From Ascidiella aspersa (lineage: Eukaryota): 64,000 nt of DNA. The DNA is taken from NCBI GenBank assembly GCA_963924565.1, contig OZ004607.1, positions 24,862,001 to 24,926,000 on the forward strand. The letters are read 5' to 3'. Position 1 is the stretch's first letter. Every line of letters begins with the position of its first letter. Position numbers and translations under genes: made by a program. The notes beneath the pieces are model-generated. The model had not been told where the DNA came from and did not search any database. It worked only from the letters and a program-made list of their open reading frames with translations. This document shows, in pieces, positions 1 through 64,000 of this stretch.

Positions 1-49
1 CATTTAGATTTTCCTAAAATATATTAATCAACAAACACATGTAAGTAAC

Positions 50-317
50 CTGATTAACACAGTCTGTCATCCATCGTGGGGCAGCATCCAAGTCAATAAA
101 CCACATCGTAGTTTCAGTTATTCCAGGGCATGAATCATTGCTACCTTTATAAATAAATATTTTAGAACATACCAATTTATTTAGATGGACAAAACCAGGT
201 CATACTTGACAAGGGAAGTCCGTGGGAACTAAGAAGACAAGATGTGGTCAATAAAAAAAAACGGCATTTTCTGCATTTTATTTTTACAGCAACATCCCTG
301 GTTGCATTTGTTGTCAT
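50..317 (-). CDS. RNF180: RNF180-like E3 ligase, N-terminal zinc-binding region (DUSP12/YVH1 C-terminal-like); 5' exons only, gene continues off the left edge
   Basis: Exons 317-206 and 144-50 joined by a 61-nt GT-AG intron give MTTNATRDVAVKIKCRKCRFFLLTTSCLLSSHGLPLSSSNDSCPGITETTMWFIDLDAAPRWMTDCVNQ. CRKCR..L..H followed by W(F/H)...P.W resembles the RNF180/DUSP12 zinc-binding module. In-frame stops lie upstream of the ATG; a 5'UTR acceptor is at 343. The RING domain is not in the window. Confidence 0.6.
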
Positions 318-1659
318 CCTTTATTATCTTTCTTATTTGTTCCTGTTAAAAAAAGAAAAAAAATATGAAAAAAACAACTTGCTAAAGTATATAGACTGCA
401 AGATGATGTGAGGAATTGTAGCGATAGGAGGTAATTTTCATTATCTTCTCCATTGTATTGCCCATCTTGTCGTCACTATACAGGTGACCAACGCCCAAAC
501 GAGTGGGATTTGATTCTGCTTTATTCGATTGGATACAGTTTAATCGTTCGATACTAGCGGCTTGAATCACCGTGGTATGTCACTTACTTTAAAGGCCTCA
601 CCCAACCTTCCAACGCTAAAGGCGTATGAGGGTCGGCGGGTCTTTTTCCCAACGATACATAACGTATCTAAGACCGTTTGTAGGAGGGGGCAATATTATG
701 AAACGTATTTCTAGTTAATGGCTCGAAGGTTACTCATCTATAAAACAATAATATCCATCATACACATATTAATATTTCATTACACATAAAATTCATTACT
801 TTTTTAAGTATTAAAACTTTTTTGATATTTAATTTAAACATGTTTTTAATCATCAATCCAAATTAAAATAAAATTGTTTTTTAGTCAATCGTTATGTAAA
901 ACATTTTTATTTTCACTGAAATTAAAACGTCAACGCAGTATGAAAATAGAATGCTAATTAATATCGCATGCTTAAAGCCTGACTTTGAAGTTCTTAATTT
1001 TGATAAAACGACTTTTTAAATTAAAAATTACACACTGTTTTTGTTGCGGAGTTTTGCATTCCTCCCCTGACCTGATTAAATATTATCTTAAAAAAATCAT
1101 AGTCCGACAACAAACATCCTGGATTCGCCCTGCTGCACGCCATTTGTACAAACCTTGGTACAAACAATTCATACTAACCTAAAACTATTGAGTAGCCATA
1201 TTAATATGCTACGGAACCACTGCAAAAAATGCATAGATTAAATATTTTTTATTTTTGTGGTTCCAGTTTTTTTTTCGCCTCACGGGTGGCGCACGGCTTT
1301 TTGAACTTTTTAGAAATTTAAGGCAAAACATGAAAAATTGAATTCATAAATACTGCAGTATATTATTAGTGCTCTAGAGGCGGGTGTTCAACCTGTTATA
1401 AATTTTGATCGTAATTTCGCCTTTTAAAAAAGGCAACCCTGCATACGGCCACCTATAAAAAGTTAAAATGGTAAAGTTTCTATGAAAATTTTAAATTGTT
1501 TGACGTTTTCAATTTCCGGTCCAGTTTTGAGCAACTCGCTTGCGTGGGTGACGCGTGTTTTTGTTCAAGGTTTTTAAAATGTTTCAAAAAGCACGATTGT
1601 TTTACGATTTCAGTGACATTTCAAAAGGACTGGGCGCGTTGGATCAAAATTAAACAAGG

Positions 1660-2445
1660 ATACCCGGTAACAATACAATATAACGTACCTAATAAAACAG
1701 TACATAGCCTAAAAATAAAATTATAACTTAAAAATAGAGTTTCAAATAGCATGTATCCATTTAGGTGGTATTATACGATTTATTTTCTTAGACAATGTAT
1801 TAACTAACTATAGTAAACTACAAGTTACGCAATACATTATGAAATGCCAAATAAAACATTGATTACCTGAAAATAAAATTATAATTTAAAAATAAAGTTT
1901 GAAATAACATGTATTATTCTATGTGATCTATACGATTTATTTCCTAAGCAACATACTATTAAATATAGGGTTCTTAATAACAATGCAATATAACCTACAT
2001 ATATAAGCATAACAATATCTTCTTTAAATAATAATGTAACTTAAAATTACAAATACCATATAATAATTTAGGTGGTAACTGGTAACATACGATTTCTTTT
2101 CTTAAAACATATATTAACTAATTATTGTAAATTACAGTGTACTTGGTAACAATACAATATAACCTACATAATTAAAAATTACAATATCTATCAATTTAAG
2201 TATTATGTAGATATTTCACAGTTATAAATAACATCTGTATCAATAAGTTATTTTGTAAAAATATCTTTTTCGTAAACTTGGTGCAAGTTTGTTACCTTAT
2301 AAAATATAAACATAAAAAAAATTATGTCAGTCACTTAGATATACTCTATGTTATAAATTAAAATAAATTTAAAATAGTTAAATATCAATCTAGGGGGGTA
2401 ATATACAATAATTATATTATTATAGACCTTAACCTAATAACAATA
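1660..2445. repeat. Degenerate AT-rich tandem array (about 160-175 bp unit), resuming at about 4438-4760 after a hAT insertion
   Basis: Recurrent GGTAACAATACAATATAACCTACATA and ATACGATTTATTTTCTTA-like blocks at about 1667, 1975, 2146, 4436 and 4726. Confidence 0.5.
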
Positions 2446-4437
2446 CCAGATTGGAAACTTTGGATTTTGCGTGGGGGAGATGTTTTGCAGCTGTTTATTT
2501 TTCTCGGCTGAAAATAAACCACCAGGCTACCGAAGGTTGTAAGTTGCAAAATTATATTAAACTTACAGCATTCATAGAATACTTAAAGCACTGCGCGATG
2601 TTTGGTTAATGTGCGTGCGCAGTGCGCAGGTAAACATATAAAAAGTTAGAAAGTGTAGCATTTAATATGCAATATTTGCAATATTATTGTCAAATTTGAC
2701 GTCACTATACCCATGACCGTTGTCCACTGACGCATGCCCAAAACGCCAAACTGTGCGTTTTCAGTGTTTCACAGGGGATTCTATTTTATGCATTCTATTT
2801 AATTATATACGTCTTATAGAGTATAAAATCGAAAAAAAAAAAACCCAAGCCCCCTGGAAAAAGACCTAAATGGCTAGAAAAAGGCCCCTCATAATTTTAA
2901 CCTAAACCCAAATTGTAAGCCCGCCCATTACCCGCCCTTAACCCCAAACAGGGACAAACAATCCGGTGCCAAAACAGCGACACCCTAACTGCGCTGTCCA
3001 AACTAGGGCGTTCAAACCTCGACATCAAAACGGCCGATGCCAGACAGGTGTCCCTCAAACATCCCATACCCTCTCCCTTCAGTTTTAGGCATTTTGTGTC
3101 CATTTAGGCATTATTCCGTTAAATTTAGGACTTATTTTGAAAGGTTTACTACGACTTTTTGGACGATTTTATATATTCTTTTGTGTTAATACCATGGAAC
3201 TTTTGATTATTCTGATTTAGATATTGTTGTTTTGTAGGTCTTTTGTATGCTCCCCATTAGAGCAATACGCAAAACTCGACCAATATTTTGAATCAAATAT
3301 TTTTTTAAAGAAACGACATCGAGGCAAAATATCGGACATTACAGGTCATTGCCGTACTTTAAATCAGAATCTTATTAATTTTATTGAAACCACAGGCACT
3401 AAAATACATATAAGTCCCGTTTCGACAGATTGTATTTAAAAAATCAGTTGGCACGTTTCAAAATGCCCAGCCGATTTAAATAGAAAAGGAACTTTAATTT
3501 CTGAATGTTTAAGCCCATTGATAACTTTTGGTGCAATTACTTGATGCTTTTTCTTTTACGTTTTGTTAGGGTAGACCAGAAAGTAATGCCGTTTAAGTCC
3601 AAAACTTGATTTGCATTTATACACAGCTCGGAAATCTCCGAGAGGGCCTTTTCATATTGGGAAAACACCAATCCATCTTAGACCGATCCTTTAAACTAAT
3701 ACTTTTAAACTTGTTTCCCGTCCATGGTTTGCTTGTCTACCACTCTATAAAAAGACTCAGCTACTGCTTATGTGCCTCAGTGCCTGTGTTCGCATACATA
3801 ACGTTGAACAATGCGCAGATATCCATGCCATTTCCAGCTTAAAATGTTGGATCTGCGTATAAACTCTGTATAACGGCATTTATTCCTCAAAGTAATAACA
3901 TTTTCGGTTAATTGCTTCTATTTTAAATCACGCTATTAGACATGTTGATTTCAGCTGCATATTTTGCACATGAGTGTGCTCGAAAAAAAACAGGTGTTTT
4001 TATTATTAATTGTGTTATTACGTACGTTAAAAAAATGTTATGAGACTTCAGTATGCGGGCCGCAATTTTTTTTTGTGCTTGTTGTGGCTCTGTACCATTT
4101 TAAGTTGTGCAGGCCCGATTGAAGGTGATACCTTTTTGGTCATACATGAGTGAATAAATGTGACGTCAGTTTTACAGAAGCCATGCTAACGTTTCTATTA
4201 TGTTATTATACTTCTCATAAATAGTAGAGGTTGTTAAAGTCCATATTTATATTTTAGCAGTATTACTCATTTTTAGGTAATTTAGTTTCATACAGAAGTT
4301 TGCACGGCTGAAGTTTTGCACGTTTGCTCGAGTCAGATTTGCGCGGCTGAACACATTTTCTATGAAATGCGCGGCTGTGACCGCGGTTGAAAGTGCAACT
4401 GCGCGGGGGATTTATCAGGCCAAACTTTCCAACCTGG
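2446..4437. mobile_element. Non-autonomous hAT-type DNA transposon (about 2 kb)
   Basis: Imperfect TIRs CCAGATTGGAAACTTTGG / CCAAACTTTCCAACCTGG; 8-bp TSD TAACAATA at 2438-2445 and 4438-4445. Confidence 0.7.
2830..3140 (+). repeat. Copy of an interspersed repeat family (other copies at about 15511, 23250, 26540, 40340, 53440)
   Basis: Shared core ATCCGGTGCCAAAACAGCG...AAACTAGGGCG...AAAACGGCCGATGCCAGAC and TTTAGGACTTATT motifs. Confidence 0.6.
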
Positions 4438-5311
4438 TAACAATACAATAATTAAGCAACATAATACTGATGTCTTTTTTAATGCAATTGTACTAGGGTT
4501 GTATAGAATATAAAAGTACTGAAGAACACTGGGTTTGAAATTTCCAAAAAGAAATCCAGAATATTAAATCTAAATTATTTTTTGTTCATTTAATCATAAA
4601 TCCATGACGAACGTTTAATTACAGTGTAATAATTTTTTAGGCAAACTGTAATTAAATGCAAAACAATTTTGTAGAAAGATTGCAGCAAATTTAAAACAAT
4701 AGCTTTCAAAGGGTTTGTAATTTACCTGGTAACAATGTAATCTACCTTATAAAACATTCAATGTACTACAAAAGTGACACTAAAGTTGCTAGACAACTAA
4801 CAAATGAATTTATAATAATAAACATGTTTTCGATTAATTAAAAAAAAAACTGCTTATACCTTCAAATACACTCATTTGTAAAATACATAAAATATTAGTA
4901 CAAGTTCTTACATTTTTATATGATTATACATATAAATGTATATAGCATTAGTAAAATTTCAGATAACTATTCACTTGTTATTTAGTTACACAGAATGTGT
5001 AGGTATGAACCACATATAACAAAATTGGTACAGTATGCAAACCAAATCTTACGAAAGTTTGGGAAAATTTTTTTGGTGGAATATCTTGACATTTTGATAG
5101 TGCTTTAATTCCTGATTTTACCTTTCTGATACATTTGATAATCTAGAACAAGTATATATATATATATATTGACAATTATTTGTTCAATATGTATATTTTA
5201 TTTGGACTGTAATTTTACATTAATATTAATTTAACTTTATTTTAGATATCTACTGATATATATTTTTAATATTTATACTAATTATTGGCCGGTACGTCCA
5301 ACCTTTAAATT

Positions 5312-6292
5312 ATGCCAGAAGACGATACAAAACTGTTTGTTGGGGGCTTGTCATGGGCCACAACTGAAGAAAAAATGAAAAATTACTTCAGTCAATTTGG
5401 AACAGTCACTGAAACCAAGGTTATGAAAGATAAAGTTACGGAGCACTCTCGTGGCTTTGGGTTTGTAACCTTTTCTGATGCAAGTGGTGTTGCAGCTGTC
5501 CTTAAATCAAGACCTCATGTTCTGGATGACAAAACTATTGACCCGAAGCATTGCACACCTATGGAGGTGCAAAAAAAGAAGAAAGAAGAAGAAAAAATGC
5601 ATGTGAGAACCCATAAAATTTTTATTGGCGGACTTCCCAGGGATATTTCAGAAGCAGAAGTAAGAAAGTATTTTGTTAAGTTTGGTGAAGTGTCAGAAGT
5701 TACATTTGCCCTGAGTAAGGATGACAATCTAAACAAAGGATTTGGATTTGTAACCTTCTCTGAAGAATCCTCTGCCGCCATGGCGGTCAACCAACACTAC
5801 CATGAGATTTCAGGCAAAAGAGTTGAAGCCAAGAAAGCTGAACCAAGGGATACCAACCGTGTACCTAAACAACAGTCCCAACAACAACAGCCATATCAGC
5901 AGAATGATCAACAACAGTGGAACAACTATGGAGCTGGTGTACAGAACCAAAACAACCCTAACCAGGGTTATGGACAAATGAGTGGTTGGGGACAAGGTTA
6001 TGGTGCTATGGGCCCCTCAGGAGGTTATATGCCCAACAATAGTTACGGTTATGGGCAAATGTATTCTGGATATGGGAGTTATGGTTATGGCCAGCAATAC
6101 CCACAGCAAGGTGCACCCGTCCAAGGTGGATACCCAAACATGGGAACATATAACCAATATAACTCTTCCTATGGCCCTATGTACGGAGGCGATGCTTCAA
6201 AAGCGGCTGCTCCTGCTGCTGCTGCTGCTACTACTGGTAAAGATTCAAGCAATGGTGATAAATCTACTGGATATCATCCATACAAGAGATAA
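5312..6292 (+). CDS. DAZAP1: DAZAP1/Hrb27C (hrp48)-type hnRNP: two RRMs, Q/G/Y-rich low-complexity tail and C-terminal PY-NLS
   Basis: KLFVGGLSW and RGFGFVTF (RNP2/RNP1), SRPHVLDDKTIDPKHCTP, KIFIGGLP, KRVEAKKAEPRD and terminal YHPYKR closely match DAZAP1. Single 326-aa ORF; splice acceptor TTTTATTTTAG ends at 5245. Confidence 0.9.
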   Translation: MPEDDTKLFVGGLSWATTEEKMKNYFSQFGTVTETKVMKDKVTEHSRGFGFVTFSDASGVAAVLKSRPHVLDDKTIDPKHCTPMEVQKKKKEEEKMHVRTHKIFIGGLPRDISEAEVRKYFVKFGEVSEVTFALSKDDNLNKGFGFVTFSEESSAAMAVNQHYHEISGKRVEAKKAEPRDTNRVPKQQSQQQQPYQQNDQQQWNNYGAGVQNQNNPNQGYGQMSGWGQGYGAMGPSGGYMPNNSYGYGQMYSGYGSYGYGQQYPQQGAPVQGGYPNMGTYNQYNSSYGPMYGGDASKAAAPAAAAATTGKDSSNGDKSTGYHPYKR

Positions 6293-6417
6293 CTTTCATG
6301 ACTGCTCATTGCTTTTAAAGAACTTATCTGCCTGTAAATATCACACAATTTGCAGCAGAAACAAAGCTTTATATGGTTTTAAACAAATTTAAGCAAGCAA
6401 TCCTCTGGCAGTTATTG

Positions 6418-9400
6418 TTATTCCACTTTAACATTTTTATCCATTTGATTGATTTCTGTGTTTAGAGATACATAACAGTATCCAAGAACACATGCCGAGA
6501 GTATTCCAATATAACCGCCTGTGTAAAAACAATTGTTTTTGTATGTACAAATGATTTTGTAAAAATACAACCCACCATTGATGAAAATTTGTGTGAAATA
6601 TAGCTGAAATGCTTCGAGACCATTTATTGCAATACTGTTAAACAGCAAGATACACCAGTAGTTCATTCCAAGCAGTAATGTCTTTGGAATCTAAATATAT
6701 GTGTATGTTTATCTATATTTGTTGTAAATTCAGTATAGTTGCACTGCTGAAATTACTTACCTTATTTTGGATCCCAGAGTTTTGTTGGCTTATTATAAAT
6801 TCTACAGTTAATCCAACCCAATTTAGAAATGCCCACAGAAGAGTGTTCAGCCCTAACCCTTGTAAAAACACGACCACCATAAATGAAAGTCCTCCTGCAA
6901 TTGCCTCTTTGGTAATGTTTGTATGGCCATTGCCCACAGGATTATACACGTATCTGTTAAACAACCATTTTTGTTATATCGGATTAAAATATCGAGATTA
7001 AAAGTGTGGTTAGGACTGTGGATGTCCAACACTAATACCCGCTATTTTGGACAAAAATCGCGGTCTGATACCAAATGACGTCTTTTATATGCTTACACAA
7101 CCAAATTAGATAGAGTTGGAACGTTAGGAGTATTTTTTTCAGATTCTTAGGCCAAAATTTGCTTTACCGTTAAGAAGTTAGAGTACCTCCTGTTGTTAAC
7201 CTAGTATTTTTTTTTAACTTTTTAAGGTAAAAATAGTTGAGTTAGATCGCAAATAAGTTTGAAATTCCTGTAATAGTTTGATATAGGATCGGCACTGCTA
7301 CTGCCCTAGTATCGGACGAGTACCGATACTACTACTTGGCACCGGGTATAGACTCCGATCCGATATTATCGGACGTCCTTATTTATGGCCCGTACTGCAC
7401 AAGCTCTAAAACTTTGATTCTGGCCATATTTAACCCGTTTAAGTTCTAAACAACAAAAAAGTTTATGGTAGTAATTTGTAACCATGTTTTTACCGACAAA
7501 GCCAGTGCTGTATACCGCGGTCGAAGTAGGTGTCTGCAAAAGTGAAGATTCTCGAGATGTTTTTGCAGCCCCTGGGTGCCTCGCTGTAGCCATCAACATG
7601 GCCGGCCACGCCACTGGATAGTGCATACAGAACCCGGCCTTTCATCCAATCCAGAAATACGTTAGCGAACGCCAGGAATCCTGACACATATTAGTAAGTT
7701 AATATTTTTGTTAATATTAAAATAACTAAATACATTTTCACAGAGTGTTTTCAAAACTTTCATGTGAGAGTGCCATGGTATTCACGGCAGCGCCTTTGGC
7801 TAAATGTTGGCGTTAAACGGCGTAAACACATTACCAAGCTAAATGGTATACACGCGAACGACTTTTGTGTTTATATCAGGCGAATAGACAAAATATAATT
7901 TCCGGGTGTGTCATGCCCGCGTCGAAAACAAAAAAAAATGCTTGCAGCAAAGTCAAAAGCGTGCATGACCGCATGTTTTATAAATGTCTTCCAACCTAAA
8001 ACTTGAATAAAACATCAACGAAACTGGATAAGAAAAAAAAAATAGTATTAACGAACTGTGTTGTGGAACGTCCTTTTCTGAAAAGTATTTTATTGGCCCC
8101 CCAAACAAAAATCGTAGATGCGCGCCTGGCGGGCGAAACAGTTGTTAACTAGGTTGAATCTCACGACTAAGCGATTGTTATTTTTAATCAAGACAAGGTT
8201 AAAACGATTTTCTGTAAACAGTTTTCCACTAGCTAAATTTTAGATTTTATCGACCTTAAAGGTTGTTCGTAAAGTTTGTCTATTGTATTTTTGGCTGCCA
8301 CGTGTAAACTTAGGATACAATTTGCTGCACAATCTTTATAGGTTTGCGTTATATATGTTACAAATTTTGCCTTTGCTTTAATAAGCTGTGTTTTTACCAA
8401 AGCTTATGTTTAGCGACAATCAGACGTAATTTTTCATGGCAGCTAGTTACATGGGTAGCTCGGTGCGCGTCGTCGCTCGATTTATTTATAGTCGGATATA
8501 CGGATATGTCACAGTTGTATCCAACATTAAAAAAATCAACACTATTGATCATACCCACTACAACAGAAGGACTGTTTTTCATAAAGGATTGATCCAGTGG
8601 AAGTGACGACACGTGGAAAAAGTGCAAAAGAAAATCGACGCACATCACGTAAACTCCGACCCGAGCAACGTCTTTTAAGAAGTGTACAACCGTCTCCGAT
8701 TTGTTGAAACTCGGCTTCTAGCGTAATAAAACATAGTTTAGTTTGTCCTAAGTTCGATATACGAGCTTACAAAGCAACGTCTTAAAAGTCTTTTGACTAC
8801 CCTAATGTGTTAAATAAAACATTTTTTTTAATGTTTTATTAAAACATTATCACGTGCAGTGTACAAGTTGTTCCTTTTCACATGCGACGTTTTATGTCAC
8901 AAATAAAAATATCTTTACCTGTTTAGAAAATACGTCGTACGTCATTACTGGTCCAAAGAAAAAGTAAGGCAGGTAGAAACTGTACCGAATTAGACTAAAA
9001 AAGGTGTCCAATGTTCCAGTCGAAGTTTTCCTGCAATGTTCGAAACCGAAACTACAGCATCGAAACACCCCCAACAACATTGCTGAGTGAGCCAAGATTG
9101 CATAGCTGTTTATCGATGCGGAATATAACACCTGAAAGTTAGCAACAAATGTGAGGAGGGTAAACGAAAATTGCCAGCATCCAATATATGTTTGATGAAC
9201 AGCGACCAACGCCAAATATCAGGCAGATTTGATTTTTCACAAACCAGGGAGGGAAGAATATGTGTTTCGGGGATGTTGATATAAAGAATGTGTTGGCTAC
9301 TAAAGTTCCAAGCATAGGTGATTTTTTTTTTGCTAATTGGTTTACAGATAAGGGCCTGTTTAATAATCCAAAAAAGTTAAACTTTTAAGTTTCGAGATTT

Positions 9401-11208
9401 AAAAGAAATTAGGGTTTCGTGCGATGCGTAGAATTCGGGCAAAACGGACCTCTCACAAGGGTGTTCGTTGTTACTCGCGTACCACAAATTAAAGCTTTAC
9501 CGTTTTCGTGTATTGGCCTTTCAGTGTGCATTTTGGAACTGGAACAAATTACTTAATATCGTTTTATTTTATATTTAGATCAGTTTTGCAGGAATTAAAA
9601 ATCTTAACAAGATCTCCTGTAAAAATGGTTGATTGATATTTATTTGAATACTAATTTTGAATACTACTAATGAGTTGGTATAATAGCAAGCATTGGCGTA
9701 TGGTTATTTGTGGACTCGCTCCTTTCAGGGCCTGTGTAGCTCATTTGGTAGAGCCGACGGTCCTGGTATGGTCGGAGGTCGTGAGATCGAACCTCATTGC
9801 AGGCTAGTTTTTTCCTGCCTTGCTTGTATCATTGATCGACGGTGAGTCTACGATGGCTTTTGGTGTACTTTTTTATGATACGTAAGCCGTAATCGTTGGT
9901 CAAAAAGCAGCTTCAGAAGGGCTGGACCACAGTTGTTGAACACGTATGTATGTGTATATGTCATTCAATGAGTTGGTATAACGTGTTACAAATATAAAGG
10001 CAGTTTCTATTTATACCCATTCAACTTTTATATTGATGCAATTTTACTCGTGCAATTTGTTTTTGCCCCGCCTTTCCCAAATGATGTCATGTGGTAGGGA
10101 ATCGGATTAAAGTGTCAAGCATCGATCATTACTACTTTAAGCTACATTCATGGTCCGAACATGGCAAAGAAAATTAATAATTAGTGGGTGGACATGGTGT
10201 ATGGTTTGATAATAAATATAATGAGTTTGTTAATTCAACTGAATGTTGTAGCCTCCTTTTTTATCGTTTTCGTAACGCCAATTTAACGAACCTGCATATA
10301 TGGACTCAAGTGCATTGATATCAACAGAATGGCACCAAGTGACCAAACATAAAGCTCTCTTTTTAGCGTGGAAACCACGTAGAATATTGCACTGCACAAA
10401 GCCACCGCCGCCACGAACTTCCATCCGAGCAAAGTGTAGATCCACATAAAGTCGTGGGAGAACAGTACCGTATTTCCAACCTTTAAGTATAACATCAGAT
10501 GATAAATATATGGAGTGCTGTCTTTTGATATCAGGACACCAAAAAAACTAGGACGTCGCATCGCAATTAGCGCTACCGTTTTAGTGTTTTGATTGGTCAA
10601 TGTAAATAATTGAATGTATTTTTTTCTGAATTTACACTTACATAAACACAATGCAAATGGTCACGATCACTACCTTTCAATTTCTTAAAGTTTTCTTGAA
10701 ATAACATTCTTAGTAATGTGTATGGTGCAAACTTGGTTCTAAGGATATATAGCCTACCTAATAATATTTTTGTATATCGGTAGTAGTAGGCTATAGAGTA
10801 GTAGGCCTATACACTTATTTAAAAAAAAAAAACTATAATAAATAAAATGACCGAATGTTTTTCTTTAATTAGAGGGTGTAGTAAATATTGATAAAAACTG
10901 CTTACCTCGTTGTTGAACTCTAAGTAACCGCACCCAATCGTACATAACGAGTGACAAACGTACATTGCCAATAACACGAAACGAGATTCGGAAAACCACA
11001 GAGTCCATTCGAAGTCGGCAATGTCTTTCTTTCTCGACATGGCCGACCAACCTTCTCCCAAAAAACGTTTGGAGCTTCTTTCATCTGTTCCTTCATGCTC
11101 TACCGATTCTCCAAATACGTGTAGCAGCGAATATATTGCCACACATAAAAGTACTAAACTGCACATCTTTCCTTCCCCAGAAAGTACTTTCCATCTTTTG
11201 ACCGACAT
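6418..11208 (-). CDS. HHATL: Hedgehog acyltransferase-like MBOAT protein (HHATL/GUP1-type), 8 coding exons
   Basis: Exons 11208-10906, 10480-10292, 9131-8919, 8717-8555, 7680-7494, 6953-6761, 6690-6576, 6518-6418, all GT-AG and in phase. Motifs [65 protein letters not shown] and LLWAFLNWVGLTVE match HHATL better than HHAT. Confidence 0.85.
9684..9966 (+). mobile_element. tRNA-related SINE-like insertion in HHATL intron 2
   Basis: Perfect 15-bp TSD AATGAGTTGGTATAA at 9669-9683 and 9967-9981; internal tRNA-like module with A and B boxes; (TATG)n-like tail ending CATTC. Confidence 0.75.
9730..9805 (+). ncRNA. tRNA-like module (pseudo-tRNA) with Pol III A/B boxes
   Basis: Acceptor stem GCCTGTG/TGCAGGC, D arm GCTC-ATTTGGTA-GAGC, T arm GTGAG-ATCGAAC-CTCAT. 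The anticodon arm is non-canonical (12-nt loop). A T6 run follows at 9808-9813. Confidence 0.55.
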
Positions 11209-12277
11209 TATAAAAGTTACCATACAGTTGGTTGGCAAGTTTATTTAAATTTATTTACATGGACTATAAACAAGCATAAGGTTGCCAAGTTAACTTGCAC
11301 AAGCAGTTTTGAAACTAACCCGAGAGGTATGTGTCCTACCAACAGTCATACAGCGACAGCCCAAAGCAATACTTACTAGTGACATAGCCCAGAGCTATTT
11401 CTAAGCTTGATTTTACCTTTACTACTTTCAAAAGCGTTACCGCTTTCCTATTCAGAACACAGCGAGTTTGACTGCAGTTCTGTAGTGTTTGTCATCTTTT
11501 TATAACGTAGTTACAGTTACCTAGAAAGGCCAGTCACGATTTATCACGTCACGCTATTTGCGAAATATTCACGGGCTCACGGCATTATTGTTCAGTAGAT
11601 TGTGACGATTTACCAACGTTCTTGCTTTGTCTGCTTCCGGAATATATAGCTGTTACGCTACACACATGTACAGATTTTTAGCTGTTCAAACCTGGGTGGT
11701 TTACTGTGGCACGGCACTTTTGTACGGCTATTACGCAGCAATACGCTTTCTTCAGCGGAGCGTCGAATCTCAAACGTGCAAATAATAGCACTTGTTTGCC
11801 AAATGGCCGATCATCCTCCATCGCACGTTTTGTCTAAATACCCAAGGTAGTAAAAAGCGCCCGAAATGAAAAAGGAATCTAACTTGACAAGAGCGTTTCA
11901 GTTTTTCCAAATTAGATTACAATTATAAATAGATCACTTTAAAGCTTACACGGATGTCGTACAACAACCCTCCCCGAAAATAATTAATAGTGATTCAGAC
12001 CAAAGCGTAATGGCTTCTTACAGTGTGTTTAACCACGCAAAATTTAGACAAAGTTTGCACAATATCGCGTTAATTGCAAATTTTGAACAGTATAGTCAAT
12101 TTTCACTTTCAAAGAGGAGTTTACTTACGTTTGACGCAGTTTGGTCTTAGGATTACGTATTGCGTGAATATCACGCTTTCGCGCAAGGCTAAACCATTCG
12201 TGCTGCAACTTACATTTTACGTGTTAGGGTTCCGATCGATAAATATGACGGATTTCGTTAAAAAGATGTGTGACACA

Positions 12278-13171
12278 CAGTGTTCACTCTAAGGTGCGCA
12301 ACTGCGCAATTGCGCAGCAAAATCAGACAATTTGCGCAGTAAAATTTGCTTTTGCGCACCTACATCGTTCTCAAATTAAAACTAAAATATCTTCACTTTT
12401 TTGCCACAACAGTGTGAGCATTTCGCATTGGCCGTTTTTTCGTTGATGTTTGTAGCTAAAAGCAAGTTAACAAATCATATCCGCATTGACGATTGTGACG
12501 TAATAAATTACTTTGGCTGATCGGTTTTTATCATCCATGCTGTGTATGTTTTTGTTATCTCGCGTAGAATTAAATGTCTATTCAGAAAAATCAAGCTTAA
12601 AGAAAAAAATGAGTTTAGAACAGTGCCGAACACAGCAGTGGAGTGTTTAACAATAATTTGGGATTATGAAACCGAAATGCATTTTTATGGACGTAAATTT
12701 TTAATACAATTCAGTTTTTACACTATTTCTGTGCAGATACAGCTGTGGAGTCAACAATGGCTCTCACAAATTGACAAAATCATTTTATTAAATGCAAATG
12801 AGCGAATAGTTCGTGATTCTTGATTGTGCGCTAAAGGCATCACGCATCCTATTTTTTTTAAATTAGACATTTTGTCAATTTAACCCAAATATTTGGATAT
12901 TTTTTCACGCGACCGCTTAGTTGCCATATGTTTGAACATATATAACTCGATTACAGTTGCACATGTAAGTTTATTAATTATAAATATGGGTTTCGTGACG
13001 TCACGCTTTGTACGTCATCTTTAAAATTTTCACGCCTCGCCACAATACAAAAAACATTGATCAGCGGGCGCTGCCAACGCAGCCTTTAAATATTCTTGCG
13101 CGCTACAAATATATTCTTGGGCACTACAAAAAATATTTGCGCACTAGAAAATTTTCTTAGAGGGAACACTG
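12278..13171. mobile_element. hAT-type MITE
   Basis: TIRs CAGTGTTCACTCTAAG / CTTAGAGGGAACACTG; perfect 8-bp TSD GTGACACA at 12270-12277 and 13172-13179. Confidence 0.85.
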
Positions 13172-13189
13172 GTGACACATTTCGCCAAG

Positions 13190-13635
13190 TGTTGTGTGCC
13201 ATGGCATTTGATCGCAGACTAGTTCGGGACACGATCCCCAAGGCTAAGAATAAGAATTGACTTTACTTTTTCAAGCAAAACGTTTATTGGACAGTAGGAC
13301 AATCAGTATGAGGCAAACACACATGCACATTGCACACCAAGTGTTCGCATTAGGCTATAGCCGCTAAAGGTTGTCTCTAACCGCGAGATTGCAATCTGTC
13401 CTCAAAATGCGTCCGATTCTCTCGATATCCACCCGACGAATGGCAATCCAAATAATGCAATACAAACCAAATCCGCACACAAAAAGATCACGAAGCAAAA
13501 CGGAGGCTGCGAAATTTACACAAAGTCCTATCCCCCCTGGGAAACCGAGAAGCTTGGTAGCCGATACAAACAGCGATTCCCAAGGCCAAACGCATTAGTT
13601 TGGTCAACAATAATTATATTGGTGACATTACGACA
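13190..13635 (-). mobile_element. Possible solo LTR
   Basis: TGTTGTG...TACGACA termini, near-matching 4-bp flanks (CAAG/CAAA) and a minus-strand AATAAA at about 13283-13288. No internal domain to confirm it. Confidence 0.3.
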
Positions 13636-15510
13636 CAAATTTGAGAAAACCAGCAATTTCAAGACAAACATACTGCAAAATTTGCATACAATAAGCGACA
13701 TTAATCTCTTTTAAAAGCAACTTTATGATACATGCATTTTAAGAAACAATTTTCGGGCGAGAAACGTGTAATGTCGTTTTTAACGAGAAACGTGTACAGT
13801 CGTTTTCACTTTAAACAACCCTGGTTATCGCCATGGCCCATAATTTTGTCTTTGTCCAGTGAGGGCCGCAATTTTGTCTCTGTCTGGTGAGGGCCGCACA
13901 ACCTGGGGCAATGGGGCATGTTAAACACCTGGTCGAGGTCGTTTGGCGTAATGACCTGCTTCCAATCTGAAGCACCTTCGAAAGCGCCCGTAGACCTTCC
14001 GCAATGCACGCACAACAACGCAATTTCATTCTCAGAGTAAAAGGTGCAAAGCGTGATCCCGTTTCCTGCCTTTCGAATATCATCTGCTTTCACGCACTTT
14101 TGTATACCTTCGAATTGTCGGCCGTCTTCAACCCACCGTTCACTTGCCGCTTTCAAATCTCGCTGTACAACTGACCTTCCTCAGTCGAGCTCTTGTTGGT
14201 CACTTCCTCGTAAACCAAGCTTTCCAAACTACCCTTGCAATTTCTTGGCTGTTCATCACAATTTAAGCTGCGGATGCAAAGCCTCTGCGTATTGTAAATT
14301 TGTTTGGGAACTCTTGCCACAAAATGTGAAGTAGCTAACCTGGTCAAGTGCTTAATGCGTCATGCCCCCCAAAATCTAAATAAAACTTTACATTTTAAAA
14401 CAAAAATAGTCACAATTTTACGCGCTTCGCGCGACGTCTTGTGGCCTTCTTTAAATTTCACTTAAATTGCACATTTTCGCACAACTACAAACGTAATGAG
14501 GACGTTAGCTTATTTGTTTTATACCGTCATAGTATGACGTCATATTGCGTGTATTACAGATCCTGTTTTTGACCCAGCCCGCCACAACATTTTAACCTTC
14601 TCATGCGGCCCGCGGTTAAAAATAATTGCCCACCTCTGTACTATAGTATGATTAAAAGCAAGGTCAGTTGTTTTCATTTATCTCCAACTCGACGATATTT
14701 TGTTCGACTATACCAGGGACAGCCAACACGTCGATCGCGATCGACCGGTCGATCGCCACAATTCACCTGGTCTATCGCGTCGGATATGTGTTACGTCATT
14801 AGACTCATTACAGTAGCTGTCGCACCAACGCCTATCTATAACATTGGTCGCACACAAGTGGAACATTGTTGTCTCGCAGCTTAATAAAGCGTTCTTTGAC
14901 TCAATTTAGGATTAGGTAATTGGAACTTACAAGGGTCTATTTAACTTTTGTTATTAAACTGAAATACGTGCAAATTGAGGAAGCATCTTAGCACAAAGAC
15001 ACTGTGCGTATTAAGGCACATTATTAACCAGATCAACAATAAAAGTTTATCACGCTTCCTATTTTTATTACACATTTTTAGGGATACCACATTATCCAAG
15101 CTTTACATAGGCACACTTTTAAACAATCACCAGATCCAGCATTTTTTGTGGTCATTTAAGTTTGGCACCCGGAAAATACGTCATAGCGTGACATCACACA
15201 ACATGAAACTTGAAAAGGTCTGTTTTTGCCAGTCAATTTCCCGAGTAAATATGCAAAAAAGGGAATGAATTTATTCCGTTTTTTTTTACAACGATTTAGG
15301 AACCCGAACAAAGTATTTGTGAAATTATGCAATCGTCCCAATATACTTTTAGGTAGATAATGGGCTACTTTTTTTAACAAGTGTTTATTTATTTTTTTTT
15401 TTTCAAAACGTTACAGCCGAAAATCTTATCAGCATACTATTACTGTACTAGCTAATGCTCTAATAGAGTGGTTTTCACCTATAGGGTCCGTGGTCCCCTA
15501 GGTGTCTTAG

Positions 15511-16060
15511 GACTTCAGCCATAAGACCGAAATAAGAACAACATGCGTTTGAATAAACCACAGTTCGGAAGAAAACCAATATCGGCCCATTACCAAATAG
15601 TCGTTATAACGTCTAAATCGAAATAAGTCCTAAACCCGTCGAAATAAGACCTAAAATGACCAGAATCAGGCCTTCACAACATTTTACCTAACCCCAAACC
15701 AACCCCTAAGTACATCACTCACTACCCTAATAATTTCAACCCTTTCCTAATCCGACCCATTACCCATAAATAAACTTAAACAGGGTAAAAAAATCCGGTG
15801 CCAAAACAGCGGCGTATACTAACGGTGCCATTCAAATCAGAGCACCCAAACGTCGAAACCAAAACAGCCGATGTCAAACCCATGGACCCCGATCTTCCAT
15901 AACCTCTCCCTACAGTTTCAGGCCGTTATTTTGGCCATTTAGGAATTATTCCGATAAAATTAGAACTTAGTCCGAGTGGTTTATGCGTTATTCAAAAGCT
16001 TTCGATCTTATACTGTACTGTGGGTATTACTGGGTATTTGCCTTTATTATGTCGTTAGTC
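15511..16060 (+). repeat. Long copy of the interspersed repeat family (AATAAGNCCTAAA sub-repeats, CCCTAA-rich core)
   Basis: Begins GGACTTCAGCCATAAGACCGAAATAAGAACAACA; colinear in reverse with 53540-54989 and 23250-23562. Confidence 0.65.
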
Positions 16061-18433
16061 TTAATGCTATGGTTTTTTCGTTTTCGCGAAGCAGTTTTAT
16101 GGAGATAGCAAAGAAAATTCTAACAATGATCTTGTTTTTAATCGATGCTAAAAATAGAAAAATTACGCATTTATGCACCCATACGGGTAACAAATAGATA
16201 GCTGAAATGGTGGTATGATCTTCCACACAACTATACGAGCTCTAAAGCGAGTGTCAGAGATAATAGAGAAATGGGCAATAATTGCTTTAAGTTTTTTTTT
16301 TCTCCCTTTCCGACGATCAATACAATACACACGCACACTTAGTAAGTTAGTACCGTAAAGTTAGCGTATTAAGAGAAGAAACAGCCTTGAACCACAAGTG
16401 GTTCTGCAAAGAGACCCTTGTCACACGGACTATACATTTATTGTGAGTAACAGTCTCTAATACGTTCCTATTCAGTAGGTTTTATTGGGACAAAAATAAG
16501 AATAAATAGAACAAAGTGATAGTTTTGTTATACGCCACAAATGTCTATTTTGATACTTTATTTTAATGATACCGTTATTAAATTTCAGCTATATTTTGAG
16601 TTTACATTACTGCAATAGGTACCGAAGGCCTATATTCATTTTTCCACAAAAACCTAGCAATACAAACAGACACAAATTTAAAACGTGAGAAGGCTCCCAA
16701 AAGAAATGTGGTAAAAACATATTGCATGATAAAAATGAACGTCACAAATCCGACAGGTGACGAAATGTCACGTTTCCATTCTTAAAAAATAAATTTCTCG
16801 CTACTTTCCTAATTTACAGGGAACTTATCTTCGATTTATCCTCAATTTTTTTCAATAAAATTTACCCAAAGCGATAAAAACGATATTTATGTTTTTTAAA
16901 CGGGAAAAGAAATGATTTACTGGTGCTCCCAACTTGAGGCTGGTAGGACAGCTTCTAACCTTTAAAAGTATATGCAATCAAAATTTTTCTTCTAAATTCT
17001 CAATATAAGCTTGTGCAATGGGTAGAATCATATTTAAGGCGCAAAAGGGCAGCTGCGACTAAATAAGGATTGATAGTGTGATAAATGGGCGCGAGTAGGC
17101 AAATGTATTGTACACTTTTACACAAGTAATACTGTAATACTTTATCATGTATTGTATATCAGATTTTTAAAATGCTCAAAAGGAGGCCTAATACAAATAA
17201 AATAACGAAAAGTTTCTTCCTTTTACTGCCAAGCGTTCAATTACTTCTTATTTCGCTTCTTTACCTCATAATGCAAGAAGAAAATATTTTAATGTTGAAC
17301 TTCTCGCGAAACATTTGTAAAAAAAAAACTTATTGCGACTAACGCGCTTAATGTAGGCAACAGGCTGTTTAAGAGAAAAACAATTGTTGACTCATTTACG
17401 ATTAAAACTAAAGCACATTGATTTCTCTAAATTATATGGAGATCATATTAAAACTAAAATGTACCTAGTAGACCTACTTATAATGTCTGAACAATATTAT
17501 CACACTTTGGTTTGTAAACTATTAAAAACTTGACACACAAGCCTGTTAAACTGGAAGGCTCCCTTCAGAGCTTTGCTATTTCAATTTGAATTAGTGCGAA
17601 ATCCAGGATTTTCTATAAATCCATTCTATATTGTTTTGGGTTGGGTTGTTGCCAGGTCGTACCGAAGTCGTATGATTTTATCAACACCAAAAGTGACCTT
17701 TCACTGGCAAAATTCCTGTCTTAATTTTAGACCGAAACAATATACTTGAAAGCCGAAATGGATATTAGATTGACCGCAGGTTTGGCAAAGTTGTGCTGAG
17801 GTGGTATGACTTTATTTGATTGCACGGTTCACGAGCAACGTCGTGTGGTTGGCAGACTGATTATAAATGCATGCTCTTTTATACACGACGTCGCCTTTGC
17901 TATCTATCCGGTTTGAGATTTGCTTCTTACGTAGGCTGGTTTGACAAATTATTGATGACCCTAAAAAGCAGCAAACCTATCTGCAGCTAAATCAGGCTTA
18001 CTCGATCGCGCTTCTTCAATCAATTGAATTGATATATCAAGCCGGCTTATAGCGCCTTCCGTGACAGCGATAGGGAATGATGAGTTGCCGGGGATAGTCG
18101 ATCGATTTGCATTTTTTGCTTGAGATGAATTGAGTGCTCTCACCACAGTGTTTTGTTCTTTGCGTAAAATTAATTTCTCGTTTGCTGTCATGTTAAGCGG
18201 ACAACGATGCATCGGTCAAGCGGGATTAATCATTTAATATACGCCAGTTGTTGACGGAGTACTTTCATGAATTATTCTCTGTAGGCGCGTCACACGTGAA
18301 TCGATAAGCGCCAGAAAAATTTGGCTTACGGAAATGCAACTACTATATTTATACTTGATCAGGCTCCATCAGCATACAAATTGCTGTTTAACGACTAACG
18401 ACAGAGGCGACGCTGACGACTAAAATTCTTGCA

Positions 18434-18439
18434 TATAAA
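18434..18439 (+). promoter_or_regulatory. TATA box of the neuropeptide precursor gene
   Basis: GCATATAAAGGCGCG 116 bp upstream of the ATG at 18550, within a GC-richer island that also has CACGTG and CGTCA motifs near 18290. Confidence 0.5.
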
Positions 18440-18549
18440 GGCGCGTTGTTTTCAGTTGTATTCGGAAATTTGTTGCTAGCCTGAGTGCAACAAAAAAATA
18501 ATTGTTAAACATTATATATTTGTTAACAGAATTAATTCAATTTAAAAAA

Positions 18550-21500
18550 ATGGGACAAATGTTGTACTTGTTAAGTTATTTGTTAGTTTTGCATTTCGTG
18601 ACGGTTATTGTGAGTTCGAAATCAGGTACGTTTAAGCTACATTTGTAAAATCAGTATAAAGAATGAAGACATGTTTTTATTCCGATAAGATTGTTTTTAA
18701 CTTGTTATGCAATAGTTTAATGAAACTTTATATTTTGCAGTACCACAAAAAATGATAAACGGAAATCCAGAAAATACGGTAAAACTTCAAATTGCATTTT
18801 AGTTTGATTTAGGTCTGATTTTTAAACAAAAAAATAGCATAATCTTGTATACAATTTTATGCTTATCTTTTTGAGCCAGATCTATAAACTTGTAATGGTT
18901 GTGCATTTTAATTAACACTGGAAAAAAAACAAGATGTTTAGACAATAGAATGCATTGCTAAACCCTGTTTTATTTTTGTGAATTTTTACAATTTTGCAAA
19001 ATAACGCAAGGAATAAATCCCCCATAGGGCGTTGGAGATTCTGTCGTGTACAATCGGGAAGGAGAATATTATTACCCAAATATGTTCCCACAAGATAACA
19101 GCGATCAGGGCAGAATTTCTGATAGAGCCTCACGATATGGAAATGCTTTCATCCTAAAAAGAAAGTTTGACGATGTAAGTACTGTTCATACTACTTTAGA
19201 ATTAGTTTTATTAATATTATTTTTTTAATATTTTAATATTGTGTTTAATATTTTTGTTTTGTCGAAACACTGGGAAACGATCATATTTTTTCCTCGAAAC
19301 TAAAAACGTCAAGTTATTTACGAAAAATTTTGGAATAATTTAATTATATTTGTCGTCAGAAAGGTGCTACAAATTAATGAAGGATGAATTAATTATTTAT
19401 CATGTTTAAACGAGGACCGTTAAGGTCATCTAAAACGAAAGGAAATGTCGGCACCATTAGCGAAAGACGGTTGCATATTTTATAACATTTGTCCCAAACC
19501 TTATTAAAACATAAGTTTAGCCGACAGTTAAAAATAAAAATTAATGGATATGTAAGTGTCCATGTTCTTTCTGAAACCCGGTATTTTTTGTTTTACAGCC
19601 GTCCGTTTCGATGTCAAATTACATCATTAAAATAGAGAATGAGCAAATGATTTAAATTATGCATTTAATTTTCCAGATTGTTTAGCCAACATGTGCGTTA
19701 CCCAGGTTAAAATACCCAATGTAGATTTTGTGTGTGTGTTGGGTCGCAAGCCAAGCCAAACAACTCAATATTTTTGTCAGCTATACCAGTTTTATCTCCC
19801 TGCAAGGGAATCGTTTGGGCCTCTTTTGCAATCGTTAGGGCCTCTTTTTTATGAAAAAGTCTTATTCTATTGTACTTAGTTTTGCACTAAATTATACAGA
19901 TAAATTAAAGTCGTGCGTGAAGACAGCGTTGTATTTTTTCGAACTAAATGGTCTGTTTAAATCGTGATATGCGTGTAGCTTTCGTTTTTTCACAAAAATC
20001 TTAATTCACAACTTTTATATTTTGTTTTATCTGCTTTGTTACAAAAAAATTCCCGAAGCTTATTTATTGTTACGTAACTATCCCTGTTGTTTCCTACCAT
20101 TACGAACTTCAAAATACTGGTCTCATCAATTGCCAACAAGGAGCACAGTTGCTTTCAAGGGCGCACGACGCTGTGGGACAGCGGTCGTTAATTATGTCAA
20201 ATGATTGCTCTTGATAGATATTATCTACTGTTTTTTATCCACTGCTCCCCTAGGGGGCGCCAAGTAATTCTTAGGTGGGCCCAAGCTCTACTAAAATATT
20301 TAACTTTTTATATGATTTTATCAGTTCCATGTTGCGTTAGTTATTAAATCTGCTTGTATGCTGCCCTATGCATAACATCAAAATTACACTGTTTGGAAAA
20401 GTAACTGAAAAAAAAAAGATTCATAATTGTACGATTTGCAAACTTTAGGCTACTATGTTTTAATAGTTTCTCGCTTTTTTACAATATTTGTTACTTATTA
20501 TGGCCAATCGGGGCTGTGTTTAGTCACAATAGTATGATATGGTTGAAGAAGATCTAAGTTGTGCACCACGTCACCCTTTCCACAAACTGTGTTTTGTCTA
20601 TTTTAACAACAAAACTTCAAAAAAAATGTTGAGCTTCGCGCCAACTACGAAATACCTTTCTTGCGCATCACTTATTGGGAGAAACTCTTTTCGCGCCTAT
20701 TTGTAATGTTATTTGCAGTTAATAGCCTTTGGATTGTGTTCCATCATACTTTTTAAAACACGATTACCGCAATGTTTTATTTTTTCACAACATGTCTGTC
20801 AAAATCAGCTTGATGTAAACCAAATATATCGAGCACGAGCAACTTGTTTGTGTCTCCCAAATTAAAGTTTATAGCCAATAAAAACCAAATAATCGCAATT
20901 TTTTGTGTTCGTGCACCGAAGAGTTAACTTTTCTATTTTCATGCTGTCGGATTGATATGTACTGTATTAGAAAAATAACGAATTTGTTTTAGTATTATTG
21001 TTTAATATCTAAGGGGGCGCAAGGCACAGGACATTTATTAAAGGGGGGCGCGGTAGAAAAAAAAAAAACTAGATACGAGTCCATTTCAAATACTTTTTGA
21101 CTATTTAAAAAAAAAAAATTTTCCCGCTTTGCGAGAATCATCTTTCTACGTCCGACTTGTTTACGTTTTGATGCGGTCTTTTGAACTAGATCAGCGCTTC
21201 GTTACTGTTAATGGTAAACTTATTAAAAAATGTTGGAGATATATTTTTTAACATTTTGTATTGTCGGCAATGTAATAAAAACTTGCAAGAAATTTAAAAG
21301 AACTGCCGGTATATCTAAAAAATCGCGCTCGCTTCGCTCGCCACGTCCGCCCTCACTTAAAAAGGTTAACAAATACTGATTAACTATTAAAGTTATCGCG
21401 TTACATAAATAAAGCACCATACAAAATTAAAGCGTGTCCAGTATGTTTACTATTCGTATTTGGTGGATCATCATTTTGTCAGGTTTGGCCATGATGGATC

Positions 21501-22615
21501 ATGGCAGAAATCATTTGAACACCCCTGATATAGAACCATCGAAAATTAGCCACAATAGTAATTTCTCACCTTTGTGATAATAACGGATACAGTATCTTAA
21601 ATTCAATACTCAATTTTCCGGACAACATAATCATTTAAACCTTTCAAATCCCGCAGGCAAAATAACAAAAACTGCATCGCCTTCAGTTTATTGATTTGCC
21701 TTTGCAGCTCTTCCGATTGCTTCACCCGACATTTGAAGGCACGAACGAACAGCAAATGACCGACCACGCTTCGACAGCAAACAAGAGGTTCGGCGTCCCT
21801 TCCGTTATCAAACGTTTTAGCGTTCCGTCAATAATAAAGCGATTCGGCGTTCCCTCGATCCTAAAGCGCTTTGGGGGCCCTTCCATTATCAAACGGCAGT
21901 TTCAACACTCTTCGATTTTTCGACCGCGTTTTTTTAATCCATCCATCATCAAACGCTACGACCAAAAGGTTGGCTGTTTTTTTGATGTTTAAAGTTATGA
22001 ACAAAGGTAGTTTATATTTCGATAATCTGAAGATCAATTATGTCTTCGGGTAACAAATGATCGATCGTTTGGGTTAAATGTTAACGAAACATATATTGTC
22101 GTTTTGTAAACTGTGTGGCAAGTTTGATGCTTTGAAATACCTAAAGTCCAACGTCAAGTAAATTGTAAACCAACTGTTAGAAAGCAAAACGCTTTGTAAT
22201 GGAAGAACAGAGGACGGGTTAATTAAATAGCGAGAAACTCATTGATTTTTGAAAATCAATTACAACCAATTAACATGTCTATTCCCCGTAACTTTTAGTA
22301 ACCTATATCTCTTAACGTAATAAATTTTGGCAAAAAATATTTGACGAATTTTGAGCAAAAATATACCTGTCCTAAATGATATATCACTATATTTTTTGGT
22401 TAGAGTAAGGTTATTTTACAATGATTGAAATCAACGAAGTCTAATCAAACTTGTGTAGTACTGGTATAGTGTTTTTTTAATAGTAGGTAGATAAACCTTT
22501 TTGAAAATTAGTCACACGTATGCGAACATATTTTAGTGTTTAAAAAAATTATACATTTCAGTCAGAAGAGGGTGATTCGCGGATGAACGATCAACCATAT
22601 CTCACCGATGAGTAG
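18550..22615 (+). CDS. Secreted neuropeptide precursor, neurotensin-like peptide (NTLP) type, 191 aa, 5 exons
   Basis: Exons 18550-18625, 18741-18778, 19028-19174, 21708-21968, 22562-22615 (GT-AG; phases 1,0,0,0; 576 nt total). Signal peptide MGQMLYLLSYLLVLHFVTVIVSS. KR-flanked FGVPSVI, FSVPSII, FGVPSIL, FGGPSII and QFQHSSIFRPRFFNPSII. AATAAA at 22880. Confidence 0.85.
20245..21065 (+). mobile_element. Degenerate hAT MITE related to 53988-54783, in precursor intron 3
   Basis: Shared blocks CACGATTACCGCAATGTTT, GTCAAAATCAGCTTGAT, GAGCACGAGCAACTTGTT and AAAGGGGGGCGCGG; termini eroded. Confidence 0.5.
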
Positions 22616-23249
22616 GGAAAGATTAATGAATCCGCGGATCAAATTCACTTCATCGATTGCAATCGCACAATATTTACTTTTGTGATTTGTCTGTATATAG
22701 CAATCTTGTTTTAAATGTTCCTTTTAAAAAGCAATGTTAAAACAAACATGATTATTCTTTATCGATCAAATCTAATTATTCCGTAATCGTTTCGCGAACA
22801 AAACCTTTTTATAGGTGTTTATTCAAATGATCTAATGTAGGGAAACAGTGGTCTCACAATGATCTCGTATTGCAGCTTAAATAAACTATTTTATTGCTGT
22901 TATCGTTAATGTTGCTTCTTTTATCTCGAGTGCTAAATATTTTGTCAGTTACGCCGATTTTAATAAATGTGAGGTATATCTAACGGAAATATCGTGTTTT
23001 ATTGAAACAAATCTGATTTGTATAGGTATTTCAACAAATACTGTTGCAAAACGTTCTTTTTATATTAACTCTGTGTATGGTAACATTGCAACCACCTTTC
23101 CATTTTTTTTGTATTTATTGAGACCGAATGATTCATTTTTCATTTTGGTGAGTTTTGTTAAATCTTTGTAAATATATAATAGACTAAACATAACAATCTT
23201 CGGATTTGAAGTTATGTGGAGTAAACCCACCGCATGCCAACTTTATAGC

Positions 23250-23562
23250 TTTAGTAAAGCGGCTTTTTAAAGAATCTACAGATAGAGCTTTCCAGGGAAC
23301 ACACAATAAGATCTAAAAAGCAACAATAGCTAAAGCAGAAAAATCTACAAAACAATAGTATTAAGATCAACGACATAATAAAGCCAAACATGCAGTAAAA
23401 TACAGTACAGAATAAGATCGAAATCGTCTGATCAGGCCCAAACCTGCCGGAATACGTCCTAAATTCATCGGAATAAGGCATGAATGGCCAATATTTTGGT
23501 CTTATTCTGTGTTTTAATCCGACTTTGTTGTTGTTCTTATCTCAGTCTTATGACTGGAGTCC
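23250..23562 (-). repeat. Internally deleted copy of the interspersed repeat family
   Basis: Matches 53520-53690 (AATAGTATTAAGATCAACGACA...CCTAAATTCATCGGAATAAGGC) and ends TTGTTCTTATCTCAGTCTTATGACTGGAGTCC. Confidence 0.65.
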
Positions 23563-24872
23563 CTTTCCAGATGTCATTAAACAACTATTAGAATTGAATT
23601 TTCCAACCGTGTAAGTACCAGTTAGCACTTCGTTTTTCGATCACCTTGTTTCCTTGGTTGTTTAACAATGTCAAGTAAATACGCCATAATGTCCTCAAGT
23701 TATTTATTGTATTGTAGTAAAACCCTTTCTATACAAAACATTTAAGTCGAACAGCACGAACACTGAGGTTATACAAACAATGCTTGTTCTAATATTTGGG
23801 AATGGTGGATAGGAGTAGCGCTTGTTTTGCCAAAATAAGGTTGCTGTTAATTCACGTTGTCGCATTCACGTCCTTTCGTACGATGAAACGTAACTTTGTA
23901 AAACATGAAACATATTAAACTTGCTGCTTATTCACTTATTAAAAAGGCACGTCATTCGGGGTCATAACTAAATTCGTGTTTGGACTTGAACGAATTGAAT
24001 AATATGTTGCGCCGGTCGATAAGTCATTAAGCTTTTACTGAAGTATGTTATTTCACCTATAGTGTCTTGCCATCCTACCTATAACTGGACTCGTTGTGCG
24101 TAGGCTATTAATTAATCTTTTCCTAGCCTGAAAATCCTAAAAACATAATAATTGTATAAAATAATAAGGAAATTTAACACAAACATTATTTCCCGCACAA
24201 CAAAAGTAAACCGTAATTAACAACAGTTAAACGTGATGTTCTCAAACTATTGAGCTACAAGCACAAAAATAGGCTTTTTAAGAATTAATCGACAGATTTT
24301 GCGATCAACGTTTCAACTTGATTTTTTTTTAATTATTGTATATGATTAGCAAAATTCTATAGATTTAAAGGTTTAAAAAAATTTGTAGTCTATTCCTACA
24401 CGAAACGAATTTAGGCTAAATACCTCTCGATCGGCATTTCAGCTTATTTTTTGTATATTTTTAAAAGATATCCAAAAAAGTAGGCAGAATCAGTTATCGT
24501 GAAAACCACGTGCAACGGCGATAATTGTGTTTTCCGTAAATCCAATTGATGGGGTGTCTTCCATTGGCAACGCTTGATTTAGCTTTGAGTTGAACGTTGG
24601 CGTTCCGAACTCCAAGCGAATGCTTTGATGATTCTATAAACTGTCTCGTGACGTCATTTCCAAACCGATCGTTTCTCCAAAAGCTGGCGCCTTGCAGGGC
24701 CAAAACAACACCGCAATTCAAAAGAAAGTCTATTATGGACCAATTAGACGTCTGTTGACCAACCGGAGGTTTCGTTCTCGTAAGGTTGACGACAACGAGT
24801 GTTGGAATTGTAGTCGTAGCAGATGATACAAGGAAGTAGTAATTATGACAAATCTTAACCTTTTTTAAACAG

Positions 24873-25150
24873 TGTTGCACTGAATATGTTAAAAATGGAA
24901 ATCACCTTGACCCTTGCAAGATAAATGTCGACCATAATTCCTGATCAGTAACAGCAAAATAATCTAGCAAAGCTAGCAATTCAGGTCAGACACATTAACC
25001 AGATCTTAAAAGATATATATATATTTCGCCAACTAAGGCATCGTCAGTATATCTTAATTCATTCGAAGGTTGGCGAAATATATATATATCTTTTAAGATC
25101 TGGTTAATGTGTCTGACCTGAATTGCTAGCTTTGCTAGATTATTTTGCTG
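24873..25150 (-). mobile_element. Penelope-like element (pLTR) remnant with a perfect 82-bp inverted repeat
   Basis: Arms 24952-25033 and 25069-25150 with a 35-nt loop; 14-bp TSD CCTTTTTTAAACAG at 24859-24872 and 25151-25164; contains a minimal hammerhead. Confidence 0.7.
25010..25055 (-). ncRNA. Minimal type I hammerhead ribozyme
   Basis: Minus strand reads AAGAUAUA-CUGACGA-U-GCC(UUAGUU)GGC-GAA-AUAUAU-A^UAUAUCUU: 8-bp stem I, intact core, 3-bp stem II, palindromic loopless stem III. Confidence 0.75.
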
Positions 25151-25359
25151 CCTTTTTTAAACAGGTTTGAGACAATTGCCGAAATAACTCGTTGAAAGTA
25201 CTGCGAAAATAACCAAAAGGATAAATCGCACAACAGATGATCTTCAATTCTTCTTCCCCCCTATATGGTATTCCACATAAACGTGGTTTAATCCTTTATT
25301 TACGCCTAACAGTAGCGCAAAAATTTAATGATTGAACTCTGGTGTTCGAGAAACGCTTT

Positions 25360-27189
25360 AGGGTTAGTAGCCAATGTCGCATATACGGGCGTTTATGTCG
25401 CATATACGGGCGACTGTAGGTCGCATATACGGGCGAAGATGTCGCATATACGGGCGACTGTAGGTCGCATATACGGGCGTTCGCATATACGGGCGAAGTT
25501 CTCTGCCAAAAGTACTGTGTGGTGTAAGGCGTCGGAATGGCGTTCTATCAGACTTTAGTTGGCCATTATGAAGTGTTTGTGTTGCCCGACAGTTATGACG
25601 TCATACCATGTCTTTATGTGGTTTTAATAATCTACATACTGCATGTGAGTATACTATTATTATTGCAATATCGTTGCCTTCTTTTAAGGAATCCGCGGTA
25701 TTTCACGTTTTACAGTATTTTTTTATGAGCCTAATTGATTTCTTTAAATGAAAGATTATACGATTTCGCTGCCAAATTTTTGATTAGCTTGCTCTATATG
25801 GAAATTCACCACGGAAACACAGCCATATTTTATGACGGTCATCTAACCGACAGGATATTAAGCAAATTGGTAAACACATTACCGAAACAGTAATCGAATG
25901 TATGATGTAACAAAATAACCTTATATAAACCGTTTTCTTATTTCATAGTATTTATCCAATACCGCACAAATGTATTTTGGGTGTGTTAATTGGCAGCTGA
26001 TATATCTTTTAGCAAGAATCGCTAGGAGTGTCAGCATAACAAAACATCTATCCACGACCCCGTACATCCGATGTGCAACAGGGGGCTCAAAACTACTAAG
26101 GAGTCTGTGCTGCCCAAAATCAGCCCAAAACAATTGAACAGAAAGGCTATATCAATGCATTGCTGTTTGCCTTCAGGATAGTGAATCAAAATCCTACGGA
26201 ATTTTCGCCATGAATTGCACTTATGTTGCTTTCGACGGAAAACAACAAGCTACTTCTGCAATTGAAACGGCCATTCCGGTTGAATGACCAGATTGACATC
26301 AACTACTACGATTTCGGACGATGAATCAAACATTCCATGCCAACAGAATCAAACATTCCAAGCCAACATGTTAAATAAAATGCGTCTCTGGTCGTTGAAA
26401 CCTCGGTGGGATACGATGAGTAGACGCCCCGCTAAACTTCGCAGGAGGTCGCAGGCAATGGCAGCACTTGTCGACAGGTTTTCTGATATTTTCGGCGAAT
26501 CTCCGTGAGACGTTGACTTTATCAAGCACCGCATTATGCCGACGGATTTTTGGTTCTGTTTGGGGTGATTGTTTGGTAATGGGTGGGGTTAAAAAATAGG
26601 TTAGTGTTGAAATTATTAGGGGAGTTAGTGCAGCATCATGCGACTGCAACGTATATGCGACCTATAGTGGTTAACAAGTCAGCCGAATAAGGGTAATTTA
26701 CTACAGCACTTGATTAATGTAACGTCATGATGAAGACATGATATGACGTCATAACTGTCGGGCAACACAAACACTTCATAATGGCCAACTAAAATCTGAT
26801 AGAACGCCATTCCGACGCCTTACACCACACAGTACTTTTGGCAGAGAAATTCGCCAGTATATGCGACATTATGCGAACGCCCGTATATGCGACCTAGCCA
26901 AATATGAGCTATTTACTACAGCACTTGATGAGTGTGACGTCACGATGAAGACATGATATGACGTCATAACTGTCGGGCAACACAAACACTTTATAATGGC
27001 AAAGTAAAATCTAATAGAACGCCATTCCGACGCCTTACACCACACAGTACTTTTGGCAGAGAACTTCGCCCGTATATGCGACATTATGCGATCGCCCGTA
27101 TATGCGACATCTTCGTCCGTATATGCGACCTACAGTCGCCCGTATATGTGACATAAACGCCCGTATATGCGACATCGGCTGCCAACCCC
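25360..27189. mobile_element. Fold-back-type non-autonomous DNA transposon with long TIRs built from (G)TCGCATATACGGGC sub-repeats
   Basis: About 250-bp TIRs (25360-25615 vs 26945-27189), six motif copies on the left and five on the right, plus an internal duplicate of the right TIR at about 26695-26890. No clean TSD. Confidence 0.75.
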
Positions 27190-27782
27190 TCTCGAGAAAC
27201 GTCGGCGCGTTCTTGGTGAAACGCTTTTTGTTATGTAGAACAAGGACGGTGTAACTGTAGACAGTGCGTTAGATTCCATATGTAAATAAATAATAAATTT
27301 GCCACAGAACGAAACATTGTTAAAACAAAGACGTCATAGCACGGATGTGTATATGGAGGCAGTTTGTCTTGCTGTTTCAAATCTTCCACTACATCATCAT
27401 GTTGTACGGTACATAAATCGTTTGGAGTTCGGAGCTGTTTTGATAAAATTAACTAAAAACTAATGTATAAATATCCGGTGTAGTTGGGTTCGACCACAAT
27501 CTCTTTGGTCAGACTCACTGCACACAAATCTCAGCATTTAAAAAGGAATTGTGTGGTAAACCGATTTATTTTAAATGAAATATGTTCGCGGCATATTTAG
27601 TCAGGCATGACTCTTTTTTCTATTTTCAAGCCATAGAATATTAAATACTAAACGACATTGGATCTCAGTGACGACTTCAGTCTTCAATGTCGTAGAGTAA
27701 CTGCAACTACATCACCGTTCGGTAGATATGACTTTGTACACTCGTTTTCATTTATCAACTGTAGTACCTTGTCAAAATCTTA

Positions 27783-28265
27783 ATGGGTGGTTGGTTTTCA
27801 TCACAAACACATGCTTGTGTGTTTTGTGACATTTTAAGCTCATTAAATGATGGACCTGCTAATGATATTGCATTGCAGCCTATGTCAGACAAGATATTGA
27901 AGTTCAACGAAAACTTAGCTGTTTTGAAAGATAAAAGACCAGCCGCAACCCATCACTATCTTGTAGTACCTCGAAGTCATATTTCAAATCCGAAAACGTT
28001 ACACAACTTACAGCATGCCAAGTTAATTGAGGATATGCATCAGTTTGGAAAATCCTACATTGAAGAAAACGTTCAAGTCGATCCTAGCAAAGAAGTTCGT
28101 TACGGCTTTCACTGGCCACCTTTGATTAGTGTGGACCACTTGCATATGCATATTATATATCCCTGTTCTGAATGTAACTTCCTAAACTCCCAGTTGTTTA
28201 AACATAACTCTTCATTTTTTCTCAGTCCTGAAAGGCTAATCAACATTATAAAACTTAAGTCTTAA
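27783..28265 (+). CDS. HINT3: HINT3-like histidine triad nucleotide-binding protein, paralog A
   Basis: CVFCDI, KDKRPAATHHYLVVPRSHI and YGFHWPPLISVDHLHMHII (HIT motif HxHxH); single exon, 160 aa. Confidence 0.85.
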   Translation: MGGWFSSQTHACVFCDILSSLNDGPANDIALQPMSDKILKFNENLAVLKDKRPAATHHYLVVPRSHISNPKTLHNLQHAKLIEDMHQFGKSYIEENVQVDPSKEVRYGFHWPPLISVDHLHMHIIYPCSECNFLNSQLFKHNSSFFLSPERLINIIKLKS

Positions 28266-28623
28266 ACTTAAATTGTAATCTGTTTCATGCAACTATTTTT
28301 AAATGTTGTAAAAATATCCATTTTTATATGTGTGTTTATATATTCGTTGCAAATTTTATACCTGTTTAGATGCATTTTAAAAATTAATATATTAGTTTGT
28401 CTAACAAGATTCACAGCATGCCAGCAATAGTATGTTCTAAGGAGTTAGCCTTAATTGTGAAAGTTATGAGGCCATTTAATGATAGGTGATCTTAACTGTT
28501 CTGATTAACCTTGAAGTTCAACAATGTGTTTGTGTTTACCTTAAATATAAATCTATTTTCTTAATATATATCACTTTTAAAATGTTTTAGATCTGTGATA
28601 AAAGTAAAAAATTAATTGCTGAC

Positions 28624-29085
28624 ATGGCTGAATTTACACAAAAACTATCAACTGCTTGTTTGTTTTGTCAAATTTCTTCTGGAATCAATGAAAATCGGTG
28701 TCAGAATGTGTTGACTTTCAATGAAACAATGTATGTGATCAAAGACCTTAAACCTGCTTCCACCCACCACTACCTCACTATACCTCGCAGCCATGTCACT
28801 AATCCCCAAACTCTTTGCAAACATTCCGATATTACATTAATACAGAAAATGGTGAAGTTTGCAAAAGAATATTTAAAATCTGTTGAACCCCAGTACAGTG
28901 ACAATGATGCTAGAATTGGCTTTCATATCCCTCCTTACACAAGTCAAGAGCATTTGCACCTCCATATTATATGGCCAGCTTCTCTAATACATAGCAGAAA
29001 ATATCAAGAAGGTTATTGGTACTTTGTAGACCCACAAACTGTTACTGAAATGGTAACAAAAAAAATAAAAAAGGAACAGGGATGA
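28624..29085 (+). CDS. HINT3: HINT3-like histidine triad protein, paralog B
   Basis: CLFCQI, KDLKPASTHHYLTIPRSHV and IGFHIPPYTSQEHLHLHII; single exon, 153 aa; acceptor-like GTTTTAG at 28590. Confidence 0.85.
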   Translation: MAEFTQKLSTACLFCQISSGINENRCQNVLTFNETMYVIKDLKPASTHHYLTIPRSHVTNPQTLCKHSDITLIQKMVKFAKEYLKSVEPQYSDNDARIGFHIPPYTSQEHLHLHIIWPASLIHSRKYQEGYWYFVDPQTVTEMVTKKIKKEQG

Positions 29086-29356
29086 TAGTGTTTTTTAGTT
29101 TATATCCCATTGGGTGCCGCAGTTTATGTAAATCAATGTATACAAGTGTATATCTTTTAAATGTCCTGTGATGTATTGTTGATTTGAAGATATTATAATC
29201 ATTCTTCTATTGTCAAATTTTATTTTTGTGTATTTTATTGATTGAACCATCTATATTTTAACAGAAGGATCAGTTATATGGATAATAGTACTCTCTAAAC
29301 TAACTCTGGAAGTTTTAGTACTCTTTCTCTGTATAGACAATATAATCTAAGGCTGA

Positions 29357-31813
29357 ATGGCAGCCACTGAACCATACAGAACATTGCCAAAAAAGGAGTT
29401 TGACTCTTCATCAGAGGAGGGCCAAATTACTGATGATGACTCCAGTGATGAATGCTCTGGTAAACGCATGAAGATATCAGAAAGCAGTACAACATCTTCT
29501 TTACTTTCAAACCAAAATGCAACTGGCACAAGTGGTGCAAGAATGCAGCCAAATATTCGACCTAAGCGCAGAAACAACATATGGGGATCAGTACTAGCAG
29601 ACCAGTCATCAAATGAAATATCGCATTCTTTTGGAACAGTTGGAATGAAACATTTTATGTCAAGGTTATTATTTGTTTATTGGGATGTAAAAACATAATG
29701 CTAGCATTCAAGGAAGCTTTAGTTTTTATAAAAATTGACATGTTCCAGGGGTCCTGAATCATTTTCATTGGAAATAGCACACAAAGATCGAAGAATGGAA
29801 GACCCGGCTTACAGCTCTTCTTCAGATGATGACGAACTGGTAATTTTTTGACAAATTGAACAATGCAATAGTGTAACAGTGTTTCTCTGTAATTTTTTTT
29901 TGGCTCTGATAATATTTATATAATTTCATGCCAAGATTTTCTTTTGTGTTAGAAGGCTTATTACTGTCTAATTTTTTTATTTTTTTTTACATTGAACTTT
30001 TAAGTTAAAAAATGCGAAAATGGAGTTTCACCCTTTTTTGTTATTTTGTGAATTTGTTTAGATTAGAATTTTGTAAAATTAAAACTGGAATATATTATTA
30101 AGATCAGCTATACAATAACGACTCTGTATTATAGAAAATCTGTATTGTCAAACTGATTGTGGTACTAATGCTACTTTACGATCCAATGTTTAAAAATCTA
30201 GGTTTTATACTTAGATCATTTTTGCTAAAATCGTTTGCAACTCAATATTGTCAGCATAAATACTACAGTGCTCCAAACAAATTACCAACAAATACTAAAT
30301 CGTGTAATGATGAAACACTGTTTTGAAGGAAAAGGAAAAAGAGCCAACAATTGAAGAGGAAATGGAAAACTACATGATTGCTAGACAACATTTGAACAAT
30401 CAATTTAACGAAAAAATACAACCTAAAAAACAGAACCTTAAACGAAAACGACCTAAAAACCGAAAACCTGGACAGGTGCCAAAGTACCAACCCGGACAAA
30501 AGGTCACTTTAAATAAGAAGGTTAATGTTAGTCCAGCTGACGCTGAAGATATTGTAGCTGAAGAAATAGCATTCAGGTTGAAACATTTATGTTTATTTTT
30601 GCCGTAAAATAAATTTAACTTTTATTATTTTTGCTTTATAATAGGTTATGGGAAAAGAAAAAGGAACTCATTAAAACTATTGTTTCAGTCATTGGAAATG
30701 AAAAAGCTTTATTCCTGTTTGGAAAAACAGAAGCCCTTGAATTAGGTGGTGGTGTCATGACAATGAAGGTAGGATTTTGGCAAAGCGAAATATTTACTTT
30801 TATTAGAATTCACATTCTATTTTTATAATCTAATTTTGCTTAGGGTGACAGAAGAAGAACACCTGGAGGTACATTTCTCTTTCTCCTTAGAAAAGATCCA
30901 GACGTAGACCAAGATATGATAAATGTAAACTTATAATTATTGCTAATTTATTTAGGTGACTGTTTTAAATTAAAACTGGCTTCTTTTAGGTGATAAATAT
31001 GGACCTTTTAAGCAGTTTTTTTTTTAAATTTAGTCAAAACCCATGTGGGGCGTAAAGGTTTAATAGCAGGAGCAGAGATGAAACACTCACTGATCCAAAA
31101 ACTTTTTTCAAGTTGCAAATATAAGTTTTGTGATAATAATCTTGAAAATATATATTTCTAGAATGGCTATGAATGTGCAACCCTAGAAGTTTAAGAAACA
31201 CCGCTTTAAATCATAATGGCTGCAGGTTGTAGTACCTACTTACGTATGGGCTTATGTAGAGGTTTAGATAATTGCTTTGTTTACTTTTAGTTAGCTGTTT
31301 GGCAATAGAAAGTTTATTTAAATTCTATAAATTTGCCCAACTTACCAGTCCATTAGTCTATGTTTACAATCAAATGATTTTCTTAGAATGTAACTATTTT
31401 TGTTATAATGAAAATTGAACCTGTGACTATTTGTGGATAATCTTTTATTTACCAATGAGCTATTAAGTATATTTTTTAAAACAGACTTGCTCAAATGCCC
31501 ACGCTGTATCTATTACACAAACCAAAGCGTTAATTTTCTACTTTTGTGATAACAGAAAATCTTTGAAGCTGAGTCGCTACGCGAAAAAGAACGCTGGCTT
31601 GCTTCAAAACAGGCCATAAAACAACAGCGCGAAGCTTTGAACGTTGGCGAAACGCCGCAAAATAGTCCATCCACCTCCAACGTCAACTCAATAGCGACCG
31701 CTAGCGGTTCTAATCTTGTCGTACAATCACCGCACTGTGCGGATTTAACTGAAGAGACACGACTGAGCGATGTCGAGGAAAACAGCTGCGAGGCTGCTGA
31801 AATGTTTCCTTGA
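29357..31813 (+). CDS. PHAX: Phosphorylated adaptor for RNA export, 6 exons
   Basis: Exons 29357-29664, 29749-29839, 30329-30576, 30645-30768, 30844-30924, 31556-31813. Motifs RRNNIWGSVL and the RNA-binding domain IAFRLWEKKKELIKTIVSVIGNEKA...TEALELGGGVMTMKGDRRRTPGGTFLFLL. Confidence 0.9.
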
Positions 31814-34800
31814 TCTTTTTGATTTTGTGACAACATCCAGGAAAGTTTGAAATACGCTTGTATGGCGGCGGTTATAAACATGAAGCGAATGTGGTCAAGC
31901 CAGTGGGTCAAATAAATCTACGGAATGATGATTAATTTGATCGTAGCTTGGGACATTTGTTTTGATTCCAATCGGATAATATTGCAAGATAGTCGCCATT
32001 AAGTCGTTGAGGGGGTAAATGGAAGTCATAGTGACATATTGATGAGTGTGCGCCACTATAATATAACCTGGTCGATTCACAATGGTTTCTTACTGGTTTA
32101 CTTTTCGATGTGATTTTGAAACTTGTTTTACGACACATTTACAAACTGCGCCAATATACCACATCAAAACTATAGTCTGCAAAAAATAGAGGCTCCCGAC
32201 AATGGGATTTTATATTTCGGTAGGCCTATATATTTTGTGCCAGGTGTGTTTAAAATTGTGCAAAACTAATTGTTTAGGTCAAATATATTTTCAATTTAAT
32301 TAAATTTTAGTACAAGCACCACCGCGTGTTTCGCCTTCTATTTGCCTTATTTGAGGCTGCGCTCTAAGCATAGCTATTACCTCTAAAAATCTTTCGAAAA
32401 ATGAAGTATTTTTTTCGTTAACACCGACTAGCTAAAACGTTGAAACCTTAATCCAGTGGTCGGCAATCTATTTTTGTCGCTGCCCAAACTACTATTTTCA
32501 GAGCTACTGAAGGCCCACTACGTAAAACACTATGAAACAGTGGCGGATTCAGGATATTTGACTTTAAGGTGAAATATTACACGGCGCCTGGATGCCCAAA
32601 ACATTTCCATGCCACAAGGAAAAGTCCTATAAAACGAGGAATATACGCGCGACGCTCGAAAATTTTTTTGTTTACATATCGTTTAAGTTTAAAAATTCTT
32701 ACCACACCAACTTTTAAAATAATGTTAAAAGGAGAACGGCCATCACGCGGCCTACAACTACATGATAACACTAAGCTATTCAAAAGTAACTCGCGGCCCA
32801 ACAGTTTGCCAACCACAGACTTAATTACAGCTGAAAGCAATAATAATGTTGTTACACATTTTCTCTGTGGCGGGGCGAAATTATAACTAGTTAGCACAGT
32901 GCACGTTCGTACAAAGTATCAGTACGCATAAAAGCAGGGGGCAGGTACTGTATTGTATACGCAAAGCATTTGCCTCATTTGATATACTTGTAACAGTATG
33001 CAATGTCTAAAAGTCAGACTTTTCTGCCCTTGGATGCCCTAATTGTCGTAGATCTTTTGCTTAGAAATGCACTAATTTCTAAGTTGGGGTGTAAAGCTGC
33101 ACCACGATAACGTGCTGATACATTACTCAATAAATTACAGCCGTTCTCGCTCCTCTGCCGTTTCTTAAAACTATTACTATTACTATTGAAAGGCAGCGTT
33201 GTCTGATGACAATGAATGGGCTTTTAGCAAGTAGTCAAGCGCCGCTGTCATTATTCTTGGTGGTTCCTTTTCAGTGTCGTTAGCGATTTCATTTTAAGCG
33301 GATGTTTGCGCGCTTTCACGTGCCTGGGTAAAACCGCCACGAATAGATCCTTGGCTCTGTGATTTTTAATTTTTGCCGACTGTATGATTTTCTGAAATTG
33401 TCACTTCAGCTTTTCTGCTTGACAGCCAAAAAACAAAATTCTCTGTCGGGGCATATAATTTATGTGCTCGTAATTTAGATAACATTGCCAATATTTTTTA
33501 AATTGCGCTTGAGCAATCGTCGTGTGTTTTTAACAGGGATAAATTATGGGAAAGCCCACGTTGCAGACATAAATCGTAAATTAAAGGAAAATATACTATT
33601 ACAAGTTGACATACGCCAATCGCCGAATGGTACTTAATATGCGGTCGTCCAACCCTTTGGGTAATTAACCACCTCATGTTTACGTATATAGTGATAAATG
33701 GCGATAGTACACAGGCCACAAGGGCCTTGGTGGCGATAAAGGATGTTTATATCCTGAATTTTGTCTGCAGTATTAATGGGGCATTTCCCCTGCTTCCAGT
33801 ATACACGTGAGATTAAAGAGTTGCCATCAGTAAGCACTGTACTCCCCGACGGGTTGCGAAGCGGATTTAGATCTTTGTTTTGTTCATTGACTACGCCCAT
33901 CACGACATAACTGTTGATGACCCGAATATACAAAAGTAATATACCTGGTATTGCCATACAACAGGGGTTGCGAATCTTTTCATTTTGCGAGTCATACACG
34001 ATACCCTTTTAATCCTAAAAATAGCACAATGGTGTTATGGGAGGTAGTATTTACGATTTTGCAAAGCTGTAAAAATTGCAGTAACTGGATATTTTGGGAG
34101 AAATTGCATTTTGTAGAGAGTCCATACAGCGCTGGGCTGTAGTCATTTATAAAAAAATTAAATATTCAAAGGATCTTTATGCATTTTAACATACCATAAT
34201 GCAAAACACACTTTACAATCGAAGAATATTAGCCCAAACCGAAAAAAAATGCGTTTACAAAGTTGACGAAAAAACAAAGATTAGGTGGCAACTACCAACA
34301 AAGGTGTAAATGCATTAATGTGTCGGCGGGCGCGTTGAACGCGAGCCTATTAAAAATTTTTTTTGGGCTTTTTTCACTGGCCCCCCAAAATAATATCGCA
34401 GGCCAATAAAGAGTCCGCGGAAGAAATCCACGCTGGTCTAGGTTATTATTAGTCAACAATGTTGTTGAGACGGCTTAAATTCTGCGCAGACAGACAGTCT
34501 ATTAATATTACTTGAAATTGGAGGTACGCGTTGAATTTGAAAACGGATGCGTGAGTTTGAGTAGTCTGTATATATCTGTGTCTTATTCGGGCCCTAAATC
34601 CAACAGTGCTTCGCGTATTTCCTTGGAAGACAGACCTGGGAATACACACTGTTTTCACTCGGTGATGAAGTGGTAAATCTCGATGATGTTACAACGCAAC
34701 TTTATTCTCACATTTAACAACAAAAATATGGTGATCTTCACAACAATGGTAAAAGTGAAACGCCGACTCAAGTTATTTATTCTGGTCTTGTATTTTGTAT

Positions 34801-36042
34801 TGTCTTCTTGTTTAAGTAACAAAAATAAAAAATGTAACAAAGTTTGGCCATAATATAATTGTAGTTTAATTGTCTATTTATTTTATAGTCGACACTTATG
34901 TCATAATTAGCGTGATTATTTTTTGACCTAAAAAATGAGAAATTAAATTTTGATCAGAAAATACATATTTTTGACAAAATTTTGACCTATTAGATATACA
35001 TTAGACAACATATTGTTGTTTAAAGTAGTGCATTAGTGTCTTGGCGTCGTTAACCACGCGTTTTTGATGTTTGCTGACTACCGATCGAACGTAAATAGGT
35101 TATATTTCGGGTTTATGCAAAACTCATGAAAACGCTTAGTTAATATTTTTGTTTCAAAATAACAAACAACTACTAAAATGGCAAACAAAAACAACACGCT
35201 GGTTATTTTAAAAAATTGTTGTGTAAATAGTTGAAATACTAAGCGATTTAATATGTATTTTTAATTGATTTTCATTGGAAATAATTTTGACCTAACGTGC
35301 AAATTTTGACAAAATTGTGACTTTTTTGACAAGTCAAAAAATAATCGCCCAAGTCATAATATTTGTTGTCGTGTATGTAGTTTAATGGCCTATTTTTTAT
35401 AACCACTTATGTAGATTATGTATAGCAGTAAAATGTTAACCCACTTTTGTTTTCTGAATGAAACAAGCAATTCAGTTTGTCATTTAAAAAAAATCATGAT
35501 TTATTGCTGAACTCGAAATAAATACAGCGCTACGTAAATATAGAACGCCCGAACAACATTTGAATGACTCATAAAGTGGATGTGACTCATGTTCATTTAG
35601 GAAAACTAATGGCATTTAGTGGATGAGCAGTTTCGTTCATCCACTGGCAGCATGATAGACAATATGGTTGCAAATATTGCAGATTGAATAGAAAACATTA
35701 AAAAAATGGCCACGATTTAAATAAAAAGAAAACAGGAAACCCTCGCAGAATCACATTTCCATTTTATATATTAAACATATAGAAAACGTTCTAATCACCG
35801 CAGCTTAACAGCGTACATTTACTTATGCAAATTTATGTGCAACAAAAGGAAAATAAAAGTATAATAACTGTCATAGACAAAAACAACTTTACCACCATAG
35901 CAAATTGACGGTAGCCCTTAAAACAAGGTAGCACATCAAGTATAGTTTTTAACATGGCCCTAAATAATGCCCAACTTTGTTTTTGCGTCCTCGGCTTGAA
36001 TTTAACTTCTATTGAAACCATTTCGATTTCGGAAAAACACGA

Positions 36043-38179
36043 TTATTTTTCGGTTTCGTTGACGTTATTTATTGGCTCCTTTGCCCCACTGCTACTGTCT
36101 TCTTGAGGAGTTGAGGAGTTTGCTCTTAATCTATTGTTGGCCGCCTCCCGTCTCGTCTGAGCCATGGTCAGAATCAGTCGCGTGGTGTTGTTCGCCCTAG
36201 CTCCGTTTCCGGATGTGGCAGTCGTCTGGGCGTGTTTACGCTTGCTAAATTTTCTAAAAACAGCAGAAACACGATTAAGGCAAACCGCACCCTATAGTTG
36301 AATTAAACCATAGCCCTTTAGCGGGTTCACCATTACACCGGCGGCAACAAGTAACACTTGGGTATATAAATAAAAAACTTGAAAGTTCTATATTTTTGTA
36401 TTTTTATTTGCTACTGACAGCGTGTAAGACATCAGTTCCTTAAACGATTTGAAAGTTTTTTAACTACAATTTTATTATTTTTACCGTGTTGCGGGGATAT
36501 TTGTTGTTTGTAAAGTTTGTCTGATCCATATCTTACTTTATTGTCAAAAAGGCCGAAAATTAAAATAATGAAAAGGCTTGCCCCGACTTAAGAACAAAAT
36601 ATGAAATTAAACCAACCAAAGAAAGCCATAAAGAATATACGATTGACGTTTACCTGGCGCAAAGCGGCAAGATCATGTTGGGCCAATCTCGGAATGACAT
36701 GATTATGCAAATGATGTTGATTAGGAGATTAATGTCAAATATAGCGAGATAGACAAGCTCCGGTACGATGATGAGCATTTGTACCACGGTGAAGACCACA
36801 TCCGACAGCACGCAGATGAGAGTCAGAATAAATGCTTTTCGAATAAACAGAATCACCCGGCGCCCTTGTTGCGTTTTGTTTCTGCGAATTTTATTGTAAG
36901 ATATTATTTATTTGTGCGACCTTTTCAAAAAAATGTTTAGTTAAAAAGTTCAACAGTTAAACACAGCATTTTTTGTGACGCATATTGAATATTTCAATAG
37001 AATATGCGATCAGCACAGCTTTAAAAACAACGAAACTTAAAAAAACGTATTTTTCAACGTTGTTACCTACACCAATTGAAAGCTCATGGCTGGTACAATT
37101 AAATTAGCAAGTATGTCGGTAGTTTCGCTTAACGTTTACCTCTTAACCTTCTTTCCATCGGATACAGTTGATACTGTGCTGGATGTTCTACTCCGTCCCT
37201 TTTCCGCTAAATTGGTGCCGATTTTCTTCAAGGCACTTGGCTTTTCTTTAGGACTTGTGTTCGCCGTCGCTTCGCCGCCCTTCTTGTAGAAGACAAACGG
37301 CGCCCTAAAAAATCTCGTCTTCGACTTGTAACAAGGATATTCATTCGTTTGTTGATCGGCGTGTGATCCCTGTTGGGCAGTTGGAAGGGCCTCAGGTTCT
37401 TCGCATTGAGCGTGGCCATTCGTGTATGTTTCCGAGACCGACTCGCGGCGGTCGTTGGGCGAAGATGCATTTGCAGACCGATAACGCTGCGTCTTCTTAG
37501 TGAGCAATGGGTAGACGAAAAGCGCCAGCAGACTGAGTTGAAACGAAACCGTGAAGCATACAACCAGAGTTGGCACAAGATCGAACCCAGAGCTGGTAGC
37601 GATGTCGCGACAGCCCTCAGGCGAAGCGCGGTAGTCCCAGCCAGTCATCTGTGGAATGACGTATATAACTGTGAGCACAGCGCCTCCGCTTAACATGATG
37701 AAGAGTGTTGCCCAACTGATGAAGGTCACGACTGGATTGAGCACATGAGAGAGAACCGGGTTGGCGTAAAATATACTTTGTCGCAACCAGAGGAAAATAT
37801 AAATCGGGTAGAGGCTCAGCGAATAGAAAACAGTGCTGACTGACACAGAAATAATGCAATTGTCGTCACTCTGCCAGCCTGTAATGGCCACTGCTTGGTC
37901 GGCTGCAAACCTACAAACTGCCATAGAAACGCTGACCAGACACATGCGGTAGAGCATTTTGCCCTTTTTGCCTCCGATTTCACGTCCTGGCTTGCAACGG
38001 GTAATCGTCGCGTACCGGGCAAGGCATATCAGCAGGTAAATGGCAAAGACGGTGACGAAGCATATCACAGATTCTGCAAAGATCCAATAGATGTCCATGT
38101 AGGGGTCTTCGGGAAGTTGTACTAAAACGGTGATTGTTTCCCCGGTCGACATGACACCAGAACTACGGTTTGCCGACAT
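36043..38179 (-). CDS. Orphan seven-transmembrane (GPCR-like) receptor with a long third intracellular loop, 3 coding exons
   Basis: Exons 38179-37140, 36881-36654, 36253-36043, in phase. Five hydrophobic helices in exon 1 and two in exon 2; N-terminal NRS sequon; Cys at the top of TM3 and in ECL2; FLWLRQ in place of DRY; S/T- and basic-rich ICL3 and C-tail. Confidence 0.75.
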
Positions 38180-39518
38180 GTTAAAAGTGTTTGTTTAAAG
38201 GCTTGTTTAATGCAGTTTACCTATATTCTATGAAACCAAAACAAAAAAGGTTGTAGTTACGCATTTTAAAAACATAAATTAATTGAAAATCATAGTTTAT
38301 AAAAAAATAAAAATGTTAACAAAGCGCCAGAATACTAGGTAACTTTTGCGAAAACAAAACAAAAAATAAATCTGATTGCTTGTTAACTTGAAATCTGATT
38401 GCTTGTTAACTTGAAATTCTTATAAATTTTTTTTTACGTTTTGTTAACCATTACGTTCCACAAAAATCAAATGTAAATGCACCGCAACTCATTTTAGCAA
38501 ACGTTCAGCCTAAATATTGTTCCTAGACCTACATAAAGACGGTTGACAATACATCTCTCGGCGATACGACCCTTACAAAGCTTGTAACACCACTTCCCCA
38601 GACTAAAACTTAAAACAAGACTGCTACTGTTAAAACCAACAACATTTATATTTAAACTGTTGTTCAACAATTTCTTAGTAATCCAAAATCGTACTGTCTA
38701 CCCGTTTAGGAAATGCTACCCAGCAAAATCGAGAATGGTTAACCTCTAAGTGCTGCAATCGCGCTGATAGCGCTTGTGATGCATCACCTCGGCGTGACTC
38801 TTCACTAGCTTGGCACATACGTCTACATTTACCTCGTATACCCTTACTGATTCACCCCTATGTAGCCGCATTCTACGCACCCACCTGCGTAAGTTCCAAA
38901 CAAACCAGCCGTCTTGCCTCTCCCGCAATGTACCTGAGGGTACAACTCTTTGACCAAATGTTGACGCAAACAATACGAAGCCCGTGTCATAGCGCAATGC
39001 ACAACAGGATTTTGTCATACTACTAAAGGCAGTTAATAAAGTTCCAACCGCCGCGCTTAGTTCATAACACGGGCCAGGTTCTGGAAGTGTCATTCAAGTC
39101 GAGCGCGAGCGTTTGATCATTAACGACGTTTTGTTGTTGATGGCCGACGCACGTTGGCCACTGTTCGGATACGACCCGACGTTATGCTTCCATCCGATAA
39201 CAAGGCGTGTCTGTGTTGCCTTTGTCCACCTGTGGTGCTGCAACCCTGTGAGAGGTCGATGTGACACGGAAGCACAGGTCATCGCCATGCTACATCCTTA
39301 CTACTTTAAAGGAAACCGTAACCTGTTGTCGCAATACGGAATTGTGACGCTCGCGCATGGCCCATTTTGTGTGAAACGAACGAGTCATTCAGACGATGTT
39401 TATTTCCGTCACACTAGATATGACTAGCCTTGGCGGTAGTTATTCGAGTGCATGTTTCCCGACACATTCTAATTTTAACAATCTTTGTATATGGCCGTAT
39501 TTGTCTAAATCTAAATAG

Positions 39519-39648
39519 AGAAATCAGGTGGAACTGTATAAAGACAAATTGTATTTGATTCTCGTGCTTTGCTTGATGAAGCACGGTTGTGCGAAAGCTT
39601 GTCGAGAATCAAATACAATTTGTCTTTATACAGTGCCACCTGATTTCT
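39519..39648 (+). mobile_element. Second fold-back insert (46-bp arms) with a variant hammerhead core in the loop; probable Penelope-like remnant
   Basis: Arms 39519-39564 and 39603-39648 (one mismatch). The loop contains TTGATGA-A-GCAC(GGTT)GTGC-GAA-AGCT-T. Confidence 0.55.
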
Positions 39649-42023
39649 TTAATTTTACCAAGGCTACTGGTTTTTATTACTAGTCTAATGAGATGTTTAA
39701 TTAACGACAAATGTCAAACAAAAACCTTATTTTAAGCAATCTATTTCGAAGATTTTAAGTACCAAAGGTCCAAAGCACTAAACCAACAAATGGTATGCAC
39801 AACATGAGTTACCGGTATATAAACAATCATGCATAGAAAAATAGACTTGCGGCGAAGGCGCGAATATATATTTTTAATGGATCAAAAGATTTTTTGTGAA
39901 ATTCATTTTAGTTTTTAAATATAATGAAATTCTGGGAATATTATAATAACTAATAACCGATTTTAAAAACTTACCGATAAGCGTTTCCTAACGAAGACAA
40001 CGATTTAAAATATGTGTATTTCCTGCCCAAAACGCGATCTAACACACACAAATTAGGTGAAAATATAGAGATTGGTAAGCGTTGACACAACAAATAGATA
40101 CTTTAGAACCGTGATATCGTATCAACATCCTGTTTTATAGGCATCCCAGACGGAAATAAGTTTGTTGTTGTTTGTATTGTCTCTTACCAACAACAAAAAC
40201 GTCGAACAAGTTACGGTACTAGAAGCAAAATATTTATGTTTCTATACCTGTAACTACACTAAGCATTCCTTAATACTGGGAACACACAGTAAGACCTACA
40301 AAGAAACAATATCTAATACCTGTCTGGTATCGGCCGTATACAGTGTCGACGTTTGGGCGCCCAAGTTTGACCAACGCCGTTGGAGTGCAGCTGTTTTGGC
40401 ACCGGGTTATTTGCCCCTGTTTGGGGTTATGGGCGGGTAACTGATGGGGTAAAATTGGTTTAGGGTTGAAATTTTTGGGGAGTTAGTAATAAATCAGGGA
40501 CGGGGTTAGCTAAAATATACGCACAGTCCCGAACTTTAGTCCCTTTAAAATGTTGTTTGCAAAAAAGAAAAAAACACCTTGTAGTGTGCTTAAGTTTATA
40601 GCCTAATTTAAGACAGTATTTCCAATTGAACGTGTTGTCGCACGCCGAACTACTACAAGCTATATTTATAAAATACAATTTTAATAGGAACTTGTCAAGG
40701 AACATTATTTTTAAACAATTTACACATTTTAAACAGCTTTATTTCAGAGAATCTATGGTTTAACAAACTCTAGGGGTCTTGAGTGCAAGAAATTTTAGGG
40801 TATATATATATTGATTTAAATACATTACACCGTCCAATAAACTTTGGACAATGTGGTCGTGTCATAGCTGCATTTACGGTCTTAGAAAGTATGCTATTTT
40901 GGCAATGGATATTTTGCTTGTCCACTAAATATCTTACAGCGAGAAAACAAACAGAAACGCAAGTCTATTTCCTCCATAAACAAAATTGATATATATATTT
41001 AATACCCGAAAAGACTCGCCACTCGAGGCATCGCGACAATCTCTCTGGCTACCAGGTTTCGGCGGTCCTGCATGCGCTCTAATCTAACAATGTGGTTTTA
41101 TTTTGATTCCGTAATTCTATTCCAGTTAAAATTAACATCTGTTCTATTAAAAATACTCTCTTCTCGGACATAAAACGATATAAAACAAAATTTGCATTCC
41201 ATAAACAACAGCAGTGTCCTGTTAGCCTCCTGTGGTAGTTAATACAGGTCAGAAACGTCACAAGGAAACAGATTTTCAATTGCTGACAACAATGTTACTA
41301 TATTTAACAGGGGACTGGAAAATATGTAATGTATATTGCCCAGTTTGCTATATTTTCTTGACGGAAGTCTGTCCTACGCCGAGCGTTAAACAATAACGGA
41401 AGAAGGTGATAAATTCTTCGGTGGCTTGACGCCAAATTTAGTTTACTCTCATCGCTCAAGGGTCGCACGTTGCAACCTGTTTTGAACATCCGTCACTTTA
41501 CTGCGTATTTTAACAACAACAGCCCCTTAACGGGTGCCTTGTCCGACCTCAATGTGATCCGGAAATAGCAGCGGTTTCGTTTTCTAATAAAAACCGAACT
41601 GTAACCACAACAGGATACACGCACAGGCAAGATGGAAGAAAATCGAAACCTCCTTAATTCTGCTCGGACAACCTTCCTGGCGAAAATCCACATAGTGACT
41701 ACTCTTCAACAACAAACGCGCGGGTATTTATCTGCGGTCGCCCGCGCTGCGGCACACCAGCAAACCTTGTAAAACAAATTAGGGGCGAAATCTCGAGGGC
41801 CGAACACGACTGTAGACGACTACGGCTGAATTGGCAACCACCTTGCTTTCGGATTTAGCCATGGAAAATAGACGGGCGCACAATCGCGTCATGCTATCAC
41901 GCTGAGACGCAACATGTAACGTAAACAGTCCCGTTCAACTTTCGTTATTTGTCTCACCTATTAAAAAGCTTTCTGCAACTTACTGCGTATGAGCTGGCAT
42001 TAGACTCATCATAACTCTATGGG

Positions 42024-42441
42024 CAGGGTTACCATTTGCTAAGACCAAACAATAAGCACGCTACTACGAAAAATAAGCACGTTTTTGATAACTTGGGGCG
42101 GATCCAGGAATTGTTGGGGGGAGGCACCCAAATACAATATTGTCAAAAAGACTTGTTGTTCTCTGCCCCAAATGAACCTTAAAGCAGTATAATCGCACAA
42201 AGCTAAAAAAATAGTTTATTTGGTTGAATTTGCGAAACTTCCGTGACGTATGTGGCCAGGGCTTACCAAACTTGCATAGTAAACAGTATATTGAGATTTA
42301 ATGAATTTTAAAATAAGACAAACTAAGCACACAACTCAAAAATAAGCACGTTTCTTAGAAATAAGCACATTGGCATTTTCTAAGACACTGCAATCAAAAA
42401 TAAGCACAAATCTTAGAAATAATCACGGTATGGCAAACCTG
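42024..42441. mobile_element. hAT-type MITE with AAATAAGCAC subterminal repeats
   Basis: TIRs CAGGGTTACCAT / ATGGCAAACCTG; degenerate 8-bp TSD TCTATGGG / TCTATAGA. Confidence 0.6.
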
Positions 42442-45357
42442 TCTATAGAGGTAATGTGACAGATTGTTCCCCGTTTAAAATAATTCGACTGATGCCGCTT
42501 GTTATTATTTTGTCTTGACCTAAGTTACTATCACACATTAGGAATATAAAAGACATAAACTAGACCTTGGTAACACCATTTTTTTAATTTGCAGGAGAAC
42601 CTATTTTGTTTAATAACAATTTAAATTAGTAATATTTTTGTATTCTCGATTTTGAGTAGAAATTGTTTAAGACGCTTTATGAAGCCGAATAACGTACGCA
42701 AAGGAAAGTAACAGTTTATCTTCAATGTTCTTTTACTAATTTCGTGCATTGATTGTTGACAACTAGCTTTAAATCGGTCTTGCTGTCGATGAACATGATT
42801 AGAACACACAATTTTGGGCCTATTAGTGTACGACGGGCGAAATGGCTAGCCATAAGGTGCGTGCAGTAGTCGACAACGGCAATTTGCTTCGTCTTTGTGT
42901 TACAGCGTTTAGATTTAACGTGATAAGGCCACGCTCGGCACTCTAATGTGCAACTATGACAGTCAACAACAGGTGGAACTAATGCAGACGAGAGCAAACC
43001 AAGATTCGAGTGCAGTCTCCATATGTTACCCGGCGTAACTGACATACGCTGCGTTGGCGACCGCCGACTTTATCAGATTAATGATACGGTTTTACATACA
43101 AAACGTTCAATATCAAATCCAAGATTTGGAGATACAATCTATACGCGCCCATTACCGCGGTGCAAAATGACGGACACTGTCGGCAGCTTTAAAAGTGATA
43201 TTTATCAACCACATTTGCAAGTTCAACAAATCAAGTCATTGGATCGTCGAATCATTATTTTAAATAGCCTACCATATTTTTCAAGGATCTTGACTGAAAT
43301 CGGCACGATTGCAACAACATATAATGATATTAAGTTCACAAAACACATTTTTTTAATGTGAATGCCTCGTTGTCTGTCAACTGATATAATTAATATGATG
43401 CTTTTTTTGGAGCTGACCGTAATGTTTGTGTTTTCACAGTGTTTGCATGTTACATTGACCCTCTGTAAACATTAAATTTTGTTTAATGCGACAAACTACA
43501 GTAAATCTCCATAGTAGTATATACATTTGATTCATTCCAGGTGTTAGGATGTAAAGCCTGTGAGCCGTTACTTCCATGGTGTGGCGTAAGCTTGCCATAC
43601 GTCCCGGTTCAGCCGGGACAGTACCGGTTTTAAAGCCTTGTCCCGTGTCCCGCTCGGTTAACCAATTTGTCCCGTATTTTTTCCTTTTAGATTTACAAAA
43701 AAAATGGAAAAAGGTAAAAACTCTTGAGTTAGCTATTTAGCAATTCTTTCTCAAAACTAAGTAATACTTTTTACTTTTACTTTTTGGAAGGGCTGTTAAG
43801 CAAATTGTTTTTAACTTAAATTAATTATTTTTCAGCGGGGTGTTAAGAAATATTTTTCTGGGGATGAGGTTGCTGGGGCTAATTTAAATGGATATTATCC
43901 GGCGGGTGCTGGAAATATTTTTTCGAGGAAGGTAAGCGATCGCCGTCCCAAACCGGTCACCGTTAAGCAATTTTTATTTTCAAGGATTTTTTTCACGTAT
44001 GACGCAGTTTAGTGCTGGTATTATTTGCTTGAATATTACGCAAGTCTAAACAATTGCTGTTACAACTTGAAGTTTAACGTTTGTTAGTATTTCTGGATCG
44101 ATAAATGTCGCGGGTTTTCAGCATTAAAAATCAAATTGAAGTCATAACATACTGATTGCATTAATAGAAATAAGTTTTAATGTTTCCAACTGAAGACTTA
44201 TATGTTTAAAAACTTCTTGATGTCTGACGCAGTATAGTACCAGGATTACATATTTGCTGAATATCACGCAATGCGAAGAAACGGCTGCTATACAACTTAA
44301 GGTTTTACGTTAGTGAGTGGTTCCCTATCGATATATGTCACTGGTTTTCGTTACGTAAAAGATGTTTGACGTGCTTAGCCGTTGGGTATTTAGTCGTTTC
44401 ATTTTCAAAGTACACGTTATTTGTAATTTTGTTTCAACAAAATGTGAAATATTAGTTTGCGAAGACGAACAATTAGATATTTCACAGTTACGCAGATAAA
44501 TGCAATAATATATAACACACCACTGATTAAATGCTGCTTCCACACAGGCTAAAGAATGTGATAACCCATTTCAGGCACAATAAGCAAAAAATAGTCAAGG
44601 ATCGACCAACACATATGCTGTATAACAATTAACGTTTAGAGAAATTAAAATGTTTTATTTAGAAAAATTAAAATGTTTACTACTTTACACACTAGTTAGC
44701 ACTAAGCCAGGATGTTACGTTATCCGTAATATTACTTTTCAGTAACATGGTAAATTACCTTTTTAAATCATTGGCAATAATACGCGGCTCAAGTTGACGC
44801 AGAGTAGCCTACAACATAATATGTAATAGTTTTAAGAGGCCAGCTTGATGGAATCTTACATTTTGTTTAACTTATGCTTGAGAATGATTTTGTCCGGGAA
44901 GAATTTGTTATGGACACAGCGCCTTTGCCAACATGTACGGCCTAGTATTGCTGCTGCTTTCACGAGGGCCGCATCCTACTTTAATTGTAGAAAGTATTTA
45001 CCCGACTCATTAAATTCACAACACAGAACATTGCTTTCGGTTACAATTTAAATTGCTTAGACAAACCACCCTTAAAAATAGGGCCCTGAAAAATACCTCC
45101 TGACAAAATATAAAACAACCGCAACCCCGTTAAGTTAATTATTTGCATTAAATTGCTTTTTATTAGGTCTACATTAAGTTTATTTGTAGTTTTCAGTGTG
45201 CGTACCGGATTTACGTTTCTAAAAAATAGCAAGTGTAGTCTGGCATATATTTAAAGCCTTAGTCTGGCATATATTTAAAGCTTAGTTCAACTTACAAAAT
45301 ATATTTAAATATGATTTTGAATATTCTGCTATATGGCACCTTAAGTATAGTTTAGTT

Positions 45358-45949
45358 CAGAGTTTCCCTAACTGTGGTCCGCGGACCATTGGTGGACGAC
45401 TGCACAGGTGGTCCGTGGCGATATGACAAGAATTAAAAAGTCACACATAATTTAATGATTTCGAAAGCTTTTGCTATTCAGTATCGTAAATCTTGCCTTC
45501 GCCCTTCGTTGTAGTAAAAAAGTTGTTTACGAAAAATTTTCCTGTTCCTCGTCTATGACGTAATAATATATTTTTTATTGCAATTCGGAATTTGCTGTTT
45601 TGTTGAGAGTAAAGCGAAGATTAGTGAGTAAAAAAGCTTTTGGCTTTCCTGCAAGCGCACAATGCTGACTTGGCTTCACTAGTAGGTAGTATCCGATGAA
45701 ATTTGGCTTGGAAAACTTGCATACCTGGCAGACATTTTTAACCTTCTTAACCAAATGAACTTGTCACTTCAGCGAAGTGATGCGAACATTTTACTTACTT
45801 AAAACAACAAAACAACAGCATTCATAAAGATACTTAACATAGGGAAAACAAGAATAAATGATAATGTTGTGGAAATGTTTTCTGTTGTATGTGATTTTGT
45901 GCTTTGTTAACAGATTCGTCAGTGGTCAAAAATAGTTTGGGAAACCCTG
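45358..45949 (+). mobile_element. Internally deleted hAT (Charlie/Buster-type) element with a transposase remnant
   Basis: TIRs CAGAGTTTCCC / GGGAAACCCTG; perfect TSD GTTTAGTT. About 45700-45890 encodes WLGKLAYLADIFNLLNQMNLSLQ...AFIKIL, typical of ZBED5/SCAND3-like transposases. Confidence 0.85.
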
Positions 45950-46950
45950 GTTTAGTTAATAGCAGATTTGAAACTTATAAATCTAATAGTGATTATAATG
46001 ACTGAACAGTAGACTAACTAAATTATTAAATAGTTTGCAGTTATACGCGAATGTTTTGTCTTCTGTACATTCCGACTCAAGACCGAGTCGGAAAACACCC
46101 ATAGTCAACCATAGCACACCATTATCTGCTGAATTCTGTTTTCAAGAGCGAATTTATTTAAAAGGAAATCTATACTTTACCATCTCAAATCACTAAAACA
46201 CACATGAGTACAACTGTGACCCGCATCTTATACTCATGATTTATGTTTAACAGTAAATTTACAGGCAAACGCAATTTAATTTTAAATAGAAAAACTTTTC
46301 TAAAAGCAAATTAAATCAAAATAACAATTGTTTTAGGAAGTATTATTAAGAACAGGTTTTATGTGTACTGTTAGTAAGTAACCAATTATGATAACATGTA
46401 TGTTTTTTTGCAACTCGCGTAAGATTATAATGTAGCCTAATTAAATTAAATTCAGCTGCATGCTTCCGGGTCTCAAAAGTATGTTAAATAAGGCACGTCC
46501 GTGGAAAGCCGTGATAAAAGTCAGACACGACAGACAAACGTCCACAGTTTAACAGCGTCCCATAAGTTTCATTTAATACCGAGCCTCTATAAAAATATGG
46601 GCCAGTTTTTAATATTGTAATGACTTCAATGACTGACTTGAATTGCCATTAGTTGTTTTTGGTCAAATGACTTTTGACTTGACAAGTCATTCAGGCAAAT
46701 TAAATTACTTGGTCGTTGAGTCGAATTACTTGGGGGTAAAATTGAATGTTTTCGTTTAACATTGTTATTAAGTTATTGTATTTATCTCTATTGTAGGAGC
46801 CAGAGCAGTGCACACGTCAGCTTGTATTTTCGAATGACCGAGCGAGTGACCGCTCGGAAAGAGCACGATAGAAAGACGTGTCGCGTGTAGCATGTCGCGT
46901 AACACATATAATAAAAGGATACGCTACAAAACCCCCCACCAGTGCGTTAG

Positions 46951-49900
46951 TCACGTTCGGTAACGAGCAGGCACAGTAATAACACGACCACGTCGAGTTA
47001 ACCTCGGTCGAATGGGAAAAGAGGGTTGCGGTGGTATGCATGGAATATCGGGACGTTGCGGTAAACATTGGGTAAAAGTGGGGCGAGTATTTTCCATGTT
47101 TAATAAATCATTATCAGTGTAAGCCGGTTTAAGTCGGTCAATCGAAACAGTATCTACACGGCCATTAGCATTAATTTTGAAAAATTTACTGTTTCTTTCT
47201 ATAACGTTAAACGGGCCGTCGTAAGGACACTGTAAGGGTGATCTATGACAGTCACGACGCACGAAAACAAATTTACACGTTTGAAGTATACGCGGTACAC
47301 TACTATGCGATTGTCAGTGTCGTGATGTCGCAATGGCGCGAACGTTCTCCATTGATTTAGACAGGAATGTTGTTACCTCCGCTGTGGTTGTAGTGGTGCC
47401 GTGTGACGGTGGTGAGAAAAACTCCCCTGGTAACCGCAGTGTCGTGCCGTACACCAGCTCTGCGGCAGAACAACCGATGTCTTCCTTCGGGGCCGTGCGA
47501 ATGCCGAGCATGACTGCAGGAAGTTGGTCCACCCATAGTGGTTGTTGTCCAATCGGGCTTTGAGTGCTGCTTTGTTTGCCGGTGGAGTCTTTCCACTATT
47601 CCATTGGATTGCGGGTGGTAAGCGGTGGTTCTTTGGCGATGGGAACCTAAGAGGGAGTTTAGGTTTGCCCATAGGTTAGACTCGAATTGACGGCCTCTGT
47701 CGGAAGTTATGGACTGTGGTGTACCGAAACGAGATACCCACGACAGCAAAGCCCTGGCACACGACTCTGACGTAGCATCCACCATCGGGATCGCCTCCGG
47801 CCACCTAGTGAAACGATCTATAGAAGTAAATATGTAAGAGTAACCCTGCGACATCGGAAGCGGTCCGACGATGTCCACATGAATTTCTGCAAACCTTTTG
47901 TCGGGAAGCGTAAATGAACCAAGCTGTGACAATGTATGGCGGTGAATTTTCGCCCGCTGGCATTGTAAACACGTGCGAGCCCACAGCCCAACATCTTTGT
48001 TTAAGCTATGCCAAATGAAACGATCGGAAACTAGTTTACGAGACGCGCGAATACCTGGATGTGAAAGGTTGTGTAGTACATCAAAGACAATGCGCCGAAA
48101 TGCTAGTGGCACAACGGGTCTGGGATAACCTTTGGAAACGTCGCATAAAATAGTATCGCTAGATCCAATGAGCGGAAGGTCCTGAAATTTAAGTGACGTT
48201 ACAGCTGTTCGGTATGCACGAATGTCACGATTACCTTTTTGTGCTCTAGCCAAAGCGGCAAAATCTATCGCAGGAGACATCGTTGAATTTATAGCAACGC
48301 GAGATAATGCATCTCCGGCAGAATTGTGAGTGCCCTTAATATGTCGAATATCCGTTGTAAACTCTGAAATGAAAGACAAGTGACGAACCTGGCGTGGAGA
48401 AAGTTCGTTGGAGTTTCTGTCGAACGCATGACTTAATGGCTTTTGGTCAGTGAGCACTGAAAATTGTCGTCCTTCTACAAAGTATCGAAAATGCCGAACG
48501 GCCAAATATACTGCGAGAAGTTCGCGGTCGAACGCACTGTACCTGGTTTCGGCGGGTTTTAGTTTTTTGGAAAAGAATGCAATCGGTTGCCACTTGCCAT
48601 CGAGGTATTGTTCGAGAGATGCGCCCACAGCAACTGCAGAAGCATCTGTTGTTATTCGTGTTGCCGCATCAGGTTTGGGATGTACCAGCATCGTTGCTTT
48701 GGCAAGTGCGTGTTTTGATGCTAGAAAAGCAGTTGTACAGTCGTTGTTCCATACGAAATCGTTGGTTTGCCCACCCAGGGCAAGGTGAAGTGGGTGGAGA
48801 ATTGTTGCTGCTCCTGGGATGAACCTATGGTAAAAGTTTAAAAGTCCCAAATACTCACGAAGGCCTTTCTTGGATGTCGGTTGCGGGAAATTCTTAACAG
48901 CTTCAACTCTTCCGGCAAGTGGCGCGATTCCTTCAGTTGAAATGCGGTGTCCTAGAAATTCAAGCTCCGAAGTACCGAACTCGCATTTGTCTGGATTCAC
49001 GACAATGCCGAATTTCGCAAGCCTTTGAAACAATTGACGCAAGTGCCGTCGGTGTGCACTTTTGGTCGGACTGAACACAAGAATGTCATCTAGATATACA
49101 AAGATAAAATCCAGCCCTCTACATACCTCATCCATGAAACGTTGAAATGTCTGGGCTGCATTGCACAACCCGAATGGCATACGTGTGTACTCAAAAAGGC
49201 CGAACGGCGTAATAATGGCGGTCTTTGGTACATCTTCTGCTGCTACTGGAATGTGGTGATAGGCACGGATGAGGTCTATTTTGCTAAAGATTTTCGCTTC
49301 GTTTAAGTTAGCAGATGAGTCCTGTATAAGAGGAATCGGATATCGATCAGGAATAGTTCGACTGTTTAGATTCCTATAATCGCCACATGGCCTCCATTTG
49401 CCGGACTTTTTGCAAACCATGTGCAAAGGCGAAGCCCATGTACTAGACGAACGGCGCACGATTCCTAAGTCTAGAAGGTTTTGGAATTCCGCTTTAGCGA
49501 TTTTCATCTTTTCAGGAGAGAGTCGACGTGCCTTTGTATGTACTGGGGGACCATTAGTTACGATGTGATGCTTAATATTGTGTTTCAAAGAAACGTCATT
49601 GTAAACCGCGCTTTGAATAGAAGGAAACTCTTTAAACAGTGTTCCAAATTCATTTGTGGCATGGGTTAATGCTACCAAACCAAAAGAAGATGAGTGGGAA
49701 ACACCAGCGGAAACACAGTTAAATGTTTTAGCATCAATAAGTCGATTTTTACCAAGGTCGATTAGTATTCCGTTATGTCGAAAAAAATCTGCGCCGAGAA
49801 TCGGTTGCGTGACTTCGGCTATAATAAAAGACCATACATACTTTTTGCTGAGCCCGATGTCTAGGTTGATCGACCGCGTACCAAATGTTGCGATGGTGCT

Positions 49901-50092
49901 TCCGTTTGCTGCAACGAGTTCCAGCTTTCTTTTACAACTGTTGCGATCCATTCTTGTGGCAGGAACAACACTAATCGCAGCACCGGAGTCCACGAGGTAC
50001 CTTTGTCCAGTGGTGCGGTCATTAACGTGAAGAAGGCGGCGAGAACAACCAGCGGCACTAGCCGCCATTAGTGGCTGGTTGAGGCGTTTCCC
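46951..50092 (-). pseudogene. Gypsy pol (protease, RT, RNase H, integrase); open through the integrase core, with frameshifts near 47570 and 47315
   Basis: [29 protein letters not shown]...RELLA, HX4H...CX2[23 protein letters not shown]; C-terminal integrase pieces lie in other frames (47314-47532, 46951-47262). Confidence 0.9.
50035..50092 (-). promoter_or_regulatory. Programmed -1 ribosomal frameshift signal (slippery heptamer plus pseudoknot)
   Basis: G_GGA_AAC at 50092-50086 in the gag frame, pol in the -1 frame, followed by a stem-loop whose loop GGCGGC complements downstream GCCGCC. Confidence 0.7.
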
Positions 50093-50716
50093 TTGTACTC
50101 GCAGGGAGAAACGCACTTTTGTGCTTTAGGACCGAATCGCCTGTGGTACCAGCACAGTCGAGCGTCGTGCAGGTTTCTTGTTTGCGGCGTATTGCGCTTC
50201 AGAATTGCAATTTCTTTTTGCAGTTGATTGACTTGGGCCAAAATGGGTGACGTGTCCATCAGGTCAATCATGTTGTCGGCTTTCTGCGCCAAAGCTGATA
50301 ATTCCAGATCAAGTGTGGCCAAAACTACTCGCAAATTGCCTGGTAATCGTTGAAGAAAAAGTTCGCGAAGCAAATTTTTCGAATCTTCTTCGCCCATAAG
50401 ATGTTGCATTTACATTTCTGAAGGCTTGTGATCGCCGAGGTCTTCATGTCGAAGAAGTTTCTGTAAGCGTTGGTGCTTGGTCATCGAAACCCTGCGGATG
50501 AGTGCACATTTTAACTGCGCGTAAGGATCCGCGTCATCTGGGTTTTTTATAATGTCCCGCACAACGGCGGCGATTTCGGGTGACACTGCTGCTACCACAT
50601 GATGGTACTTTGTTTTCGATAGTGTCACGCCTTTCACACTGAATTGTGCTTCTACTTGTAAAAACCATAGTTCGGCGTCTTGTGGCCAGAATGGCGGAAT
50701 TTTAACAGCAACGGCT
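50068..50716 (-). pseudogene. Gypsy gag, start deleted and interrupted by a stop at about 50410
   Basis: AVAVKIPPFWPQDAELWFLQVEAQF...LGDHKPSEM*...LFLQRLP...[18 protein letters not shown]. Confidence 0.85.
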
Positions 50717-50959
50717 AAAAGAGCACGATAGAAAGACGTGTCGCGTGTAGCATGTCGCGTAACACATATAATAAAAGGATACGCTACACTATAAACAAAT
50801 TTAATAGTTTAAGGTTCATTTTTATAAGGAAGTCGAACTGGAACTTTATGAACCGGTTTTGGGTCATTTTTTTCCTAACCTTAACCGTTTTTAGCAAGAT
50901 TTTAAGGAGTCGAGCCAGAACGAAACCGAATAATTTGAAAGAACATGAATACCTTAACC

Positions 50960-51636
50960 CAGGGTTTCCCAAACTTTTTTGGACCACGGATCACTATTTT
51001 GTAAATGCGCGGACCGCTATACAAAGCAAAAACTAAATATAAAGCCAAATTTCATATATTTACAAAACTGATAACATCAATGGGAGTCCACACGTCGTTA
51101 CTTATATTGAAAAGTGTAATAAAACCACTTTAGGAAAACACGAAAACCTTAATAGTTAATCTAGTTCAGTGTTTGTTAATTTTCGGCATTTCTTTCAAAT
51201 TTATTCCGGCATTTCTTTCAAATTTCTTGCAAGTTTGTATTACATTTCAAATGTATGTCCAATATGTTTTAATACGTTTTTCGTCTGTACTCGACGCACT
51301 TTGGCACTTGGCAGTTAGTCAGTCTTAGACAGCGCAAGAAGCGCTAATCTAGTTTAAATGACAGCGGTATAAAGATTGTTAACGCAAAGCGCGAAACATT
51401 TTCGCACTTACTTAGTTAGAATAGTCAAAAAGTATGAGAATTAATGGACTCGTGTCCAGTTGTCAAAGAGGCTGCGGATCGGATAAATTACATTCACAGG
51501 CCAGATCCTAGGTTGTCGACCTCTGCTGTACAACGTATATGCGTAACTTTTTAATTTCTTGTCATATCGCCACGGACCACCTGTGCAGTCGTCGCGGACC
51601 ACCAATAGTCCGCGGACCACAGTTTGGAAAACCCTG
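50960..51636 (-). mobile_element. hAT (Charlie-type) MITE, same family as 45358-45949 but inverted, nested in an older AACCGG-rich element (about 50830-52060)
   Basis: TIRs CAGGGTTTCCCAAACT / AGTTTGGAAAACCCTG; perfect TSD CCTTAACC; shares GGTCCGCGGACC...GGTCCGTGGCGATATGACAAG. Confidence 0.85.
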
Positions 51637-53439
51637 CCTTAACCGAACTCTAACCTGTAAACAAAAGCGATTCACTCCAGCATGATGTCACAACTTGTAT
51701 TTTACAGAGTCAATATCATGTTAGAAATTTTATGAAAAAATGTGAATTTATTGATTAAATAAAACGTTAATTTTTTATTTTTCAGATATTTCAATAATGA
51801 GTTGCTGTTTTTTCAACACTTCACGTAACTTAGATTAAATGACTTAATTACAATTCAAAGAATATTCTATACATTTGTTGATCCACTTATTTAGATTTAA
51901 CTCAACTTATATTGTATCTGAACCGGATCTTTATAAACCGGTTTTGAAATAACGATTGCCAAACGGTGCTAAACCGGAACTTTTAAATTGCACGAAACCG
52001 AAACTGAACTGGAGTCGGAAAAAATCCTTAAACCGGAAAAGTTAAACGGTTCTACTCTCTGATTTTTATATCAAATAAGCCCGTTTATGTGCACGTTTAA
52101 GCCGGATTCGAATCTGTTTCGTTAATTTATTCACTCTCGTTTTGGTGCTGGAATGAATTAAGTTCTCTTGTTTCTTAATCGTTCAAAAAGGAGTGGTTTT
52201 CAATTCGTTCGCCGCTTAATCTGTTCGTTTCGCGGACGGCCGAAATCGTTTAATGTAGAACAGTGTTTCTTAACCAGGGTTCGATCGAACACTTGGGGTT
52301 CGACGCAGCTGTTTCAAGGGTTCGGCGAGAACGTCCTCTGAAACATAAATGCTGTTATTTCAAGCTATATTCAAATCTATTTTATTTGCCAAGGTGTCAT
52401 TAACGTTATAAATTGAAAGTTTGGCCAATTTAACCTATATAAATGCAAGTTTATAATTTGAATATGCCTAGTTTCATCTGCTAGGAGGAAGAAACGAGTT
52501 CTGAGCATAAGGAAAGAGACACTCGTTAGATACTAATTTGTGACAGAGGGTCTGGTCTAGAATCCACAAAGTCGAACATTATTTGGGTTAGGATGCGGGT
52601 TTGGGTAGGTTTAAATAGTAATACTTGGCCCACCCTCACCCTAATATTGTACATTGCTTTAAATTATCACAACGCTGTGGTAGGATTTTAGGCCACCGCC
52701 AAATACAGTTTTCATTAGTCATGTTTGGTACATCTCATCACCTTCTGTGGTCCACTCTGCCTTGTATATAGCGTTGACCAGCACACATAAGCTTAACTTT
52801 CCTGCACTTATATTCTGTTTGCCAGGTAAACTGAAGCACTACACAGTCACAAACATACTTCGGCAAACCAAACTTCATCGGCAAACCAAACTCAAGTAAT
52901 TTTTTTTTTGTCAATTTTAGGTTTATAAAAACGAACAAGCAGCCATACCGCAGGGAGTAGCCTAAGCCGAAAAATCGGTTGTGCGTCAGAGATTTACTGG
53001 AATATTACGTAATAATGCATATCAGTGCAGTTTGTACACTCAAGCTGGCTTGAATTTTGCGCGAAAGAAATACCCGATTTAACTATACACACACATCAAG
53101 ATAGCTCAGAGCGAAGAATACTTTCTACGTTTTCTATTGCTTTAAAATTTTGCGATTTGACAGTCCTCCAGAAAAGTTAGAAGTCCCTCTAATTCTTGGG
53201 CAATGGTTACCATGGCTAGGGTCCCTAGGGAGCAGGAGCCCGGAGCTCTGGAGGCAAGCTTTTGCTGGAGCCAAAGCAGGAACTGGAGCCATTTTTATTT
53301 TGTTTGTGAAGCCGGAGCCATTTTTATTATTTTTGATGAGCCTGGCTGGAGCCGTAGCAATTTTTTAAAATTTGTAAAGCTAAACTTATAACATTTTTAT
53401 ATGCTTTAGCTCGCAAAAACTTTAAATTGTTTAAATGAA

Positions 53440-54989
53440 ATCGACTAAACAAAACAGTCTAAGATGGCAAATAACTTCATTTAGTCTGTGCTGAAAAAAA
53501 CTAGAAAAATAGAACGGCTGTAGAGCTGTTGGGAACACCCAGTAAGAACCAAAAAAGCAACAATACCTAATGCAGAAAAATATATATAACCATAGTATTA
53601 AGACCAACGACAAAATACAGCCAAATACGCAGTAACATCCAGTACAGCATAATATCGGAATTAGTCCTAAATTCATCGGAATAAGGCCTAAATATATGGG
53701 AATAAGTCCTTAATTCTTCGGAATAAGGCCTAAATTAACCGGAATAAGTCCTAAATTCATCGGAATAAGGCTAAAATAACACCCGAACCTGTGGGTAGGA
53801 GGTATGGCGTATGGGACGATCGGTGGCCATCGGTCTGGCATCGCCAGTTTTGGTGACTACGTTTGGACGCCCTAGTTTGACCGGCGCCGTGAGGGCGCCG
53901 CTGTTTTGGCACCAGATTTTTGGTCCTGTTTGGGGTTATTGTTGGGTTAGTGTTGAAATTATTAGGGGAGTTGGTGATGTGCTTAGGCAGCGGTTCTTAA
54001 TCACCAAGCAATTTTAAGGGGGGCGCGAGCTCGACTTCAATATTTTTATTTTTTGCATTGATTTTAATGGTTTCGTTTGGGTTAAGCATAACTCCTACAT
54101 ACAAACCCTGTTTTTTGCCAACTTTAACATTAAAACTGCCGAAATTTTTCGCGCTCCGCGCGAGGCTTCTAATTCCATTTTACAACAATGTTTTTTGGAG
54201 TGCGTTGCATGTTTTCTGTCTATTTGTTATACATATAACATCGACGGTATCACCGCACTATTTCATTAACTTATAGATAAACGATAAAAGTTATCGCCCT
54301 TTTGGACTATTTTCATCCTTATTTTATATATGACAACAGGCTAGCAACATGGGGAGTCGAACTTTTTTGCGCGAAACTATATTGTTTTTTCATATTGCCG
54401 TTGTATTGTGACTGTGTGTCGTTAGATCTTTTGAAACACGATAACGCAATGTTTAATATTTGCGCTTGACATTTTTTTGCGCTCGACATCATACAACCTC
54501 ACAACACGTTTGTCAAAATCAGCTCGATAAAATCAATGTGTCGAGCACGCGCAATTTGTTGTGTGCCCAATGCGAAACGCCTCCTAAGTTACAGTTAGCC
54601 AATTCGACCAAATAAAACTCAATTTTTTTCGCGCTTCGCGCGACTAACAATACCCTTCACTATTTTTATGTTGTCTCAGTGATATATAATTACAAAATGT
54701 CGAATTGCTTTTCATAGGCTGGCGTAAGACATCAGAAAATTATTAAAGGGGCGGCGCGGCTGAAAAAAGGTTAAGAACCACTGTGCTTAGGGGTCGAGTT
54801 TGGGTTTAGTTAAAAGTGTTGTTTAGGCCTGATTCCGACCTTTTAGGTCTTATTCCGACGGATTTAGGACTTATTCCGATTTAGACCGTACTAATGCCAT
54901 TAGGTATTAGTCCTATTTTGGCCTTATTCCGAAATGTGTTTTATTCTGACGTTAGTGTTGTTCTTATCTCGGTCTTATGGCTGGCGTCC
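53440..54989 (-). repeat. Long copy of the interspersed repeat family, split by a hAT MITE
   Basis: Tandem CGGAATAAG(G/T)CCTAAATT units at 53655-53775; the two halves rejoin seamlessly at TGCTTAGG. Confidence 0.7.
53988..54783. mobile_element. hAT-type MITE
   Basis: TIRs CAGCGGTTCTTAATC / GGTTAAGAACCACTG; perfect TSD TGCTTAGG at 53980-53987 and 54784-54791. Confidence 0.85.
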
Positions 54990-55438
54990 AGAGCTGTTAT
55001 ATTGGAAATTTGTTTGGTTATACTCAGGGGCTTTATTCCTTGGCCTACGTTTACAGTGGTAATATCACTAACTATTAGATTATAGAACATACTTTCACCT
55101 AAATCGCAAGTAAAAAAATCCGAAAACACTGCGCCCAGCACTGTTACTCGTTTAGAATTTGGGCATTACGGTTTACACGTTGTTCAGAATCTAAGTTACA
55201 ATCGCCAGTCCTGTACTACAGTTGATTTACAACTTAGTTACGCTCAACCACGGTTGATATTGACCTACCATTAATTGAACAAGTTTTACTTTACTATATA
55301 TCACTATAAAAAAAGCATCTTTATAAAAAAAAAGATTGCGCTATATTTATTTATATAAAACTGAAATCACCTTAATAAAAACTGTACAAGGTTGATGTCA
55401 AAATAATAAAAAATAAGCATTTGAAACAGAACTCAAAA

Positions 55439-58400
55439 TTACGCTGTGGAAAATTGTTCAATAAATTCAACTTGTCCCATTTCTTGTTTCTTCAATGATT
55501 CATGTTGAACACGCAACCTTTATCAACACATTTACAGTTAGCTATACTAATAAATTATTTGTTGTATTGTAATTATGAAACATATTAGTTGTTTGACCTC
55601 ATTAAAATAAAACTAGCATAAACAATCTGTAAATGAGTTAGGAAAAAAAATCTAGTTTTTTGAACTACACGTTTAACTGCCAGGCACAACACACACAATT
55701 TCTTTTGTTTTTAAGTTTGTATCCATGAATAGTGGACCTTAAGACTTGGTATATAAAATAATAACAAAAAATTAAAAGAACACTGGACCCAATTATGCAA
55801 TTTACCTTTCCATTTCAGTTTTCTTTTCAGTGATTAATGCCCTGAGTTGTTGTTGCTGTGATTCTCTTTGCTTTGCCACAGATTTAAGAAGGTTTCTATA
55901 TCCAATAGCCTACAATGACATTATCATATAAATATAGCAATAAAATAAAAGGATTTATGTATTAATTTCCAAAAGAAAAGCATGAACTTTGCTGCGAGGC
56001 TACCACTGGATTGATTGAGAATTGATATAGATGTAACAGTGGTTTACATATAAATAATTCTATACATACATCAGAGTTGGATCAATTACATTCATTCAGT
56101 TCCATTACAATCACTCCCTTAAATGTTTCAATTACATTACATTTACAATTGCATTAAAAACTGTTATTAATTAGTACATCAATTACAATTTTCGGCATTC
56201 AAACTTTAATTTTTTCAATATAAATGTATTGAGCAAAATTTTAGTAAATTACATTTACAATGAGAAACACACGACTGAAAATGTGTCAATTACATTACAA
56301 TTACATTAAAAAACTGTTATTAGTTACATCAATTACAATTAGAAGTTACAATTGATCCAACTGTGACATACATACGTGACTAACTATTGTCAACAAATGC
56401 AAGTAAAACTAGACAGGGTGTGCGGTTTTTGTATATTTTTCCAGGGGGTATAGCGCGGTTCTACTATATTATATCAGGGTGTATGGTGCGGTTCTACTAT
56501 ATTATACCAGGGGGGTACAGCGCAGTTCTACTATACTTTACCAGGGTGTCATTCCTTAGTTATTCTATATTCTTTAAACGGGTCTTATTTGTCAGTGTCC
56601 ATATACTCCCAATGTTGTGCTTCCAGTTTCGGTGCTTTAGCAGGCAAAAGCGGATGTGGCCCGAAGTTGCGTGGTATAGGTTGGACATGGTGCACTTTTA
56701 CAAGATTGATTGCCAGTGGTCTTAATATAAATTTGGCTGCGAAGCAAACCTATAACTTGTCTTTATAATTAAAAAATATTTGACAATTTTTTCTTGCACC
56801 CCTGTACGCCTCTCATTGGGACAAAAGTCAATAGTGTGACGTAATCGATTTAGTTGTTTACAGCTATCTACTAATCTAGCGGCAGAAAACCTTCAATGCA
56901 GAATTTGTTCATATCGCTTGCTTTATTCTGGCCGCGAAGCGTCTGGCTGCCTACTGTGCTTTTTTGGTCCAGCGCGTGCAACATTCATTGTGCGAAGGGC
57001 TTGTCTCAGTGAAACTTCGCGCGTGCGACTTGCCTTTTAAAAAGAGGCTTCTCTTAGCAAATTAACTTATTGCTTTTACAAAACAACATATTTTACCGCC
57101 GCAGATTGAAATGAAAAATTGTGGAGGCAGTGTACACCACTCTGTTTCCAGTTTTTATTCTATGAATGAAATCACTTTAATTTCTATATTTTTGTTTAGT
57201 TATTTTCCCCCATAGGTTAATTATTTTAAATTGAAGTTCAAAATTGGCCTGAGGAGCAATCTATAATTTGTCTTTATAATTGAAAACTATTTAACAATGT
57301 TTTCTTTAGTTTTTTAGACACCTCTAAACACAAAAACGGCCGAATTTTAATTTTACCCCCCTAAATTACTCCCCTTTTTTCAAGAGGTAAAATGTTTATT
57401 TTAACATCAGCTTTAAATGGTTCTCTAACATTTGTGAAATGTTCAGATGTTTATGTCATTTCCTTCTAGTGTAAATATATCATTGAAATTTCCTAAAGTG
57501 TTGTGCATTTTGACCCCCCGGATGAAAAGTTCAGGGGTAAGGTTTAAAATTTTGTTACTTAGCATTGTATATGTCTTTTATCCATCATCCATAAATATAT
57601 CAGATTTTTTTTACATTTTTTTATCTCTGAAAAGTGCTTAAAACCAAAATTAACAAAAAAGGACAGTTTTGCCCCCCTAAAAACCACCCCTTAGAACCTA
57701 GGCAATTTTTTTTTATATTAGAAACAACTTTGGGAGGGTATTTAACAGTTGTGAAAATTTCATGTTCCAACTATGTTTTTTTCCTTGTCAAAAGTGAGCC
57801 ATAAAAAATTGACTGAAAAAAAAAAAAAAAATAATAATTCGGACAAAAACAACATGTGTCCAAAAAAAAATTTTTTTTTTCGGGCCACATAAATATACCA
57901 TGTTGCCTTAAGAACTGAATTGGTGCAACTAAATTAATATTACTAAGCATAAAATTAATACATCTAATGATATCATGGGAACTATTCCACCTTTATTTTC
58001 TCTCTTTCCACTTCCTTAGCCAAATCACTGGTCATCTCAATAAAACTTCCAACAGTATTCTGAAAATCTGTTATTTCTGTAAAATAAATTAGCCAATAAA
58101 TCAATATTCATTAATTCTTAATAAAAAAGAGTATTAAATAATAAATTTATTGCGATAATATGGTGGCAATTCTACTTTAAAAAAATATTATAGTTAATGC
58201 AATTCCTAAATAATAACAAGCAGAACTTTTGAGGGCGAACCTTGACCAAAACCGATGTTGGTAAGCAACTTTTACATGATATGGCTAAAATAAGAACAGA
58301 GCAGGTATATTTCAAAATGTCACATTTTAGATCCCGACTGAATTCCATAATTTGTGACGCCAAAGATTTACAAGAAAATTTTTTTTAAGAAAGTGGGTAT

Positions 58401-59148
58401 TTGCTATGTATCCTTTACCGAACTTAGAAGAACGGTAACCAATCCTTTTTCCATATATGGAAGAATGAGTCGGTCACAGAAGTTTAAAATTTAAAGCTCG
58501 GAAATGGTTATAGAATTAGTTTGTAACTAAGAATTACTTCTTTTGCACATAATTTTTCTTATGGTGTCCGTTAGTGTTTGGGTGAGCACAATTCTGGAAA
58601 TTATGGTAGATTTTGTGGGTGCATGGGCGTGCAACAAAGGTTAAAAAAATGACCCTGGGTGCAAAATTTCTGGGCACATTTTTTAATTTCAGGGTGCAAT
58701 TTATGATTTTCTAGTGCCATCGGTGTTGCATACGTGGCACTGTAAACTTATACATAAGCGTTTTATATACATATTTGGGGTGCAGTCCAGGTTTTTTCTT
58801 GGCAGGTTCACATTTTCGGAGTGCACTGTTACAAGGTTAAAAAAAACTCGCGGACCCGTGCACTTTCCATACTTTCCACAGTGGTCAACGATATTTTAAA
58901 GAAAAATACTGCTACGCAATCAGGATTCAGAAATCAGGGGTATGGAATTGATCTAATACTTCTTACTATGCTTAAGTTCGACATAACATCACCCGATTTA
59001 AATACGGGATTAACCCACTTGCAACGAATTCATGACATTCTTCCTTCAACTCGGTGGTTTGCTGAGCTGATTCAGGTTCTAGGACTCGAAGTTTATTCAA
59101 GTCATCGAAGTGTAGACCTGATTTGGAAAGTGCGTCTTCGGCAATCAT
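55439..59148 (-). CDS. IFT20: Intraflagellar transport protein 20, 4 exons (absent from the ORF track)
   Basis: Exons 59148-59019, 58076-57991, 55909-55806, 55517-55439 give [132 protein letters not shown]. Confidence 0.95.
56072..56365. mobile_element. hAT-type MITE with AATTAC sub-repeats, in IFT20 intron 2
   Basis: TIRs CAGAGTTGGATCAATT / AATTGATCCAACTGTG; perfect TSD ACATACAT. Confidence 0.85.
56415..56570. repeat. Minisatellite, about 32-bp unit, 4-5 degenerate copies
   Basis: CAGGGGGTATAGCGCGGTTCTACTATATTATA-like units. Confidence 0.6.
56625..57892 (-). mobile_element. Helentron-associated non-autonomous element (HINE/DINE-like)
   Basis: 12-bp subTIR pair ATGTGGCCCGAA (56654) / TTCGGGCCACAT (57879), partial inverted copy ATGTGTCC near the latter, short hairpin GCTTTAGC..GCAAAAGC next to the former, TT at the 5' end. 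Confidence 0.5.
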
Positions 59149-60818
59149 GATAAATAAACAATTTCGTAGGTAAAAACCGTTTCCTAAGGTTTAAATCATT
59201 CTACAATCACGCAAGCTTGTGTGTTGGTTAACAACCAAAATTGTCGTTCAGTTATGTGGGGTCAAACGGTGATGTTGTTACGCTTGAATAATTTTTTGAT
59301 GTGCGTCGCCATTTTAATATAAATGATCACATAGATTAAAAGGGAGAACCACGTATATGAAAATCTAACTTTAAACAGTGTTAACAGAGTATTCCTAACT
59401 ACAAATAATAACCCTTGTCTTCACTGTGAATAAAACTATTATGGTATAGTCAACAGAAAAAAATTACTCAAGCAAAACTGATGCAAAACTTGCTGAGACA
59501 CAATAGCCAACTGGACAACTGGACTCAAAGCGAAAACCTAATATTTGCGCAATGGAAAACCTGGTTATTTTTACAAAAAATATTACTGCTAGATTTAATT
59601 AGGAACCTATAATACAATATGTTTGGGTCTACTACCATTTTTTTACAGTACTAACAACATGAGTTTTTAAAATTGCATGAAATAAATAAATATGGGAGAA
59701 TAAATATAATAATAATAATACTTCACCCACGCTAACTCGCCCCCCCAATATAAATAGTGTTAACAATAATAATGTCCGGAAGAAAAAAATATGATAGAAT
59801 TGTAGACCGAGTTTGCATTTCTTTTAGGTTTAGAAATTTGCATAGTTGCTGCGTAAACGTTTATTTAAAAAACAATTCATGACGAATTCATAGAATAAAT
59901 TGCATCTCTTTCCTTTAGTTGCCAGAATGATATTACAGTAAAAAAAACTTTAGGCTTGTGCATGGTCAGACTTAACATAGGTTCATAACTCATAAACAGT
60001 TCAGAATAAGCATTTTTGGTATATTAATGCAAAACATATTAATTAATAAAAAAAGGAATCCAGAAGTAAAAGTGTGAAATAATATGTTTACCCAATTAAA
60101 ACAAAGGGGGGCAGGACTTTTTTCATGGCTCGCTTATGTACTAAACTTCGGAATTCGCACTAATATTTCAAACAAATCTGCTAAATTACAATAGTATTTA
60201 TTGCAAAGGCTGTGTACAACCGTGCTAACTTCAGAATTAACAGTTATTTATTATCTAAAGTAGTGCTTCTCAAGCTGTGCATCATCACGCTCTGATGCAT
60301 CGCTTCATTTGCGTAGCATAAAAATCCTGCATTCGTACCTAACCTCTTTTCGCAAGTCCAACAAACTTAGGCTTTTCCTTATTTAGCAAACCAGTAGAAA
60401 TCCGTTGTGGCACTAAAGTAGTTTGCAAATAATTCCAATAGATTTCTATTGCAGGACATAGGTTACAAATTTGATTTACCGTCAAACAATATTTATAATA
60501 AACCAAAGTGTTTGATGTAAATCAGATCACAAGTTTAAAAGTTAAATAAGCTTTAGTGCTAAATTAAATTCAGGTAATCTTGTTTAAATAAAAATGCAAA
60601 AAACACTTTGGGCAGCAGTTTTCACAAAATAGGCTTTTTATTGAAAATTTATGATTCTTATATATTAAGAAATCTTTTTTGTGTGGTATGATTTTTATTG
60701 AAATAGGATGATTGTCCACACACTTGTATGTATGTATTTATGTGAAAGTATTGGTACATAAAAAGCTTTAATGAAAGTTTTACTTTTAATTTGGAAGCTT
60801 TTTGTAGAATTATTAGAA

Positions 60819-63800
60819 ATGCCTGATAAGTTTACAACATTCTTGGAGGAATATTGCACTAATCACCCTAATGCAATAGAAGATCACCAACCACTCCCGA
60901 TTCGCTTATTGATTCGAAGTATTGCTGAAAATGACTTACAAGGCGAATGTATAGATCTGTGTTTACAATACTTGAAAACATTGTAAGTAAAATAAAACTT
61001 AAGGAAAACAGATAATTATAGCGTTGCATAAATGCATCAAAGTATGGTGTTTTTATATGTATTTTAGATCATTCCTGACTCAACAGTAAACTTGTTGTTG
61101 TTAGGTGTTGTCTAGTTTTTCTTGCTTTTAAAGCTATGTACACAGACATATTTTGGTGTATATTGTAACAGGTTATGTATATAATTTGAGTGATTCCTAC
61201 ATAAAAGGTGCCAATTTGTGCGTTTTTCTAAATGTACACAGTCATATTTTGGTGTATATTGTAACAGGTTATGTATATAATTTGAGTGATTCCTACATAA
61301 AAGGTGCCAATTTGTGCGTTTTTCTAAATGTACACAGACATATTTTGGTGTATATTGTAACAGGTTATGTATATAATTTGAGTGATTCCTACATAAAAGG
61401 TGCCAATTTGTGCGTTTTTCTAAATTTAAACCAGTGATTAAACATAACAGGATGCAGCATGCTTTGTTACTTTGTTTACTGTTGAAATACCAGGCATACA
61501 TTGACTGCATTATTGGTATGAGCTTTTGTGGTTGCTTAGTGAAGTTAATGGTTAACTTACACCACTTCATGTATTTGCTATCATACTTTTTTTGGCATTT
61601 TAATAAATCTTTGTTATTTATTTTTTTGCTATGGTATCACCTAACTAATTGTCTAAAATATAATTTTAATATTATTTGATAGCCATATTCCACATGTTTG
61701 GTGTTTCATCTAATATAACAGCTTTTGTTTTTTTGTTCTTCAAATCAATTTTTTTTAATATTTATGAAAATGGCTAAAACCATAAATTAAGTAGACCTAT
61801 GTCATACTTATGTGTTATGTTCTGTGTCATAAGCTTTTAAAGCGTAAAACAAGATATATTCCATGTTTATACATAAACAGAATGTACAGTAAATAACATC
61901 CTGATTCTTTAAAGCCCAAGCCTATTGACGCTAAGTTGTAGTATTGTTTTCAACTGGCATTTATTTACTTAAAACCCTAACCATTTATTCCAGGCATTGT
62001 CCAGATTTGTTGAACTTAGCCCTTACACACAATACCACCAGCAGAGTGCTAAAAAGTGATTTATCAAGTCATGTCAAAGGGTCATCAGTTGAAAACTCTG
62101 ACATTTGTAAGTTGAGTTGGGTTATTTTACTTATAATTATATTACAGTTTTGATATTTTGTACTTGCCCGCCAATGCAAATACAATTAATTTTAGGTGAG
62201 TGTTGATTGACACCCACTTGCTCAACTTGTGCTAACACAAAATTAGTTGTTGTGGTAATTTGTTGATCTGTGACAAATTATAGGAAACACAAAAGACCAA
62301 TGCACGCTCTACAATGAATTAAACAAGCGTATTACAATTGTAAAAGTTCTACTCATTTAACAGAACAGTAAACAATTCAGGCAAACTATAACTGAACTAT
62401 TGTTAACACTCCCAAATAGAATGACAGGTTAAATCAGTAGTGAACAGCAACTAGCTAGAATGTAAATTAGATGCCATGCAAATATTTTTGGCCTACATTA
62501 TTTTGTCGGGGTGAAGGCTGATTGGTAGACACTTGGCCAACTGATGAGTTCAATTCAATATCATCCATGTAATATAGAGGGGATTTACATATGGATATAT
62601 TCTCGGTTTTCCTTAAAAAAACATCCATATGCAATTTATGTTACATTATACCAGATTTCTTAAGTCAATATAAGATTGTTTTTAGATTATGATGGTGCTG
62701 GAATTGCTCATAAGGTTCTCACACAACTACATGCAGTGTGTCATGAGTGGAACACTCACATCCCATCATTTCTCTCCAATCAAGAAGAACCTCCCATGTT
62801 TTCTGAATGTGGTATTAAAAACACCAGAAGAAAAATGGAAGACCGTCATAATGTTTTTACCAATTTAAACATTCTTTTGGGTTTAAAGGTTCGTATTTCA
62901 ATATGTCAAGTTACTACAATAAATATGCTTACTTTAGATAGTCAAACAAATTTGTATGCTTTGTATTATGTGATTTGCTTTAAAAAAAGGAATCTTTCAA
63001 ACAAACTATCAGTCTTATGCTTATTGTATGTTTCTTATTTAGTTTTTTTTTATTTTAAATATGTATTTATTTGTTGTTTCAAATGAATAAGAGTAAAAAA
63101 AGGTTAATTCTTTTTAATAAAGGACATGGCAACAGTCCAGTTTTATGCTGTTTTTGATGGTCATGGTGGATTGGATGCATCTTGCTATGCTGCTAAGCAA
63201 CTACATCTAAAACTTTGTAACCTAGAAAACTTTTCCGGCAATTTTTCTGATTCATTAAAGGCTGCAATTAAACTAACTGATGATGATTTTTGCTCGAAAG
63301 CCAAAAATGAGGTAACATTTTTTTACTGTCATTTTTACTTTCTCATACTAGATGTAACATATTCCTCTACATCTAACAGCTTAGTTTACTTGTTAAAAGA
63401 ATGATTTAGTCACACATGACTAATAAAGTCAAAGTTTACATAAAATATATTTTCAGTTTTTTCACTGATTCATTTCCTTGTAGAGAATAAGAAGTGGGAC
63501 AACAGCAGTTGTGTCAGTCATTTATGAGAACACTCTACATCTTGCCTGGGTTGGAGACAGTCAAGCCGTTCTAGTGAGAAATGGTAAAGCACTGGATGTA
63601 AGTCCTGATCCGTGATTTGTACCAACAAGGGAAACTTTTAAGACATCTGTAAAGTTTTAGTGTTTATATGATCTAATTTTTAGTATTGGTGTACAATGTC
63701 ACCTGAATGACACAGCAACAAACTTTAGGTTCGCTGTCCGGATATTTTAAGACTTTGCCATTTGTTTTAACCTAGCACATGCACTATTATCAAAAGGATT

Positions 63801-64000
63801 ACGGCAGCCGCTTAGTGTGTGGGCAAAACGGTAGCTTTTGACTCACAGCGTCTACTGCTTTCATTTAAATCGTTGCAATTACCAGATAATCAATCCTCAC
63901 AAGCCGGAAAGAGAGGACGAGAAACTTCGCATAGAGGAGATGGGAGGTTGCGTGGTGTGGTTTGGCGCGTGGAGGGTCAACGGAAGTTTGGCCGTTTCCA
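60819..64000 (+). CDS. PPM1E: PP2C-family phosphatase, PPM1E/PPM1F (CaMKP/POPX) type; continues off the right edge
   Basis: Exons 60819-60982, 61994-62106, 62686-62888, 63123-63311, 63484-63597, 63886-end. Motifs [39 protein letters not shown] and [35 protein letters not shown]. Confidence 0.9.
61136..61425. repeat. Near-perfect 96-bp tandem repeat x3 in PPM1E intron 1
   Basis: Unit starts ATGTACACAG at 61136, 61232 and 61328. Confidence 0.95.

What the first reader, a model, noticed from the sequence alone, without database searches (positions are those of the whole stretch)
18550..22615. Hidden five-exon neuropeptide precursor encoding an array of neurotensin-like heptapeptides
Seen: splicing five small exons gives MGQMLYLLSYLLVLHFVTVIVSSKSVPQKMINGNPENTGVGDSVVYNREGEYYYPNMFPQDNSDQGRISDRASRYGNAFILKRKFDDLFRLLHPTFEGTNEQQMTDHASTANKR-FGVPSVI-KR-FSVPSII-KR-FGVPSIL-KR-FGGPSII-KR-QFQHSSIFRPRFFNPSII-KR-YDQKSEEGDSRMNDQPYLTDE. 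The 27-nt repeats use different synonymous codons (KR as AAGAGG, AAACGT, AAGCGA, AAGCGC, AAACGG, AAACGC), so the peptides are conserved rather than the DNA. There is no C-terminal Gly, so the products should be free acids. Knowledge (recalled): Ciona neurotensin-like peptides end in -PSIL/-PSII/-PSVI/-PGIL, and vertebrate neurotensin/neuromedin N end in -PYIL between KR sites. Inference: this is an NTLP-family precursor with a uniform F-x-x-P-S-(I/V)-(I/L) repertoire that may be undescribed for this species.
Basis: partly seen in the sequence, partly recalled or inferred. Interest (0 to 1): 0.85.

Follow-up and report, generated by a model that had tools for sequence, protein, structure and literature searches.

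The report
Sea-squirt neurotensin-like peptide precursor gene
This stretch holds a small, single-copy gene for a secreted precursor that would be cut into five or six near-identical short peptides; it is the counterpart, in another sea squirt, of the Ciona "neurotensin-like peptide 1-4" gene, a family so far described only in Ciona, but RNA proof of expression is still missing.

Summary
Five GT..AG exons (18550-18625, 18741-18778, 19028-19174, 21708-21968, 22562-22615, + strand) join in frame to 191 codons plus TAG. Exon 4 encodes KR-flanked FGVPSVI, FSVPSII, FGVPSIL, FGGPSII and QFQHSSIFRPRFFNPSII.

- **Selection:** the 27-nt units differ at almost every synonymous site (pS 0.91) but rarely change the peptide (pN 0.15). 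TRF finds no DNA repeat.
- **Homology:** of 1.8 billion representative proteins, the only convincing relative is Ciona intestinalis LOC108949269 (E 6.5e-9). It shares a 90% cluster with NP_001233161.1, "neurotensin-like peptide 1-4 precursor". The two arrays align unit by unit, six units each.
- **Copy number:** the Ciona protein matches only this exon in the 308.6-Mb genome, and the exon has no paralogue.
- **Host:** an ascidian that is not Ciona.

Weak points:
- The one RNA run laid (6% read, tissue unknown) gave no read on any exon.
- Exons 2, 3 and 5 rest on sequence logic alone.
- No Pfam family matches, the vertebrate neurotensin family included.

Verdict: a real, probably functional NTLP-A orthologue. 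It is a new member of a known kind and of moderate interest, because it extends a "Ciona-specific" family beyond Ciona. Another agent reported a GnRH-X-like precursor elsewhere in this genome; this locus was not reported before.

The parts
18434..18439 (+). TATAAA, candidate TATA box 116 nt upstream of the ATG
   Evidence: sequence only, function inferred
18550..18625 (+). Exon 1: ATG plus signal-peptide-like MGQMLYLLSYLLVLHFVTVIVSSKS; ends in phase 1; donor CAG|gtacgt
   Evidence: It is the only signal-peptide-like first exon with a usable donor outside the repeat tract in 14000-21700; the other such exon lies inside the repeats and ends in an incompatible phase. Hydropathy peak 2.57. The region is single copy.
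18741..18778 (+). Exon 2 (38 nt, restores phase 0): (V)PQKMINGNPENT. Predicted only.
   Evidence: acceptor ttttgcag, donor ACG|gtaaaa; 102 other open phase-restoring segments exist by chance, 4 with fair splice scores, so this exon needs RNA proof.
19028..19174 (+). Exon 3 (147 nt, phase 0 to 0): spacer GVGDS...ILKRKFDD with one KRK site. Predicted only; could be skipped without breaking the frame.
   Evidence: a stop codon lies immediately upstream in frame, inside the acceptor; donor GAT|gtaagt. GC 0.41 against 0.27-0.34 in the flanking introns. Single copy. No similarity to the Ciona precursor.
19994..21533 (.). High-copy interspersed repeats inside intron 3 (19175-21707)
   Evidence: summed contig depth reaches about 3e5 against about 50-100 in the flanks. 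All RNA reads laid on the stretch fall here.
21708..21968 (+). Exon 4: spacer LFRLLHPTFEGTNEQQMTDHASTAN plus the whole peptide array; homologous to residues 72-182 of the Ciona NTLP 1-4 precursor
   Evidence: acceptor ctttgcag; donor AAG|gttggc (weak)
21789..21809 (+). Peptide 1, FGVPSVI, between KR sites; aligns with Ciona QLHVPSIL
21816..21836 (+). Peptide 2, FSVPSII, between KR sites; aligns with Ciona FSMPSVI
21843..21863 (+). Peptide 3, FGVPSIL, between KR sites; aligns with Ciona GMMGPSII
21870..21890 (+). Peptide 4, FGGPSII, between KR sites; aligns with Ciona MMLGPGIL (Ci-NTLP-2)
21897..21950 (+). Peptide 5, QFQHSSIFRPRFFNPSII. It is a decayed fifth unit (QFQHSSIF, dibasic site lost to RP) fused to the sixth unit (R)FFNPSII. 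The two parts align with Ciona FGMIPSII-KK and RFMGPSII.
22562..22615 (+). Exon 5: acidic tail SEEGDSRMNDQPYLTDE plus TAG. Predicted only. Without this splice the frame ends at 21990-21992 (…YDQKVGCFFDV*).
   Evidence: acceptor catttcag
22880..22885 (+). AATAAA, candidate polyadenylation signal 265 nt after the stop; a second one lies at 22962
   Evidence: AATAAA at 22319 and ATTAAA at 22222 would serve the unspliced alternative.

Best explanation
The locus is the single-copy orthologue, in a non-Ciona ascidian, of the Ciona 'neurotensin-like peptide 1-4' (NTLP-A) precursor gene.

Proposed mechanism (inferred from the anatomy and from what is established for Ciona NTLPs and for prohormone processing in general):
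1. The 191-aa prepropeptide enters the secretory pathway through its N-terminal signal peptide.
2. Prohormone convertases cut at the six Lys-Arg sites of exon 4, and a carboxypeptidase E-type enzyme trims the basic residues.
3. No Gly precedes the KR sites, so the products are free-acid peptides: FGVPSVI, FSVPSII, FGVPSIL, FGGPSII and (p)QFQHSSIFRPRFFNPSII. The last may be cut again after R-P-R to give FFNPSII.
4. These peptides would be released from neurons and act on GPCRs of the tunicate-specific type shown to bind Ci-NTLP-2.

Shown here: the open spliceable frame, the peptide array, selection on the peptides, homology to and collinearity with the Ciona precursor, and single-copy status. 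Inferred: transcription, the exact splicing of exons 2, 3 and 5, processing, and receptor action.
For: - **Gene model:** in-frame GT..AG model of 576 nt.
- **Signal exon:** apart from a repeat-embedded one that ends in an incompatible phase, exon 1 is the only signal-peptide-like first exon with a usable donor in 14000-21700.
- **Expression signals:** TATAAA at -116, a good ATG context, and AATAAA 265 nt after the stop.
- **Selection:** pS 0.91 against pN 0.15 among the units, with no DNA-level tandem repeat.
- **Homology:** phmmer of exon 4 against 1.84e9 representatives gives P0003 at E 6.5e-9. The other hits read in full, and all others by motif scan, are unrelated perfect-repeat ORFs or lack the motif.
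- **Identity of the hit:** P0003 is XP_078481572.1, in the same 90% cluster as NP_001233161.1 'neurotensin-like peptide 1-4 precursor [Ciona intestinalis]'. It contains MMLGPGIL, which is the published Ci-NTLP-2 (PMC6475428).
- **Collinearity:** pairwise BLASTP gives E 1e-12 over exon 4 residues 1-83 against Ciona 72-182. MAFFT shows six units in the same order, the same pre-array spacer start (LFRLL / LYLLEE), similar total length (191 against 194-195 aa) and an acidic tail in both.
- **Uniqueness:** reciprocal and unique in the genome.
- **Host:** an ascidian. A neighbouring gene's best named hit is Phallusia mammillata at 49% identity.
Against: - RNA run X4 of the same species gave zero reads on all five exons, while the repeats in intron 3 were covered (about 7.8 million records, 6% of the run, tissue unknown).
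- No indexed run that holds the sequence is on record as RNA.
- Exons 2 and 3 have no homology support, and chance alternatives exist.
- The exon 4 donor is weak.
- The similarity to Ciona rests largely on a short repeated motif, which inflates E-values.
- Profile and word-based searches found no third family member to anchor the family.
- No signal-peptide predictor was available.
Confidence: 0.8

Rival explanations
1. Same gene and same peptide exon, but a different transcript structure. Exon 2 could be replaced by another phase-restoring exon, exon 3 could be skipped or alternative, or intron 4 could be retained so that the protein ends …YDQKVGCFFDV. This rival concerns the model, not the identity.
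For: Between exon 1 and exon 4 there are 102 open phase-restoring AG..GT segments, 4 of them with fair crude splice scores. Exon 3 is phase 0 to 0 and dispensable for the frame. The exon 4 donor AAG|gttggc is weak. AATAAA at 22319 and ATTAAA at 22222 follow the read-through stop at 21992. No RNA reads are available to decide.
Against: Their GC content is above that of the flanking introns. Exon 3 opens exactly at its acceptor. The spliced tail is acidic like the Ciona tail, whereas the read-through tail is hydrophobic.
Confidence: 0.3
2. A silent relic: an NTLP-like gene that is no longer transcribed or translated in this species.
For: Zero reads on the exons in the RNA run laid, and no indexed RNA holder.
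Against: The frame is intact across five exons and all splice sites are canonical. Amino-acid conservation among units is strong despite saturated synonymous change. It is the only copy in the genome. Only 6% of one run of unknown tissue was read, and a gene expressed in few neurons can easily be missed.
Confidence: 0.07
3. A convergent, unrelated multi-copy peptide precursor. It would resemble Ciona NTLP-A only because both carry short hydrophobic P-S-I-I type repeats between KR sites.
For: Similarity outside the repeated motif is weak. The N-terminal spacer and the tail do not align. Repeat-containing queries draw spurious hits.
Against: The unit-by-unit order is collinear, including FSVPSII/FSMPSVI as the second unit and RF(F/M)xPSIIKR as the last. 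The pre-array spacer start is shared. Length and array position are the same. The match is unique in both directions. The host is a tunicate, like Ciona.
Confidence: 0.06
4. A true member of the vertebrate neurotensin/neuromedin N family, that is, descended from the same ancestral chordate gene.
For: Both have a C-terminal P-x-I-L type ending, free-acid C-termini, and KR-flanked peptides near the C-terminal end of a short precursor (sequence, and general knowledge of proneurotensin).
Against: No Pfam family, Pro-NT_NN included, matches exon 4, exon 3 or the Ciona precursor even at E up to 10. No vertebrate protein appears among the phmmer hits. The published Ci-NTLP-2 receptor is unrelated to neurotensin receptors, and the authors class NTLPs as sharing no motif with other peptides (PMC6475428).
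Confidence: 0.08

Closest known systems
Ciona intestinalis/robusta neurotensin-like peptide 1-4 precursor (NTLP-A; NP_001233161.1, FAA00713.1, LOC108949269)
   Same: - A secreted precursor of about 190 aa: signal peptide, non-conserved spacer, then a C-terminal array of six units.
- Units end in P-(S/G)-(I/V)-(I/L) with no amidation Gly, lie between dibasic sites, and are followed by a short acidic tail.
- The units align one to one, with 44-45% identity over exon 4.
- Single copy.
   Different: - The peptides here are uniform heptapeptides starting with Phe (F-[GS]-[VG]-P-S-[IV]-[IL]). Ciona's named peptides are octapeptides with varied N-termini (for example MMLGPGIL).
- Ciona has a 25-residue insertion (IGPGPSFG…RNHR) between units 3 and 4 that is absent here.
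- Here the fifth unit has decayed (P to S, and the dibasic site is lost) and is fused to the sixth.
- The N-terminal spacer and the tail are unalignable.
- Expression, processing and receptor are known for Ciona and unknown here.
Ciona NTLP-B precursor (Ci-NTLP-5 and -6)
   Same: Same named peptide family. By recollection of Kawada et al. 2011, not verified with a tool, NTLP-5 ends in -PSVI like peptide 1 here. Ci-NTLP-6 has a shown role in counteracting tachykinin-driven follicle growth (PMC12441681).
   Different: It gives only two, longer peptides per precursor. No second NTLP-like array exists in this genome by the two-unit pattern, which would not detect a B-type gene.
Vertebrate proneurotensin/neuromedin N (Pfam Pro-NT_NN)
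   Same: Free-acid peptides with a hydrophobic P-x-I-L type C-terminus, excised at KR sites from the C-terminal part of a small precursor.
   Different: There is no profile or sequence match. The basic R-R-P-Y core is absent. There are five or six tandem copies instead of two. The Ciona receptor for NTLP-2 is not a neurotensin receptor.

Membership tests
Ascidian NTLP-A (Ciona neurotensin-like peptide 1-4 precursor) family | N-terminal signal peptide on a small precursor of about 190 aa | tested here: met
   The first 25 residues have a 17-residue hydrophobic core followed by S-S-K-S. This was judged by hydropathy and inspection only; no SignalP-type tool was available.
Ascidian NTLP-A (Ciona neurotensin-like peptide 1-4 precursor) family | Tandem short peptides ending P-(S/G)-(I/V)-(I/L), without a C-terminal Gly, flanked by dibasic cleavage sites | tested here: met
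   Four KR-flanked heptapeptides and a fifth product ending -PSII-KR. The Ciona precursor shows the same endings.
Ascidian NTLP-A (Ciona neurotensin-like peptide 1-4 precursor) family | Significant, collinear sequence similarity to the Ciona NTLP 1-4 precursor | tested here: met
   E 6.5e-9 against 1.84e9 proteins. BLASTP E 1e-12. Six units aligned in order. Cluster identity with NP_001233161.1.
Ascidian NTLP-A (Ciona neurotensin-like peptide 1-4 precursor) family | One-to-one relationship (reciprocal unique match) | tested here: met
   The Ciona protein hits only this exon in the 308.6-Mb genome. Exon 4 has no other match in its own genome.
Ascidian NTLP-A (Ciona neurotensin-like peptide 1-4 precursor) family | Transcribed and spliced; expressed in neurons of the cerebral ganglion | tested here: inconclusive
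   Zero reads on the exons in the single RNA run laid (6% of the run, tissue unknown). No RNA holder in the index.
Ascidian NTLP-A (Ciona neurotensin-like peptide 1-4 precursor) family | Shared intron positions and synteny with Ciona LOC108949269 | not testable with these tools
No other tool reaches Ciona genomic DNA.
Ascidian NTLP-A (Ciona neurotensin-like peptide 1-4 precursor) family | Mature peptides detectable and active on an NTLP-type GPCR | not testable with these tools
   This needs peptidomics and receptor assays. Ci-NTLP-2 with Ci-NTLP-2-R has EC50 11 nM in Ciona (PMC6475428).
Vertebrate neurotensin/neuromedin N precursor (Pfam Pro-NT_NN) | Match to the family profile | tested here: not met
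   No Pfam family at E up to 10 for exon 4, exon 3 or the Ciona precursor.
Vertebrate neurotensin/neuromedin N precursor (Pfam Pro-NT_NN) | Active core with a basic pair followed by P-Y-I-L | tested here: not met
   The units read F-x-x-P-S-(I/V)-(I/L). Ser replaces Tyr and there is no internal basic pair.
Vertebrate neurotensin/neuromedin N precursor (Pfam Pro-NT_NN) | Signals through a class A neurotensin receptor | not testable with these tools
   In Ciona the NTLP-2 receptor is unrelated to known peptide GPCRs (PMC6475428).

The most novel reading that the evidence does not exclude
NTLP-A is not Ciona-specific but an old ascidian neuropeptide gene with a conserved six-unit layout. Its conserved positions are the second unit (FSVPSII here, FSMPSVI in Ciona) and the last unit (RF(F/M)xPSII), neither of which, by my recollection of the original peptidomics paper, is among the named Ci-NTLP-1 to -4. 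These may mark the ancestral ligands. In the boldest version the family shares ancestry with vertebrate neurotensin/neuromedin N. The probability given is for that boldest version; the 'old ascidian gene' part alone I put at about 0.7.
Probability: 0.1. Interest if true: 0.6.

Novelty: new member of a known kind. Interest (0 to 1): 0.38.

Why it matters
Ciona NTLPs are treated in the literature as Ciona-specific peptides with no relatives (PMC6475428). In the 5.8-billion and 1.8-billion protein collections searched here, the Ciona precursor had no relative at all.

- A clear, collinear orthologue in a different ascidian with a much larger genome shows that the family predates Ciona.
- It gives a second sequence from which to read what is conserved: Phe at position 1, the P-S-(I/V)-(I/L) free-acid end, the six-unit order, and the second and last units.
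- It supplies concrete peptides and masses for peptidomics and for receptor de-orphanisation in another species.
- It does not settle whether the family is related to vertebrate neurotensin.

Tried and rejected
**Searches and checks that gave nothing**
- **RNA support:** the run search listed one RNA run of the species. Laying it gave reads only on intron-3 repeats.
- **More family members:** a word-indexed search with the Ciona precursor and with a profile of Ciona plus exon 4 returned only the Ciona cluster.
- **Other phmmer hits:**
  - P0001 (LQIPSYIKR x11, from a 2.6-kb ENA contig) is made of perfect repeats and lacks a signal peptide. Its status is unresolved.
  - P0022 (YFDPIMY x10) is a different precursor, not a relative.
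  - The other hits read in full are perfect-repeat ORFs. None of the rest carries the KR-flanked P-[SG]-[IVY]-[ILV] motif.
- **Pfam:** nothing on exons 3 and 4 or on the Ciona protein.
- **Rfam:** nothing at gathering score in 17500-26000.
- **Repeats in intron 3:** nothing notable.
- **Literature:** no held paper contains the five peptide strings. None describes NTLPs outside Ciona.
- **Ciona isoform P0147:** it differs only by an N-terminal extension, so it says nothing about intron positions.

**Idea considered and dropped**
- The multi-pass membrane ORF at 37136-38179 as a cognate receptor. It has no 7TM Pfam match, only about five hydrophobic segments, and only a weak Atlas lead.

All searches were made exon by exon, by reference.
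- A single-unit pattern search for an NTLP-B-type gene was not run, because about 100 chance hits were expected.
Full report
**What is there**

- Exons 18550-18625, 18741-18778, 19028-19174, 21708-21968 and 22562-22615 on the + strand are bounded by canonical sites. All four introns are GT..AG.
- The exons follow each other in phases 1/0/0/0. A Val codon is split G|TA between exons 1 and 2.
- They add up to 576 nt, which is 191 codons plus TAG.
- Exon 4 carries the whole peptide array: ...ANKR-FGVPSVI-KR-FSVPSII-KR-FGVPSIL-KR-FGGPSII-KR-QFQHSSIFRPRFFNPSII-KR-YDQK.

Every search was made exon by exon, by reference.

**Is it more than chance?**

- The five 27-nt units are 59-81% identical in DNA. 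Pooled over pairs, the proportion of synonymous differences is 0.91 and of non-synonymous differences 0.15.
- Tandem Repeats Finder sees no DNA repeat there. The peptides are held constant while the DNA has drifted to saturation, which is the signature of selection on the translated product.
- A degenerate DNA pattern for two successive P-S-[IV]-[IL]-K-R units occurs in the whole 308.6-Mb genome only at this locus, as three overlapping hits. The reversed-pattern control gave one isolated hit per strand.
- Exon 4, exon 3 and the 800 bp around exons 1-3 are single copy.

**Gene anatomy around the array**

- Exon 4 has no usable ATG or signal sequence of its own, so an upstream first exon is required.
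- I scanned 14000-21700 for ATG-initiated hydrophobic segments ending at a plausible donor.
- Two others scored. One lies inside the high-copy repeats of intron 3 and ends in an incompatible phase. The other lies 2.4 kb further upstream and is not signal-like.
- Exon 1 has a strong ATG context (AAAAAAATGG) and a TATAAA 116 nt upstream. AATAAA lies 265 nt after the stop.
- Exon 1 ends in phase 1 and exon 4 starts in phase 0, so at least one phase-restoring exon is needed.
- However, 102 other open AG..GT segments would also restore the phase, 4 of them with fair crude splice scores.
- Exon 3 is phase-neutral. It opens exactly at its acceptor, is richer in GC than the flanking introns, and has no homology support.
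- The exon 4 donor (AAG|gttggc) is weak. Without that splice the frame ends 8 codons later, at 21992, with polyadenylation-like signals at 22222 and 22319.
- The spliced tail is acidic, like the Ciona tail, which mildly favours exon 5.
- I therefore hold exons 1 and 4 as well supported, and exons 2, 3 and 5 as a reasonable but unproven model.

**RNA evidence**

- The run search found two DNA runs of the same organism holding about 0.8 of the words. It also found a low-coverage third run with identical sequence, and one 2026 RNA-seq run of the same species.
- I laid all four on 18300-22900. The RNA run (7.8 million records, about 6% of the run) put no read on any exon. All its reads fall on the interspersed repeats in intron 3, at 19994-21533, whose DNA depth is up to thousands of times that of the flanks.
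- The tissue of that run is not known to me. Earlier notes on this genome report that RNA reads do cover other genes (s1-788682), so the run type is informative in general.
- For a gene expected in a few neurons, the blank is weak evidence against broad expression and says little about neural expression.

**What it is related to**

- phmmer of the 87 residues of exon 4 against 1.84 billion representative proteins gave 25 hits at E up to 0.001.
- I read 13 of them in full and scanned all 25 for the motif. Apart from one unresolved hit, the ones read in full are unrelated ORFs made of perfect tandem repeats, and none of the others carries the KR-flanked motif.
- P0001, a repeat ORF with LQIPSYI units and no signal peptide, is left unresolved.
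- The exception is P0003 (195 aa, E 6.5e-9). It contains QLHVPSIL, FSMPSVI, GMMGPSII, MMLGPGIL, FGMIPSII and RFMGPSII between dibasic sites.
- P0003 is XP_078481572.1, Ciona intestinalis LOC108949269. It sits in the same 90% cluster as NP_001233161.1 / FAA00713.1, 'neurotensin-like peptide 1-4 precursor [Ciona intestinalis]'.
- MMLGPGIL is the published Ci-NTLP-2 (PMC6475428).
- Pairwise BLASTP of exon 4 against P0003 gives E 1e-12 over exon 4 residues 1-83 and Ciona residues 72-182.

The MAFFT alignment is collinear, unit by unit:

| This window | Ciona |
|---|---|
| LFRLL… (spacer start) | LYLLEE… |
| FGVPSVI | QLHVPSIL |
| FSVPSII | FSMPSVI |
| FGVPSIL | GMMGPSII |
| FGGPSII | MMLGPGIL |
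| QFQHSSIF-RP | FGMIPSII-KK |
| RFFNPSII-KR | RFMGPSII-KR |

- The odd 18-mer in this window is therefore a decayed fifth unit that lost its Pro and its dibasic site, fused to the sixth unit.
- Ciona has a 25-residue insertion before its fourth unit that is absent here.
- Overall length (191 against 194-195 aa), position of the array and an acidic tail also agree. The N-terminal spacer and the tail do not align.
- In the reverse direction, the Ciona protein finds exactly one place in this genome, which is exon 4.

**The host**

- The genome has 308.6 Mb in 75 contigs, and the window lies at 24.86 Mb of contig 1.
- A neighbouring intron-less 2xRRM gene (5312-6292) has Phallusia mammillata as its best named relative, at 49% identity over its full length. 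Other ascidians (Ciona savignyi, Halocynthia, Clavelina, Botryllus) appear among the hits.
- Neither that protein nor the NTLP exon has an identical or near-identical entry in the protein collections. This genome is therefore not represented there, and it is neither C. intestinalis/robusta nor C. savignyi.
- Another agent's note on this genome also calls it a sea squirt (s1-801565).

**How it most likely works**

1. By analogy with Ciona NTLPs and standard prohormone processing (established knowledge), the prepropeptide is imported into the ER through its signal peptide.
2. It is cut at the KR sites by PC1/PC2-type convertases and trimmed by a carboxypeptidase E-type enzyme.
3. This yields non-amidated peptides, because no Gly precedes the KR sites.
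4. In Ciona, NTLP-A peptides are found in cerebral-ganglion neurons (PMC12441681). Ci-NTLP-2 activates a tunicate-specific GPCR at 11 nM (PMC6475428). I infer the same kind of neuronal signalling here.
5. Whether the 18-mer is cut again after R-P-R to release FFNPSII is open. I did not settle whether the R-P-R context is a usable convertase site.

**Relation to vertebrate neurotensin**

- The name is historical. No Pfam family, the proneurotensin family included, matches exon 4, exon 3 or the Ciona precursor at E up to 10.
- No vertebrate protein appears among the hits.
- The units lack the basic-pair-P-Y core.
- The Ciona authors themselves class NTLPs as sharing no motif with other peptides, and their receptor as unrelated to known peptide GPCRs.
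- I therefore file the gene under the ascidian NTLP-A family, not under the neurotensin family.

**Novelty and verdict**

- None of the five peptide strings appears in the held literature. No held paper describes NTLPs outside Ciona.
- Searches with the Ciona precursor, and with a profile of Ciona plus exon 4, found no other family member among 5.8 billion proteins.
- The finding is therefore a genuine new member of a known kind. It extends a family labelled Ciona-specific to another ascidian lineage and shows which features are conserved.
- It is not surprising to a specialist, because the PNAS authors' trees imply tunicate relatives of the NTLP-2 receptor. Expression remains to be shown.
- Interest 0.38. 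Confidence in the identification 0.8. Confidence in the exact five-exon structure is about 0.55.

Noticed in passing
window 37136-38179 (-): An intron-less 347-aa ORF with about five hydrophobic membrane-span-like segments and a long hydrophilic, Ser/Lys-rich tail. It has no Pfam match. The nearest ESM Atlas clusters are chordate hypothetical proteins and a 'serpentine receptor class gamma' cluster at 0.89-0.90, which is a weak lead. It lies 15 kb downstream of the NTLP gene; nothing links the two.
   Followed up: partly
window 19994-21533 (intron 3 of the NTLP gene): A composite of very high-copy interspersed repeats. Summed DNA contig depth reaches about 3e5 against about 50-100 in the flanks, and the repeats are transcribed on both strands in the RNA run. 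No Rfam family was found, and there are no long inverted repeats.
   Followed up: partly
window 27783-28265 and 28624-29085 (+): A tandem pair of intron-less HIT-superfamily ORFs of 160 and 153 aa. Both match DcpS_C/HIT, E 2e-24 and 6e-23.
   Followed up: no
window 5312-6292 (+): An intron-less 326-aa protein with two RRM domains and a Gly/Tyr/Gln-rich tail, of hnRNP A/B, DAZAP1 or Musashi type. The best named relative is Phallusia mammillata at 49% identity. An intron-less copy of a normally multi-exon gene class might be a retrogene.
   Followed up: partly
window 47357-50116 (-), with 50068-50409 (-): A long open 919-aa ORF that reads, by eye, like a retrotransposon pol (protease, reverse transcriptase, integrase), preceded by a gag-like ORF. 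The local GC content is raised to 0.43-0.45. It was not analysed further.
   Followed up: no
protein P0001 (ENA contig of 2.6 kb, not in the window): A 174-aa ORF with eleven near-perfect LQIPSYI-KR units was the top phmmer hit (E 3e-17). It has no signal peptide and its source organism is unknown. It may be a satellite artefact or another NTLP-like array.
   Followed up: partly
window 24859-25164: Another first-stage note on this window reports a minimal hammerhead ribozyme in a fold-back insertion here (s1-802017). Rfam at gathering threshold over 17500-26000 gave no match. I did not examine it further.
   Followed up: no

Follow-up and report, generated by a model that had tools for sequence, protein, structure and literature searches.

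A 278-bp insertion within 24859..25164 of the analysed DNA, a 64,000-nt stretch of the Ascidiella aspersa genome referred to here as the window, is best explained, with a probability of about 0.8, as a short and probably dead-end copy of the leading part of an RNA of a Penelope-like element (PLE), an RNA that was likely trans-spliced within stem I of its own hammerhead ribozyme and likely reverse transcribed from two priming events. Taken alone, the window insertion is an ordinary dead copy and a typical PLE product, in which the evidence for a spliced leader (SL) amounts to 8 + 11 nt with one arm carrying a deletion. The original prediction described an intact hammerhead at the turn of a fold-back insertion; it missed the SL at the turn and the splice acceptor in stem I, which are the informative features.

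The insertion and its Penelope-like parent

A direct repeat, CCTTTTTTAAACAG, at 24859-24872 and 25151-25164 flanks the insert, and the two arms (24952-25033 and 25069-25150) are 82 nt each, 100% complementary and separated by a 35-nt gap; the duplication, the insert length and the perfect arms are as originally predicted. In the following list exon +1 is the base immediately after the splice acceptor AG of the parent element.

24859..24872, + strand: left target-site duplication, 14 bp (family mode 13-14)
24873..24951, - strand: PLE 'tail', exon +102 to +180, stopping at fixed end A
24873..25052, - strand: long arm, PLE exon +1 to +180, from sequence comparison
25010..25055, - strand: hammerhead of type I whose helix III is small and palindromic, predicted to cut at 25018/25017
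25053..25060, - strand: nt 9-16, the last 8, of SL-B (a variant spliced leader), attached at the position of the acceptor
25057..25067, + strand: SL-B nt 1-11, heading the short arm, read from the sequence
25069..25150, + strand: short inverted arm, exon +20 to +101, stopping at fixed end B
25151..25164, + strand: right target-site duplication, 14 bp

The SL-B pieces on opposite strands overlap by 4 nt (25057-25060), likely the microhomology that joined two cDNAs. The short arm lacks SL nt 12-16 as well as exon +1 to +19, with a single G at 25068 in their place, and the first three bases of the hammerhead (AAG) derive from the leader. An assembly artefact was rejected because the same layout recurs at dozens of unlinked loci, each with its own duplication. 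A MITE or fold-back DNA transposon was also rejected, given the 79-nt tail outside the arms, the variable interior and the retroelement parent.

A search of the same genome with the insert returned at least 93 matches (40 scored of 1342 candidates), and longer copies, up to 3 kb, were reached by tracing the sequence upstream of the ribozyme. In one 5′-truncated copy, L064, a 660-aa open frame with reverse transcriptase (RT), a CGHCALC linker (CxxCxxC) and GIY-YIG ends ~260 nt ahead of the same hammerhead. Its Pfam matches (RVT_1, E 4e-4; GIY-YIG, E 3e-3) are both below the curated cut-offs; P0001, a relative 47% identical to this frame, passes the RVT_1 cut-off. The frame has 68 protein relatives, the best of which are 44-47% identical and labelled ascidian. 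In L041, a single rearranged copy, the tail leads into sequence coding for the N terminus, which aligns with residues 14-49 of P0001, and an in-frame ATG lies 37 nt beyond the tail, so that ribozyme and tail would serve both as 5′ UTR and as 3′ end, that is, as a pLTR. The parent start codon is thus placed 37 nt past end A of the tail at 24873..24951. Searches of the assembly for a full-length intact parent gave 4 and 13 matches, none complete. [quoted passage not shown] The linker in L064 conforms to the CX2-5CxxC pattern ahead of GIY-YIG that is given in PMC8557442 for the Neptune or Nematis clade, to which the element may belong. The insert is, on sequence comparison, a young copy of the 5′ end of this RT+GIY-YIG element, its long arm differing from an unspliced genomic copy (L022) at 1 of 180 nt. 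The expectation of a recent, PLE-derived insertion with a PLE-type hammerhead, further genomic copies and an RT/GIY-YIG parent is therefore borne out, albeit with no complete parent; the suggestion of a retrozyme-like or separate non-autonomous family is not, as the sequence is that of the 5′ end of the PLE.

Several other features lie elsewhere in the window. About 200 bp to the right of the insert, an element at 25365-27180 has inverted ends that are long and repeat internally in 21-23-nt units, with arms of 137 nt and a 215-nt duplication, and looks like a non-autonomous DNA transposon. Two intronless genes with HIT/DcpS_C domains and the start of a third lie ~300 bp apart on one strand at 27765-29700, each preceded by an AG acceptor, in an operon-like cluster. 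At 21666-21992 (+) there is a frame with repeated KRF-x-x-PS-(I/V)-(I/L)-KR units that resembles a neuropeptide precursor and has no Pfam match. A Gypsy-type LTR retrotransposon at 47357-50808 (-) carries, alongside gag-like frames, a pol frame of 921 aa for protease, RT, RNase H and integrase. The intronless two-RRM gene at 5309-6292 (+), with a Gly/Tyr/Gln-rich tail, is possibly a retrocopy and is one that we take to be hnRNP/Musashi-like.

Spliced leaders joined within the hammerhead

The minus strand of the insert contains a type I hammerhead with a palindromic helix III. Stem I is formed by 25055-25048 with 25017-25010, the core CUGACGA (25047-25041) is followed by one extra U and stem II (GCC/GGC), and GAA (25027-25025), the palindromic AUAUAU (25024-25019) and H17 (A25018) complete the motif; stems, core and the predicted cut at 25018/25017 are as originally described. 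The isolated motif is predicted to fold with both stem I and stem II, at z of -1.7 and -2.2 and of only -0.9 when more flank is included. The Rfam search, the kind of check originally proposed, returned no hammerhead match, its only matches being to miRNA hairpins, below the gathering scores, which are generic hairpin matches. A loose core pattern gave 10 matches in the window against 3.3 expected, weak evidence taken alone. With a modest fold and no Rfam match, support for the ribozyme comes from conservation across the family, the core and stems being intact in 78 of 113 family arms, as core conservation among copies would have it. Stem I also co-varies between families (ATATA/TATAT, GAA/TTC, AGA/TCT, ATA/TAT, AAA/TTT). 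A transcript of the full insert is predicted to form a perfect hairpin of -152.7 kcal/mol in which stems I and II have probability 0, in agreement with the earlier expectation that a long hairpin would compete with the ribozyme, and in the window copy the ribozyme would be a passenger.

In long copies of the family, a branch-like CTGAC, a pyrimidine tract and CAG lie directly ahead of ATATA-CUGACGA, an arrangement that reads as a 3′ splice site inside stem I. In short copies, one of two 16-mers replaces all of the sequence upstream of the acceptor AG. Counted as arms rather than insertions, and by exact matches only, junctions with SL-B number 88, with SL-A 31 (119 SL arms), unspliced junctions 126 and controls 0. 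Within a sample of 50 SL loci (the first 30 plus the first 20, among them two insertions that each enter through both arms and a segment that occurs four times), 30 keep all 16 leader nt and conservation stops at -17; at positions -16 to -12, which the query did not include, agreement with the SL is seen in 23-30 of the 30 and in 16-19 of the 20 loci. The same sub-family variants occur on arms of all three kinds (SL-A, SL-B and unspliced), a pattern that speaks for repeated splicing and against a single SL-headed master. This also weighs against a short non-autonomous retrozyme- or SINE-like element that acquired an SL in a single event and multiplies together with it. The numerous short, near-identical copies would suit such an element, and non-LTR retrozymes have been proposed, in the account in 10.64898/2026.07.22.740005, to stem from PLE pLTRs; two different SLs are, however, joined at the same base, the join is repeated in five or more other families, and among the loci read there are no head-to-tail monomer arrays, the copies being single or head-to-head with target-site duplications. 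We regard this origin as very unlikely.

SL-A is the 16-nt Ciona SL as printed in PMC7986045 and PMC1488885. SL-B, carried by the window copy, is a variant 16-nt leader with its own tandem gene array. Searching the genome for leader plus GT gave 2659 matches against 1 in the control, 2301 of them SL-B and about 350 SL-A. There are tandem leader arrays with a 584-bp unit on C3 and a 429-bp unit on C7; the SL-B array, on C7 from 14.76 Mb (L129), outnumbers that of the Ciona-identical leader. In the units of both arrays nt 17 begins a GT donor, and a hairpin leads to a T-run rather than to the AGCUUUGG motif given for Ciona as the Sm-binding site. Leaders that originate from repeated genes with a 5′ splice donor and are joined exactly at a pyrimidine tract plus YAG have the hallmarks of spliced leaders, and from these features we take SL-A to be one and SL-B to be a putative one. 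The SL-B string was found in none of the papers covered by a literature search.

The arrays are also sites of other insertions. Non-LTR elements of ~7.2-7.7 kb with two ORFs, a zinc-knuckle ORF1 and an APE-RT ORF2 of 1170 and 1202 aa, interrupt the arrays (L129:886-8695 in the C7 array, L130 in the C3 array, and L131); they are inserted a few bases past the SL donor and resemble SL-gene-targeting retrotransposons. At L133-L139 the first ~40 nt of the SL-B gene occur alone, followed by an AT run, inside repeated C7 sequence.

The leader ends precisely at the donor (nt 16) with none of the 3′ part of the SL RNA, and in several families the PLE part starts exactly after the YAG, which makes it highly improbable, the least likely of the readings considered, that RT switched template onto SL RNA without splicing, as in snRNA-LINE chimeras, even though template jumps are real in this family (L088 and L176 have a piece from beyond the tail before the SL).

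In run X6, of which ~6% was sampled, with 409 reads placed, 11 reads have SL-B letters at the junction. Their loose part has a median length of 35 nt, longer than the leader, so that most of these reads probably represent read-through of SL copies in the genome; neither starts nor ends are listed as piling up among the sampled reads, most of which are only 90-95% identical to the reference. An extra G stands just before the complete leader in 19 of 48 cases (p ~4e-4 against an assumed background of 18%), which might reflect cap copying; no other conclusion is built on it.

The same join is found in other elements. The full SL-B lies 1-9 nt ahead of CTGANGA at 158 places, against 0 in controls, and twenty such loci, hand-picked for differing spacers, belong to at least five other hammerhead families. 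For four of those families there are unspliced copies with pyrimidines plus YAG at the same base (among the first 30 of 381 matches); the YAG was part of the query for these copies, its coincidence with the SL join was not. Two of the families have their own RT-EN frames, 42-60% identical to that of the window family. These other families, at loci L192-L241, have the same acceptor-in-stem-I layout. Separately, dispersed LINE-like copies headed by a complete leader occur at L096, L099, L122, L124, L125, L126, L127, L132 and L141, with a coiled-coil ORF1 followed by an endonuclease ORF; in L132, L099 and L141, two leaders or remnants stand in tandem, as repeated trans-splicing and retroposition would leave them.

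The position of the join bears on the ribozyme fold. The acceptor AG pairs within stem I; the leader restores this pairing and adds one pair, and in four families it is the leader AAG that adds one stem I base pair. When 60 nt of exon is included, stem I is predicted to pair at 0.39 in the unspliced form and at 0.99 in the spliced one; extending the exon to 100 nt gives medians of 0.0 for 30 unspliced arms, 0.33 for 16 SL-B arms and 0.87 for 12 SL-A arms, all of these being context-sensitive predictions. Selection for leader pairing is unsupported, as the U opposite the A of the leader is the start of a T-run and one family pairs better when unspliced.

Copy ends and the origin of the two arms

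Copies of the family stop at two fixed points, exon +101 (B) and +180 (A), with 13–14-bp duplications. Of 186 aligned segments, 162 end at B or A (69 at +98 to +111, B; 93 at +175 or beyond, A), and A/B pairings have a 13-14-bp duplication in 29 of 41 cases. The inner arm ends scatter between about +2 and +145, the majority short of +85, and do not cluster at the predicted ribozyme cut site. No ribozyme-cleavage footprint was found at copy ends: just 4 of 49 inner arm starts are in +29 to +42, where they fall in the AT run around the predicted cut site, and the end of an L025 arm at +34 is a single case. As the turning point varies among copies, the break inside the ribozyme is incidental; the original prediction had its position right, and that position has no particular significance. 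Extra pieces from just past the tail, ending near the ORF ATG, precede the leader or main arm in L088, L176, L022 and L041 and suggest RT template jumps.

Twenty-nine two-arm pairs span the acceptor. Twenty-three could be classified, and in every one the two arms have the same leader type (13 unspliced, 8 SL-B, 2 SL-A); six pairs are unclassed, three of the SL-B pairs rest on 6-8 nt, and the loci were chosen by these same queries. Mixed pairs would be common if the arms were independent draws from a pool of RNAs. In L067 the long arm (up to 3 kb) ends at B and the tail is present on the short arm only, and in 5 of the 50 SL loci there is a single SL-headed arm that ends at B alone. Eight independent insertions combine an SL-headed B arm with a shortened A arm. 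In six of them the B arm keeps all 16 SL nt, the A arm stops at +46 to +79, and the A arm alone holds the tail, so that neither arm could have been copied from the other. A B-ending arm that is long or leader-complete, together with a tail restricted to the shorter arm, favours twin priming on one sense RNA.

The route that we propose would begin with a read-through or tandem transcript whose unpaired acceptor is SL-spliced to give a capped RNA, with a 5′ UTR in which the hammerhead and both RT start sites would lie ahead of the ORF. GIY-YIG would then nick both target strands ~13 bp apart, and each 3′ end would prime RT, at +180 and at +101, with both cDNAs copying the same uncut sense RNA towards the leader. 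A short microhomology (4 SL nt in the window copy) would join the cDNAs head to head and so form the fold-back. The double nicking and priming step, itself inferred, matches in-vitro data on an Anolis PLE (PMC11167929). The copies indicate that the template RNA was most probably processed, of sense strand and with an intact ribozyme.

Concordance of the arms could also arise if a single cDNA folded back and copied itself, or if one arm later converted the other. Snap-back self-priming of one SL-spliced cDNA, or such conversion, predicts identical arms and concordant leaders, as found in the 23 classified pairs and, for a T-run variant, in 24 of 24 scored; self-priming is favoured for these structures in Arkhipova 2013 (PMC3846280), and junction fillers often carry the SL start in reverse-complement form, GAAT lying no more than 12 nt upstream in 13 of 48 cases against a background of 3.8%. 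Set against it are the long B-ending arm of L067 with the tail only on the short arm, the insertions with a complete SL on the B arm and an A arm that stops early, the single SL-headed arms that end at B alone, and the extension of both strands reported in vitro (PMC11167929). Together these leave a second arm made by self-priming or conversion improbable, if less so than the two readings weighed above.

Comparison with known systems and implications

The window family shares with canonical EN+ PLEs of the Neptune/Nematis type, as described in PMC8557442 and PMC3846280, a single RT-GIY-YIG ORF, a CX2-5CxxC-type linker and a pLTR hammerhead, as well as an inverted 5′-truncated copy at the 5′ end, an optional tail and a short target-site duplication; the tail is ~79 nt here, compared with 30-40 nt in those accounts. 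About half of the exact-match arms are leader-headed here, which indicates a processed sense RNA as template; the text of Arkhipova 2013 (PMC3846280) left open whether the template is sense or antisense. A parallel to the acceptor, in cis, is Penelope of D. virilis, for which PMC4209133 describes an intron 3′ end at the 5′ end of helix I, ribozymes that differ between spliced and unspliced forms, as here, and a small palindromic helix III with proposed dimer activity, again like that of the window family. The short Penelope intron is, however, cis-spliced, whereas the acceptor here takes a leader in trans, and PLEs are known, in the same account, for keeping the intron in genomic copies, whereas here the spliced form has been retroposed in bulk.

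For the Anolis Poseidon element PAc (Frangieh 2024, PMC11167929), both target strands are reported to be cut and extended, with reverse transcription starting at two internal sites on either side of the tail and drawing mainly on uncut RNA. The window family is similar in having two RT start points that flank the tail and an intact ribozyme in the template; in PAc the ribozyme and tail overlap the start of the ORF, whereas in the window family both are in the 5′ UTR. The PAc account, in its available text, makes no mention of splicing and leaves the inverted arm unexplained. In flatworms (PMC5832876, PMC12582326), mobile-element loci that bear leaders have likewise been suggested to be retroposed trans-spliced transcripts, a suggestion made in passing for LTR/LINE loci with misassembly not excluded and, in the text available, with no acceptor mapping, PLE or ribozyme. 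The Ciona SL described in PMC1488885 and PMC7986045 has the identical 16-nt leader, tandem SL RNA genes and use of unpaired acceptors; Ciona intestinalis is described there with a single SL, whereas here the SL-B array is the more numerous and SL-B the commoner leader on retrocopies. In the literature searched, no paper treats PLEs, trans-splicing and hammerheads jointly. Within that literature, SL-headed and probably trans-spliced PLE copies appear to be new, SL-bearing retroelement copies having already been suggested in flatworms (PMC5832876, PMC12582326).

It is conceivable, though doubtful, that ascidian PLEs use SL trans-splicing as a programmed step, in which an acceptor in stem I would bring both a cap and the switching on of the ribozyme fold, with a germline- or transposon-biased SL-B doing most of the work. 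In several families a ribozyme helix sits on the probable trans-splice junction, and the leader arrays suggest that an ascidian-type genome has a second spliced leader. The route to head-to-head inverted PLE insertions and the strand of the template are stated as open questions in PMC3846280 and PMC8557442. [quoted passage not shown] With it, the finding of two RT start sites in vitro becomes a testable model of twin priming.
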